Source: Nemertoderma westbladi | Taxonomy: Eukaryota > Animalia > Xenacoelomorpha | Direction: 5' to 3' | DNA: 64,000 bases | NCBI GenBank assembly: GCA_032718475.1 | Contig: JAUCBJ010007809.1 | Coordinates: 1 to 64,000 of the forward strand | Part shown: positions 1-64,000 of the stretch, piece by piece | How positions within the stretch are numbered: position 1 is the stretch's first letter | Layout of the letters: each line of letters begins with the position of its first letter | Notes under the pieces: generated by a model | Databases searched by the model: none | The model's input: the letters and a program-made list of their open reading frames with translations, nothing else | Told to the model about the DNA's origin: nothing | Program-made: the position numbers and the translations under genes

Positions 1-275
1 GCCAGACGGTCAACCAGACATGTTACTAGACAGCCAACCAGACATTTTGCCAGACATATCACAAAATGTTCCATCAGACGCTAGTAACACACTGACAAAC
101 AGTAAAGCCGCAGTTTCCCTATTGGAGCGGCCTTCTATTGACAAACAACCAGATACGTTACCAGACGTATCGCCAGACACATTACTAGACAGTCGACTAG
201 ACATTAGTAATGTATCGACTAACAATAAAGCCGCAGTTTCCCTATTGGAGCGGCCTTGTATTGACAAACTACCAA
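1..275 (+). repeat. In-frame repeats in the Pol linker (123-bp duplication plus CCAGAC sub-repeats)
   Basis: AAAGCCGCAGTTTCCCTATTGGAGCGGCCT at 104 and 227 (AAVSLLERP twice); repeated PDxLPD. Confidence 0.8.
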
Positions 276-2173
276 TTTTGACACACTTGAGCAACCATAA
301 GCATGGTGAAACCTCATGTATTGCAGATGTGGGTAGTACCTACGCTAATGTAAATACAGGTGTTACTTTGCGCTCAAGAGACATACCGAACTTACAACCT
401 GTGGTGAGACCTGGGATTAATGTCGGCAGAAAATTAAGTTTTCCAAAACCTGCTGACCCCATAGAGTTCAAACCACCATTAACGATCGACTTACAAAGTA
501 CCGACAATCAAGGTAAGAAGACAAAGAAGGACAAATTACTTGTAGACCCGGACGGATCAACAGTCAACAAGGGAATACTTACCGGCGGACCCGTGGGCCC
601 TTCTAGTAATTCAAAACCTTCCAAAATTTCCATTGACTTACCTGATGACGTCACAAATACTTATGTCGACCGTATTGTAAACCTAACAGATTCTTGGTCA
701 AACGCTTGCCGAAAACTAGCGTGGATTGTACGTTTTGTACAATACGTTAAAGGCAAACGTGACTTTACACGTCGACTTACATTGGCTGAGATTGACAGGT
801 GTGAGATTAAATTAATTCGCCATTACCAACTGCGATATTTCGCGCGCGAATTCACATCTATAAATCAAGGTCAACCAATCAAGTCGTCACCAATACTGAG
901 TTGGAGTCCGATTATTTATAATGGCTTAATTTGTCATAAATCTCGGCTTCAAAACATTGACTTTAACACAAACTTTAGGTACCCAATAATAATACCGCAA
1001 CACCACGAACTACAACGTGCAATGATACTGGACGCACATTTACATCTGAAACACGCTGGAAGACACCACTGTCTTTCCTACTTACGTACTAGATTTGTAT
1101 TAATTAGACCCAGTAAAGCATTAAGTTCAGTGACACGTACGTGTATTATTTGTAAAAAGGTACATTCTAGAATAGGTACCCAAGAAATGAGTGAACTACC
1201 ACAAGCACGACTTCAAGCATTCAAACCACCTTTTACAGAGACTGGAATTGATTGCTTTGGTCCCATACATACGAAACGTGGACGTATACTAGTAAAACGC
1301 TGGGGACTGATTTTCACATGTATGTCCAGTAGGGCAGTTCACATCGAACGTGTGATGGATCTTTCCACCAACGCGTTTATACTAGCACTGCGGCGATTTA
1401 TCGCTAGACGCGGACTAGTAAAATGCTTGTACTCAGACCAAGGGACAAACTTTGTTGGTGCTCGGAATGAGATTGCTAGAGCCTTTAAGAAATTAGATCA
1501 TGATCAAATCTCGAACGAACTGCAACCTCACAAGATTGTTTGGAAGTTTAATCCTCCAGATAGTCCTTGGAGAGGCGGAGTCTGGGAGAGACTGATTAGA
1601 TCTATAAAGACAGCCATGGCAAAGGTCATTCCAGTAAACCACATATTAACAGACGACCAACTGACAACATTGTTTGTTGAAATCGAGGCAATACTAAATA
1701 CTAGACCAATAGTATTAGTACCCGATGACAAACAATCTCAGTTTGCTTTGACACCGGCACACCTGCTAATGCAGGCACCGACGACTTTGACACCGATTTC
1801 TATTCCAATAGAAAGCGACAGCTACGGTAGAAAAGCGTGGAAAATCACGCAACTACTAGCTAACAAATTCTGGGAAATATGGCAAAACCATTATTTGCCC
1901 TCTATTTCTGCCAGAACAACTTGGTACAATAACACCCGCGCATTAAAGCCGGGAGATCACGTGCTGTTGGCAGAAGTGAATCTAAAAAGACGCTTCTGGA
2001 TAACAGGTGTCATTTTAGCCACACATCCATCTATGGATGGAGTGACAAGAACTGTGACGGTACGAACAATTGACGGTCGTACAGTTGACAGACCGACTCA
2101 ACGTCTCGTACTTCTTGAAGAGACTCGTAACGAGTCTGGAGACTACAAATCTCCAACTAATACTAGTAAATAA
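20..2173 (+). CDS. pol: Bel/Pao Pol C-terminus: low-complexity linker, integrase (HHCC zinc finger + DDE core), C-terminal Pao domain; 5'-partial
   Basis: AHLHLKHAG..CIICKK, TGIDCFGP, RAVHIE, YSDQGTNF, GGVWERLI, LNTRP, FWEIWQNHYL..LKPGDHVLL..DGVTRTV are Bel/Pao integrase motifs. Confidence 0.93.
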   Translation: MLLDSQPDILPDISQNVPSDASNTLTNSKAAVSLLERPSIDKQPDTLPDVSPDTLLDSRLDISNVSTNNKAAVSLLERPCIDKLPILTHLSNHKHGETSCIADVGSTYANVNTGVTLRSRDIPNLQPVVRPGINVGRKLSFPKPADPIEFKPPLTIDLQSTDNQGKKTKKDKLLVDPDGSTVNKGILTGGPVGPSSNSKPSKISIDLPDDVTNTYVDRIVNLTDSWSNACRKLAWIVRFVQYVKGKRDFTRRLTLAEIDRCEIKLIRHYQLRYFAREFTSINQGQPIKSSPILSWSPIIYNGLICHKSRLQNIDFNTNFRYPIIIPQHHELQRAMILDAHLHLKHAGRHHCLSYLRTRFVLIRPSKALSSVTRTCIICKKVHSRIGTQEMSELPQARLQAFKPPFTETGIDCFGPIHTKRGRILVKRWGLIFTCMSSRAVHIERVMDLSTNAFILALRRFIARRGLVKCLYSDQGTNFVGARNEIARAFKKLDHDQISNELQPHKIVWKFNPPDSPWRGGVWERLIRSIKTAMAKVIPVNHILTDDQLTTLFVEIEAILNTRPIVLVPDDKQSQFALTPAHLLMQAPTTLTPISIPIESDSYGRKAWKITQLLANKFWEIWQNHYLPSISARTTWYNNTRALKPGDHVLLAEVNLKRRFWITGVILATHPSMDGVTRTVTVRTIDGRTVDRPTQRLVLLEETRNESGDYKSPTNTSK

Positions 2174-2728
2174 TTAGGAGTTTACAAATAGATTTCCACG
2201 TACCTGTACACTGTAGTAAAGACAGCGGTAGAATTCCATTGTCTTTATATGTGAACATTGAGGGTAGTACCCTTATGTGTCACATAGGAGCGGGATTTGT
2301 AGGTATAAGAAATGGAATTCTACTTGGAACTCACAATATTGAGACATTTTCGAAATTTTAGACAATCCATTTGGATTTGAAAAATTTTTAAAATTTTCTC
2401 CAGTGAATAGATTTCAGGGTACAGTCGGGTGGAACTTAAAATTAGAGAAACAAGAGAGGAAGACTTGCGAGCCTTTCTTAAAAATTTTAATTAAATTTTA
2501 CACGGTCTTGTTTCAATAAGTTACGTCAATAAATAGACTCCCCTATATTTATTACTAATTCTTGACTGCTTATTTTCTGATAATAGTTTGGGATCAAAAA
2601 GTGAGTATTTTAGACTCACGGCCAGTTTAGCCCAAATTCGTTTTTATTTCGGCAAAAAATTTTAGATAAGAAGCAGCGTGTCATTAAAGAAACCCTAGAT
2701 CTTAGGCTATGGGTAGGAGGTTAGAGCG

Positions 2729-4538
2729 TTGTCGAAGCCCAAAAGGCAGACGAAACTCTCACGTCTCCTCACAACTAACCACAAACTCTGTTGTATTCCC
2801 TCTAGTAGTAATGATTATGTAACTACACCTCTAATTATGGAGAAAGGGATACAAAGAGAGCCGAGATGGGGATATGATATCCAAGAGGAGGCGGCAGCTT
2901 CATTCGAACGATTTGGAGCAAAAGACTACACTATATTTGGTATAAAGGAATTATCAGAAAGTACAGCGAAGCTCGCAAAGACAGCAATGCCTTTACTCGA
3001 GCAGGATTTAGCATATTTCGAGACGTGTATCTTCGCTGTGCGGGATCTCTTATCGAAAGACCATCTATGTTTACATTGTTACCCTATGAAGGAGAACGTA
3101 TCGTGGAGATTACGGATGAATCACGGCAGACGCGTGCGCCTATCAGTCACCTTGGTGATGAATTCGAAGTAACTACTACGATCGCCGACGATCCTTTAGA
3201 GGAACTTCTTGAGATAGAAAGGAACCTCCCGAAGAAATCTCAGACGGAGATTCGACAACTTGAAGCAACAGATGCTATAGTTTGTATACAACCTTCAGAA
3301 ACCTACCAACCCATAGACCCAGATGATTACGATTATAGTATGGGAGGAAGCGCTCGACCGATTGGAGATCTTATATACGAACGAGTGTGGTACCCTGCCA
3401 ATACGATGTGTAGTAAATGTGGCGTCGCTGGACATCATATGACAAAGTGCAGTGGAAAGCACATTACTACGATTCAGCTAATCTGTGGATGGTGTGGGGA
3501 TCAAGGGTCTCATACCTTTTATACTTGCTGGAGATTTATGGCTCAATGTACTTACTGCAATATAAAAGGACATCGAGCATCTGAATGCCAACTAAGAGAC
3601 ATACCTTATGAACACGAATCTGTAAAACTCGTGAGGAAGTTATTTGATGAGTGGGAAGATTTAGCCGACGAACATGTATCAGCACAAAGAAGACGGTTTC
3701 CGATGAGAGCGCATCTCGGATTTTGGGCGGTAAATCCCCAGACGATGATGTCGGAAGGATATATCTCCGCTATGCCCCAATATGACGAACTTATCGAGGT
3801 TGTCGATATTTTGCCCCACGACAGCGGATTCCGAGTGGTGCGCGAGTATCTGTTACAAATTCACCCGGATAACAAAACACGTGGAATTTTCAGAAAGTCG
3901 TTAATCGGATTACGTATGGTGAATTCGATCGTTTCCGAACTGAAAAGCGGAACAAGGGAGCTTGGTTGACCGTCGCATGGGCGTACCGAGCCGCGTTTTA
4001 CCACAAACGTATACGAGCGAGCGTATTCGAGGAAGAAGAGGTCCTAGAGGCGACGAATATATCAGCCACTCCGGTTGCGCCGTCTGCACGTCACCCTCGG
4101 GAGGACGGACAGGGTAGGATCATACGGGTCCAGAAAGTGGGCCAACAATTGAAGAAAATTATTAATGTAGAAGAACGCAAGGGAGTTGAGCCGACTATTC
4201 GAGTTACTCGGGATACGGTATCACTTCCAAGAGAACCAGTAGGAGGATCGGGACATACACCAGCTGATCAACAGGGGGCGCAAGCTACTCTTGGGTCTGC
4301 GTCGTCCACTTCTCGCGCGTTCCCAGACGTTCTACCAACTGTAGTGACGACTGATCGGTCACGAGGAATCGGTCGAGGTTTTGGGATGCCAAATAGACGA
4401 ATTTGCGAGGAAATAGTCGCACCGTCTCTCAACGTCCCAAGTAAACCAGTGACTCGCCCCATTAGTCCCATATCGCGAGCAAAGTCACCTGTGCGCAGTT
4501 TTCGAGGACGCGGCAGGGCTCGATCCACTAAGCGATAA
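2729..4538 (+). pseudogene. Accessory 3' ORF of family A (split over three ORFs): degenerate DEDDy-exonuclease-like C-half + 3 CCHC knuckles + FDEW..QRR..GF module + basic tail
   Basis: GYDIQEEAAA..FGIKELSE..PLLEQDLAYFETCIFAVRDL; CSKCGVAGHHMTKC, CGWCGDQGSHTFYTC, CTYCNIKGHRASEC; LFDEWEDL..QRRR..LGFW. Knuckles are clear; the exonuclease call is by eye. Confidence 0.65.
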
Positions 4539-4558
4539 AAGGGAGGGCAAGGGTGGAC

Positions 4559-5200
4559 GGAAGACTCGTGAGCCTTTCTTATGATTTGTGATTTATTTTG
4601 AATTATATGTTTTATATTTAGAAAGTTTTGTATTCTGGACGAAAGACTCATATTTAGTAAAACTTATATTTAGTAAAACTTATATTTTATATTTGTGCTT
4701 ATTCCGAACTTATGCAATTTGTATTGTTCCGAATTTATGAAATTTAGAGTGTTTATATTTAGAAGGAACTTATATTTGAAAGATTTATGTTTCATATTTG
4801 AAGATGCAAAGGAGTTTATATTATTCTAAACTTATGCAGTTTATATCTATATTTAGTAAGACTTATATTTGTAAGAATTTATATTTTATATTTGTGATTA
4901 TTCCGAACTTATGCAATTTATATTATTCCGAACTTATGCAATTTATATTGTTCCGAATATTATGCGATTTATATTTTATAAGCAGTATTTGTATTTACAG
5001 TGAAATAGAAAGTTTTATAGATAGAAAATTTTGTGCTCAGAAAGACTCATATTTGTAATTATTCCAAACTTATGCAATCTACATTTAGGTACGAAAGTAT
5101 TTGTAATTACTTGAATTTATGCAATATTTGAGATGCAATAGTAGATGGAAGACTCGCGAGCCTTTCTTATTGTTTTCATTTATTTGTATTTGTAATTGTT
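4559..5200 (+). repeat. AT-rich degenerate tandem repeats in the family A 3' region
   Basis: Recurring TTATTCCGAACTTATGCAATTT and AAGACT(C/T)ATATTT units. Confidence 0.7.
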
Positions 5201-5461
5201 TAAATTTATGCAATATTGAGATGCAATAGATTTATATTGGTGAATTTAATTTAGATTTATATTGTACTTACTTAGTAAAGCCTTAAATACGTAAAGTTTG
5301 AATTTGTAAGTATTTTGTATCGAATCATTACGTAGAAAGGAAGTATTGTTTGAAATTTAATTGTAAATATGTAAGTACGCCCTAAGTATTCTATAGTTTG
5401 ATTGATTATTGGTGAAAACCGTATATTTTATGCACGATAATATCCTGTTTTCATGGAGCGG

Positions 5462-7382
5462 TATAGAATTATATTCCCTAAATGCCGTGGATTTTCAAAA
5501 TTTTATTTTGTTCGGATTGGCTTTGTGGGGATTGCTTTGAGTTCTCATTCGTATTGGTTCTATCATTTGTGCATCTGTCGGTCAGGTGGTTCGGTGGCTC
5601 AGTTGGTGGAGCGTTGGAAATTGTATGTGTAGTGGGTATCGAGTTCGAGTCCTGGTGGGTGCGGGTTGTTTTTTGTGCGGGGTTTCAGCTCGTTTGGGTT
5701 GGCCGCTGCGGGTTGGTTGCATTTATCTGTGCCGGTGGGGCTGTGGTTGTTTGATTGTAGCCAATGTCGTGCAAGTTATGTGTTGGCTGGACCGGTGGCT
5801 GTCTTTGGGGCCTTGTTGGAGCCTATGGAACAATCGAGAATTTTCTCGATTGATTGCGGCGCGGGTTTGGTATGTGGGGGTGCGATTTGTTCGTTAGTTA
5901 TTCACTCTACTTCACAGATTATCTTATCAATATTCTGTCGTGCTTAGTTTATTCTCAGATTACATTGTATTATAATTGTATCTTCTGTAATAAAGTCAGA
6001 AATACTAGTCACATCTCAGCCCTTTTCTACCTGTTTTACCATGGATTCACTACGGTGAACAAACTCAGGGACAGGATGGCCGGCTAGAGATCGGGCCGCA
6101 GCAATGAACGGGAACATCACGGGAATGTAGACGAGAGACAACCCGCAATACCATCTAGAGTTATTCGCCCATCGCCTGAAAGGTTAGACAGCGTTCGATC
6201 CTTGCTACCTAAGTATAAGACCAAAAGATCAAAAGGTAGACGTAGTGACACGCTGTAAGCCTAAAATTACATCATAGGGACTGTACTGTCTTGATTCAGG
6301 AAAACCCACAGTAGACCTTCACATTCCTACGGGGGGAGGGAGAGAGAGCAGATACTAGTACGCAGATAGGACGTAGGCACACCGGTACAAGGCATACACA
6401 TTGGTTAGGGTGCAGCAAACTATACGCTTAACTCTTGCTAAGTACAGGTGCGTGTGCGACTATTTGCAGTACGACAGTGTCCATTACATCAGAACTTGTA
6501 GGCTAGGGGGGTTGCTGTGTTTTCACCTGAATTGGGATTGTACCGTTCAGGCGGTAGGGCAGTTTACACTAGGCGCAAATAAATTGAGGCTATCAGGGAT
6601 ATACTAACATCTACCGTGTCCCCGCCAACGCCCTAATAGGAAGTTACCCGGACTACCTGGGTGACTAAAATTCTAGATAGGAGCCAGGATAGCTATTAGT
6701 ACCCGTACGCCTACAGTAGTAAACTAACACATCTCTTCTTAGTATCAGGGACCTGGTACCTAAAATTGCCGAATTCTGGGCGTAGTATTAACCTTATGCC
6801 TGAATTTGAGTCCTGGAAATACGCAAGAGGGGAAGGAACCTTATCATTCGTGAGTATTGGACCTACAAGTTACAAAATTAGAATATTCGTAAATGCACAC
6901 CGTACCCAGTAATTATATATGTGAAGGAGCAAAACTGTTTTGACCGTTCAGAATTAACACACGCGCGTTAGAAATTATTTACACCTCGAAATATATAAAA
7001 TTAACTTTGTCCGTACTGTGCTTTGCCCGCTAGTTAGACATCTCCAAATATCTGCCTCTGTACCTAGCTAGCGTCCCTTTGCCCAACCATATAAATCACA
7101 CCGCGGCAAAGTATACGAGCCTCTTAGTCCGTCAGTGAGTCAGCCTGATTTTAGGATTCGCTGCGCGGGATTTTGTTTTATCGAAGTTTGTCTGCTCGTA
7201 GACTGTTTTCTGCCTCACCGGTTATAAGAGATCGATACTGCAATATATTCGCTTACTTAGAGTTTACTGTTTTGGTGAGAAGGTCGGATTTATGATTTGA
7301 TTTACAAACTTTACAGTAGGATATTGCAGGTATTGTTACCGTCTTTTCGCATAGTAGGAATAGGCATATCTCTTCCAATACA
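5462..7382 (+). repeat. Putative long 3' LTR of family A
   Basis: Follows purine-rich ATGGAGCGG and ends in CA at the satellite. Shares AACCATATAAATCACACCGCGGCAA and TAGGATTC(G/A)CTGCGCGGG with the solo LTR at 24842-27436. Start uncertain (no TG). Confidence 0.5.
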
Positions 7383-9778
7383 TTTTGATAAATTATTGCT
7401 GAAAAACCCCAAGGATTTTGACATGGCTTTAATACTCATTATATCCATGAAATAGCTGAGAAATTTGAGGTGAATTATTGTATCACATATTAACTTTGGC
7501 TCCAGCCGCTTTGGCAATACGATGAAACTATAATAATTATTCTAGAACACAACAATATTAACAGGGAGATAGGCTACTTATCTCTTCACTCTGAGAGCCT
7601 CAAAAAGGGAGTGTTCCGACGCAATCAAAATTCATCCATCTCCAGGGGAAAGACGAAGCAAAGAACAGCTGATTACTTCTATTAATGTAAGGGTTACCTG
7701 CTCTTTTGACTTTCATTTAAGATTGTCTATCTCTTGGAGTGGGTTAGAAGTCATGAATATGAAAATCGATGTCGTTTTTTGTAAAAAATCAGAGGAGATT
7801 TTAATAAATTATTGCTGAAAAACACCTAGGATTTTGACAAGGATTTAATACTATTATATTCATGAACTAGCAGAGATATTTGATGTTAATTATTGCATTA
7901 CATATTAACTTCGGCTCCAGCCGCTTTGGCAATACGATGAAACTATAATAAATATTCTAGAACACAACAATATTAACAGGGAGATAGGCTACTTATCTCT
8001 TCAATCTGAGAGCCTCAAAAAGGGGGTGTTCTGACGCAATAAAATAACATCCATATCCATCGGAAAGACGAAGCAAAGAACAGCTGATTACTTCTATAAA
8101 TGTAAGTGTTACCTGCTCTTTTGACTTTCATTTTAGATTGTCTATCTCTTGGAGTGGGTTAGAAGTCATGAATATGAAAATCGATGTCGTTTTTTGTGAA
8201 AAATCAGAGGAGATTTTAATAAATTATTGCTGAAAAACACCAAGGATTTTGACAAGGATTTAATACTCATTATATTCATGAACTAGCTGAGATATTTGAG
8301 GTGAATTATTGCATTACATATTAACTTTGGCTCCAGCCGCTTTGGCAATACGATGAAACTATAATAAATATTCTAGAACACAACAATATTAACAGGGAGA
8401 TAGGCTACTTATCTCTTCACTCTGAGAGCCTCAAAAAGGGGGTGTTCCGACGCAATCAAAATTCATCCATCTCCAGGGGAAAGACGAAGCAAAGAACAGC
8501 TGATTACTTCGATAAATGAAAGTTTTACCTGTTCTTATGACTTTCGTTTAAGATTCTCTATCTCGTGGATTGGGTTAGAAGTTATAAATATGAAAATCGA
8601 TGTGGTTTTTGAAAAAAATCTGAGGATATTTTGATAAATTATTACTGAAAAACCCCAAGGATTTTGACATGGCTTTAATACTCATTATATCCATGAAATA
8701 GCTGAGAAATTTGAGGTGAATTATTGCATCACATATTAACTTCGGCACCAGCCGCTTTGGCAATACGATGAAACTATAATAATTATTCTAGAACACAACA
8801 ATATTAACAGGGAGATAGGCTACTTATCTCTTCACTCTGAGAGCCTCAAAAAGGGGGTGTTCAGACGCAATCAAATTTCATCCATCTCCTGTGGAAAGAC
8901 GAAGCAAATAACAGCTGATTACTTCTATAAATGAAAGTGTTACCTGTTCTTATGACTTTCGTTTAAGATTCTCTATCTCGTGGATTGGGTTAGAAGTTAT
9001 AAATATGAAAATCGATGTGGTTTTTGAAAAAAATCAGAGGACATTTTGATAAATTATTGCTGAAAAACCCCAAGGATTTTGACATGGCTTTAATACTCAT
9101 TATATCCATGAAATAGCTGAGAAATTTGAGGTGAATTATTGTATCACATATTAACTTCGGCTCCAGCCGCTTTGGCAATACGATGAAACTATAATAATTA
9201 TTCTAGAACACAACAATATTAACAGGGAGATAGGCTACTTATCTCTTCACTCTGAGAGCCTCAAAAAGGGGGTGTTCCGACGCAATCAAAATTCATCCAT
9301 CTCCAGGGGAAAGACGAAGCAAAGAACAGCTGATTACTTCTATAAATGTAAGTGTTACCTGTTCTTTTGACTTTCGTTTAAGATTCTCTATCTCATGGAG
9401 TGGGTTAGAAGTCATGAATATGAAAATCGATGTCGTTTTTTGTAAAAAATCAGAGGATATTTTGATAAACTATTGCTGAAAAACTCCAAGGATTTTGACA
9501 TGGCTTTAATACTCATTATATTCATGAAATAGCTGAGAAATTTGAGGTGAATTATTGTATCACATATTAACTTCGGCTCCAGCCGCTTTGGCAATACGAT
9601 GAAACTATAATAAATATTCTAGAACACAACAATATTAACAGGGAGATAGGCTACTTATCTCTTCACTCTTAGAGCCTCAAAAAGGGGGTGTTCCGACGCA
9701 ATCAAAATTCATCCATCTCCAGAGGAAAGGCGAAGCAAAGAATAGCTGATTACTTCTATAAATGTAAGTGTTACCAGT
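7383..9778 (+). repeat. Satellite array, ~415-bp monomer, ~5.7 copies (orientation A)
   Basis: GGCAATACGATGAAACTATAATAA recurs at about 7514, 7929, 8344, 8760, 9175 and 9592. Confidence 0.97.
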
Positions 9779-9899
9779 TCCTTCTCCTTTCTCTTACTCT
9801 CTTTCTATTATTTTTATTATTTTTATTTTTTTTATATTTGTGTGGGAAGGGCGTCTCGCCCTCAATCCCACCCCCCTCAGTCCAACATTTGGATGACTA

Positions 9900-12800
9900 A
9901 ACACTAAGGTGCGCCCTCTAGTAGGCAACAACATCTATCAGCCCTTCTATGGATCTAACTCTTCCATCTTCGCCCCCTTTCAGTCCAACTTATTGGACCA
10001 GTCAGCGACCTAAGGGTGATTCTTCCAGCAGGCAACTCTCCCACTGCCCCCCTGTAGGTCTTCTAATTCTTCGCCCCACTCTCCTTGTCAATTCCAACTC
10101 TCTTGGAATTGACCTTCCCTTCTTTCCTGTCCTTAAATCTGGGAAGTGCTGCCTATTCTCTGTATTACTGATCTCCTCGTGGTCGTCCCCTGGCGGCAAA
10201 GTGCCACCTTTCAACTTGTCATTTGGCGGTATAATGCCACCCCTGATGTCATCCTGGCTCTTACATTCTACCTCTGCTGGCCTCCCCCTTAATATGTGCG
10301 CTGGCATTAAAGGCCTCGGTGACCCCCGTTTGTCCTTCGGTATACATGATGTCTGCCCATGTAATGCCCCCCCGCACTCCGCCTGTCCCGCGTGCGTGTG
10401 TAACTGTCTACTTTCCTGGCTCCTTTGTTACGTTTACTCATGGGCTTCTCTGCCCATGGTCTAATCCTCTCACATCCTCTCCCTTTCCATCTTGTCTTCT
10501 TACTCGACCTCCCTCTTTTCGATATCTCTCTCAATCGGACTGGCGTCTCCTTCAGATACTCTACCGGACACTCCCCCGGACTGTCCCCCGGACACTTCGC
10601 CGTCCACTCCTCCCCACCCTTACACCGATACTTGCCAGGAACATCCTTGTTCCATCCCATCGCCTCTAGGTCTTCTGCATCCAAGCCATTCTCCTCCGCC
10701 CACTCTCTTGGTGTTGCTGTCTCCTATCGCCCGTCTCTGGTTTCTCCTCTACCTCCTCAACAGTCCCTGGCACCATGCACCCTGAAGTCTCAGACACACT
10801 GAAGGGTATATTGGTTTTGATTGGGCCGGTTAGCGTCCACCCGAATGGTGTGATAATTGCCACCGGGTCACGCTGTCTGTCTTCGTCAAAGACCATCTAC
10901 ATTCTCTCATGGGCCATCGGGCAGTCCATTCCTACTATGATGGATACCTTCCTGATGTCCACCTCTGGTAATGAGAAATCGATACTGTCCAGGAATCTAC
11001 ATTGTTTGACCTCGATGTTGGTTGGTCGCCTGGCGTTGATATTTATCGATTCTATCACCTGGATGGGGTCGATGGTTGCCCCATAATCACATCCCGGTGC
11101 TATCGCTGCTATCCCGCACCGTCCGTCCTCATCTCCAGGACCTCATCTTTGCTGGAGATGGACGCCATTCTACTTGGCCTCGTTTTTTGTCCTATCTCAG
11201 CCACCCAATTCTCGACCAATGTGAGGGCTGCTCCACTGTTGACCAGCATCAGCGTGGTTACTGATCGACCGCCTTCTCCAATCACCCTCACTGGTACTAC
11301 CCCGAGTAGTACCGTTCCTCTCTTCTTTGCGCCTACTTGCCAATATCTGCAGTTCATGGTCTGATGAAGTGAGTTCGTGTGTAATTGGCATTTGTTGTTT
11401 GGGTTATAGTCATCCTTATATAGCGCGCTGCGTATTGCACTTGCTTTTGTACCTAGATCCCTACTATTCTTATTGTTTGGTTTCGGCCTACTGGTTGTGT
11501 TGGGGTTATGTTTGTTTGTGTTGTTATTTTGCCCCTGTCCGGGTGTGGCCCTACCCCCGACTACATGCGGACTAGCAGTCCCCTGCGTCGCCGCGTATGG
11601 CAGCGATTTTCTAAGCTTTGGCAATGCGTTTGCTGTGTTGTGTTCTGGTTTCGGCCTGTTATATTCGGTCTTTGGCCCCTTCCCCAGACTATCCTCGCTA
11701 TAGACTGGGTCTGTGATCAATTCGGCTTCGTAGTTGAGGGAGCTCGACATTTCTTCTAGGCCCGGTTCCACACCCTTCTTCTCTCGGGTGGAGAAAGCGA
11801 GTTTTCTCCACTTGTTGCGCAGCCATATTGGCAGTGCCTGCGCTATCGTGGTGATGTTATTAGATGCATTGAGTTCGTATGGCGCGTCTAGCGTTTTCAA
11901 TACAATTAGCGCCTTCTCGACTTTGTTTGCAAATGTCTTTATGCTAATGGGGTTATCCTGTAGGCCACCCAATGTTATACCCCTCAGGGTCTGCCGGATG
12001 AACTTGGCCGGGTGCCCATATTCCCTGTCCAGGGCCCGCCATGCTGTCATGAAGCCACCCTTGATGCCCTGATATTGCCTCACGATGTCATATGCTGGGC
12101 CTCCTGTATACACCTGTAGATATTTTAGGCACTACGCCTGCATCAGGTTCTTGGTCAATATTTCGTTGCTGTACATGCGCCGAAATTGCAGGTATTCTTC
12201 CAGCCTGCTCCCATCGAATTTAAATGGCTCTATGGGTGGTAGCTCGATTCTGGTATTTAGTGCATCGATTAATGTAGCCATTCCCATTGCATGTGCTTCC
12301 AATGGGTTCGAGGGATGCTGTACAGATTCTCCCGTTAGGTGCGGTCTGTTGCTTTCCGTTGCGTCGGATATACCATTGGGGGTAACGGCCCCCTCCATAT
12401 CTCCATGTCGCAAGATCTGTTTTCGTCCAGGGGGTTTGATGTTCTTATTCCATGTTGTTGATATTGTGATGGGGGAATGTCACCCTGCCCCCCCACAGTG
12501 GGGGGGGGGGGGGGGGGCCCCACTGATGGTATGTTTGGTACTGGGGTCGATGTTAATATATTGGGGCCCATACACCTATTCGCAATAACTCACCCTTCCC
12601 CTGGATATATGTTATGTCCCTGCATGTTATAGTCATACTGTTGTGCTGGTACCGGTATAGGCCTATTCACTTCTGGCCTACCTACCGGTATGTACTCCGC
12701 GACTTCCGGGTTTAATCCCGTTGTCCGCGCTGCCCTATTGCCTACTCTTGCCTACTATTATCTCTCCCAGCATGGCCTATAATATGTGCAGTAAGGCCTA

Positions 12801-15340
12801 CAGTATGTCCTGCAGTCTGTATGTGACCCTCCGGACCGAATTTTAACCTTCTCGAATAATCCAAGAATTCCTCCCCGCGGCTACCGTACATCCGATCGGC
12901 AGTTACATCCCGTCGGGAAGTTTATCTTCGATCCCCTCTCCTATTCTCGTCCTCGTACTGATACTCTCTGTACCCCTCTCTCGGCGTATAGTACACCTTG
13001 CCAGGTCGCGTCTCTCCGGGGCGACAGCATTCTCCCGGAGTTCGACCCCACCGACTCTCCAACTCCATTTCTACTACTGACGGCTCGCTATCCATCCTCG
13101 CTCTTCTGTCTCTCGCAACAATACTTCTTCTACTCTCTTCTCTCCTTCTCTCTTCAGTGTAGCGTTCCCGCTCCTTCCTCCGTTCCTTCCCTATTCTGAC
13201 TGGGCTCGATGTCTTGTCGCTTGCCCTCTCGTGACATCAACCTCTCTCTCTCTATCCGGCCGCACGCCACTGGGGATACTCGTAATCTCCCTACTATTCT
13301 CCATCGCCGGGTGCTGTGGTTAACCTAGTTTGCCCCACGCATCATCCGCCGACACCTGTGGGGCACTCTCTGCCCCCCCCCCCTCTCGCCGCTAATCTCT
13401 CATTGTGGGGCTCCTGTAGCCCCCCCCCCCCCCAATTGCCACCTATCACTTCACTATCTCTCACTTCGCTTCTACGCCCCTCTCTAGTCGACACACTATT
13501 CCTACCGTGGCTGGGTCTATTCATCCCCGCCTCTCCCTCTATCACTGTGTGGCCTGGCAGGCCCCCGCCGGGTTGACACAACCCCGCTACTCCCTGCATA
13601 TCAACTACGTGGCCTACCAGGCTCCCATTGGGGTCTCTCACCCCCGCTACTTCCTGCGTACTGATTATGTGGCCTACCAGGCTCTCGTTTCCCGGGCCAC
13701 CTACATTTGCCGCATTTATATTAATAGCGCCATTTATTTTCTAAATTATTTAAATTATTAGAATTGTTCCGTACTGAATTTGGATTATTATTTAAATTAT
13801 TTTGTATATTTGAATTGGAATCGGGATTATTTTGTTCGTTTGAGTTAAAATTACTATTTTGTATATTTAAATAGATTATTAATAGATAGATAATTATTTG
13901 AATTATTTTCTACATTTAAATTAGGATCGTTCGGATTTAAATCACTATCATCGGGCAAAATATTATTTCCTGCCATGAAAGTTTGATTAGGGCTGTCTAT
14001 TAATATTAACGTTCTCTAACATATTATTATTACCCCCCCCCCCCCCCCCCCCGCCTGTACGATTACACCAGTCTTGGGTCTGTCGTCTGGTCCATGTAAG
14101 TGGGGTATTAACAAACGTTTCCATAACTTCCGGCTCCTCGTAAACACTAGCCGAGCCAGCCTCACTCTCTGATAGCCCCATCCGCACCAATTCTAATCGG
14201 CGCTTCTGTTTGGCCTGATACTGCATAAGCCCCCTTAGCCGGGCATGCATATCATCCCGCATACGTTTTCCCGCTCTCTCTCTCTCTCTATCCTCCCGTA
14301 AACTTTGGTCTGCAAATTCTACCTCTCTCGCCTCCGCCCGCTCTCTACGTTCATTCATTTCCCTCACTTCTCGTTCTTTGCGCTCCGATTTCTCCCTCTC
14401 TTCTCACTCTCCACAGTTCCAGGCCACCCTCTCGGCCCTCTCTTTACACTCCCTCGCTAACTCTCTTTCTTTCTCTAGCAACGCAGTTCCCTCATCCAAC
14501 TGCCTCTCCAATTCTTTCTTATCTAGCGACACCATGTCCAACTGACATGCCAGATCTATCTCCAACACCTTTTTGCTTTCGCGGAGGATGTAGCGGACTT
14601 ATCGGTCACGACGGACTCCCGTCGCCTCTCTGTCCTACTAACTTTCCCCTGCTTTCTGGGGTTCTCGCTAACCGACGAGATCGAATCCTCGGGGTTAACC
14701 TCGGATTCCCCCTCGTGCGGGTCTGCCCAACCCACTAACTTAATTCCCCTAGCATCCACTAAATACGGCCCTATGTACACCACTTGGGGCTCCATTATCC
14801 CGGACCGCCACAGTTCAAATAGTTTGATGGGGACCCCCCTCGCTCTCTCACTCGCTTTTTCTCCCTGCCCAAAGCGAACTAGGTATCTAAAGTGTTTGTT
14901 CGACTCACCTAGTTGCTGGCTTAACTTCTTCTGGTCTACCTTTGCTCCTTGTTTGGCCTCTTTGAGCTGCTTCTTCGTCGCGTTGTAGGCTCGTCGGAGC
15001 CGGTCACTGGTTCCAACATCCTCGTCGTCAACCTCGCCTCCTCCCCTCCTGGTTAGGAGTCGTACCGGCCGCCCCACCATCACCATTCCAGTGGGCTGTC
15101 CGTCACCCTCGGCCTGTGGCTGGCCAGCAACATCGGTACTTCGACTCCTCCTCTCGTTGTGGTAGACGGCCGCCCTCCGCTTGGGCTGCCGGATCGTCTC
15201 TCTCCGGCGAGTCCGGCGTTGCGGGTCGATACCATCGCATCGCAGCCTCACGGATCGTTTTGTTTGTATCGTCCGGGGTCCGCGGCGGTGTCGTCTCTTC
15301 CTCTAGATTTCGGGGCTCCGTACTCATCTTTTTATCTCTC
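9900..15340 (-). pseudogene. gag-pol: Bel/Pao family B gag-pol remnant (RT, RNase H and most of integrase not recognisable)
   Basis: ORF fragments 14556-15251, 13987-14367, 12132-12413, 11109-12113 and 10666-10896 are colinear with the full-length copy. Confidence 0.85.
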
Positions 15341-15786
15341 TGTGTTGGTGGCTGGCAGTCACTACTACTACTAGGATCGGCATGCTGCATTGCAGCTGCA
15401 TTTTTAAGAATGCTTTGCCGGCTTGTCAACAAAATTGCACCGCCACAACTCCCTATCACCCATGACATTTGCTAGATCATCCGCATCTTTAAGGCCAGCG
15501 TCCTTTAAGATGCGTCTCAAGAAAGTTATGGGGTGTCCACCATGCTTATTCACTCCATGAGGCTGCCAAAGTACAAGATTATGCACTGGCTGCTGGTCCT
15601 CACTCTGAAAGCAATGTCCTGCAAAGCGGAGGCGATTTTGTTCTAGTGTCAAGCTTGGGGGAACCAATGAGACACCTCCAATGTTATATAGTGTCTGGTT
15701 GGAGATGTGTGCATTGTACTTGACACAATGAACCCGGCGTAGCATTCTTGTGAATGTGCCATTCAGAGATTTGGTGTCCTCAGCAG

Positions 15787-16896
15787 TTAGAGCCCAGCAT
15801 GGACTCCCGTAGAGGAGTACTTCCAATTCTTCGGTGACTTCCAAATCCTGGAAAGCCTATTCAAGGCTGCCCATGCCTTTCCCTTACGTATTCGAAGGTC
15901 CTCACCTGAATTCCGGATCCATGATCTCAGGTAACAGAAGTCGTCCACATGCTCAAGCATACCATCCTTTGAGCTTATGCTCATCCGATCAGAGACTTGC
16001 TGAGGACTTTCAAAGTTAACTGTCAGAATTTTGGTCTTTCTGGAGTTAATAAAAAGACCAACACTAGAAGCAACATGTTCTAATGAGCTGAGGAGCCATT
16101 GGGCTCCCTCTAATGATTCTGAGAGTACTCCTAAGTCATCAGCAAAGTCTAGATCAGTTAGGAACTTGGCAGGATTTCCTCGACTTCTGGAGCCAGTAGG
16201 TGGAGTTATCATCACCCCATCATCATTATAATGATCTAAGGACATGCGTAGAACATAGTCAACCACAATAATGAACAAGAATGGTGCAAGTGTGTCTCCT
16301 TGGAGGATGCCCCATAACACTTCAAATGGTTCTGTGTCACCGTCAACAGTAGACAAAAATGTTGTCGAACCATCATATACTGATCTGATTGCTGCAATAA
16401 TTTCATCAGGAATCCCATATAATGAAAGTATGCTGAACATATGTGAGCGAGAGACTGAATCAAAGGCCTTGAAGAAGTCAACAACGATAACAGCCAGATG
16501 CCTGTCTTTCTTTTTTGATAACTCTTCAATTATCCTTCTAAGTGCCAAAATGGGCTCCATGGTCCCACGACCTTTACAGAACCCATTCTGATTTCCACGA
16601 AGTAGTCTCTCAAAGGGATCCCTGATGAGATTTAATAGAATCCTATTGTATAGCTTTGCAGCAATCGAGATCAATGAGATTCCCCAAAAAGAACCATAGA
16701 ATGTTAGGTTGCCCTTCTTGGGAACTAGCACAAACTTATTTGTTTTCATTTCTTGTGGGACTCTTGTTGTTCGGAACATGTCTACTATGATGGGATAGAT
16801 GAGCTTTAAACACTCAGGTATTTTAAATACCTCAGGGGGAACACCATCTACTCCACTGGCACGATTGGTCTTAATGCTCTTTGCAGCAGCCTTCAC
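15787..16896 (-). pseudogene. LINE reverse transcriptase domain
   Basis: ASGVDGVP, PKKG, NQNGF, DFFKAFD, QGDTLAP and FADD motifs. Confidence 0.92.
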
Positions 16897-17221
16897 TTCT
16901 GCAAAGGAGATATTGCCAATGGGAATATCTGGGAGTACAGACTCAACACTTTTACTTCTATAAAGTTATCAGGCAATACCCTATCATTATTGAGGAGCTT
17001 TTCAAAGTGGGCTTTCCAACCATTGAGGCGATCGGCTGGTGATTCAGCCTTAACCTTGATGGTTGATTGGCTTTTCCGCCCAGTAACCAGATTGACAGAT
17101 TTCCATGCCTGGGATAATTGCCTGCTGTCGTCAGCATCATTGATGGCATCAACCTGTTGGTTTATTAGCTCCTGTAGATTAGCAGAGTACTGCCTGTTCA
17201 GGGACCTAGATGCAGCCTTAA

Positions 17222-18143
17222 GGGGGGGGGGGGGGGGGGGTACCCCCTCCTTGGGTCAAATTTTCACATTTTGGGTTTTCTATTTCATCTGATGCAGAAT
17301 TTAATGGGGAGTTCAAATCTTGAAACAGTTTGGCGGGATCTTTTTTAGTTCTCGAGTTATCGCTGTCTTTCCGTCTTTCAGTTTGTCCGTCAAAATTTAG
17401 GAGACAGACAGACAGACATGCTGTCAGACAGACATATTAGATACCACCAAACATTAAAACAGACATCAGAAATGAAATCACCGACCCCGAAAACCCCCAT
17501 ATTGATAATTTTAGTGAGTTGGTATGACGACATAGTGTCAAACATTACTGACCGTTAACAGACTACAGACAGTCAGGTTTGAGCGGGAAGGTTCAAATTT
17601 TAAAGCAAATTATCTCGGAATTACATTTCACGATATTTCCATTTTTCAAAATACTACTCCTCCACTATTTTTGAACCAATTTTCATAATTTTTTTATACA
17701 TTGGTGTTGCATCTGTCAGTAATAAAACATACTTGCCACATTTTTTTATTTTTATTCCTAACTGCTCCAATGTGGCATTTTTCATGATAAAACCCATATT
17801 TTTAAGTGAAAAATAATATTTCTAATTATAAAATGAAAATTAAATCGAAATTTTATTTTCTGCCAAGTATGTTTCATGTGCAGAACCGTCCTGAGGAAAA
17901 TAGTGTTAATTTCACCAAATTTGTACCAAAACCTACGGAAGAGTAGCGTTTTAAGTGAATTTTGCATTTGCGCACCTGCCCGCTAGAGGGCGACGTAAAA
18001 TTACAAATATTTTGTTTATGATCATTATTTGACCTCCCTGTGGTTGCTCGAACCCCACAAAAGATACATAGTTACATTCAAAGTAGTAGTAATGGCCATG
18101 AAAATATAGGGTATTAAGGGGGGGTACCCCCCCCCCCCCCCCC
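17222..18143. mobile_element. Non-autonomous DNA transposon with TTAA TSD and G-rich/C-rich termini (Kolobok-like)
   Basis: TTAA at 17218-17221 and 18144-18147; termini G(n)TACCCCC / GGGGGTAC(C)n. Removing it rejoins the LINE frame (NAVK|AASR). Purine (GG) termini with TTAA fit Kolobok rather than piggyBac. Confidence 0.8.
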
Positions 18144-19403
18144 TTAACTGCATTCTTGGCTGCTGTAGTCTGTTTGAGCTGGGACTCTTTCTGCGCCTTA
18201 TGAAGATCATTTCGGCACTTCTGAATTTTGTTGTCAGTCCAGGGGGCCCTTTTCCTGTTTCGAGGGTATACAGGAACTGTTTCTGCAGCTGCTAACTTAA
18301 CTGGTTCTGTAAAGGCAGTATATCCCGAACAGTGATCTGCCGCCTCAGAGGCAAGAGCCTCATACCTGTTGCTCAGCTGTAGTGTAAAGCTGGATCTCAC
18401 ACTTGGCTGTTGCAACAGAGAGGACCAGTCATGCCGCGGCAAGGCAGATTTCGTTGTTCTGCTAGCACGCAGACTAAGTCTTACCTTGGCCACAATAAGG
18501 CGGTGATCACTGGAGAAGGGTCGAAGTGTAAATGCAATACAGTCTTGTATAGAGCTCCTGTATTTCCTACGAAACAGAATATGGTCTATATGGGACTTGT
18601 GACCACTGGGTCCACTATGAGTCCATAGCTTTCCAGTTCGCTTCTTGAACTGGGTTCCAGCCGAAAACAATCCATTTCCAGAGATAAAATCCTAAAGATG
18701 GGCAGCATTTCGGTTAACACTATTGCTATAGACCCAGGGCGATGTAGGTGATTGATGCAGACTTGCATTAAAGTCTCCCAGGAATGTTAAGAATGCATGC
18801 TGATCCACTCCATCAGGATAACTGACCGGTAAATGAGCTATGCTGATAATATATGCTCACTCCTACACTATTACGGCCTTGGTACCTAGCGGATGCTCTC
18901 TTCCCTGTCCCTGATTGGATAATGGTGCATCCATGTAGGATGTTACTATTGTAATATATGGCTCGCCCCTTTACTTACATATATTATGGTGTCGGTGTAA
19001 GATTTATTGTTGTACAGCAGTACTGTGGTTATCTCTATTATTATACTTATTGCTGTATTGACTGCACTATATATATCAGCTTTCTATGGCGCAGTAATCT
19101 GGACTTACCTACCCTATAGGCCTACTTGAATACAGCATTATTATAGATGAGAATTCAAGTTAAGGACCCCGGTAGATACGCCATACGGGCATCATTCCCA
19201 GTGTAGGGGGGCAGGTCCTAGCCTTTCAAATTCATGAGGAACAGCCTGGCGTCCTACCCTTAACGAAGGGCGAGAATATCACCTCGTGCCTCCCTCTCTA
19301 CGGCGATGCCGAGTCAAACCCGCCACCTTAAGGGGGAGACAAGCACTACGGCTTAGCTGCCCTAAAAGTTGACGGTATAATCCCGTCTCTGGTCGATCCG
19401 GCA

Positions 19404-21560
19404 ATGGTGAACCTAGACGATACACTAGAACTTAATTTGGAGGATATCGAGAGCATGGACAGAGCGACCCTCTTTCAGCACTGTGCAAATGCAGGAATAC
19501 GAACCTCGGTGAAAGACTCATCCCTGCGTCTTCGAGGTTTACAACACCGTTACCTGAAAGAAGGTGTCGATAACAGCGCAACGGACGAGGTTAAACCCAA
19601 CCCAAACTCGGATCTCGTACAACTACTCCATCATATGGAGATGCAGCGTCAAGCCGAACGCGAGGAATTACACCTCGCATGGCAGGCGGATGAACTCCGT
19701 CGGCAGGCTGACCGCGAAGCGGACAAACTCCGCTGCCATGCTGAGCGTGAAGAACTACTACTCCTAATTCGCGAACACGGTCCCCACACAGTGGGACAAG
19801 CTGACAGACGCGCCCCCAAGAGTCCTACAGTCCGACTTCAGGTGCGGATGCCAGATAAACTGGAAAGGGGAACCAAATATTCGACCTTCCAACAGTGGCG
19901 TACTGCTTGGAGAAATTACAGCACAGTTACACATCTCCAGGATAAGCCCCGTGAGAAACAAGTCGCCACCTTTTATACATACTGCAGTAATGAAATGTTA
20001 ATCGATTTACGACATCTAATGGATGTGGAGCCAGACACCGGACTATCCGTTGACAATATTTTAGATCGCATACACGTCTATATTCGGGCGCAACATAACA
20101 TAATGGTGGACAGATACCAGCTTATAAAAATGAGACAATCAGAAGGACAGACATTCGATGAATACCTTGCACGCCTTAGTGAAGCATTTGACGATGCTGA
20201 AGTCGCACAAATGAACATGGATGACTGGCGTCAAACTATAGTTGTTTGCGGGATTAACGACGATAAAACTTGGGAGGAAATTTTCGGAAAACATCCACAA
20301 TTGAACTACGCTGAGACAATCGAGTTCTGCCGCACTCAGGAGGTTGCCAGCAGAGAAACACAACGTCTACAATGCCGCGTGGATGTGGTAAACCAAACCG
20401 ATGCTCAGCGTGGACGCACACAAACTCGATTTAAAAGCCGTTACCAACGCGACAAACTTGGGGACAACAGCCCACGGCGACAGGCTATATCCAGAGACGC
20501 CTACCAGAATGCGAGACAGCAACAAGTGGAGACTGGAAAGTGCATGAAATGCGGCGACCCTGTACCACACAGTGGGCACTGCAAAGCGGAAAATGCAACA
20601 TGCAACATATGTGGTCGGAGGGGTCACTACCAGAAATTCTGTATTGCTGGAGTAGTAGGAAAACCGGCACAGATCAGCGGAGAAATTTCTTTCGCAATCT
20701 CCGATATAACGCGTTACACAGAGGATCGTTGTCGTCCATATATTGCCGTTGATTTCCATATACCTGCAGGCGACGGTGTGGCATGCAGCGAATATTTAGC
20801 AAACTGCATGTGTATCCCTGATACCGGCGCACAGGTAACACTCATCAGCACATCATGTATAAACGATTGGGACTTTCCACAATATACAAAATGGCGCCAC
20901 CCGGACTACCCACTGATTGGGGCAAATAAACTCACTGTGGAATGCGACCGCTGCGTTGACCTATTACTAACTACCGGCGGAAGAACACATGCAGAAACAG
21001 AATGTTTGTGTTCACAGCTACAGAAAAACACAGCATATCTATCGCTCACTGCATGCATTGGACTAGGAATCGTACACGCGAGTTTTCCAACACCACTTCA
21101 CATCGCACCCGTGGAACAGATAGTGGATAAAGCCTCCAATCAGACATCGGAGGAGAAGGAGAAGCTCCTACAGGAGTTTAAGGACGTGTTTGATCAACCT
21201 GGAGAACTCCCAACTATGGTGGGGCAACCGATGAACATCCAACTCATAGACAGGGCGAAACCATACTGTTTAAATGCACCCAGGCAGATACATATCCCAT
21301 ATCGGAACAAAGCAAAAAAAGAGATAGATGGGATGCTGGCAAAGGGCATCATCGAACGCATTGGTGACCGACCCATAGAATGGAGCCACCCCTTAGTTAT
21401 AACCAACAAGCCAAACAGACCGGGCAAAATCCGAATGACAGTTGATCTGACCAAATTGAATTGTCAGGTTAAGCGGACAGTACACACAGCGCGATCTCCA
21501 CACGACATTATCTCACATAGAACACCAGGAGCCTGCGTGTTCACTGTTCAGTGTCCTTGA
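19404..21560 (+). pseudogene. gag-pol: Gypsy gag-protease-RT start (frameshifted into the rest of pol)
   Basis: CMKC..H..HC and CNICGRRGHYQKFC knuckles; IPDTGA protease; IRMTVDLTKLN RT motif. Confidence 0.9.
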
Positions 21561-23810
21561 TGCGAAGTCGGGGTACTGGCAGGTTGAATTAGCCGAAGAA
21601 TCACGCGAACTGACAACATTCATTACGCCATGGGGGCGATTCCGCTATTGTAGAGCACCCATGGGATTCATCAGTTCGGGCGATAGCTATAATTTTCGCG
21701 GAGATATGGCGATGGATGGCCTCTCACAAGTCCACAAAATCGTTGACGACATCCTTATTGAGGACACAAATGTCACTGAGCATCATAAGCGGGTACGAGA
21801 AGTCCTACAACGTTGCAGGGAGAATGGAATCACCATGAACAAAGACAAATTCCAGTTTTCTCAACCACAAGTGAAATTTGCGGGATATATACTATCCAAG
21901 GATGGGATTGCTGCTGATCCTGGTAAACTCAGTGCGATTAGCGAATATCCAACTCCTCAGAATATCACGGACTTGCGGAGTTTCATGGGGCTGGTCAATC
22001 AACTGGGTCATTACAGCAGCGATATCGCAATGACTGCTACCCCCCTACGTGAATTATTACGCGCGCAAAACGCGTTCGTATGGACAGCCAATCATGATGC
22101 TGCATTTACCAAAGTTAAAAAGGCGCTGATTAGCCCCCCCGTACTAGCGCCCTTCGACATAACCCGAGAAACCCGCCTTGAAACAGATGCCAGCAGGCTA
22201 TATGGCTTTGGATTCGACCTCCAACAACTACATGGTAACGACTGGAATATAGTCGCATGTGGGAGCCGATTCCTTTCCGACCCGGAAACACGGTATGCGG
22301 TAATAGAGTTGGAGAGTATCGCAATTCATTATGCCATCTCGAAGTGACGACTATATCTTGCTGGCTTACCCGAAATTCACCGTTGTCACTGATCACCGTC
22401 CTCTGTTGGCAATTTTCAATTCATACAACCTCGATCAGATCGCAAGATACAAAAGATCAAGGCAGATTTACAATCAAGATACCAATTTGAATTAATATGG
22501 CAAAAGGGAAAACAACATCGCATCGCAGATGCACTTAGGACTACGAGCTGCAGCACGCGTCGATCCAGAATTCCATCAACTCATTGAAAACATTCGGGAC
22601 GACTTCCGCAAAGTCCACACTGCACCACCTTCGGTACAAGAATACCGGTCGATCAGCGACAATTTGTTATTATACAACAATGACCTGGTATTGTTTGGGG
22701 ACCGCCGCCTGGTAATACCAAGGTCACAGAGGAGCGAAGTTCATAAACAACTACACACCCCTCACCTCAGAGTCACTAGGACAAAACAGCGCGCGTGAAG
22801 TAGCGTCTATTGGGCCCGGCATCAATGCCGATATTGAACGCATGGTTAGCCAATGTGACACCTGTCAGGGAGTACTACCCAGCCTCTCCAAGGAGACATT
22901 ACAGACAGACCCTGTACCCAACCGCGCATTCCAATCCGCTTCCTCTGATCTATTCGAACTTGGTGGAAAACACTTCCTGGTATATACAGATCGTTACTCC
23001 GGCTTCCCTATAGTGGCGGAGTGGAACGCCGATCCATCTAGCCAGCAGTGTGTTAATGTAATAAGGAAATGGTTCACTGACACAGGCGTGCCAAATATTC
23101 TGCGCACAGACGGCGGCCCACAGTTTGCCGCAGAAACATTTAAAACGTTCCTCAAGCATTGGGGAGTTAGATGGCAACCAAGCACCCCGCACTTTCCCAG
23201 TAGTAACGGACATGCGGAGTCAAGCGTAAAGCAGATAAAAATGCTACTACGAAAACTCCAGAACCTGAGTATTCATTCCGAAAAGTTCCAAGAGGGACTT
23301 CTGGAGTACCGGAATACTCCACGGTCCAATGGGCGCTCCCCGAACGAGATCGTATATGGCCGACGACTAAGAACCAGACTACCTTGCCACCACTCTAACT
23401 CTAAACAATTGTGGCAGGAAGATGTTAAGCGCGCGGATCAAAAAGCCACGGATCTGCACGGACTACATGCGGAACAATACAACCGATCTGCGAGAGATCT
23501 GAAACCACTTGCTGTTGGTGATCAGGTCCGGATACCGGACCATACCTCTAAGAAATGGACCCATATTGGTCAGGTCGTTGAAGTTGGGAAACGGAGGGAT
23601 TACCATGTTAAACTCCCATCTGGATGCATTTGGTGGCGAAACTGGCGATTCTTACGCCCCTACCACCAACCGCCGTCATCACGGACTGAAACTGGAATTA
23701 ACTCAGAAACAATGCTGGTAGTAGGACCACGACGAAGTACACGCAACAACCGCCAACAAACCGTCCGTTTCGGCGAAACCGAAACTCGAACCTTCACCCC
23801 ACTGTCATAA
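21558..23810 (+). pseudogene. pol: Gypsy pol (RT, RNase H, integrase) with stops, frameshifts and a deletion
   Basis: DAKSGYWQ, KIVDDIL, ETDAS, YAVIELE, DRYSGF, TDGGPQF, SNGHAE, YRNTP. Confidence 0.9.
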
Positions 23811-24273
23811 CTGATCAAAACAAACTGAACTAGTTTCGATCGCGGAGGGAAAAGGGAATGGTGTATCCATGTAGGATGGTACTATTGTAAGATATGGCTC
23901 GCCCCTTTACTTACTATATATTATGGTGTCGGTGTAAGATTTATTGTTGTACAGCAGTACTGTGCTTATCTCTATTATTATACTTATTGCTGTATTGACT
24001 GCACTATATATATCAGCTTTCTATACAGACCAGATAATAACCTAATTCTCGGCTCCCACCTCTGTGGGAGTGCTTCCCCCCCCCCCCCCCTGCTGCTGTT
24101 GCTTTCCCTCTCTAGGAGGTTTAACCTCTGACCTCCGTTTGTGTGTGGCTCTTTGGGGTTTGTTGTCCACATTATTGGTTGTGATGGCGATTAATCTTGT
24201 ATCCCCAATATTGCTGAAAAGAGTGCCATTTCCCAACTTTATGGTGTGGTGAGCAGAATTGAATCCACTAACA

Positions 24274-24841
24274 TAATCAACTGTTATTTGCTACGTCTTT
24301 CCACTGGAGATGGATGAATTTTGATTGTGTCAGAACACCCCCTATCTGTGGCTTTCTGAGTGGAGAGATAAGTAGTCTATCTCCCTATTAATATTGTTGT
24401 GTTCTAGAATATTTATTATTGTTTCATCGTATTGCTAAAGTGGCTGGAGCTAAAGTTATTATGTAATGCAATAATTCACCTCAAATATCTCAGCTATTTC
24501 ATGAACATAATGAAGTATTAAAGCCATGTCAAAATCATTGGTGTTTTTCTGCAATATTTTATCATAATATCCTCTGAGTGTTTTCAAAAACCATATCGAT
24601 TTTCATATTTATAACTTCTATCCCACTCCACGAGATATAGAATCTTAAATGAGCGTCAAAAGAACAGGTAACACTTACATTTATAGAAGTATTCAACTGT
24701 TATTTGCTACGACTTTCCGCTGGAGATGGATGAATTTTGATTGTGTCAGAACACCCCCTACCTGTGGCTTTCTGAGTGGAGAGAAAAGTAGCCTATCTCC
24801 CTATTAATATTGTTGTGTTCTAGAATATTTTTTATAGTTTC
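24274..24841 (-). repeat. Satellite, orientation B (~1.4 monomers)
   Basis: Reverse complement of the 7383-9778 monomer. Confidence 0.95.
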
Positions 24842-27436
24842 TGATGAATTATTTCACTATAAGATAGCATTTATACTTTAACTTTAACGTAAAAACTTTC
24901 GAAAATCCGACGCATTTGAGTAAGTTACAGTAATGTAATATGCCTATTCATATTTGTACACATAAAACCCCTAGTTACTCTCGTGGCATAGTGGTCAACG
25001 ATGAGCATGGTCATCGAACGATGAGCAGGGCCAATCATAGGGCATAGAACATCTTATTGCTCCAATGTGAGGCTATGGAAAATTCTGTTTGGATTCCATG
25101 TCCCTATGGAAAATTCTGTTTGGATTCCATATCCAAGATTTAGTGTATATAAAGGCTGGTTTGCCTTCGGTTATCACCTTGCACTAATCATTCGGCCCCA
25201 TTCTGTCGTTTTTAGTTTCTTGTTGAAACTATTTGTAAATCTGTTTGATAAATCTTTTGCTAAACTGTAAATACACTGTCAACTTCTGAACATGTTTTTC
25301 TTTGGTCCAACTTTGGGACAGCCAAACATCGGGAAGATGGCCGCCTAGACCATTAGGCTGTCAGCAACGCAGGGAAAGAATGTCCACAACACGCTAGCGC
25401 CCACATTAGGTTAGACCGCGCACCCCCTTCGCCCTACGAAATGCTCAACTTGCCATGCAGCGCCCGCTTTATGAGGAAGGTAAGACTTTGTTCGACGCCC
25501 TTGCCCGACGTAAGACCTATAGATCAGGGTAAGCGTGACGCAGTTCTGGGACGCCGCAAAATTTAGGATCAAATAACGAAGTTCTAAAGGCAGAACCCCT
25601 TTGTCAGTCCTGCAAATCCCTGGGTTACCTGTATACCTCACAGGTGCGAGCTATTGCCGTTCGTCAGTGCGCAAGTACATATTAGGTACGGACAGCATAC
25701 GTTCCATAATTTAGTGATTTGTTAGTACTGACTGTTTGGTACCGGTTCGCTTTGTGGAACATACATTAGTACACCCCCCCCCCCCCCCTGCTGAAGTTAG
25801 TTATTTGATCAGGCAAGGAGTATTTCTGCACACCGCTTGGCCTAGGGAGGTTTTATTAATATCCTACCGCGCCTTGCCACGTACTGATAGGTATTTGCTG
25901 CTAACTACCGCAGCAACAAAGTTCTAGAATCAAATTTGTATACCAGAACAGCTAGCGTACGGTAGCAATTAACCCCTATTTCTTATCTTACAACCAGAAT
26001 CTGGTATTTGTGCCAATCACGGGTGTAGTTACTAACACCGTGGTTGCCCAGTTGAGTTGTGGATAGGAAGGAGAGAGCTTTGACGTCATTTGCAAGTATA
26101 AAGTTCTACACGAAGTGGGGACTTCGCGCAGCACGAAGTTGGCAGAGCCTTAGCGAATTGACACTGTTAGGGGGTAGGTCAATTTATGCAAATAGTCACG
26201 TTGGCCCTCTAGCGGCAGACTGGAGAACTGCAGATGGATTCGCTTCCTTTGAAAGTCACAGCTAATGGTCTAATACATATCTGCCAAGTTTCAGCTTAAA
26301 CGGATTAAAAGCAAAGAAATGGGAGGGCATTTAATGTTTAGACATGTGGCCCTCTAGCGGGAGACCATTGCACTGATGGTGTCTGAAAGTCTCTCAAAAA
26401 TCTCAACTTTTGCTCATATTGATACCTACAAATTTTTAACTTGGCAGCTTTAAATCCGACAAAGTTATTAGCATGTCAAAATCGTAACGACGACGACAAC
26501 GACGACGACAACGACGACGACGACGACAACGACGACGACAACTATTTGCATAAATTGACCCACCCCCTAACAGTGTCAATTCGCTAAGGCTCCGCCAACT
26601 TCGTGGCTCGCCCCACAAAACGCGACTAGCTTATTTTCGTAGCTAGCGCACGGTATTGTTTTGGTCAGAGAATTACTAAAACCTAGTAAATGATATACAC
26701 CAAAATTGTTTTATTGTAACACACCCACACACACACGCCCTAAAACATATTTACCCTTAGAGTTCTACTAGTTATAGCGCATTTTAGGTTACTTTAGGCA
26801 GAATTTATTTGTACTTTACTATTCGTATTTGTAAAATTAGGATCAGATATTTAGTTACGGCAAGGGAGTATTTCATTATTTCGTTATTAAACTGTTGTTT
26901 GCCTAGAGCAGCAGTATTGTTACATTAGGCACGACCCATTTTAGACTGATTCAGACAGGGAGATCAGTATTGTAACACTACGCCTGTAACCCACCTAGCT
27001 CGTATATAAACCATATAAATCACACCGCGGCAAGTTGCGGTATTTAGGGCTGTCAGCGATAGTTAGGATTCACTGCGCGGGGATTGTTTTCCCGTGAGTT
27101 TGGTCTGTTACTGTAACTGTACATCTGCCATACTGGTATCCTTTTGTCTAGTTCGTAGGTATTAGACCCGCTCACGTACATAGAATAGACACCAGGCTCT
27201 GCTCCTCGCCAGTAGTAGTTTGTGTATTGTATCTGTTTGTTTAGATATCCTGGACTGGGATTTGTTGTCAGATACTGTACGAACCCGTTTCATTACTAGA
27301 GTCTTACAGTAAGATACATAGTTACTAGGATCTGGTAAGCGGTATACTACTGGACTTTATGGTTAGAGATATTCTATAGCTTCATATTAGTAGATTTGTA
27401 GGCCATAGGGTAGTCCCTACCGTAGAGGACACAACA
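24842..27436 (+). mobile_element. Solo LTR (~2.1 kb without its nested insert), related to the family A LTR
   Basis: TG..CA termini; GTTTC TSD at 24837-24841 and 27437-27441; the satellite reads through when it is removed; TATA-like CATATAAATCACACCGCGG shared with ~7090. Confidence 0.8.
26100..26620 (-). mobile_element. Helentron-associated (DINE-1/HINE-like) non-autonomous element
   Basis: ~65-bp subterminal inverted repeats (~26132-26197 and 26541-26605), (CGA/CAA)n microsatellite 26487-26541, terminal stem-loop CACGAAGTGGGGACTTCGCG, T-rich ends on the minus strand. Confidence 0.65.
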
Positions 27437-30400
27437 GTTTCATCGTATTGCCAAAGTGACTGGAGCTGAAGTTAACTCATAATACAATAATTCACCTCAA
27501 ATATCTCAGCTATTTCATGAACATAATGAAAAATAAAAGCCATGTCAAAATCTTTGGTATTTTTCTGCAATAATTTATCAAAATATCCTCTGATTCTTTA
27601 CTATAACCATATCGATTTTAATATTTATAACTTCTAACCCACTCCACGAGATAGAGAATCTTAAATGAAAGTCAAAAGAACAGGTAACACTTACATTTAT
27701 AGCAGTAATCAGCTGTTATATGCTACGTCTTTCCGCTGGAGATGGATGAATTTTGGTTGTGTTAGAACACCCCCTATCTGTGGTTGTATGAGTGGAGAGA
27801 TAAGTATCCTATCTTCCTATTAATATTGTTGTGTTCTAGAATATTTATTATTGTTTCATCGTATTGCTAAAGTGGCTGGAGCTAAAGTTATTATGTAATG
27901 CCATAATTCACCTCAAATATCTCAGCTATTTCATGAACATAATGAAGTATTAAAGCCATGTCAAAATACTTGGTGTTTTTCTGTAATAATTTATCAAAAT
28001 ATCCTCTGATTACTTACTATAACCATATCGATTTTAATATTTATAACTTCTAACCCACTCCACGAGATAGAGAATCTTAAATGAAAGTCAAAAGAACAGG
28101 TAACACTTACATTTATAGCAGTAATCAGCTGTTATATGCTACGTATTTCTGCTGGAGATGAATGAATTTTGATTGTGTCAGAACACCCCCTATCTGTGGC
28201 TGTCTAAGTGGAGAGATAAGTATCCTATTTCCGTGTTAATATTACTGTATTCTAGAATATTTATTTTTGGTTCATCGTATTGCTAAAGTGGCTGGAGCTA
28301 AAGTTATTATGTAATGCAATAATTCACCTCAAATATCTCAGCTATTTCATGAACATAAAATGAAGAATTAAAGCCATGTCAAAATCATTGGTGTTTTTCT
28401 GCAATAATTTTTCAAAATATCCTCTGATTTTTTTCAAAAACCATATAGATTTTCTTATTTATATCTTCTAACCCACTCCACGAGATAGAGAATCTTAAAT
28501 GAAAGTTAAAAGAACAAGTAACACTTACATTTATAGAAGTAATCAGCTGTTATTTGTTATGTCTTACCGCTGAAGATGAATGAATTTTGATTGTGTCAGA
28601 ACACCCCTATCTGTGGTTGTATGAGTGGAGAGATAAGTATCCTATCTTCATATTAATATTGTTGTGTTCTAGAATATTTTTTATAGTTTCATCGTATTGC
28701 CAAAGTGACTGGAGCTGAAGTTAACTCATAATACAATAATTCACCTCAAATATCTCAGCTATTTCATGAACATAATGAAGAATAAAAGCCATGTTAAAAT
28801 CTTTGGTATTTTGCTGCAATAATTTATCAAAATATCCTCTGATTCTTTACTATAACCATATCGATTTTCATATTTATAACTTCTAACCCACTCCTCGAGA
28901 TAGAGAATCTTAAATGAAAGTCAAAAGAAAAGGTAACACTTACATTTATAGCAGTAATCAGCTGTTATATGCTAAGTATTTTCGCTGGAGATGAATGAAT
29001 TTTGATTGCGTCAGAACACCCCCTATCTGTGATTGTATGAGTGGAGAGATAAGTATCCTATCTCCATATTAATATTGTTGTTCGCGCTTTTAAGACCTTT
29101 GGCAGTTTAACCCGCCAAATCTATATGTCTTCTAGGTTATAAATCTACTCCAGCCTATGACAAGTATTGAACACCTATAATAATTCTAACATTAGCCGAA
29201 GCCAGTCTGTGCGCGACCATTCACCCGCTGGATATACCCGGGAGACTGGATTCGGATGCTTTAATTTGATTGCGGTGCAGGCCTACCGTATTATTCGATT
29301 GATGATCGTTAATATAATTCCTGACAAATATCATTCACTTTCGGGAAATATTAGCAGTTCCTTTAGGACGTGGCGCTCTATCTATATAAATAGAGCTATG
29401 GCTTACACTAAACACAACGGTATGTCTTATAGATCACCAAAGTGCATTCTTTAGGAAATGCTTTGTTACTCGGTCAAGCGCACACAGACTATTGCACACA
29501 ACTGCACACTGAATTGCCGATATTCACTGATTTTAATCATATATAAAGAGAATAACAACCGACATTTGTAGGGCCTATTAGGTAGCATTGAATTCACTAC
29601 AAACCACGATAATGTATGTCGCAAATTGTTATATGTAACCGGTCTCTCTAACCTTAGTGTATCAAGAAGATTGGGTTTTCGGATCGTTATCAATATTCTT
29701 CCCAATAATAATATGTAAACGAACGATACAATTAACAACACAGTAAATAGCAGTAAATAATGCGGCGAAAAGCAGTTTACGTCAGGGTGCTTAATCAGGT
29801 GCCTGACAAGCAAGTACTGAGGTACCGAGTACCGAGTAGCAGGACCAGGTAGTCGTATATGCCCCGACCAAGTGTACTCAACCAAGATAACAGTTTGATG
29901 ATCTTATAATTAAAGACGCTCTAATGTTAGGAAACATTCCACAGCCGGTGTTCTAGGCGTGGTGGAAACGTCAGTACTGAATCCTGTGATTCTGCTGTAC
30001 AGCTTTTACACAAAGAGGGAATCTCTGATTGGTTGAATGGCAAAAAGCTCCACGTGGACACAGCTGATAGATGTCGTCATTTGAGCTGAGCAGAACAAAG
30101 CACCAAGGCAAGGCTCCGGGCAAGCTACACGTGTAAAGCTCAGCCGTTAGCTGTCGTCATAGTAACTACACTGTTTCAAGAGGATCTAGGGCGTTGCGTC
30201 ATAGAATTGCTAATTATGTCCTCTAAAGTACACATACAGAAGAAATAGCTTTTATGTCCCCTAAAAACACCGGTACAGTAAGGAAACGGCTTTTATGTCC
30301 GTTAAAACACCTACAGAGTACTTTACGGGAAAAATAACCAGCTAATTCCGCAAAAGCTTTTACAATTGTTGTGTTCTAGAATATTTTTTATAGTTTCATC

Positions 30401-30496
30401 GTATTGCCAAAGTGACTGGAGCTGAAGTTAACTCATAATACAATAATTCACCTCAAATATCTCAGCTATTTCATGAACATAATGAAGAATAAAAGC
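27437..30496 (-). repeat. Satellite array, orientation B (~4.3 monomers), interrupted by a solo LTR
   Basis: GTTTCATCGTATTGC recurs about every 416-418 bp. Confidence 0.95.
29079..30364. mobile_element. Solo LTR, 1286 bp
   Basis: TGTT..TACA termini; ATTGT TSD at 29074-29078 and 30365-30369; the satellite is continuous when it is removed. Confidence 0.8.
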
Positions 30497-31078
30497 TGTT
30501 AAACTAGCTACCCCTGTACTAACTGCAGAACCGCTAAAACATACAAAGACGTGCTTTACTGTTAAACTAGCGGGTCCCTGCCTAACCAATAAAGACACAA
30601 AGACTGCTCTATTGTTAAACAGGGGTAATCAGGAGCGTGTTATCACTAATGTAGGGCTGCTAAATACAAAACCGCTACTCACCGTTGGATGGCGCTAACC
30701 TGCAGTCCACTAATATATGTTATTAATTTTCTACGGCTCCTGCTAATCGCTTGTTCCTTTCTCTGCCGATCGCTCAATAGCTGTTCGAACTATTCGAACA
30801 TGTTAACTGTTCGAACATATGAGCCACGCGGGAATAACCAAAACAATAAACCCGAATCGGCTCCCTAAGCTTACTTAAGACGAGTGTGAGAGGCTTTACA
30901 CTCACAGTGTATTCTTATGGCCTAATCTTACTGTTAAAACGCGCTAATAATTACATCTTTTCTAATCACAAATACTGGGGTTCCCTAACGGAATGTGTGA
31001 ATGTGAGAATATTTAAATATTCAAAAAATGGTACAGTTTTTTATATCAGGGAATGATACCTACTATGGGACTAAACTA
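30497..31078. mobile_element. Possible truncated LTR fragment of another family
   Basis: Begins TGTT exactly where the satellite stops and has repeated TGTTAAAC motifs. No second copy or TSD is visible. Confidence 0.35.
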
Positions 31079-31141
31079 CAGGTTGACGTCGCGAGAGGGT
31101 GGATGAAGCGTCGAGCCTGATCAGAAGAGGGAAGAAGAACA

Positions 31142-34100
31142 GTGGAGTTTAACCGGGAGGTCGACGAGAGATCTCACGAGTGGGAATACTGCACTGAAAA
31201 GAGAAGAGGAGAAGAAAGTAGAAGAAGTGTCGTCGCGAACGACAGGAGAGCGAGGACGGACAGCGAGCCGTCGGTAGTCGAGGTGGAAACGGAGAGTCAG
31301 TGGGGTCAAACTTTGGGAGATTGCCGTCGTCCCGGAGAAACGCGACCTGACAAGATGCACTACGCGTCGAGAGGGGGGTACACGATGTACCGGCATGAAG
31401 ATGAGAGGAGTAGAGAGGGTCAAAGAGAAACTTTCCGACGGGATTTTCCTACCGATCGAGGATACGGTAGCCGCGGGGAGGATTATTCAAGAAGATTAAA
31501 CTTCGATCCGGAACGACACATACAGACTGCAGGACATACTGTAGGCCTTACTGCACATACTATAGGCTATGCTGGGAGAGATAATGTAGGCGATAGGGTA
31601 GCGCGAAGGACGGGATTAAACCCGGAAGTCGCGGAGTACATACCGGCAGGTAGGCCAGAAGCTGATAGGCCTATACCGGTACCAGCACAGCAGTATGACT
31701 ACAGCATGCAAGGACATAACATACCAAGGGGAGGGGGGAATTATTGTGGATAGGTGCATGGGCCCCAATATATTAACATCAACCCCAGTACCAAACATAC
31801 CGGTGGGGGGGGGGGGGGGGCAGGGTGACATTTCCCCATCACAATATCAACAATATACCCCAGTAGGAGCAAGAACAACAAACCCCTTGGACGAGAATAG
31901 ATCATGCGACACCAAAATATGGAGAGGGCCGCTACCCCCGATGATATATCCGAGTCAAAAGAAAACAGCAAATAGGACGAACGGACGCACCCAGAAGGAG
32001 AAACTATACAGCACCCATCGAACCCATTGGAAGCGCAAGCGATGGGGATGGCTGCATTAATCGATGCCTTAAAAACCAGGATCGAGCTACCACCTGTGGA
32101 ACCATTCAAATTCGATGGGAGTAGGCCGGAAGAATATCTACAGTTTCGGCGCATGTATAGTAACGAAATACTGACAAAGAACTTGACGCAGGCGGAGTGC
32201 CTAAAGTATTTGCAAGTATATACAGGAGGCCCAGCATACGACATCGTGAGGCAATACCAGGGCACAGAGGGCGGCTTCACGACAGCATGACGGGCACTGG
32301 ACAGGGAATACGGGCACCCGGCCAAGATCATCCGGCAAACCCTGAAAGGCATAACATCGTGTGGCCTACAGGATAACCCCGTTAGCATAAATACATTCGC
32401 TAACAAATTCGAAAAGGCGCTAATCGTACTAAAGACACTGGATGCGCCATACGAACTCAACGCGTCTAACAACATCACTACTATAGCGCAGGCACTACCA
32501 ATCTGGCTGCGCAATAAGTGGAGAAAGATCGCATCTCCATTTGAGATAGGAAGTGTGCGGAACCGGGTTTAGAAGAGATGTCGCGCTTCTTAAATTACGA
32601 AGCCGAATTAATAACCGACCCAGTCTATAGTGAGGACAGCCTGGGAAAGGGATCAAGAACAGATTACCATAGACCGAAACCAGAACACAATGCGTCGAAC
32701 GCAGTACCAAAGCTCAGACAGTCACTGCTGTACGCAGGGACTACCAGTCCACAAGTAGCCGGGGATAAGACCACATCATGGGGTGGACAGGGGAAAAACA
32801 ACAACAAAAATAAACATAACCCCAGCATGCCCAGTAGGCTGAACCCAAACAATAAGAATAGTAGGGACTTTGGCACAAATATAAGTGCGATATGCAACAC
32901 ACTTTATAAGGATGGCTGCGACCCAAAGAGCAAATGCCAATTACATACAAATGCACTTCATCAGACCATGAACTGCAGGTACTGGCAGGCGCTACCCAGA
33001 GAAGATCAGGTGGAATACGCGAGAAGAAATGAAATCTGTTTGCGATGTGTGATGAGTGGACATAGGGCTAGACAATGCGAGGAGACGCTGATTAAGTTTG
33101 GTCAAAGTAAAGGCCAAACGATGGCAACGAGCACAGTAGGGGCAAAGAAGAGAGGAACGGTACTACTTGGGGTAGTACCAGTGCGAGTGATCGGAGAAGG
33201 CAATCGATCGGTGACCACACTGATGCTGGTCGACAGTGGTGCAGCCTTCACCTTAGTTAAGGATTGGGTGGCCGTAGAAATAGGATTGAGAATGAGGCCA
33301 AGTAGGATGGCGGTAACAACCATCTCCAGCAAGGATGAAGTCCTGGAGATGAGGACAGGACGGTGCGCGATAGCAGCGGTGGCACCGGGATGCGACTATG
33401 GGGCGACCATCGACCCCATCCAGGTGATAGACTTGGTAAATATCAATGCCAGGCGGCCAACTAACATCGAGGTCGAACAATATAAATTCCTGGACAGTAT
33501 CGATTTCTCAATCCCAGAGGTGGACGTTAGGAAAGTATCCATCATAGTAGGAATGGACTACCCGACGGCCCACAAAAGAATGCAAACGGTCTTCGGCGAA
33601 GACAAGCAGTGTGACCCAGTGGCGATATTAACACCATTTGGGTGGACGCTGAGCGGCCCAATTAAGAGTAAAATACCATTCAGGATGTCGGAGACATCAG
33701 GCTGCATGTTTGCGGGAACTATGCGAGAAATAGAGGATGAGGGAGCGGAGGAGCAGCACAAGAGACTGCTCAGGCAGGATTTTGAGGGATCAAAAGAGAC
33801 CGGGGTCGGAACGGTTGAGTAGCTACTGGACACAGGGCGCAAGGTTTGCAACATCCTTAAAAGATCCGGCTTTAACCTAACCAAATTGCAATCCAGTTCG
33901 AAGGAATTTATCAAGGCGATAAAAGATGAGAGACCAGGATCGACCATGGATAACCCCACGACAGCCAAGGGGCAGGACATGGCGACCAAACGTTTAGAGT
34001 TCCAACAGAAGGCACTAGGGATCGTGTGGAATAGAGAGATGGACAAGCTAAAGTACCAGTTAAGCCAGGAGGGCGCAGACATCCACACAAAAAGGGGCTA

Positions 34101-36285
34101 TGTGTCGTACATAGCGAGGATATACGATCCCTTAGGCCTAGCATCCCCATTATTAGTCACGGGGAAGCAGATACTCAAGAGAGTATACAAACTAAAGGAC
34201 GAGTGGGGCATAGAGGTACCAGAGGAGATCAAGAAACAGCAAGAAACAGTGGTGCAAGTGGACAGAAAGTTTGGAGCAAATGGGAACATACAACATGCCA
34301 CGAGTGTATTTCCCGGATGGGGACATGACAAATCTGGATCTGCACATGTTCTCCGATGCGTCACTAGAGGCATACAGAGCGGCACTCTATTTAGTAGAAC
34401 AAGAGGGGGCCCACAACCCCAGACTCGCCTTCAGCAAGGCGAAGTCGACGCCACCAGATTCAGCATCGGTTCCGAAACTCGAGTTAACAGCTGCGAGGCT
34501 AGGAGTTAGGGCCACAGCCTACATAATGGACACTATTCCTAACATAGTGGAAACACATAACTGGGCGGACTCCATGGTAGTGCTTGGTTGGCTACATAAC
34601 GAGAGGACGAGATACCCTATATTCGTCACAAATAGGGTGGACGAAATAAGGGCGACTACAAAACTAGAAAGGTGGCACTACTGCCCAACAGACGAGAACC
34701 CAGCGGACTTGTTATTGAGGGGCGTGGCACGCCACACTTTCTTGAAGAAGGAAGTACTGTGGCAACACGGACCTCAGTTTCTGAACGATAAGGAGGCCTG
34801 GCCGCCGATGAGAAAGGTGGACCTGGGCTCAGGAGAAGCAGCATTAGAGGGAGAAGAGGAAGGTTCAGAGGAAGAAGAGATATACTCCCAGATGGTGAGG
34901 GAGATAAGGGACGTGCAACCAAAACCAGGAGAACTGTGCGATAACCCAATGGATAAACTCTTTAGCTACAGTTCTAGTTGGTACAAGACCAATAAATTAG
35001 TGGCATACTGGAGGTGGAGAGCCTTCGGGGATTTCCTCATGGGAGTCGACAGGGACGTAAAAGTTAAAACAACAATCGATCTAGAAGGGTCGGCCAAAGC
35101 AATCATCCGCTATGAGCAAAGGAAGAACTACGGGGACGAGGTGGAACGCGTCGGTAAACAACGGCATCTCCGATGGGACAGCGAGCTGATCACGCTGTCA
35201 CCACAACTTAATGATGACGGGATTCTAGCAATGAACTCCAGGGTGGGATACATCAACAGTATTGTCGTACCACCGAAGCCCATCATCATCCCCTCAGGAT
35301 CGCCAATAGTCCACCAGAATATCTGGGACTCCCACAAGTCGATATTGCACGGGGGCACCAACCGAACCCTCATGGAGATACGGAGGACCTTTTGGGTCAA
35401 ACAGTTGAGGAAGAAGGTAAAGGCGGTAGTGGGGCAGTGCCAGACCTGCCGACGAGCGAAGAAGGAGAGAGCATACAGGAGATGGCACCACTACCCGCGA
35501 GTGGAGTAAGACAGCACGACCCGCCATTTACGCATTGCGGTGTGGACATGTTCGGGCCGATAAAGATTAAGGTGATGCGGTACACGGAGAAACGCTACGG
35601 TATAATATTCGTATGTAATAACACGCGGGCGGTAGGGATAGAACTTGCCCAAGATGCAACCACATCAGCATTCATTAATGCTCTAGAAAGGTTTAGAGAA
35701 CGCAAAGGTGGGACGGTGGCGGTAATATATTCTGACAGCGGCAACAACTTTGTGGGGGCGGAGAACGAGATGGCAGAGGCCTTGGATATCCTGGAAGGGG
35801 AGGAAGTCAGGGCAGCCATGAGAAGACGACAAGTAAAGTGGGAGAGGAGGACGCCATATGCCCCGCATACCCTAGGGTGCGTTGAGAGACTAGTGGGTAG
35901 TTCCAAGCACCTAATAACAAAGTTGATGAACACCCACATGGTTACGGAGGACATACTAAGGACAGTACTTGCAAAGTGTGAGGGTATGATTAATAGCAGA
36001 CCGCTATATCCAGAGAATGATGACCCGGAGTCACTAGACGCTCCACAGACGAAATAAGTGGAGGAGCACGAACAGAGAGAGACAGAGGGTGATCTCGTGA
36101 TCGTCATGGATGATACTATCATCAACAACCAGTGGTGGTTGGCGAGAGTTGTAGGCGCTTACCCCGATGAGGATGGAAGATTCCGATTGGTAGAAGTGCG
36201 GATAGGTGGCAAGATAGGTGCGAAAGACAGGAAGACCTACAGGAGGGCTGTAGGGAAGTGCTGTCTTCTAAAGGGGGCACCTTAG
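31142..36285 (+). pseudogene. gag-pol: Bel/Pao family B gag-pol pseudogene lacking the RT core
   Basis: Colinear with 48263-54110, with stops and frameshifts; jumps from GVGT directly to LDTG. Confidence 0.9.
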
Positions 36286-36935
36286 AATAGAGTAAGAGAT
36301 GTGTTTAGTCTTCCAAGTCTTGGACTGAGGGGGGTGGGATTGAGGGCGAGACGCCCTTCCCACACAAAATAAAAAAAAAATAAAAAAAAAATAACAGAGC
36401 GAGTGAGAGAGTTTGAAATGGCAGGGAAGCTGATCAGAAAGAGAAAAGCGGAGTCAGGAGGAAAGGAGATACGGAGATAAGGAGATAAGGAGAAAGGATG
36501 ACAACGAGTTCGGAGAGATGCCGCCCATCGGGAGGTTGGGCCACTCGGACACAGACTGGGTTGGCGGGAGGGTGGTGACGGCCAGTGGGGCAAGAGCCTT
36601 CTGGGATAGACCCGGCAAGCGGGCCTGGGTGCATTAGGAGCCGGCGATGGATTTCGCGGGGAGCACCATCAGGTTGGGTGAACAACTGGGGATGGCACCA
36701 CGGGTAGTATTCGGGGAGACGATGCCCGTGAGGGGCAAGGAGATCGACGTGGGCAGGGACACTAACGTCCAGAAGTTCGCTCGTCAGCGACTTCACAGAC
36801 CGCGGAGATCGCTTGGGACGAAGGACGACATGGGGCGGGAGACATGGGTGCTTGGCTGCGATTACTGTGGGAGGCAAACCCACCAGGAAAGGAGCTGTTT
36901 GTACCGGTTCCAGAAAGGAACTAGTTGTCTCTACT

Positions 36936-39620
36936 CACCCTGGGGCTGAATACAGATTTAGTCGAAAAAATTAGGTCAAGAATTTCGGTTATATTTTGTG
37001 ACTCTTTGACCCAAAACGATCCGATTTCGCGAAAAATTAAAAAAAATTATCGAAGAAAATTTTATTTATAAGTAATTTAATATTTATTTAATACTTATAA
37101 ATATTAGTCACCAATAAATTAATTAGCCCATGGATATATCATGGAAATTTGGAGTCTATGTGTTAAAGTAATGCAAAAAAACAAAAATGTAAAAAAATTT
37201 CTCGATATATATTTTAGTTATTAGTAATTTAATAATTATTTAATATTAACAAATATTAGTTTTCAAAAATAAATTAGCCCATGGATATGGAAAGAAAAAA
37301 TGGTGTCTATATGTTAAAGTAATGCGAAAAATCCAAAAATTAAAAAAAAATAACGATATAATATATTTTAGGTATTGATATTTACTTATTATAAATAATT
37401 ATAAATATCAATTAGTATTTTAATAATCATTATTTTCAATAATTATTAAAATATGTGTACATGGAATATCATTATACTAATGCAGAAAACTGAAGTTTAT
37501 TAAAAATATATATATATTATAAAATTGATTTATATTTATTTAACAATATTAATATTTATTGTACATTATAAATAATACTTTAGTTTATTTACAAATGTTT
37601 AGAGTTATATTCTTGAACGGCTCGTAACAGATGTTCAGAGTACTTTGGGTGTATCAAGGGTACCTTATGTATTTTGACCAGGAACTAGTCTGAAAGTCTG
37701 AATGTATCGATATTAAAGGAATATATATATTAAATATTAAAGGAAACATTACATTAATTGGAATAATTTTTACAAGTATTAAACATCACTACTGTATATT
37801 TATAATTTTGTACTAACCATGCACGCACACCCACACCTGTTATTTCATCTCTAATGGAGACGTGGAGACATACAAAATAAAGAAATAATTAGTTAAATTT
37901 AAACTCAAAACAATAATGATTTATGACCAAAATGCCAATGGCCTCCTGCCTGCCAGATACATTGTAAATTAATACTGATAGGTAGACAGGAGTAGAGGCA
38001 GCTATTGTATGTTTACTCTGCTGTTGCTGGACATCTGGAGTGGGTGGGTTTTAATATCTGTAATTGTGTTTGATAAATAATAAAGCAGGTAGTGATTGTC
38101 TGGGGGGGGGGGGGGGGGGTATTTGTTCTACACAACATACTTGGTTGGCATTCAGCATATCATCATACTATTTATAATTTGAGAATGTATGAAAGTTACT
38201 ATATGCCAGATTTAAGTTTTAATTATTTCGTTTCAATTTCTTATAATGCAACCAACCACCCACACATCGCAGACACACCTAAATAACACTACTAATAATT
38301 AATTTGAAAATTATATATAATTATTAAATATCAATAACTAAAATATATGTGGCTGGCCACGAGAAAAGGGACCTTATGTCGCAAAACCTGATTCTGAGAT
38401 AATCGCGTTTAAAGTTTCCCTCTATTTTTGGACAAATTTAATTGGATTATCAATTTAGAAATGTATAAAACGATGAGGGAAATTCAAATTGGTTCTGATA
38501 TTCAATATACCTAGGAAATAACTAATTACAGGAAGCAATATAAGATGCTGCAGTGTTGTATATAACACTGTCTTAGGGTTTTCATGTCTGAATTTAGGAC
38601 TGAAATAAATTCTACTACTGTAATATGTAGGTACTGTAGGCCTACAGTTATTTTTTAAATGCAATACAGTATAGCTATCATTTTCTTAATTTCTCTTCGT
38701 TTGTTCTGAAATTTCGTAATCCCAATAAAGAATTCAAAATACAAATAATTTGAAATTTTGTTAAACAAATTTATCTTTTTGAAAAAATTTTAAATTAAAA
38801 AAAAAATTTTTTTGGTTACATGTTTTTTTGAAAATTTTGCCAAAATTTTTTTAAAATAGTTCATGAACAATATTAATAGTTTCAAAGTGTTAAAAGTTGT
38901 ATAAAATGCCGAATAACATTGAGCTGCCTAACTATATAGTAAGAATTGCTATGATATTATTAATATTTTCAATTTTTTTAATAATCGCTTATTATAACCG
39001 CTATTAATAAAATTTTTTTTGCTACCCGATTCACCTTCACATAAATCACTATAACTTTTTTTTGGAAATAGATATTGAGACACCGTTTTTTTTGTTAAAA
39101 TCTCTGGAAAATTCTGCATCTCATAGGCCTAATAACTCAAAATCGACCTCCGGTGACATAAGGTCCCTTTTCTCGTGGCCAGCCACATATATCGATGTTT
39201 TTTTAAACTTTTTCGATTTTTTGAATTACTTTAACACATAGACTCAATTTTATTTTGTTTTATCCATGGGCTAATTCATTTTTAGAAATTAATACTTTTT
39301 AGTATTAAATAATTAATAAATTATTAATAACTAAAATATATATTGATAAATTTTTTTACATTTTTGTTTTTTTGCATTACTTTAACACATAGACTCCAAA
39401 TTTCCATGATATATCCATGGGCTAATTAATTTATTGGTTTATTGGTGACTAATATTTATAAGTATTAAATAAATATTAAAGTACTTATAAATAAAATTTT
39501 CTTCGATAATTTTTTTTAATTTTTCGCGAAATCGGATCGTTTTGGGTCAAAGAGTCACAAAATATAACCCAAATTCTTGGGCTAATTTTTTCGACTAAAT
39601 TTGTATTCAGCCCCAGGGTG
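36936..39620. mobile_element. Non-autonomous long-TIR DNA transposon, CAC..GTG termini, 4-bp TSD (Chapaev/CMC-like)
   Basis: TIR CACCCTGGGGCTGAATACA.ATTTAGTCGAAAAAATTAG extending ~400 bp; TACT duplicated at 36932-36935 and 39621-39624; empty site present in the paralogue at ~63070-63085. Confidence 0.85.
38348..39187. mobile_element. MITE nested in the Chapaev-like element (unclassified; (TA)n target)
   Basis: TIR TGTGGCTGGCCACGAGAAAAGGGACCTTATGTC at both ends with TATA flanks; TSD length ambiguous. Confidence 0.85.
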
Positions 39621-40935
39621 TACTGCCACGAGTCAAGTCACAGGATGGGGGCGTGTCCACGGTTGCATAACCGATGTTTGAAGTGTAACTTTCGGGGGCA
39701 CTACGGACGCCAGTGCGACTGGATGGACGAAGAAGATAAGTTTAGGATCTTCGAGGAGTGGGCCGACGTCGGTGCCATGACACGGCAACGTAGGAAGGCC
39801 CAGGAGTTCCGGTGGGGTTTCAATATTAATCAGGAGGCCCACCTGGAGATTATTAAGCGAAGACTTCCATTTACCTATCAGGAGGTAGCAATGGCGGCGT
39901 CGTATGTTGGGGTGATAAATACGCAGAGGTATTTGGACAGGTGGACGTCACAGAACCGAGGGGAGTTCAGAGATTTCTTGGCGGAGCATGTGCCGCGGGC
40001 GATGAAAATGATCCTATGGGACACCACCAGGGGGAGACAACAGGGCCTCTCAGAGGGGCCACCCACGAAGCGATACCGGGAACTGATAACACCAGCTCCC
40101 AAGGAGTCGACGACCGGGATTAGTAAAGAGGTGACGGCGAAGTTCAGGAGCCTGAAAGCAGACAAGACCAAAGGAGCGGCAGCAGCCAGGAAACGACCAA
40201 TGGAGGAAGACGATAGAGGGAAAGAGTTAAGGTGGTTCCCAAAGGCGAGCGGAACGAACTAGAGAACTAGGGATGTGACATGCCTGGAAGGCACCACGCA
40301 AAACGTGCAAACTCCTAAGTACAAATTCAAGTAATCTAAATAATTGAAAAGTGCAATTAGTATGTACGTATGTAGCAATCATTATTAGTTTAGCAAGTAA
40401 ATACAATCGAAGTAAGTACTATAGCTGTATAACCTTTTTCTCAATTAGCTACTGGGACTGGGGACCAATAGACTATAATACTATCACGGACGAGACACTG
40501 GACGACATCACACTTCTTGAGTGCGACGGCACGGGAGGAGGGTGAAGCTCGTCAGGAGTGAGTGGCTGAGATAGGGGTTGAGTAACAGCGTAATGAGAGT
40601 GCGGGTGCAATTCAAGTGTGGGGGGGGGGGGAGGAATAAGAGGCTGAGTGAGGGACAGGGATGTCCGAAAGTTAGAGCGGAAGTGAGAAGAAGTAGAGGA
40701 GAGTCAGTGTGAGAACAGAGTGGAGTTGGAGTGGCGAAAGTGTTGGGGAAACAAAAGTCGTGTGAGAGGAGCGCGCGATCGGCCCGACACGGGACGTCAG
40801 GTAAACAGGGTAGCGATATCATACCCATAGGGGGGCGGCCTGGAAAGCCAGCTCCGGAAAAATAATTCCACCCCACACCCGATGTTAGATCGGGATCCAA
40901 CGGAATTGTAGCGCACTAGGGGGGGGGGGGGGGGG

Positions 40936-41485
40936 TGTTAGCGTATTCAATTCCGTTAACCAGGCCCACACAAAGTTGGTTTTTAGGCAATATTGGGAGC
41001 ACGAGGTTGGTTACCAATCAACCTCGTGCCACCCAATAAGCGGGGGCAATAGGCCCCAAAGGAGACACACACAAAGGGGGTCAGAGGTTATACCTCCAGG
41101 GGAGAGAGTGACAGTAGCGGGGGGAGAAGAGAGTAAAGGGCGACAACAGGGTTATTAGCCAATGGGGGGAAGGCATCGCCTGGGTAGTGCAATACGGCAA
41201 TATATTACCAGCTACCATGTTATCATTCAGTAGTTATCTCATTCTGTTAGTCGGTTAGTTAGGGCAGAGCCGTGACTCTAATACCGTCCACTGCTGCCAT
41301 CATTCACTTATATTTTATATCTCATTCAATACTGCAATAACTGTGTTTGTGCTTATCCTATTATATTTATACTGCTACAGCGTCAACAATATTAGAACTC
41401 TTAATCTCACACTTTTCACTCACACGGCGGGGACGAATAATTGGAACAACCGGATAAACCGGGATCCTCCGTGGATTCCGTCACA
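40936..41485 (+). repeat. Bel/Pao family B 3' LTR (subtype b)
   Basis: Follows a poly-G PPT; TG..CA; AATAA near 41336; near-identical to 61208-61768 in reverse complement. Confidence 0.92.
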
Positions 41486-42778
41486 AATACGATGAAACTA
41501 TAATAAATATTCTAGAACACCACAATATTAACAGGGAGATAGGCTACTTATCTCTCCACTCAGAAAGCCACAGAAAGGCGGTGTTCTGACACAATCAAAA
41601 TTCATCCATCTCCAGCGGAAAGACGTAGCAAATAACAGCTTATTACTTCTATAAATGTAAGTGTTACCTGTTCTTTTGACGTTCATTTAAGATTCTCTCT
41701 CTCGTGGAGTGGGATATAAGTTATAAATATGAAAATCGATATGGTTTTTGAAAAAAATCAGAGGATATTTTGATAAAATATTGCAGAAAAACACCAGTGA
41801 TTTTGATATGGCTTTAATACTTCATTATGTTCATGAAATAGCTGAGATATTTGAGGTGAATTATTGCATTACATAATAACTTTAGCTCCAGCCACTTTAG
41901 CAATACGATGAAACAATAACAAGTATTCTATAACACAACAATATTAATAGGGAGATAGGCTACTTATCTCTCCACTCATACAACCACAGATAGGGGGTGT
42001 TCTGACACAATCAAAATTCATTCATCTTCAGCGGAAAGACGTAGCAAATAACAGCTGACTACTTCTATAATTGTAAGTGTTACCTGTTCTTTTGACTTTC
42101 ATTTAATATTCTCTATCTCGTGGAGTAGGATAGAAGTTATAAATATGAAAATCGATATGGTTTTTGAAAAAAATCAGAGGATATTTTAATAAATTATTGC
42201 AGAAAAACACCAGTGATTTTGATATGGCTTTAATACTTCATTATGTTCATGAAATAGCTGAGATATTTGAGGTGAATATTGCATTAGTTAACTTCAGCTC
42301 CAGTCACTTTGGCAATACAATGAAACTGTAATAAATATTCTAGAACACAACAATATTAACAGGGAGATAGGCTACTTATCTCTCCACTCAGACAGCCACA
42401 GATAGGGGGTGTTCTCACACAATCAAAATTCAACCATCTCCAGCAGAAAGACGTAGCATATAACAGCTGATTACTGCTATAAATGTAAGTGTTACCTGTT
42501 CTTGTGACTTTCATTTAAGATTCTCTATCTCTTGGAGTGGGTTAGAAGTTATAAATATGAAAATCGATATGGTTATAGTAAAGAATCAGAGGATATTTTG
42601 AAAAATTATTGCAGAAAAATTCAAAGGATTTTGACATGGCTTTAATACTTCATTATGTTCATGAAATAGCTGAGAAATTTGAGGTGAATTATTGTATTAT
42701 GAGTTAAGTTCAGCTCCAGTCACTTTGGCAATACGATGAAACTATTATAAATATTCTAGAACACAACAATATTAACAC
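41486..42778 (+). repeat. Satellite array, orientation A (~3.1 monomers)
   Basis: Same monomer; ends at an inversion junction. Confidence 0.95.
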
Positions 42779-45044
42779 GTAACACTTACATTTATAGAAG
42801 TAATCAGCTGTTAATTGCTACGTCTTTCCGCTGGAGATGGATGAATTTTGATTGTGTCAGAACACCCCTTATCTATGGCTGTCTGAGTGGAGAGATAAGT
42901 AATACTTATTATTAAGTATCCTGTATCCGTGTTAATATTGTTGTGTTCTAGAATATTTATTATAGTTTCATCTTATTGCCAAAGTGACTGGAGCTGAAGT
43001 TAACTCATAATACAATAATTCACCTCAAATTTCTCAGCTATTTCATGAACATAATGAAGTATTAAAGCCATGTAAAAATCCTTGGTATTTTTCAGCAATA
43101 ATTTATCAAAATCTCCTCTGATTCTTTACTATAACCATATCGATTTTAATATTTATAACTTCTAACCCACTCCACATGATAGAGAATCTTAAATGAAAGT
43201 CAAAAGAACAGGTAACACTTAATTTATAGCAGTTATCAGCTGTTATATGCTATGTATTTCCGCTCGAGATGAAAGAATTTTGATTGTGTCAGAACAGCCC
43301 CTATCTGTGGTTGTATGAGTGGCGAGATAAGTATCCTATCTCCCTATTAATATTGTTGTGTTCTAGAATATTTTTTATAGTTTCATCGTATTGCCAAAGT
43401 GACTGGAGCTGAAGTTAACTCATAATACAATAATTCACCTCAAATATCTCAGCTATTTCATGAACATAATGAAGTATTAAAGCCATGTCAAAATCATTGG
43501 TGTTTTTATGTAATAATTTATCAAAATATCCTCTGATTTTTTTCAAAAACCATATCGATTTTCATATTTATAACTTCTATCCCACTCCACGAGATAGAGA
43601 ATCTTAAATGAACGTCAAAAGAACAGGTAACACTTACATTTATAGAAGTAATCAGCTGTTAATTGCTACGTCTTTCCGCTGGAGATGGATGAATTTTGAT
43701 TGTGTCAGAACACCCCTTATCTGTGGCTGTCTGAGTGGAGAGATAAGTATCCTGTTTCCGTGTTAATATTGTTGTGTTCTAGAATATTTATTATAGTTTC
43801 ATCTTATTGCCAAAGTGACTGGAGCTGAAGTTAACTCATAATACAATAATTCACCTCAAATTTCTCAGCTATTTCATGAACATAATAAAGTATTAAATCC
43901 ATGTCAAAATCCTTGGTATTTTTCTGCAATAATTTATCAAAATATTCTCTGATTTTTTTCAAAAACCATATCGATTTTCTTATTTATATCTTCTAACCCT
44001 CTCCACGAGATAGATAATCTTAAATGAAAGTCAAAAGAACAGGTAACACTTACATTTATAGAAGTAATCAGCTGTTCTTTGCTTCGTCTTTCCCCTGGAG
44101 ATGGATGAATTTTGATTGTGTCAGAACACCCCCTATCTGTGGCTGTATGAGTGGAGAGATAAGTAGCCTATCTCCCTATTAATATTGTTGTGTTCTAGAA
44201 TATTTGTTATAGTTTCATCGTATTGCCAAAGTGACTGGAGAGTTGAAGTTAACTCATAATACAATAATTCACCTCAAATATCTCAGCTATATATCTCAAA
44301 TATCTCAAATATCTCACTCCAAGAGATAGAGAATCTTAAATGAAAGTCACAAGAACAGGTAACACTTACATTTATAGCAGTAATCAGCTGTTATATGCTA
44401 CGTCTTTTTGCTGGAGATGGTTGAATTTTGATTGTGTCAGAACACCCCTTATCTGTGGCTGTCTGAGTGGAGAGATAAGTATCCTGTTTCCGTGTTAATA
44501 TTGTTGTGTTCTAGAATATTTATAATAGTTTCATCGTATTGCCAAAGTGACTGGAGCTGAACTTAACTCATAATACAATAATTCACCTCAAATTTCTCAG
44601 CTATTTCATGAACATAATGAAGTATTAAATCCATGTCAAAATCCTTGGTATTTTTCTGCAATAATTTATCAAAATATCCTCTGATTTTTTCAAAAACCAT
44701 ATCGATTTTCTTATTTATATCTTCTAACCCTCTCCACGAGATAGATAATCTTAAATGAAAGTCAAAAGAACAGGTAACACTTATATTTATAGAAGTAATC
44801 AGCTGTTCTTTGCTTCGTCTTTCCCCTGGAGATGGATGAATTTTGATTGTGTCAGAACACCCCCTATCTGTGGCTGTATGAGTGGAGAGATAAGTAGCCT
44901 ATCTCCCTATTAATATTGTTGTGTTCTAGAATATTTGTTATAGTTTCATCGTATTGCCAAAGTGACTGGAGAGTTGAAGTTAACTCAATAATACAATAAT
45001 TCACCTCAAATATCTCAGCTATATATCTCAAATATCTCAAATAT
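42779..45044 (-). repeat. Satellite array, orientation B, including a 732-bp higher-order duplication
   Basis: Variant TCTCAGCTATATATCTCAAATATCTCAAATAT at 44281 and 45013. Confidence 0.95.
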
Positions 45045-45589
45045 TGTGACGGGATCCAGATGGGATCCCGGTTTATCCGGTTTGTCAGTTCACGCGTCCC
45101 CGCCGTGTGTGAAGAGTAAAAGAGTTTCGGATGTTCGACGTGTATAATGTTTGGGTATATGGATGTAGATACGGTATAATGGTGGACAAAGTTATTGCAT
45201 ATGGAAGGTGGGAGACGGTAATTGAAATCCCGGTACTTCCCTAACTAAACTATTGTAAGCTACAGTAACACCAGTAACTAGCACTGAGATAACTGAACTG
45301 GTATGATTACAGGTTACTGGTTATATTGCACGGTGGCCTTATTGCTACTCAATCGATGCCTTTCCCCCCTCCTGATTGGTTGATACCCTTGTTGGCGCCT
45401 TTGGAGTGATCCCCTTCACTCCACCTGTTCTCTCTGGGTTAGGGGTTTGGCCCCTGACCCTCATTGTGTGGTTCACCTTCCCATTTTGTTGGGGTGACAC
45501 GAGTTGGTTATTACCCCAATCTCGTGGCCCCCAATATTGCTTATCGGCTTAACTTTTATGGGATGTTAGCGGGATTGAATAAGCTAACA
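45045..45589 (-). repeat. 3' LTR (subtype a)
   Basis: TGTT..CACA on the minus strand; direct repeat of 58770-59314. Confidence 0.97.
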
Positions 45590-46271
45590 CTCCCCCCCAT
45601 GCTATCTTCCCGGTAAGAAGATAGCATCAACCAAAAAGTGCGCTACAATCCCGCTGGATCCCGATCTAGCATCGGGTGTGGGGTGGAAATCTTTTCTCGG
45701 AGCCGGCTTTCCAGGCCGCTCCCTATGGGTATGATAACGCTACCCTGTATGCCTGGCGTCCCATGTCGGGCCGATCGCGCTCACCTCTCACGCAACTTTT
45801 GTTTCCCCAACACTTTCGCCCTATCTCTTCTCCACTCTCACCCTAACTCTCTCACACCCTCGGACCTTCTCGTCCCTCACTCAGCCTCTTATTCTCCCCC
45901 CCCCCACACTAGAATTGCGTCCGCACTCTTTCCGCACTTCGCACTATCACTCCGTCCCTCAACCCCACTTTGACTATCTCGTCCCTTCTGACGAATCTCA
46001 CCCTCCTTCCGTGCCGTCGCACTCAGGAAATGTGAAATCGTCTTATGTCTCGTCCATAGTCCCATAGTCAGTTGTCCTCCCAGTCCCAGTAGCTAATTGA
46101 GAAAGGTTGTATGACTATAGTACTTACTCCGATCGTATATATTTTATTGCTAAACTACTGATTACTACGTACGTACATATAATTGCACTTATTTGATTAT
46201 TTACATTAATTAAATTTGTACATAGTTCGCACGTCTCACGTGGCGCCTTCCAGGCGCACTACATCAAAGCC

Positions 46272-47316
46272 TCAGTCCATCCCTCCTTGGCGTCCGTGGT
46301 GTCCCCGAAAGTTGCACTTCGGACATCGGTTCTGCAACCGTGGACACGCTCCCATCCTGTGGCTCGACTCGCGGCAGTAGAGACAACTAGTCCCTTTCTG
46401 GAACCGGTACAAACAGCTCCTTTCCTGGTGGGTCTGTCTCCCACAGTAGCCGCAACCGAGTACCAATGTCTCCCGCCCCACGTCGTCTTTCATCCCAAGC
46501 GATCTCCGCAGTCTGTGGAGTTGCTGATAGGCGAACTTCTGGACGTTAGCGTCCCTGTCTACGTCGATCTCCTCGCCCCTCCCGGGCATCGTCTCTCCTA
46601 ATGCTACCCGTGGTGCCATCCCCGGTTGCTCGCCCAACCTGATAGTGCTCCCCGCGAAATCCATCGCCGGCTCCTCATGCACCCAGGTCCGCTTGCCGGA
46701 TCTGTTCCAGAAGGCCCTCGCCCCACTGGCCGTCACCACCCTTCCGCCAACCCTGTCCGTGTCTGAGTGGCCTATCCTCCCGATGGGCGGCATCTCTCCG
46801 AACTCGTCGTCGTCCTCCTCCTCCTCTGGCAGTGGCTTCAACCCCGGTATCCAGGTGGACCCACTATATCCCTTCCCGCCTTGGTTCTTGCCCGTAACTC
46901 TCCATACCTCAAGCTCCCCTAGCCCCCTTTGCGGTTGGTCGCCCTCGGCGCCCGCTGGTATGGGCATCACTTGCAATCCCGACGTCGACTGTTTCGGTGA
47001 TCCCACCGTCCACCCTAGTTCTTTCCCTAGAGACTCCCCCGAACTCCCTGACGAAGCCCAACGAAGTTCGTCTAAGGCTGCTTGTTCCTCGAAGCCGTAG
47101 CTCTGCGCCCTAGCTTCCTCCTCCCTCTCCTCTGCTTCTCTCCTCTCTCACAAGTTTGCCTGCCATCTCGAACTCTGCCCGGTCGCTCACCCGTAAGTGG
47201 TGCCTTGCCAAGGCGCAAACGTGATGAGTGATGGGTTTAGGTGGTTTAAGCTCAGTTCGATGGCCTATCTCTTTCTGAATTTCTGAGTTATTGCCTATTC
47301 TTACTACTGTTACCAT
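46272..47316 (-). pseudogene. Family B accessory ORF, internally deleted (acidic tract + 3 CCHC knuckles)
   Basis: PEEEEDDDEFGEMPP, CGYCGRQTHQERSC, CLYCRESSHRMGAC, CPKCNFRGHH; lacks the exonuclease and FEEW modules seen in other copies. Confidence 0.8.
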
Positions 47317-47589
47317 AATTTGTCCCCCTTCTTAGCCCTATTCTTATTCTAATTTTATTTTGATTTTGATTTCAATCCTACTACCTTATTGTTTCCTATT
47401 ACTTGCTACTGCCTATGGATTATTCTATCTCCTAATCCAACATTCTGGCCTACTCTGTGGGCCTGTGCAGTACAGCAGTATATGTCGCGCGGCCTACACG
47501 ATCTTTCCAACTGTACTCCTATGCCCCCCTCTTGCTACTAACTGCTAACTAATATCTATATTCTATATACCCTTCTACCTCTTACTCTT

Positions 47590-48155
47590 TCTCTAACTAA
47601 CGGTACTACGTACCTTCTAACTCTAACTCTTCTCTAACTAATGGTACTACGTACCCTCTAACTCTCTACCTAACGGTACTACGTACCCTCTAACTCTCAG
47701 CCTAACGGTACTACGTACCCTCTAACTCTACCTAACGGTACTACGTACCCTCTAACTCTAACTCTTCTCTAGCTAACGGTACTACGTACCCCCTAACTCT
47801 CTACCTGACGGTACTACGTACCCTCTAACTCTAACTCTTCTCTAACTAACGGTACTACGTACCCTCTAGCTCTCTAACTAACTAGTGGTACTACGTACCC
47901 TCTAACTCTCTAACTAACTAGTGGTACTACGTACCCACTAACTCTAACTCTTCTCTAACTAACGGTACTACGTACATTCTAACTCTCTACCTGACGGTAC
48001 TACGTACCTCCTAACTCTAACCTAACGGTACTACGTACCCTCTAACTCTCTAACTAACTAACTGACGGTACTACGTACCTCCTAACTAACTGACTCTAGG
48101 TACTACGTACCTCTTAACTAACTTCTGCCTACTAACTGCGTACCTACTATGTACT
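47590..48155. repeat. Minisatellite of ~15 GGTACTACGTAC(C) hairpin units with (CTAACT)n spacers
   Basis: Units recur every 30-45 bp; GGTAC-TAC-GTACC is self-complementary. Confidence 0.9.
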
Positions 48156-48262
48156 ATTTATATAATTTTATTTTATATTTTTTTGTGTGGGAAGGGCGTC
48201 TCGCCCTCAATCCCACCCCCCTCAGTCCAAAACTTGGACGATTAAACTCTTCTCTAACTCCA

Positions 48263-51200
48263 CTAAGGTGCCCATTCTAGCAGACAGCATTTCCCTACAG
48301 CTCTCCTGTAGGTTTTTCTGTCCTTCGCACCTATCTTACCACCTATCCGCACTTCTACCGATCGGACTCTTCCGTCCTCATCGGAGTAAGTGCCTACAAC
48401 TCTCGCCAACCGCCACTGGTTGTTGATGATAGTATCATCCGTGACGATTACGAGATCTCCCTCTCTTAACTCCCTGTTCGGTTTCCTCCACTTGCTTCTT
48501 TTATGGAGTGTGGGTAGGTATTCTTCTACCCACCTCCTCCAATACTCTGCGCTTATTGCTTTAGCGACTTTCCAACTCTGGCGGGAGTGTATATCATCTG
48601 GGTCTACACCCCGCATATCGATGGTCGTTGGCCTTTCCATCAGAAAATGGCTAGGCATCAGCACGCTCCGGGTATAGCGGTCTGCTATTAATGATCCCCT
48701 CGCACTTCGCAAGCACTGTCCGTAAGACGTCCTCAGTGACCATGTGGGTGTTCATTAGCTTCGTCATTAGACGCTTTGAACTTCCCACCAGTCTCTCGAC
48801 GCATCCTAGTGTATGTGGTGCATACGGCGTCCTTCTCTCCCACTTTACTTGTCGTCTTCTCATGGCCGCCCTGACTTCCTCCCCTTCCAAGATGTCCAAG
48901 GCCACGGCCATCTCATTCTCTGCGCCCACAAAGTTTGTGCCGTTGTCGCTGTATATCACTGCGATCGTCCCACCTTTGCGGTCTCTAAATCTTTCTAAGG
49001 CATTAATGAATGCTGATGCGGTTGCATCCTGGGCGAGTTCTATCCCTACTGCCCGCGTGTTGTTACATACGAAGATGATGCCGTAGCGTTTCTCCATGTG
49101 CCGCATCACCTTAATCTTTATCGGCCCGAACATGTCCACACCGCAATGCGTAAATGGCGGGTCGTGCTGTCTTACTCTACTAGCTGGTAGTGGCGCCATC
49201 TCTTGTATGGATCGCTCCTTCTTCGCTCGTCGGCACGTCTGGCACTGCCCCACCACCGCTTTTACCTTCTTCCTCAACTGTTTGACCCAAAAGGTCCTCC
49301 TTATCTCCGTGAGAGTTCTGTTGGTACCCCCGTGCAATATCGACTTGTGGGAGTACCAGATAATCTGGTGAACTATCGGCGATCCTGTGGGGATGATGAT
49401 GGGCTTCGGTGGTACAATTATGCTGTTGTTGTATCCCACCCTAGAATTCATCACTAGAATCCCGTCGTCATTAAGTTGTGGCGACAGCGCGATCAGCTCG
49501 CTGTCCCGTCGAAGGTGTTGTTGGTTACCGACGCGTTCAACCTCGTCGCCATAGTTCTTCCATTGTTCATAGCGGATGACTGCCTTGGCCGCTCCTTCCA
49601 GATCTATGTATGTATTGATCTTCTTGTCCTTGCCAACTCCCGCGAGGAAATTCCCGAAGGCTCTCCAATACGCCACTAGTTTCTTGGTCTTGTACCAACT
49701 AGAGCTGTAACTGAGGAGTTTATCCGTCGGGTTATCGCACAGCTCTTGGCGTGGTTGTACATCCCTAATCTCCCTCACCATCTGGGAGTATATCTCTTCT
49801 CCCTCTGAATCTCCTTCTTCTCCCTCTGACACTACTTCTGAGCCCGGATCCACCTTTCTCATCGGCGGCCAGGCCTCCTTATCACTCAGAAATTGTGGCC
49901 CATGTTGCCACAATTCTTCCTTCTTCAAGAAAGTGTGGCGTACCACGCCCCTCGACAACAAGTCCGCTGGGTTCTCGTCTGTTGGGCAATAGTGCCACCT
50001 TTCCAGTTCTGTGGTCGCCCTTATTTCGTCCACTCTATTTGCGACGAATATCGGGTATCTCGTCCTTTCGTTTTGTAGCCAACCAAGCACTACCATGGAA
50101 TCCGTCCAGTAGTGTGTCTCCACTATGTTGGGAATAGTATCCACTAGGTAGGCTGTGGCTCTAACTCCTAATCTCGCAGCTGTCAATTCTAACTTGGGAA
50201 CTGATGCTGAATCTGGTGGTGTCGACTTTGCTTTGCTAAAGGCTAGTCTGGGCTTTTGAGCCCCCTCTCGTTGTACTAAATAGAGTGCCGCTCCGTACGC
50301 CTCCAACGACGCATCGGAGAACATGTGTAGGTCCAGATTCGTCATATTCCCATCCGGGAAATACACTCGTGGCATGTTGTATGTTCCCATCTTCTCCAAG
50401 TCTCCTGTCCACTTACTCCACTGTTTCTTGATTTCCTCTGGTACCTCTACGTCCCACTCATCCTTCAATTTGTATACTCTCTTGAGTATCTGTTTCCCCG
50501 TGACTAATAATGGGGATGCTAGGCCTAGGGGATCGTATATCCTTGCTATATACGATACATAGCCCCTCTTCGTGTGGATGTCTGCGCCCTCCTGGCTCAG
50601 CTGATACTTCAGTTCGTCTGTCTCTCTGTTCCACACGATTCCCAATGCCTTCTGTTGAGATTCTGTTCTCTTGTTCGCCATGTCCTGCCCTTTGGCTGTT
50701 GTGGGATTATCCATGGTCGATTCTGGCCTCTTGTCCTCTATCGCCTTGATAAATTCTTCCGAACTGGATTGGAATTTGGTCAGGTTAAAGCCGGATCCTT
50801 TTAGGATGTCGCGAACCTCGCGCCCCGTGTCCAGTATCTCCTTAACCGTATTTCCAGACTCCATTCCATCGTCTACGTAGAAGCCGCGTCGAATCATATC
50901 GACGGCCCTACTGCTGTATCTATCTTCCTTCCCCTTCACTGTGTCTCTCACTGCCATAGTCGTCGTAAATGAAGACGACTTGGCCCCCATGTTTTGTACT
51001 ACCATCTTATATGCTGGTATTATCGACGGTTCTTCCTCGCCGTTATACCATAAGAAGCGTTGACTGTCGCTATCTTCCTCCGTTACACGGACTTGGTTGA
51101 ACATGCCTTCTATGTCACACGTGAAGGCGTGTTTCCCGTTTCTAAATCTAAGTAGGACCTCTATGCCCGAGTTGTATATGTTTGGGCCTTCTAACAGATA

Positions 51201-54110
51201 GTCGTTTAAGCATTTTCCGTTGGTCTTTGCCGATGCGTCAACTACCATCCGCAGTTTACCTTTCTTTGGGTCTAAAGCCACGTGGAGTGGCAGGTAATAT
51301 GTCCTGTCCGTGTTCGGTTCGTCGACCGGTAACTCCACGGCCCATCCTTTCTCGACGTACTTCTTAATCGTTCTGTGGATGTACTCATTCTTCTCGGGGC
51401 TCCGTTTTAGTGTTTGTTTCAGCTTGCGGAGTCTCGTGAGTACCATCCCTCTATTATCGGGCAGCGGTATCTTCGGTAGTTTCCATACCATTCCTATAGT
51501 ATACCGCCCCTCATCGCATGTCATCGTTTCCTCCACGCTTTGTAAAGCCTGCTTGTCTTCTACCGAGGTCCCGACCCCGGTCTCTTTCAGTCCCTCGAAA
51601 TCTTGTCTGAGCAGTCTTTTAAGCTGCTCCTCTGCTCCCTCATCACCCATTTCCTGCATTGTTCCCGCGAACATGCATCCTGATGTCTCCGACATCCTAA
51701 ATGGTATCTTGCTCTTGATTGGACCACTCAGCGTCCACCCGAATGGTGTTAATATGGCCACCGGGTCACTCTGCTTGTCTTCGCCGAAGACCGTTTGCAT
51801 TCTTTCGTGGGCCGTTGGGCAGTCCATTCCTACTATGATGGATACCTTCCTAACGTCCACGTCTGGGATTGAGAAGTCAATGTCGTCCAGGAATTTATAT
51901 TGCTCGACCTCGATGTTGGTTGGCCGCCTGGCATTGATATTAATTGACTCTATCACTTGGATGGGGTCGATGGTTGCCCCATAGTCGCATCCCGGTGCCA
52001 CTGCTGCAATTGCGCACCGTCCGGTTCTCATCTCCAGGATCTCATCTTTGCTAGAGATGGTTGTTACCGCCATTCTGCTCGGCCTCGTTCTCAATCCTAT
52101 CTCTTCGGCCACCCATTCCTCGACTAGTGTGAAGGCAGCTCCACTGTCAACCAGCATTAGTGTTGTTACTGATCGATTGCCTTCCCCAATCACTCGCACG
52201 GGTACTACTCCAAGTAGCACCGTTCCGCTCTTCTTCGCCCCTGCTGTGCTCGTTGCCATCATTTGGCCTCTCCTCTGACCGAACTTTACCGGCTTCTCCT
52301 TGCATTCCCTAGCTCTATGTCCACTCATCACACACCGTGAACAGATTTTATTGCTCGACGCATAATCTATCTGATCTTGCCTAGGTAGCGCCTGCCAGTA
52401 CCTGCAGTTCATGGTTTGATGAAGCGCATTTGCGTGTAGCTGGCATTTGCTCTTTGGGTCGTAGCCCTCCTTATACAGCGCATTGCGTATCGCAGCTGCG
52501 TTTGTACCAAAGTCCCTACTATTCTTATTGTTTGGATTCGGCCTACTGGACGTACTGGGGTTATATTTATTCGTGTTGTTATTGTTCCCCTGTCCGTTCC
52601 ATGGTGTGGTCTTATCTTCGGCTAGCTGTGGACTCGTAGTCCCCTGCGTCGCTGCATATGGCAATGATTGCCTGAGCCTCGGTAATGCGTTTGATGTATT
52701 GTGGTCTGGTTTCGGTCTATGGTAATCTGTTTTCGGTCCCTTTCCCAGGCTATCTTCGCTATAGACTGGGTCAGTTATTAGTTCAGCCTCGTAGTTTAAG
52801 AAGTTTGACATTTCTTCTAAACCTGGTTCCGCACCCTTCTTATCTCGAGTGGAGAAGGCGATTTTCCTCCACTTGTTGCGCAGCCAGTTTGGTAGTGCCT
52901 GCGCTATCGTTGTGATGTTGTTGGACGCGTTGAGCTCGTATGGCGCGTCTAGCGTCTTCAGCACGATTAGCGCCTTTTCAACTTTGTTAGCAAATGTCTT
53001 AATGCTAACGGGATTATCCTGTAGGCCACCCGATGTTATGCCTCTTAGTGTCTGTCTGATGATCTTGGCCGGGTGCCCGTATTCCCTATCCAGTGCCCGC
53101 CATGCTGTCGTGAAGCCGCCCTCTATTCCTTGATATTGCCTCACGATATCGTATGCTGGGCCTCCCGTGTATACTTGCAGATACTTTAGGCACTCCGCCT
53201 GCGTCAAGTTCTTTGTTAGTATCTCGTTACTATACATGCGCCGAAACTGTAAATATTCTTCCGGCCTACTCCCATCGAATTTGAATGGTTCCACGGGTGG
53301 TAACTCGATCCTCGTTTTCAACGCATCGATCAACGTGGCCATCCCCATCGCCTGCGCTTCCAATGGATTCGATGGGTGCTGCATAGTTTCTCCTGTCTGG
53401 TGCGGTTCGTCCGTCCTATTTCTTGACTTTCTTTGACTTGGGTATGTCATCGGGGGTAGCGGCCCCCTCCATATTTCTGTGTCACACGACCTATTTTCAT
53501 CCAAGGGTCTCGTTGTTCTTGCTCCTATCGGGGTATATTGTTGATATTGTGATGGGGGAATGTCACCCTGCCCCCCCCCCCCCACCGGTATGTTTGGTAC
53601 TGGGGTTGATGTTAATATGTTGGGGCCCATACACCTATCCGCAATAATTCCCCCCTCCCCTGGGTATATGTTATGTCCCTGCATGCTGTAGTCATACTGC
53701 TGTACTGGTACCGGTATAGGCCTATCAGCTTCTGGCCTACTCGCCGGTATGTATTCCGCGACTTCCGGGTTTAATCCCGTCGTCCGCGCTATCCTATCGC
53801 CTACATTGCCTCTCTCAGTATGGCCTATGGTATGTGCAGTAAGGCCTACAGTATGTCCTACAGTCTGCATGTGTCGCTCGGGATCGAAGTTTATTCTTCT
53901 CGAATAATCCTCCCCGCGGCTACCGTATTCTCGATCGGTAGGTATATTCCGTCGGAAAGTTTCTCTTCGACCCCCCTCTCTACTGTCCTCATCTTCGTAC
54001 CGGTACATCGCGTACCCCTCTCTCGGCGCGTAGTGCGCCCCGCCAGGTCGCATCTCTCCGGGGCGACGGCAATCTCCCGGAGTTCGACCCCACTCACTCT
54101 CTGTTCTCAT
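48263..54110 (-). CDS. gag-pol: Bel/Pao Gag-Pol (gag core, CCHC, aspartic protease, RT, RNase H, integrase); 1819-aa ORF plus frameshifted C-terminus
   Basis: FKFDGS, CSRCVMSGHRAREC, LVDSGA, RMVVDAS, CDIEGMF, GFYVDDG, YDPLG, FSDAS, PKLEL, WTDSM, NPADLLSRG, CGVDMFGP, YSDNGTNF, GCVERLV; the last 149 aa (48263-48712) are in another frame. Confidence 0.96.
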
Positions 54111-54629
54111 CTCGACTACCGACGGCTCGCTATCCGTCCTCGCTCTTCTATCGTTCGCGGCGATACTTCTACTACTGTCTTCTCTTCTTCTCCTTTCAGT
54201 GGAGTGTTCCCGCTCGTGAGATCTCTCGTCGACCTCCCGGTTAAATCCCGACTGTTCTTCTTCCCTCTTCTGATCGGGCTCGACGCTTCGTCCGCCCTCT
54301 CACGACGTCAACCTGTCTCTCTCTGCTCGGTCGCACGTCGCTGGGGATACTCGCAATCCCCCTACTACTCTCCGTCGCCGGGTGTTGCGGTTTACCTATT
54401 TCGGCCCGCGCATTATCCGCTGACGGCTGTGGGACACTCTCTGCCCCCCCCCCCCCTTTCGCCGCTAACTCGCTGTTGTGGGGCCCCTGTAGCCCCCCCC
54501 CCCCCCCCCACTCGCCACATCTAACTTCGCTATCTCTCACCCCGCTACTATATCCCTCTCTAGTCGACACATCAGCCCTACCGCGGTCGGGTCTATTCAC
54601 CCCCGCCTCTCCCTCTGCTATTGCGTGGC

Positions 54630-54886
54630 CCACCAGGCCCCCGCTGGGTCTATCCAACCCAGCCACTCCCTGCCTACCAACTACGTGGCCTACCAGGCCC
54701 TCGCTGGGTCTATCCAACCCAGCCACTCCCTGCCTACCAACTACGTGGCCTACCAGGCCCTCGCTGGGTCTATCCAACCCAGCCACTCCCTGCCTACCAA
54801 CTACGTGGCCTACCAGGCCCTCGCTGGGTCTATCCAACCCAGCCACTCCCTGCCTACCAACTACGTGGCCTACCAGGCCCTCGCTG
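54630..54886. repeat. 60-bp tandem repeat (RPSEGLVGHVVGRQGVAGLD on the minus strand), continuing after 56472
   Basis: Lines 54661, 54721, 54781 and 54841 begin identically. Confidence 0.95.
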
Positions 54887-56472
54887 GGTAATGGTGAAAA
54901 ATATCGAGACTTGCAAAATATCGAGAGTAAAAATAACGAGAGTAAAAATATCGAGAGTAAAAATAACGAGTGTTGAAAATTAACGTGATTAAAAAATATC
55001 AAGAGTAAAAATAACGCGAGATGAAAAATATCGAAAATAACGAGTGTTGAAAAATATCGAGTGTTGAAAAATATCGAGAGTAAAAATATCGAGTGTTGAA
55101 AAATATCGAGAGTAAAAATATCTAGTGTTGAAAAATATCGAGTGTAAAAATATCGAGTGTTGAAAAATATCGAGAGTAAAAATATCGAGTGTTGAAAAAT
55201 ATCGAGTGTTGAAAAATATCGAGTGTAAAAATATCAAGTGTTGAAAAATATCGAGAGTAAAAAATATCGAGTGTTAAAAAATATCGAGAGTAAAAATATC
55301 GAGTGTTGAAAAATATCGAGAGTAAAAATATCGAGTGTTGAAAAATATCGAGTGTTGAAAAATATCGAGAGTAAAAATATCGAGAGTAAAAATATCGAGT
55401 GTTGAAAAATATCGAGAGTAAAAATATCGAGAGTAAAAATATCGAGTGTTGAAAAATATCGAGAGTAAAAATAACGAGTGTTGAAAATATCGAGTGTTGA
55501 AAAATATCGAGAGTAAAAATATCGAGTGTTGACAAATATCAAGTGTTGAAAAATATCGAGAGTAAAATGTATTGCATTTTGCTTGAGCATTTTATTTAGA
55601 ATTATGGAACAATATTGCAGTGCATGGGTTACAACAGTGCAAGTGAATGGCATTATGTATTACACCTTGGGTACCCATTTACCAGATTTATTATACTAGC
55701 TAGTTTTTGCTATTTTTTGAATAAATATTATAAAAGAAGTGCTAGCTATAAATTTTGATAAATATTATAAATATTGTTAAATATTATATTAGAACACGTA
55801 CTGTATAAGCTACCAAATGTTGATAAATATTGTTGTTCTAGAACATTTTTAGTAAAAAAAATTATCATACAACCCTTATTTAAAAAAATTGTTACTATCA
55901 ATATTTTTACTCTCGATATTTTTCAACATTCTATATTTTTCAACACTCGATATTTTTACTCTCGATATTTTTCAACACTCGATATTTTTCAATACTCAAT
56001 ATTTTTCAACACTCGATATTTTTACTCTCGATATTTTTCAACACTCGATATTTTTACTCTCGATATTTTTCAACACTCGATATTTTTACTCTCGATATTT
56101 TTCAACACTCGATATTTTTACTCTCGATATTTTTCAACACTCGACATTTTTACTCTCGATATTTTTCAACACTCGATATTTTTACTCTCGATATTTTTCA
56201 ACACTCGATATTTTTACTCTCGATATTTTTCAACACTCGATATTTTTACTCTCGATATTTTTCAACACTCGATATTTTTACTCTCGATATTTTTACTCTC
56301 GATATTTTTCAACACTCGGTATTTTTACTCTCGATATTTTTACCCTCGATATTTTTACTCTCGATATTTTTTGAACTCTCGATATTATCGTTATTTTTCA
56401 ACACTCGATGTTTTTACTCGCGTTATTTTTACTCTCGATATTTTTCATGTCTCGATATTTTTCAATATAACC
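54887..56472. mobile_element. Foldback-like non-autonomous DNA element with long, internally repetitive inverted arms
   Basis: Left arm (AAAAATATCGAGAGT / AAAAATATCGAGTGTTG)n ~54887-55568; inverted right arm ~55898-56472; ~330-bp AT-rich spacer; CCTCGCTG duplicated at 54879-54886 and 56473-56480 (TSD could be 6-10 bp depending on the termini). Confidence 0.88.
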
Positions 56473-58769
56473 CCTCGCTGGGTCTATTCAACCCAGCGGA
56501 TCCCTGCCTACCAACTACGTGGCCTACCAGGCCCTCTCTGGGTTGGCTCAACCCTGCCGCTTCCGGCCTACCAATTATACGGCCTACCAGACCCCCATCT
56601 GCCTGGCCATACACGCCCGACGTGTTTACGTTAATAGCACCCATATAGGAAACGGAATTAATTTGTTCGTTCGAAATAAAATCATTTGGATTATGTTGCG
56701 CGACTACACTATCTGAATTATTTTGTAAATTCGGGCTTGGATCATTATTTAAATTATTTGCATTATTTTGTAAATTCGGGCTTGGATCATTATTTAAATT
56801 ATTTGAATTATTTTGTAAATTCGGGCTTGGATCATTATTTAAATTATTTGAATTATTATTATTCTCTAAATCTAAATTACCACTCGGATTATTTTGCACG
56901 TTGAAATTGAAATTATTATCTGTATTTAAATTTAAATTACTGCTACTAGGTAAAGTATTTCCTGCAATAAAGATTTGATTAGAATTATCCCATACGGTAC
57001 TATTAATATTAACAACGTCTACTGTAACATTATCATTATTACCCCCCCCCCCCCCCCCCCCCCCCGCCCGTACGGTCACACCAGTTTTGGGTCTGTCGTG
57101 CGGTCCCTGTAAGTGGGGTATTAATAAATGTATCCACGGCCCCTGGCTCCTCTAAAATACTCGAGCCAGTCCCGCTTTCAGACGCCCCCGCCTGCACCAG
57201 TTGCAGCTCGCGCGCGCGCCTAATCCTATGCCCCGCAAGCTCATTTTGGCATCTCTTTAATTCCTTTCGCTCACACTCCTCCTTGGCCATTCTCTCCCTA
57301 CACTCCCGTTCGCTCTGTTCGGCCAACTCTGCCACTCTCCTAGCTTCTTCCCGTCGTCTTGCCCCACGCTCCTTGAGTTCCTTTTCCTCTATCGCCTCAT
57401 GCTCCTTACGTTCCGCCTCCTCTCTCGCCTCACGCTCCTTGCATTCTGCCTCCCTTCTCGCCTCACGCTCCTTGCGTTCCTTTTCCTCTCTCGCCTCATG
57501 CTCCTTACGTTCCGCCTCCTCTCTCGCCTCACGCTCCTTGCGTTCTGCCTCCCTTCTCGCCTCACGCTCCTTGCGTTCCGCCACACGCTCCTCTTGTTCC
57601 TTTCTCTCTATTTCCTCATACTCCCTAAGGCTTCTCAAAGCCCTTTCGGCCCTCTCTCCGGTTTCTCTAATCAATACCGTTTCCCTCTCTAGCCGCATTC
57701 TCCCCTCCTCTAACTGTTTATCCATTTCCCTCTGACCATGCTCTATCAGGTCGAGACGGTACGTGGCACCTATCTCTCTCACCAGTCTTTCTTTCGCGGA
57801 GGATGTAACAGACTTATCGGTTGTGACGGATTCCCTCTGCCTTCCCGTCCTACTAACTTTCCCCCTCCTCCCGGAACTCCCTCCGGCCGACGAGACCGAA
57901 TCCGCGGGGTCAACCTCGGATTTGCCCTCCTCAGGTCTGTTCCAACCCACTGATTTTATACCCCGGGCATCGATTAAGTATGGCCCTATGTACACTACAC
58001 TAGGTTGTATACCCCCTTGCCGCCATGAGTCATACAGTTCCTCGGCAACCCTTGTCGCTCTCTCCTCGGCCAATTCTCTCTGCCCGAAGCGCATTAGATA
58101 ATATAAATGTCTGTCCGACTTACCTAGTCCTGACTTTAGTTTTACCTCGTCTATAGCCTTCCCCTTTCTGGCCTCCTCTAGTAGTCTCCGGGTCGCGTTG
58201 TAGGCCCGTCGACGTCGATCGGAGACCCCGATGTCCTCGTCGCCGACCTCTCCTCCGTCTCTCCGGGTTCGACGTCGTACCGGCGGCCCCACCGTCGCCG
58301 TTCCGGTGGGCCGTCCGTCGCCCTCGGCCTGTGGTTGGCCCGCGACATCGGTATCGACATCTCCGTCGTCTCTCCGGGTCCGGTGTCGTACCGTCGGCCC
58401 CACCGTCGCCGTCTCGGTGGGCCGTTAGTCTCTCTCGGCCCGTGGCTGGCCCGCGACATCAGTACCTCGACCCACATCCCGTGTTGACTCGTCTTCTTCT
58501 CCCTCCATCTCGCTCTCTCCTCCTCTCGACTCGATCTCGGGTTCCAGGCGGCCCCCCTCATCCTGAGCTGCCGGATGACCCGTTACTGATGGGTCCGGCT
58601 TTGTGGGCCTGTACCGCCTGGTTGCGGCCTCGCGGATCGTTAATTCTTCTTCGTCCGGGGTCCGCGTCGGCGTTATCTCTCCCGACTGACTCATCTCGGC
58701 TTTTGTAGATTGGTGGCTGGTAGTCACTGAGTTTTAGATAGCTAGGGCGGCAGCTCTGAGTTCAATTAC

Positions 58770-59314
58770 TGTGACGGGATCCAGATGGGATCCCGGTTTA
58801 TCCGGTTTGTCAGTTCACGCGTCCCCGCTGTGTGTGAAGAGTAAAAGAGTTTCGGATGTTCGACGTGTATAATGTTTGGGTATATGGATGTAGATACGGT
58901 ATAATGGTGGACAAAGTTATTGCATATGGAAGGCGGGAGACGGTAATTGAAATCCCGGTACTTCCCTAACTGAACTATTGTAAGCTACAGTAACACCAGT
59001 AACTAGCACTGAGATAACTGAACTGGTATGATTACAGGTTACTGGTTATATTGCACGGTGGCCTTATTGCTACTCAATCGATGCCTTTCCCCCCTCCTGA
59101 TTGGTTGATACCCTTGTTGGCGCCTTTGGAGTGATCCCCTTCACTCCACCTGTTCTCTCTGGGTTAGGGGTTTGGCCCCTGACCCTCATTGTGTGGTTCA
59201 CCTTCCCATTTTGTTGGGGTGACACGAGTTGGTTATTACCCCAATCTCGTGGCCCCCAATATTGCTTATCGGCTTAACTTTTATGGGATGTTAGCGGGAT
59301 TGAATAAGCTAACA
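58770..59314 (-). repeat. 5' LTR (subtype a)
   Basis: Direct repeat of 45045-45589. Confidence 0.97.
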
Positions 59315-61207
59315 AATATCTCACTCCAAGAGATAGAGAATCTTAAATGAAAGTCACAAGAACAGGTAACACTTACATTTATAGCAGTAATCAGCTGTTA
59401 TATGCTACGTCTTTCTGCTGGAGATGGTTGAATTTTGATTGTGTCAGAACACCCCCTATCTGTGGCTGTCTGAGTGGAGAGATAAGTAACCTGTTTCCGT
59501 GTTAATATTGTTGTGTTCAAGAATATTTATTACAGTTTCATCGTATTGCCAAAGTGACTGGAGCTGAAGTTAACTAATGCAATAATTCACCTCAAATATC
59601 TCAGATATTTCATGAACATAATGAAGTATTAAAGCCATATCAAAATCACTGGTGTTTTTCTGCAATAATTTATCAAAATATCCTCTGATTTTTTTCAAAA
59701 ACCATATCGATTTTCATATTTATAACTTCTATCCTATTCCACGAGATAGAAAATCTTAAATGAACGTCAAAAGAACAGGTAACACTTACATTTATAGAAG
59801 TAATCAGCTTTTATTTGCTACGTCTTTCCGCTGGAGATGGATTAATTTTGATTGTGTCAGAACACCCCCTATCTGTGGCTTTCTGAGTGGAGAGATAAGT
59901 AGCCTATCTCCCTATTAATATTGCTGGTTCTAGAATATTTATTATTGTTTCATCGTATTGCTAAAGTAGCTGGAGCTAAAGTTATTATGTAATGCAATAA
60001 TTCACCTGAAATATCACAGCTATTTCATGAACATAATGAAGTATTAAAGCCATGCCAATATACTTGGTGTTTTTCTGTAATAATTTATCAAAATATCCTC
60101 ATATTTTTTAAAAAAAACATATCGATTTTAATATTTATAACTTCTAACCCACTCCACGAGATAGAGAATCTTAAATGAAAGTCAAAAGAACAGGTAACAC
60201 TTACATTTATAGCAGTAATCAGCTGTTATATGCTACGTCTTTCCGCCAGAGATGGATGAATTTTGATTGTGTCAGAACACCCACTATCTGTGGCTTTCTG
60301 AGTGGAGAGATAAGTAGCCTATCTCCCTATTAATATTGTTGGGTTCTAGAATATTTTTTATAGTTTCATCGTATTGCCAAAGTGACTGAAGTTGAAGTTA
60401 ACTCATAATACAATAATTCACCTCAAATATCTCAGCTATTTCATGAACATAATGAAGTATTAAAGCCATGTCAAAATCCTTGGACTTTTTCTGCAATAAT
60501 TTTTCAAAATATCCTCTGATTCTTTACTATAACCATATCCATTTTCATATTTATAACTTCTAACCCACTCCAAGAGATAGAGAATCTTAAATGAAAGTCA
60601 CAAGAACAGGTAACACTTACATTTATAGCAGTAATCAGCTGTTATATGCTACGTCTTTCCGCTGAAGATGAATGAATTTTGATTGTGTCAGAACACCCCA
60701 TATCTGTGGTTGTATGAGTGGAGAGATAAGTAGCCTATCTCCCTATTAATATTGTTGTGTTATAGAATACTTGTTATTGTTTCATCGTATTGCTAAAGTG
60801 GCTGGAGCTAAAGTTATTATGTAATGCAATAATTCACCTCAAATATCTCAGCTATTTCATGAACATAATGAAGTATTAAAGCCATATCAAAATCACTGGT
60901 GTTTTTCTGCAATATTTTATCAAAATATCCTCTGATTTTTTTCAAAAACCATATCGATTTTCATATTTATAACTTCTATCTCACTCCACGAGAGAGAGAA
61001 TCTTAAATGAACGTCAAAAGAACAGGTAACACTTACATTTATAGAAGTAATAAGCTGTTATTTGCTACGTCTTTCCGCTGGAGATGGATGAATTTTGATT
61101 GTGTCAGAACACCGCCTTTCTGTGGCTTTCTGAGTGGAGAGATAAGTAGCCTATCTCCCTGTTAATATTGTGGTGTTCTAGAATATTTATTATAGTTTCA
61201 TCGTATT
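59315..61207 (-). repeat. Satellite array, orientation B (~4.5 monomers)
   Basis: Same monomer, resuming at the TSD. Confidence 0.95.
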
Positions 61208-64000
61208 AGTGACGGAATCCACGGAGGATCCCGGTTTATCCGGTTGTTCCAATTATTCGTCCCCGCCGTGTGAGTGAAAAGTGTGAGATTAAGAGTTCTA
61301 ATATTGTTGACGCTGTAGCAGTATAAATATAATAGGATAAGCACAAACACAGTTATTGCAGTATTGAATGAGATATAAAATATAAGTGAATGATGGCAGC
61401 AGTGGACGGTATTAGAGTCACCGCTCTGCCCTAACTAACCGACTAACAGAATGAGATGACTACTGAATGATAACATGGTAGCTGGTAATATATTGCACGG
61501 GTTGGCCGTATTGCACTACCCAGCCGATGCCTTCCCCCCATTGGCTAATAACCCTGTTGTCGCCCTTTACTCTCTTCTCCCCCCGCTACTGTCACTCTCT
61601 CCCCTGGAGGTATAACCTCTGACCCCCTTTGTGTGTGTCTCCTTTGGGGCCTATTGCCCCCGCTTATTGGGTGGCACGAGGTTGATTGGTAACCAACCTC
61701 GTGCTCCCAATATTGCCTAAAAAAAAAACTTTGTGTGGGCCTGGTTAACGGAATTGAATACGCTAACACCCCCCCCCCCCCCTAGTGCGCTACAATTCCG
61801 TTGGATCCCGATCTAACATCGGGTGTGGGGTGGAATTATTTTTCCGGAGCTGGCTTTCCAGGCCGCCCCCTATGGGTATGATATCGCTACCCTGTTTACC
61901 TGGCGTACCGTGTCGGGCCGATCGCGCGCTTCTCTCACACGACTTTTGTTTCCCCAACACTTTCGCCACTCCAACTCCACTCTGTTCTCACCCTGACTCT
62001 CCTCTACTTCTTCTTACTTCCGCTCTAACTTTCGGACTTCCCTGTCCCTCACTCAGCCTCTTATTCCTCCCCCCCCCCCACACTTGAATTGCACCCGCAC
62101 TCTCCTTACGCTGTTACTCAACCCCTATCTCAGCCACTCACTCCTGACGAGCTTCACCCTCCTTCCGTGCCGTCGCACTCAAGAAGTGTGATGTCGTCCA
62201 GTGTCTCGTCCGTGATAGTATTATAGTCTATTGGTCCCCAGTCCCAGTAGCTAATTGGAAAAAGGTTATACAACTATAGTACTTACTTCGATTGTATTTA
62301 CTTGCTAAACTAATAATGATTGCTACGTACTTACATACTAATTGCACTTTTCAATTATTTAGATTACTTGAATTTGTACTTAGGAGTTCGCACGTTTTGC
62401 GTGGTGCCTTCCAGGCATGTCACATCTCTAGTTCTCTAGTTTGTTCCGCTCGCCTTTGGGAACCACCTTAACTCTTTCCCTCTATCGTCTTCCTCCATTG
62501 GTCGTTTCCTGGCTGCTGCCGCTCCTTTGGTCTTGTCTGCTTTCAGGCTCCTGACCTTCGCCATCACCTCTTTACTAATCCCGGTCGTCGACTCCTTGGG
62601 AGCTGGTGTTATCAGTTCCCGGTATCGCTTCGTGGGTGGCCCCTCCGAGAGGCCCTGTTGTCTCCCCCTGGTGGTGTCCCATAGGATCATTTTCATCGCC
62701 CGCGGCACATGCTCCGCCAAGAAATCTCTGAACTCCCCTCGGTTCTGTGACGTCCACCTGTCCAAATACCTCTGCGTATTTATCACCCCGGCATACGACG
62801 CCGCCGTTGCTACCTCCTGATAGGTAAATGGAAGTCTTCGCTTAATAATCTCCAGGTGGGCCTCCTGATTAATATTGAAACCCCACCGGAACTCCTGGGC
62901 CTTCCTACGTTGCCGTGTCGTGGCACCGACGTCGGTCCACTCCTCGAAGATCCTAAACTTCTCTTCTTCGTCCATCCAGTCGCACTAGCGTCCGTAGTGC
63001 CCCCGAAAGTTACACTTCAAACATCGGTTATGCAACCGTGGACACGCCCCCATCCTGTGACTTGACTCGTGGCAGTAGAGACAACTAGTTCCTTTCTGGA
63101 ACCGGTACAAACAGCTCCTTTCCTGGTGGGTTTGCCTCCCACAGTAATCGCAGCCGAGCACCCATGTCTCCCGCCCCAAGCGATCTCCGCGGTCTGTGGA
63201 GTCGCTGACGAGCGAATTTCTGGATGTTAGTGTCCCTGCCCACGTCGATCTCCTTGCCCCTCACGGGCATCGTCTCCCCGAATACTACCCGTGGTGCCAT
63301 CCCCGGTTGTTCACCCAATCTGATGGTGCTCCCCACAAAATCCATCGCCGGCTCCTAATGCACCCAGGCCCGCTTGCCGGGTCTATCCCAGAAGGCTCTC
63401 ACCCCACTGGCCGTCACCACCCTCCCGCCAACCAAGTCTGTGTCCAAGTGGCCCAACCTCCCGATGGGCGGCATCTCTCCGAACTCGTCGTCATCCTCGT
63501 CCTCCTCCGGAAGTGGCTCCAACCCCGGTATCTTAGTGGATCCACTGTGTCCCTTCCCACCTTGGCTTCCTCGCCTTCCCACAGCTCCGCAATGGCCTGT
63601 GTTCTCGACTAGTCCCAAACCGTCTGGTGCTGTCATAGCCATGACGACCGTCTGCATGTCTAGGAGGTTGGGGTGTCCAGACCGATGATTCTCTCCGCGT
63701 CATTGCGAATTGCCGATCCCACTTTCGTCGTCGACTTCTCTCTCACTAGGACTTGCACCGCCCTCGGCAGCCGGTTTAACTTCGGCCCGTCCTTCTTCCC
63801 ATACGTTCCCAGGTCAAATAGGAAAATATCCCCATTTGGCGCAGCTAAGTGTAGGAGTATGGTTCTGGCCGATCCCGCCGACCCTCCTCGTCTTCTACGG
63901 TCCCTTCGTCGTCTAGGATCATGTATCCTCCCTTGTTGACGGACTCTATGAACCTCTTCCAATCTTTCCTCGGCGACTCTCTCGCGTACTTCGGAATCCC
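61208..64000 (-). mobile_element. 3' end of a Bel/Pao family B copy (LTR 61208-61768, PPT, 3' UTR, accessory gene); continues beyond the window
   Basis: Reverse complement of ~36495-41485 without the DNA transposon, and retains extra upstream accessory-gene sequence. Confidence 0.93.
62436..64000 (-). pseudogene. Family B accessory gene: DEDDy-like 3'-5' exonuclease domain + acidic linker + 3 CCHC knuckles + conserved C-terminal module (stops/frameshifts; 5'-partial)
   Basis: Manual translation across frames: GGYMILDDEGT (ExoI DxE, ~63902-63919), ILLHLAAPNGDIFLFDL, LPRAVQVLVREKSTTKVGSAIRNDAERI (ExoII), NLLDMQTVVMAM; then the knuckles and FEEWTD..QRR..WGF. Confidence 0.72.

Follow-up and report, generated by a model that had tools for sequence, protein, structure and literature searches.

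A likely non-envelope third gene encoding a CCHC-knuckle protein behind pol in a high-copy Bel/Pao retrotransposon of Nemertoderma westbladi

In the LTR retrotransposon at the start of the analysed window (the whole 64,000-nucleotide stretch, positions 1 to 64,000 of Nemertoderma westbladi contig JAUCBJ010007809.1), open reading frames continue behind pol. This raises the question of what the element, here called family A, encodes there, and whether a second and distant family in the same window, family B, carries the same gene. Both are assigned to Bel/Pao, family A based on its Pfam matches to DUF5641 and the integrase H2C2 domain (Table 1) and family B based on a polyprotein matching Peptidase_A17 (Pao; E 5.2e-40), DUF1759, and integrase; the two integrases share 31 % identity over 352 aa. 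In the original prediction, the region was read as an accessory gene common to the two families, in which a catalytically degenerate exonuclease precedes three CCHC knuckles and a short conserved module. All of the strings quoted in support of it were found in place when the sequence and its translations were scanned. They are, however, spread over three reading frames rather than one, which had been missed, and the resemblance to family B is weak.

Table 1. Features of the family A region behind pol, with positions in the window.
Feature	Positions	Strand	Remarks
3′ part of the pol ORF, family A (integrase, cut by the window edge)	2..2173	+	Pfam DUF5641, E 3.4e-21; Integrase_H2C2, 1.6e-4
Non-coding spacer between pol and accessory region	2174..2836	+	First copy of 23-nt motif at 2458-2480, behind a purine-rich run
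Short upstream ORF, frame 2	2837..3172	+	111 codons from ATG 2837; the exonuclease-like stretch of the original prediction
Main accessory ORF, frame 1	3067..3969	+	First ATG at 3067; stop at 3967-3969 in the window copy
Three CCHC knuckles	3409..3588	+	Pattern scan
LFDEWEDL..QRRR..HLGFW module	3640..3726	+	Frame 1; paired by the original prediction with RIFEEWADV..QRRK..RWGFN of family B
Frame break in the window copy, frame 1/frame 3 junction	3870..3876	+	One-letter length difference at 3873
Basic RG-rich C-terminal tail, frame 3	3873..4538	+	Continues the ORF of frame 1 in most copies
Purine-rich tract, TG, and second copy of 23-nt motif	4537..4581	+	Tract at 4537-4553, directly after the stop; TG at 4554; motif at 4559-4581
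Third copy of 23-nt motif	5147..5169	+	In an AT-rich, internally repeated region

The main ORF encodes an acidic part, the three knuckles, and the post-knuckle module, in this order. From stop to stop, the frame 2 span covers 2717-3172 and the frame 1 span 2878-3969, and the two ORFs overlap over 2878-3172. Variation between copies of the element was taken from the contigs of four public sequencing runs (X1, X2, X4, and X5, the last of which is RNA only by guess). At 3873, the length differs by one letter in most of the depth, being 13695 out of 20703 in X1, 26215 out of 37320 in X2, 2769 out of 4355 in X4, and 3.68 out of 3.68 in X5. Due to this difference, frames 1 and 3 are a single ORF of ~490 codons in most copies, running from 3067 to 4538, which is broken at ~3873 in the copy within the window. 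No length difference that would join frame 2 to frame 1 was present among the copies in the run contigs.

Family A is a high-copy element, with 3145, 1100, and 204 contigs in the three DNA runs tiling the end of pol, the spacer, and the ORFs. In X1 and X2, the depth over 2100-4622 is comparable in order of magnitude to that of the pol end (85,809 at 2100-2186 versus 33,000-104,000), and in X4 the depth is approximately ten-fold higher on the accessory part than on the pol end. Within 2837-3066, 6 out of 10 variants are synonymous in frame 2 (null 2.9, P 0.038), compared with 1 out of 6 in the frame 1 control, and a diverged sub-family, read by hand, has six consecutive third-position changes at 2968-2983, all of which are synonymous in frame 2. 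Among the listed variants, 11 out of 19 are synonymous in frame 1 over 3067-3872 (null 5.65, P 0.009; control frames 6/19 and 2/19) and 6 out of 8 in frame 3 over 3874-4538 (null 2.5, P 0.015; control frames 4/8 and 0/8); for 3291-4538, 40 of the 87 variants were used. None of the six control-frame tests showed a synonymous excess. Since the variants are mostly synonymous in exactly frames 2, 1, and 3, the region is coding sequence and is subject to selection. The earlier claim that the gene is selected therefore holds for the accessory genes of both families, purifying selection being evident from this synonymous excess in family A and from a dN/dS of 0.24 (190 and 145 codons) in family B, where gag-pol has 0.12-0.17.

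These data also bear on whether the region is a gene of the element at all, rather than a nested foreign insertion between pol and the LTR, or filler that has decayed there. The 23-nt motif, for which there are 3 matches versus 0 expected, flanks a 2.1-kb block with its first two copies, each led by purine-rich sequence. The arrangement is scar-like and resembles an insertion or a template switch at an old polypurine-tract/LTR junction. Such a scar, if real, would nevertheless point to an old acquisition and not to junk, and the region is present at pol-like depth in thousands of contigs, with its synonymous excess specific to frame. It is very improbable that this is insertion debris or filler.

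The string on which the exonuclease had been based, GYDIQEEAAA..AYFETCIFAVRDL, lies in frame 2 within 2837-3060. Neither Pfam, PDB sequences, the ESM Atlas, nor AlphaFold2 recognized a degenerate DEDDy exonuclease here. For 2837-3172, no Pfam family, including DNA_pol_A_exo1, was matched at E<=1; a phmmer search of PDB sequences (E<=10) returned no exonuclease, the single match being a U1 snRNP protein at E 0.96; and the ESM Atlas provided no exonuclease lead. The AlphaFold2 single-sequence model of the frame 2 ORF has a mean pLDDT of 39.4, which is too poor for a fold search. In a DEDDy exonuclease, the ExoI (DxE), ExoII (D), and ExoIII (Y-x3-D) motifs are contained in one domain of ~150-200 residues. 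The frame 2 ORF does not exceed 111 codons, and the last Asp is a Cys in the alignment originally given. There is no + strand ORF of at least 60 aa between 2361 and 2717, and copies differ in length by one letter at 2480, 2529, 2607, 2735, and 2830. The differences at 2735 and 2830 argue against coding upstream of 2837, therefore there is no place for ExoI and ExoII. Likewise, the family B accessory ORFs have no exonuclease match. An exonuclease is not supported for 2837-3172, and this part of the original prediction is contradicted on its own terms.

In its full form, the prediction was of one ancient, vertically inherited cassette, made of the C-terminal half of a dead DEDDy exonuclease, the knuckles, and the FxEW module, which would mark a Bel/Pao sub-clade and of which RNA binding alone would be left in family A. 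There is precedent, in that DEDDy ORF3s exist in Juno and Vesta of bdelloid rotifers, as described in the main text of PMC5408684; in addition, 2837 to about 2990 does code, and the position and layout of the gene are common to the two families. However, besides the absence of any database match, the poor model, and the lack of room for the first two catalytic motifs in an ORF that starts at 2837, the frame of this stretch differs from that of the knuckles in the bulk of copies. The stretch also matches another region of family B about equally well, so matches of this kind arise easily; the start of the frame 2 ORF has a 13 aa match to the WGFN region of family B, which was equalled in 14 of 2000 shuffles, or in 218 of 2000 with cheaper gaps. 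An exonuclease-derived cassette is thus scarcely credible. The claim of a dead exonuclease is removed by these results, and matches of short motifs are shown to be weak here.

Instead of being separate, the ORFs of frame 2 and of the knuckles could be one gene, the protein of which would start at 2837 and continue through a small intron or a programmed -1 frameshift. Frameshifts are often used in Bel/Pao and retroviral genes. The overlap of the two ORFs would allow for this. The coding signal reaches at least 2983 in frame 2 and is seen in frame 1 from ~3100 onward, and the bulk of copies are free of length differences in between. However, no canonical X XXY YYZ slippery site was found by eye in 2984-3172, and GT..AG candidates of the right length either cut constrained coding sequence or are 35 nt. 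A contig from X5, a run that is RNA only by guess, spans 2989-3138 without a gap, and the frame 1 ORF has an ATG of its own. A joined gene is considered unlikely.

Taken as a separate ORF beginning at this ATG, the main accessory gene encodes knuckles of two kinds. Knuckles 1 (3409-3450) and 3 (3547-3588) have the spacing C-x2-C-x4-H-x4-C, and knuckle 2 (3484-3528) is C-x2-C-x5-H-x4-C, with x5 instead of the x4 of zf-CCHC. With the Pfam zf-CCHC model (PF00098), knuckle 3 scores 18.3 bits, which is under the gathering threshold of 20.8, and in the two family B ORFs scanned there was no zf-CCHC match at E<=1. The tail is 221 aa long, with a pI of 11.3, 40 K+R, and 8 RG/GR dipeptides. No hydrophobic, signal, or transmembrane segment was found in any part of the family A or family B proteins (maximum KD19 0.94, Kyte-Doolittle). 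A by-eye match that would have made the frame 2 ORF an internal copy of the post-knuckle module was rejected, as its score is reached in 2445, 872, and 558 of 3000 shuffles.

Database searches did not place the protein further. Word-indexed searches at E<=0.01 identified no relative of the family A protein (291 candidates), the C-terminal part of the family B protein (126 candidates), or its N-terminal part (2369 candidates). HMMER comparison against 1.84 billion representative proteins likewise found no true homologue, with six matches at E<=1e-3. Four of these are generic CCHC proteins. The other two, with 1932 and 2576 residues, match the acidic part of the family A protein; one was checked and is repetitive, and the second is presumably repetitive as well. 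Based on this absence of homologues, the protein is not linked to any characterized family. A metagenome scan gave two loci, both bacterial ATPase-like ORFs with one 8-residue word in common, and a scan of viral contigs produced no relative. The single-sequence AlphaFold2 model of the main ORF, with a pLDDT of 38.2, is unusable, and the post-knuckle part had no usable match in the ESM Atlas.

In family B, RIFEEWADV..QRRK..WGFN follows the third knuckle at 39.7k (+) and 62.9k (-). The prediction of a post-pol gene with three CCHC knuckles is upheld for both Bel/Pao families. The complete family B element (copy 2, 45037-59314) contains the accessory gene internally. Its LTRs (45037-45589 and 58762-59314) are 553 bp, 99.1 % alike, and have TG..CA ends, and the element has a 5-bp target duplication and a polypurine tract. 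Copy 2 is without the entire post-knuckle module. This module may therefore not be needed in cis, or it may have disappeared from the copy once the element had inserted.

Whether this is the same gene in the two families was investigated by direct comparison. Both have the same layout, in which an acidic part (pI 4.1 in A and 4.9 in B) is followed by three knuckles and these by a basic stretch (pI 11.3 and 9.8). By BLASTP, the two accessory proteins match with 34.7 bits (E 1e-6; 23/82 identities), mostly in the knuckles. An unrelated plant-gag-like CCHC protein matches the family A protein with 40.0 bits, above the score of family B, and for the accessory protein the Gag knuckle of the element family itself gives 26 bits, below the score of the accessory gene of the other family. 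The score of the post-knuckle module alone was reached in 74 of 2000 shuffles and, across six scoring schemes, in 21-102 of 3000 (p about 0.01-0.03), which is marginal. The profile-profile comparison by hhalign, which had been proposed as a check, gave a probability of 69.8 %; the 49 aligned columns take in two knuckles and end at FxEWxD. There is no similarity between the pre-knuckle parts of A and B (score reached in 1117 and 1952 of 2000 shuffles). The original assertion of the same accessory gene in A and B is therefore retained for the slot and the layout, with similarity beyond generic CCHC residues being no more than marginal.

Given these scores, the two genes could be unrelated, each the result of a separate capture of a CCHC-knuckle gene, taken from the host, from ORF1 of a LINE, or from the gag of a different element, with the FxEW..QRR..GF likeness due to chance. 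The marginal similarity outside the knuckles, the lack of it ahead of them, and the higher score of a generic CCHC protein are in keeping with this, as are the gap between knuckles 1 and 2 (11 residues versus 9) and the spacing within knuckle 2 (x5 versus x4). Capture of an ORF3 is also recurrent in rotifer elements, according to the main text of PMC5408684. Against this, the genes occupy the same slot, after a spacer of 0.7-1.1 kb behind pol, and have an equal number of knuckles, a 6-residue linker between knuckles 2 and 3, FxEWxD right after knuckle 3, and the same acidic-then-basic order. Weak alignability is no surprise, because with integrases this diverged a faster-evolving accessory gene is expected to be barely alignable. 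Separate capture is possible but doubtful. Common ancestry of the A and B genes is plausible, and a shared origin, whether by descent or by exchange between elements, would be the most likely explanation of their likeness.

In total, positions 2837 to 4538 are probably accessory coding sequence that follows pol in a high-copy Bel/Pao LTR retrotransposon, and the main product would be a nucleic-acid-binding, nucleocapsid-like helper and not an exonuclease. The third gene is real and is not an env, and its product, as judged from motifs and composition, is likely RNA-binding and nucleocapsid-like. The C-x2-C-x4-H-x4-C knuckles beside basic residues are like those of Gag nucleocapsid in retroviruses and LTR retrotransposons, and by this analogy RNA binding or chaperoning is likely; against HIV nucleocapsid chains, the family B knuckles match weakly (E 0.07 and 0.41). 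Unlike Gag nucleocapsid, the protein is encoded by a separate gene behind pol and has three knuckles within ~490 residues that include acidic and RG-rich parts. CCHC knuckles are also present in the ORF1 proteins of Jockey/I-type LINEs. These are comparable as non-enzymatic, knuckle-bearing RNA-binding proteins of a retroelement outside an LTR-type gag-pol, but differ in position, ORF1 being the 5′ ORF of the LINE, and no similarity to them was detected in an all-against-library search.

Among elements with a third gene, the main text of PMC5408684 describes Juno and Vesta, LTR retrotransposons of bdelloid rotifers, as having non-env ORF3 cargo comprising a DEDDy exonuclease, a GDSL esterase, and CC and TM ORFs. 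Based on that description, the likeness is in a family-specific, non-envelope third gene behind pol that the element retains and that lineages may have exchanged; the differences are that the elements here are Bel/Pao, and that the product combines CCHC knuckles with a basic tail and has no detectable enzyme domain. Bel/Pao elements are described in the main texts of the ICTV profile (PMC8742986), a survey (PMC3118150), and PMC13524379 as having gag, pol, and sometimes an env-like gene, the last of these papers giving the F-like glycoprotein of Roo and the Chuviridae-like glycoproteins of mosquitoes. The family A gene would be in the slot described for env-like genes, between pol and the candidate 3′ LTR. 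In contrast to them, its product is knuckle-rich and, with no transmembrane or signal-like segment, appears cytoplasmic or nuclear. In the passages of the literature consulted, a knuckle-bearing third gene in Bel/Pao is not described. For Bel/Pao, a third gene that is under selection in a high-copy family and encodes a knuckle-rich, non-membrane protein would be a new kind of cargo, and would extend the picture from the rotifer elements, in which LTR retrotransposons acquire and keep helper genes.

A sub-genomic message, or a spliced one, may be the template for the accessory protein. The knuckles and basic tail of the protein could bind the RNA or cDNA of the element; its role may be that of an RNA chaperone or second nucleocapsid, or it may help in RNA export or counteract silencing. 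It is tentatively suggested that A and B, despite integrases this far diverged, carry one old third gene for a three-knuckle, RG-tailed RNA-binding protein, with a short overlapping ORF ahead of it in A, and that this non-envelope accessory gene defines a sub-clade of Bel/Pao, where its product is a second nucleocapsid, promotes RNA export, or is a decoy for the small-RNA silencing machinery of the host. The gene is a test case for the role of a second nucleic-acid-binding protein in a retroelement, be it in packaging, export, or defence against silencing.

RNA structure at the three copies of the 23-nt motif was considered and rejected, with z-scores of -1.34, -1.00, and -0.13, and Rfam had no match in 1-7400. 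Judged by its sequence, 4537-4555 is a candidate for the polypurine tract and for the beginning of the 3′ LTR; the 5′ LTR of family A is outside the window.

The window is eukaryotic DNA rich in retroelements, and its start falls within the pol ORF of family A, a Bel/Pao LTR retrotransposon. Three overlapping ORFs, each in a different frame, make up the accessory region behind this pol. All of the peptide strings quoted in the original prediction were found in the sequence; the text described there as exonuclease-like is in frame 2, 3′ of ATG 2837. The pol ORF also has tandem in-frame repeats at 2–274, with a 12-nt period and a duplicated stretch of 123 nt, encoding PD/QPD-rich repeats N-terminal to the integrase.

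Features of the family A and family B Bel/Pao elements, and of other retroelements, in the window.
Feature	Position	Strand	Details
Family A pol ORF, 3′ part	ends 2173	+	integrase zinc-binding domain; DUF5641 E 3.4e-21 (Pfam)
Spacer behind family A pol	~660 nt		without long ORFs
Stop-to-stop ORF, frame 2	2717–3172	+	contains ATG 2837
Stop-to-stop ORF, frame 1	2878–3969	+	first ATG 3067
Stop-to-stop ORF, frame 3	3873–4538	+	
Three knuckles, family A	3409–3450, 3484–3528, 3547–3588	+	frame 1
LFDEWEDL..QRRR..HLGFW, family A	3640–3726	+	frame 1
23-nt motif, family A 3′ part	2458–2480, 4559–4581, 5147–5169		3 matches, 0 expected by chance
Family B copy 2, complete element	45037–59314	-	553-bp LTRs 99.1 % alike, TG..CA ends, 5-bp target duplication, polypurine tract
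Accessory ORF of family B copy 2	47147–46272	-	~1.1 kb behind pol, well within the LTRs
Other retroelements	15787–16965, 17951–18691	-	
Other retroelement	19332–23810	+	

Contigs from four public sequencing runs were aligned to 2100–4700 at ≥80 % likeness (n=3145 for X1, 1100 for X2, 204 for X4, and 9 for X5). X1, X2, and X4 share one organism code and are taken as DNA; X5 has another code and is guessed to be RNA. In X1 and X2, the accessory part and the end of pol have depths of similar magnitude, and tiling contigs span the pol end, spacer, and ORFs; in X4, depth is approximately ten-fold greater over the accessory part than over the end of pol. Family A is a high-copy family of which the accessory part is a component. 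The majority of the depth at 3873 departs from the window in length by one letter (13695/20703 in X1, 26215/37320 in X2, 2769/4355 in X4, and 3.68/3.68 in X5). Frames 1 and 3 thus merge into a single ORF of approximately 490 codons (3067–4538) in this majority form; the window copy is broken at 3873. A second contig alignment, on 2690–3290 (n=532, 192, 22, and 5 for X1, X2, X4, and X5), listed length differences at 2735 and 2830 only, both upstream of ATG 2837. Based on the absence of length differences 3′ of this ATG, the overlap of frames 2 and 1 is shared by most copies and is not damage to the window copy.

Coding was assessed by classing the listed variants by codon, against a null in which substitutions of the same types were positioned randomly. 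In 2837–3066, 6 out of 10 variants are synonymous in frame 2 (null mean 2.9, P 0.038; frame 1, 1/6; frame 3, 3/10). Likewise, 11 out of 19 are synonymous in frame 1 in 3067–3872 (null mean 5.65, P 0.009; other frames, 6/19 and 2/19) and 6 out of 8 in frame 3 in 3874–4538 (null mean 2.5, P 0.015; other frames, 4/8 and 0/8), the counts for 3291–4538 being partial, from the best-supported 40 of 87 variant rows. A diverged family A sub-family departs from the alignment near 2967–2986 and rejoins it at 3035 or 3098; read by hand, its six differences from the window at 2968–2983 fall on successive third codon positions of frame 2 and are all synonymous. These results put coding sequence in frame 2 as far as 2983 or beyond and in frame 1 from roughly position 3100, with frame 3 as the continuation of frame 1.

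Frame 2 may be linked to frame 1 by a small intron or by a frameshift, or the two may belong to separate genes that overlap. No canonical slippery site was found by eye in 2984–3172, and no GT..AG interval joining the two frames was convincing. In the diverged sub-family, 2967–3098 is occupied by unlike sequence, with 19 letters instead of 118 in one contig and extending at least 255 letters in others, which bears on this link.

It had been proposed that the frame 2 ORF is a degenerate DEDDy exonuclease. The idea is reasonable because DEDDy ORF3s exist in other LTR retrotransposons, Juno and Vesta of rotifers (in the portion of PMC5408684 consulted). For 2837–3172 there was no Pfam family at E≤1, the only PDB sequence at E≤10 was a U1 snRNP protein (E 0.96), and the ESM Atlas, in which recognition of the query was low, gave no such lead. 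The AlphaFold2 single-sequence model (pLDDT 39.4) speaks neither for nor against an exonuclease fold. The ORF is no longer than 111 codons. Given the single-letter length changes among copies and the absence of an ORF upstream of 2837, a DEDD domain would have no room for its N-terminal motifs; even in the original alignment, Cys takes the place of the last catalytic Asp. Nor was an exonuclease found in the family B accessory ORFs. The dead exonuclease, the striking part of the claim, is not supported here.

What family A has behind pol is an ORF under selection that encodes three CCHC knuckles and a strongly basic, RG-rich tail (frame 3: 221 residues, pI 11.3, 40 Lys+Arg, 8 RG/GR dipeptides). 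There are no hydrophobic segments, therefore the protein is not an envelope. It would be made from a sub-genomic message and would bind the RNA or cDNA of the element as a second nucleocapsid-like chaperone, or might alternatively act in export or against silencing.

The second Bel/Pao family in the window, family B (Peptidase_A17 E 5.2e-40; DUF1759), has an integrase 31 % identical to that of family A over 352 residues. Between its sub-families, dN/dS is 0.24 for the acidic part and knuckles of the accessory ORF (190 and 145 codons) and 0.12–0.17 for gag-pol; this ORF is a gene under selection. For the post-knuckle part, only two 96 % identical copies were comparable, and their 3 synonymous and 7 non-synonymous differences are uninformative on selection. 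Copy 2 has lost the last part of knuckle 3, and the FxEW module that follows it in its entirety, through deletion of ~540 bp (46255–46290 versus 62416–62988), copy 3 has a stop and a frame change in the gene, and copy 1 is split within the second knuckle by a 2.7-kb insertion (36936–39620). The insertion has inverted terminal repeats of ~430 bp (36936–37360 versus 39620–39188, 90.5 %). At 14.3 kb, copy 2 is above the 4.2–10 kb quoted for Bel/Pao; ~4.4 kb separates its 5′ LTR from gag, with tandem and inverted repeats at 54886–56473 and a 461-codon ORF at 57039–58424 without a Pfam match. A 72 % identical stretch, at 14466–15151, adjoins another B-like copy.

The accessory genes of the two families occupy the same slot. 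Both encode three knuckles, the second and third separated by a linker of 6 residues, and FxEWxD soon after knuckle 3 (the family B module being RIFEEWADV..QRRK..WGFN); both proteins are acidic ahead of the knuckles and basic beyond them (pI 4.1 then 11.3 in A, 4.9 then 9.8 in B). BLASTP between the proteins gave 34.7 bits (E 1e-6) and hhalign a probability of 69.8 % over 49 columns. A generic plant-gag-like CCHC protein scored higher against A, at 40.0 bits, which marks the knuckle similarity as generic. The pre-knuckle parts showed no similarity on alignment, and the score of the post-knuckle parts alone was reached by 74 of 2000 shuffles, or by 21 to 102 of 3000 under six scoring schemes. 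These counts do not establish a significant alignment for the FxEW..GF module, on which the proposed shared cassette was to stand. Other matches seen by eye were as good or worse; one of 13 residues, between the frame 2 ORF of A and the WGFN region of B, was reached by 14 of 2000 shuffles. An internal duplication within A, also spotted by eye, failed the shuffle test outright. A common origin of the two genes, either vertical or by exchange between elements, is mildly favoured by parsimony.

Word-indexed protein searches with both accessory proteins found no relative, HMMER over 1.84 billion representatives gave 6 matches at E≤1e-3 and 0 at 1e-10, all generic or spurious, a metagenome scan gave only two bacterial loci sharing one 8-residue word, and a viral contig scan gave no match. 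Because unannotated animal repeats are scarce in the searched libraries, this lack of relatives is no proof of a one-lineage gene. Bel/Pao elements are described with gag, pol, and sometimes env-like genes (PMC8742986, PMC3118150, and PMC13524379, in the portions consulted), and no description of a knuckle-bearing third gene in Bel/Pao was found in the literature, supplements and Repbase aside. The family A gene is closest in concept to the non-env ORF3 cargo of rotifer LTR retrotransposons (PMC5408684, in part).

The first two copies of the 23-nt motif flank the family A accessory block, each preceded by a purine-rich run. Predicted RNA folds around the motifs were no better than shuffles. 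The second copy is directly behind the stop codon, after a purine tract and TG, which look like a candidate polypurine tract and LTR start. The first may be a scar of an old pol/LTR junction where the gene was taken up, a reading by inference only because the family A 5′ LTR is outside the window.

Among the other retroelements there is an RVT_1 reverse transcriptase ORF. A gag-pol-like ORF set with two knuckles (20541–20642) and no post-pol knuckle ORF looks like a different LTR element. Satellite arrays with a period of ~415 bp (7382–9791, 24274–24841, 27433–29081, 41486–45022, and 59322–61207) flank every Bel/Pao copy in the window, including family A, and copy 2 of family B, with its 5-bp target duplication, is inside one. 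This could be targeted integration or mere accumulation in satellite DNA.

Follow-up and report, generated by a model that had tools for sequence, protein, structure and literature searches.

A Bel/Pao retrotransposon third gene predicted to join a DEDDy exonuclease to three zinc knuckles

What gene lies in broken frames before the 3' LTR of a Bel/Pao element at the end of a Nemertoderma westbladi contig, and does it belong to the element? The window analysed here, the whole stretch of 64,000 nt (GCA_032718475.1, contig JAUCBJ010007809.1, positions 1-64,000, forward strand), is a nest of repeats. A sequence-only reading of it proposed that the element encodes, in the env slot behind pol, a DEDDy exonuclease with three CCHC knuckles. 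The focal copy, E2, runs on the minus strand, and its upstream part is cut off inside the gene by the window end at 64000. The integrase and pol of E2 lie beyond the window, and E2 is linked to Bel/Pao through its sister copy E4/E3 (93-97.5% identical).

The focal copy and its neighbours

All motifs named by the sequence-only reading are on the minus strand where it had placed them, distributed over three reading frames. The features of E2 are as follows.

63580-64000, minus strand: N-terminal half of a predicted DEDDy (WRN/EXD2/Nibbler-like) exonuclease domain, with two frameshifts, cut by the window end
63925-63902, minus strand: YMILDDEG, frame 0
63857-63810, minus strand: LLHLAAPNGDIFLFDL, exonuclease piece
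63770-63744 and 63725-63699, minus strand: LPRAVQVLV and KVGSAIRND, frame 2
63666-63652, minus strand: LLDMQ, frame 1
63565-63579, minus strand: junction; homology to the window's other copies begins here (near 63565)
63153-63564, minus strand: acidic tract (63507-63481) and linker, interrupted by one stop and one frameshift
63152-63111, 63083-63042 and 63023-~62982, minus strand: three CX2CX4HX4C knuckles, with an in-frame stop in the third
62436-62984, minus strand: helical C-terminal module (to about 62808), then a basic tail; profile 62.6 bits over 63152-62808
62424-~61208, minus strand: 3' LTR, ~1.2 kb, TG start, purine-rich tract directly upstream

E2 is a dead copy: its exonuclease is frameshifted twice, its linker is broken by one frameshift and one stop, and a further stop interrupts the third knuckle. 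The ExoI D-x-E and the ExoII D are present in its exonuclease half. The Y-x3-D of ExoIII is absent in all frames, in agreement with the earlier remark that ExoIII is not visible in this copy, and the missing half was likely lost at the junction by a deletion in this copy. The 3' LTR is 97.5% identical to the stretch at 39621-41484, and its identity to the 3' LTR of the related element E1 is 71.6%. Between E2 and E1, dN/dS was 0.14 for the knuckles and 0.30 for the linker.

The E2 pieces taken singly had no match to PF01612, and the exonuclease piece by itself found nothing relevant in Pfam, in PDB sequences, or among plasmids and phages. Word-based protein searches gave no match for window pieces, with the family alignment returning its seed only; the ESM Atlas placed the exonuclease piece at 0.87 to PF01612 clusters, which is a lead only. 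Joined with X at the breaks, the three exonuclease pieces scored 36.9 bits (P 1e-13) against a 271-position profile that did not include them, aligning colinearly with its positions 35-146; no shuffled control exceeded 3.0 bits (2000 shuffles, 1149 reported). A refined exonuclease profile gave 44.9 bits over positions 33-157 of 291, and extending the exonuclease to about 63490 by way of another frame added only 2 bits.

Three other Bel/Pao features of the window are relevant here.

45037-59314, minus strand: E1, a related, young Bel/Pao element, LTR halves 99.1% identical
54299-48651, minus strand: E1 gag-pol, 1882 codons, with Peptidase_A17 (E 5e-40) and DUF1759
about 47165-46275, minus strand: E1 ORF3, with acidic tract and knuckles, without exonuclease and C-terminal module
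31078-41484, plus strand: E4/E3, sister of E2 in the same subfamily; Bel/Pao pol, then an ORF3 without its 5' part
2-3969, plus strand: second, distant Bel/Pao family; integrase/DUF5641 ORF, then an ORF at 2878-3969

The RT of E1 forms a long separate branch (about 27-32% RT identity). The element measures about 14 kb, against 4-10 kb stated for the family, and has a coiled-coil-rich ORF without Pfam match upstream of gag (57039-58733, minus strand) and tandem repeats flanking gag-pol (54624-56465 and 47568-48123). Despite the LTR identity, no TGG-starting primer-binding site follows its 5' LTR (58730-58770, minus strand), and its priming may be non-canonical. The ORF3 of E4/E3 was later split by a 2.7-kb insertion inside the second knuckle (36936-39620), beyond which lie the C-terminal module and LTR; flanked by a 4-bp target duplication and bearing terminal inverted repeats of ~96 bp, the insertion is likely a non-autonomous DNA transposon. 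In the second family, the ORF at 2878-3969 encodes the same triple knuckle and C-terminal module (E 2e-7; 33.1 bits), and no exonuclease was detected by profile search; a candidate decayed exonuclease half at 2717-3172 was rejected, with no Atlas support and no profile match. A basic 221-codon ORF without Pfam match follows (3873-4538, plus strand). Elsewhere in the window are arrays of a 416-bp satellite (7382-9780, 24263-24978, 27437-29081, 41486-45084 and 59322-61207), several of which adjoin or break into Bel/Pao LTR ends, and, by eye from ORF translations, a decayed LINE-like element (15787-18691, minus strand) and a Ty3/gypsy element (19332-23810, plus strand).

E1 and E4 are the only other family copies in the window showing the integrase-to-knuckle stretch, and in both the acidic tract and knuckles stand behind the integrase with the exonuclease absent. 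This is what would be expected if the E2 exonuclease stretch were a chance junction of two unrelated repeats, or not an exonuclease at all, and the piece alone having no Pfam or PDB sequence match points the same way. Because the exonuclease is absent from E1 and E4 and was not detected in the second family, the chimera idea was tested outside the window, in contigs of runs X1-X3 (two samples). Numerous variants of the exonuclease stretch were found there (28-41 of the contigs listed carry a difference at one position), and it is therefore multi-copy. Five of the listed X1 contigs depart from the window sequence at 63579, and none of the contigs listed for X1-X3 bridges the exonuclease-knuckle junction, which also fits a chance junction; run X5 has no cover at 63542-63907, which proves nothing. 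Within the window genome, the linkage of exonuclease and knuckles is seen in E2 alone.

The gene in intact relatives

A metagenome scan with a degenerate knuckle-motif pattern matched at least 120 stretches, 80 of them with flanks; the motif was in frame in 79 of these loci, and L074 was dropped. Since the loci were picked by the knuckle motif, their counts do not translate into the share of all Bel/Pao elements that carry the gene. Among the matches listed, a Bel/Pao integrase lies upstream in the same orientation in 40 of the 79 loci; exonuclease and knuckles share one ORF in 32 of these and a split ORF in 6, and two (L050 and L062) have no exonuclease. A first-pass profile had given 31, 5 and 4, respectively. 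Most of the 39 listed loci without detected integrase (30) have less than 2.5 kb upstream. Among the remaining nine, a wider search uncovered pol remnants in L025 and L066, and no pol was found within 10 kb upstream of L015 or in the shorter upstream stretches of L008, L011, L035, L051, L055 and L078.

In all eight related loci scanned, pol contains Peptidase_A17 (E below 1e-38) and DUF5641, and the Pao-type order protease-RT-RNase H-integrase was found in these loci and in E1. The window's Gypsy probes had no match in any locus. L026 is a complete element flanked by two LTRs of 797 bp (95%); this length and the ~1.2 kb of the E2 LTR fall within the 0.2-1.2 kb of Bel/Pao LTRs. When a tRNA-Arg/tRNA-Gly primer site was sought, a TGG-starting site was found after the 5' LTR of L026 and none in E1. 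On intact relatives, the earlier proposals that the gene belongs to Bel/Pao and occupies the env slot behind pol were thus both borne out. The possibility of an unrelated insertion confined to this copy is ruled out at family level, because the exonuclease shares an ORF with the knuckles in 32 of the 40 loci, and a split ORF in 6 more.

The same evidence bears on the chance junction. Of 150 proteins recovered through the knuckle module alone, 29 carry a homologous exonuclease domain in the same order in full and 35 in part. Furthermore, the E2 exonuclease groups with three of the intact proteins found in this way, P0016, P0008 and P0032 (support 0.98). We therefore consider a chance junction largely refuted and give it only a very small probability. 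Judged from these sequences, a Bel/Pao third gene composed of a predicted DEDDy exonuclease, three knuckles and a helical module is almost certain.

Several copies deviate from this arrangement. L015 has an exonuclease-knuckle gene at 8912-10012 without Bel/Pao pol in the 10 kb upstream, and L011, L035 and L075 are a 507-aa version on three contigs without pol in up to 1.9 kb upstream; these four are possibly non-autonomous or domesticated copies. In L008, L046, L054 and L018, ORF3 reaches 1300-1600 codons, with long N-terminal extensions that have no Pfam match.

The part of ORF3 that stays constant is the knuckle module, whether or not an exonuclease precedes it. Modelled by itself with 60 sequences, the module of a relative gave a compact model (pLDDT 91.4, pTM 0.84) in which the helical C-terminal module is predicted to pack with the knuckles. 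A Foldseek search of this model against PDB and BFVD found no match at E 0.001 (best Nanos, E 2.4), zf-nanos matched 3 of 60 members, and viral contigs gave 0 matches to the knuckle motif. The module thus appears as a confidently predicted domain without a clear match in the searched libraries.

The elements resemble env-bearing Belpaoviridae in having a Bel/Pao gag-pol and a third gene before the 3' LTR. Env-like ORF3s have signal or transmembrane segments, whereas only two of 44 ORF3s of at least 600 aa reach a mean hydropathy of 1.9 over 19 residues, and the product looks like a soluble, predicted nucleic-acid-binding protein. In the ICTV profile of Belpaoviridae, an env-like gene is the sole third gene named (PMC8742986); the third gene is likewise env-like, in contrast to the exonuclease-knuckle gene here, in the available text of de la Chaux and Wagner 2011 (PMC3118150), where the word "exonuclease" occurs 0 times. 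We found no report of a Bel/Pao exonuclease ORF3 in the literature; Repbase, Dfam, GyDB, subscription journals and supplements may hold one.

Exonuclease fold, catalytic residues and descent

The DEDDy assignment of the earlier reading also stood on intact relatives, whose domain is predicted to adopt a DnaQ-like fold. The closest profile match is EXD2 and the closest structural match Nibbler. The best structural matches include Nibbler/mut-7 and EXD1, which are small-RNA pathway proteins, and Egalitarian matches by profile and fold, including its complex with the I-factor RNA signal. ORF3 has the fold and motif order in common with EXD2, the WRN exonuclease, Nibbler/mut-7, EXD1 and Egalitarian; it differs from these host DEDDy proteins in being encoded by a mobile element, shows none of their other domains, and shares 13-18% identity with them. 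No Pfam match to HRDC (Rrp6/EXOSC10-type) was found, and structural alignments to Rrp6 span the exonuclease part only. Structural scores for the exonuclease domains of WRN and of DNA polymerases lie within 2 Z units, so the fold fits RNA and DNA substrates alike. Against the PF01612 cut-off of 23.6 bits, the best score was 23.3, in one of 54 proteins, and none of 12 ORF3s or 12 further ORFs matched. By all sequence comparisons, the ORF3 exonuclease is a diverged DEDDy branch missed by Pfam.

The exonuclease set comprised 83 domains non-redundant at 90% (3 of 86 dropped) in 57 clusters at 50% identity. The ExoI and ExoII residues D, E and D are kept in 47, 54 and 47 of the 83 domains, respectively; at ExoIII, Y is kept in 53, D in 47 and E in 17, and the three nearest relatives of E2 have E at the ExoIII D position. 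All four acidic residues are kept in 42 domains (39 as D-E-D-[D/E]) and at most one in 25; catalytic residues are thus retained in about half of the families. In the RT tree, which contains our own loci only, no outgroup, and for L036 the RT of a downstream copy on the same contig, eleven dead forms make up one clade (support 1.0) and nine active ones another (0.995), placing the loss in one clade. L013, L047, L080 and L082 form a deep branch with His at the ExoIII Tyr position (H-x3-D) and four intact acidic residues.

Across 22 loci, exonuclease and RT distances are correlated (rho 0.84, 0 of 2000 permutations) and the two trees share 10 of 19 splits. The correlation fits one old capture of the exonuclease, which would have been inherited with the element. 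Selection on the exonuclease is purifying, with dN/dS below 1: among 43 pairs above 55% identity drawn from 57 loci, which share members and are not independent, it was 0.04-0.53 in 37 and saturated in 6. Close pairs of the dead clade gave 0.04-0.31. In most pairs, divergence of ORF3 outpaces that of integrase or RT. The exonuclease domain is apparently dispensable in some lineages, because L050, L062, E1 and the second family have the knuckle module alone.

The Juno and Vesta elements of bdelloid rotifers are Ty3/gypsy-type. The bdelloid LTR elements Juno1/2 and Vesta2/5, together with Athena/Terminon, carry a DEDDy ORF3 with intact catalytic residues (Rodriguez et al. 2017, PMC5408684). The Juno/Vesta gene resembles the Bel/Pao ORF3 in its position behind pol, in the env slot, and in having no transmembrane domain. 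Compared by description, the carriers are Juno/Vesta and the Penelope-like Athena there and Bel/Pao here, and the available text on bdelloid ORF3s does not mention a triple CCHC fusion, a dead clade or readthrough. Pfam scans of the Bel/Pao pol found no dUTPase, a feature of Juno/Vesta pol. L006, L044 and L061 form a branch with Glu at ExoII (D-E-E-D), a variant spelling reported for bdelloid ORF3s, where the position concerned may differ (PMC5408684). The available text of PMC5718144, PMC6431247 and PMC6338049 cites the rotifer case only. The earlier reading overrated the novelty, because a DEDDy ORF3 in LTR retrotransposons has been published (PMC5408684).

Another close comparison is TbRND, the RNase D of Trypanosoma brucei (PDB 7C42-7C4C), which has the same pair of DEDDy and CCHC domains (PMC7797062). 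TbRND is a cellular enzyme that trims guide RNAs in the mitochondrion, and its four fingers lie near the domain; ORF3, at 16% identity to it, instead has a long disordered linker followed by three knuckles and a helical module.

The pol-ORF3 junction and proposed functions

The end of pol was located in 34 of the listed loci; in 10 of these ORF3 continues in frame beyond a single stop, in 4 it overlaps pol and in 20 it is separate. All ten in-frame pol stops are TGA and nine are TGA-C (three CGG, two CAA-TTA), compared with 3 of 20 separate cases and 2 of 47 ORF3 stops; the five other TGA-C cases are all in the dead clade. Most readthrough loci belong to this clade, an intact site occurring only in L032 and L079, and since the loci are related, independent cases are few, with perhaps two or three origins. 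A stem-loop after the stop (z <= -2) was found in 6 of 15 TGA-group loci and in 3 of 19 others. Readthrough is well documented in the contexts UGA-CGG and CAR-YYA (PMC3159437), and in SIRE1 the third ORF is expressed through suppression of a stop (cited in PMC2829016). The likeness to SIRE1 is an ORF3 one stop codon from pol, expressed as a fusion; SIRE1 is a plant Ty1/copia element with an env-like product, and readthrough was demonstrated there and is inferred here. Because the contexts match and SIRE1 offers a precedent, programmed readthrough yielding a Gag-Pol-ORF3 fusion is likely in the dead clade and in L032 and L079. The window's own family has no in-frame single-stop arrangement. The sequence-only reading was right on the architecture; it overlooked the clade of pseudo-nucleases, the variants without exonuclease and the likely readthrough from pol.

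Our leading reading, which we put a little short of an even chance, is that E2 is a decayed copy of an old third gene whose product acts on the element's own RNA, in a ribonucleoprotein or virus-like particle. In the mechanism we tentatively propose for it, the knuckle module would grip single-stranded RNA and the exonuclease fold, itself predicted, would bind the RNA 3' end. Lineages with an intact site would trim this end and the dead clade would only hold it; in some lineages, a leaky TGA-C stop would give a fusion packaged with the RNA. Cooperation of CCHC and DEDDy domains is described for TbRND (PMC7797062). We favour this mechanism because a Pol fusion is likely and because dead and nuclease-less forms have been conserved; together these suggest that binding is the core job. 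However, ORF3 is a separate ORF in most listed loci, where packaging would be unneeded; the readthrough loci are related and mostly from the dead clade; the knuckle module also occurs without the exonuclease; and the fold does not discriminate between RNA and DNA.

The main rival, which we consider rather unlikely, is small-RNA counter-defence, in which ORF3 would act in trans, over-trimming or capping the 3' ends of piRNAs or siRNAs, or would decoy the host trimmer. It would account for Nibbler/mut-7 and EXD1 ranking among the best structural matches, as proteins of these types act in small-RNA pathways (PMC5408684), and TbRND, with the same domain pair, degrades small guide RNAs (PMC7797062). 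A separate ORF3 in most lineages with an intact site and its divergence in excess of integrase and RT also speak for it.

Two further readings are weaker. The exonuclease might trim DNA ends or remove mismatches while reverse transcription proceeds or ahead of integration, but the fusion signature is concentrated in the clade without catalytic residues, and the dead enzyme there could not proofread, yet is under purifying selection; such cDNA processing is improbable. An Egalitarian-like adaptor, whose exonuclease fold would bind structured element RNA and link it to the transport machinery, would fit the Egalitarian matches and the conserved dead clade. However, the four acidic residues kept in half of the domains would be needless in a pure adaptor, and we rate it slightly more improbable still.

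Overall, the architecture appears real, general and well supported, and the mechanism is still a proposal. More speculatively, and in our view unlikely as a whole, these elements might represent an ancient undescribed Bel/Pao lineage in which env was replaced by a mimic of small-RNA trimmers, a Nibbler/EXD-like nuclease with a triple knuckle in active, dead and nuclease-less forms, delivered in some cases into the particle by readthrough, that shields the element RNA from the host piRNA/siRNA pathway or disables this pathway. On the sequence evidence alone, dozens of deeply diverged Bel/Pao families keep, under selection, a predicted enzymatic third gene that Pfam misses, and the rotifer observation becomes a recurrent strategy across LTR superfamilies. 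The natural active, dead, nuclease-less and readthrough versions may serve as a comparative set for RNA-processing or anti-silencing factors of retrotransposons in animals.
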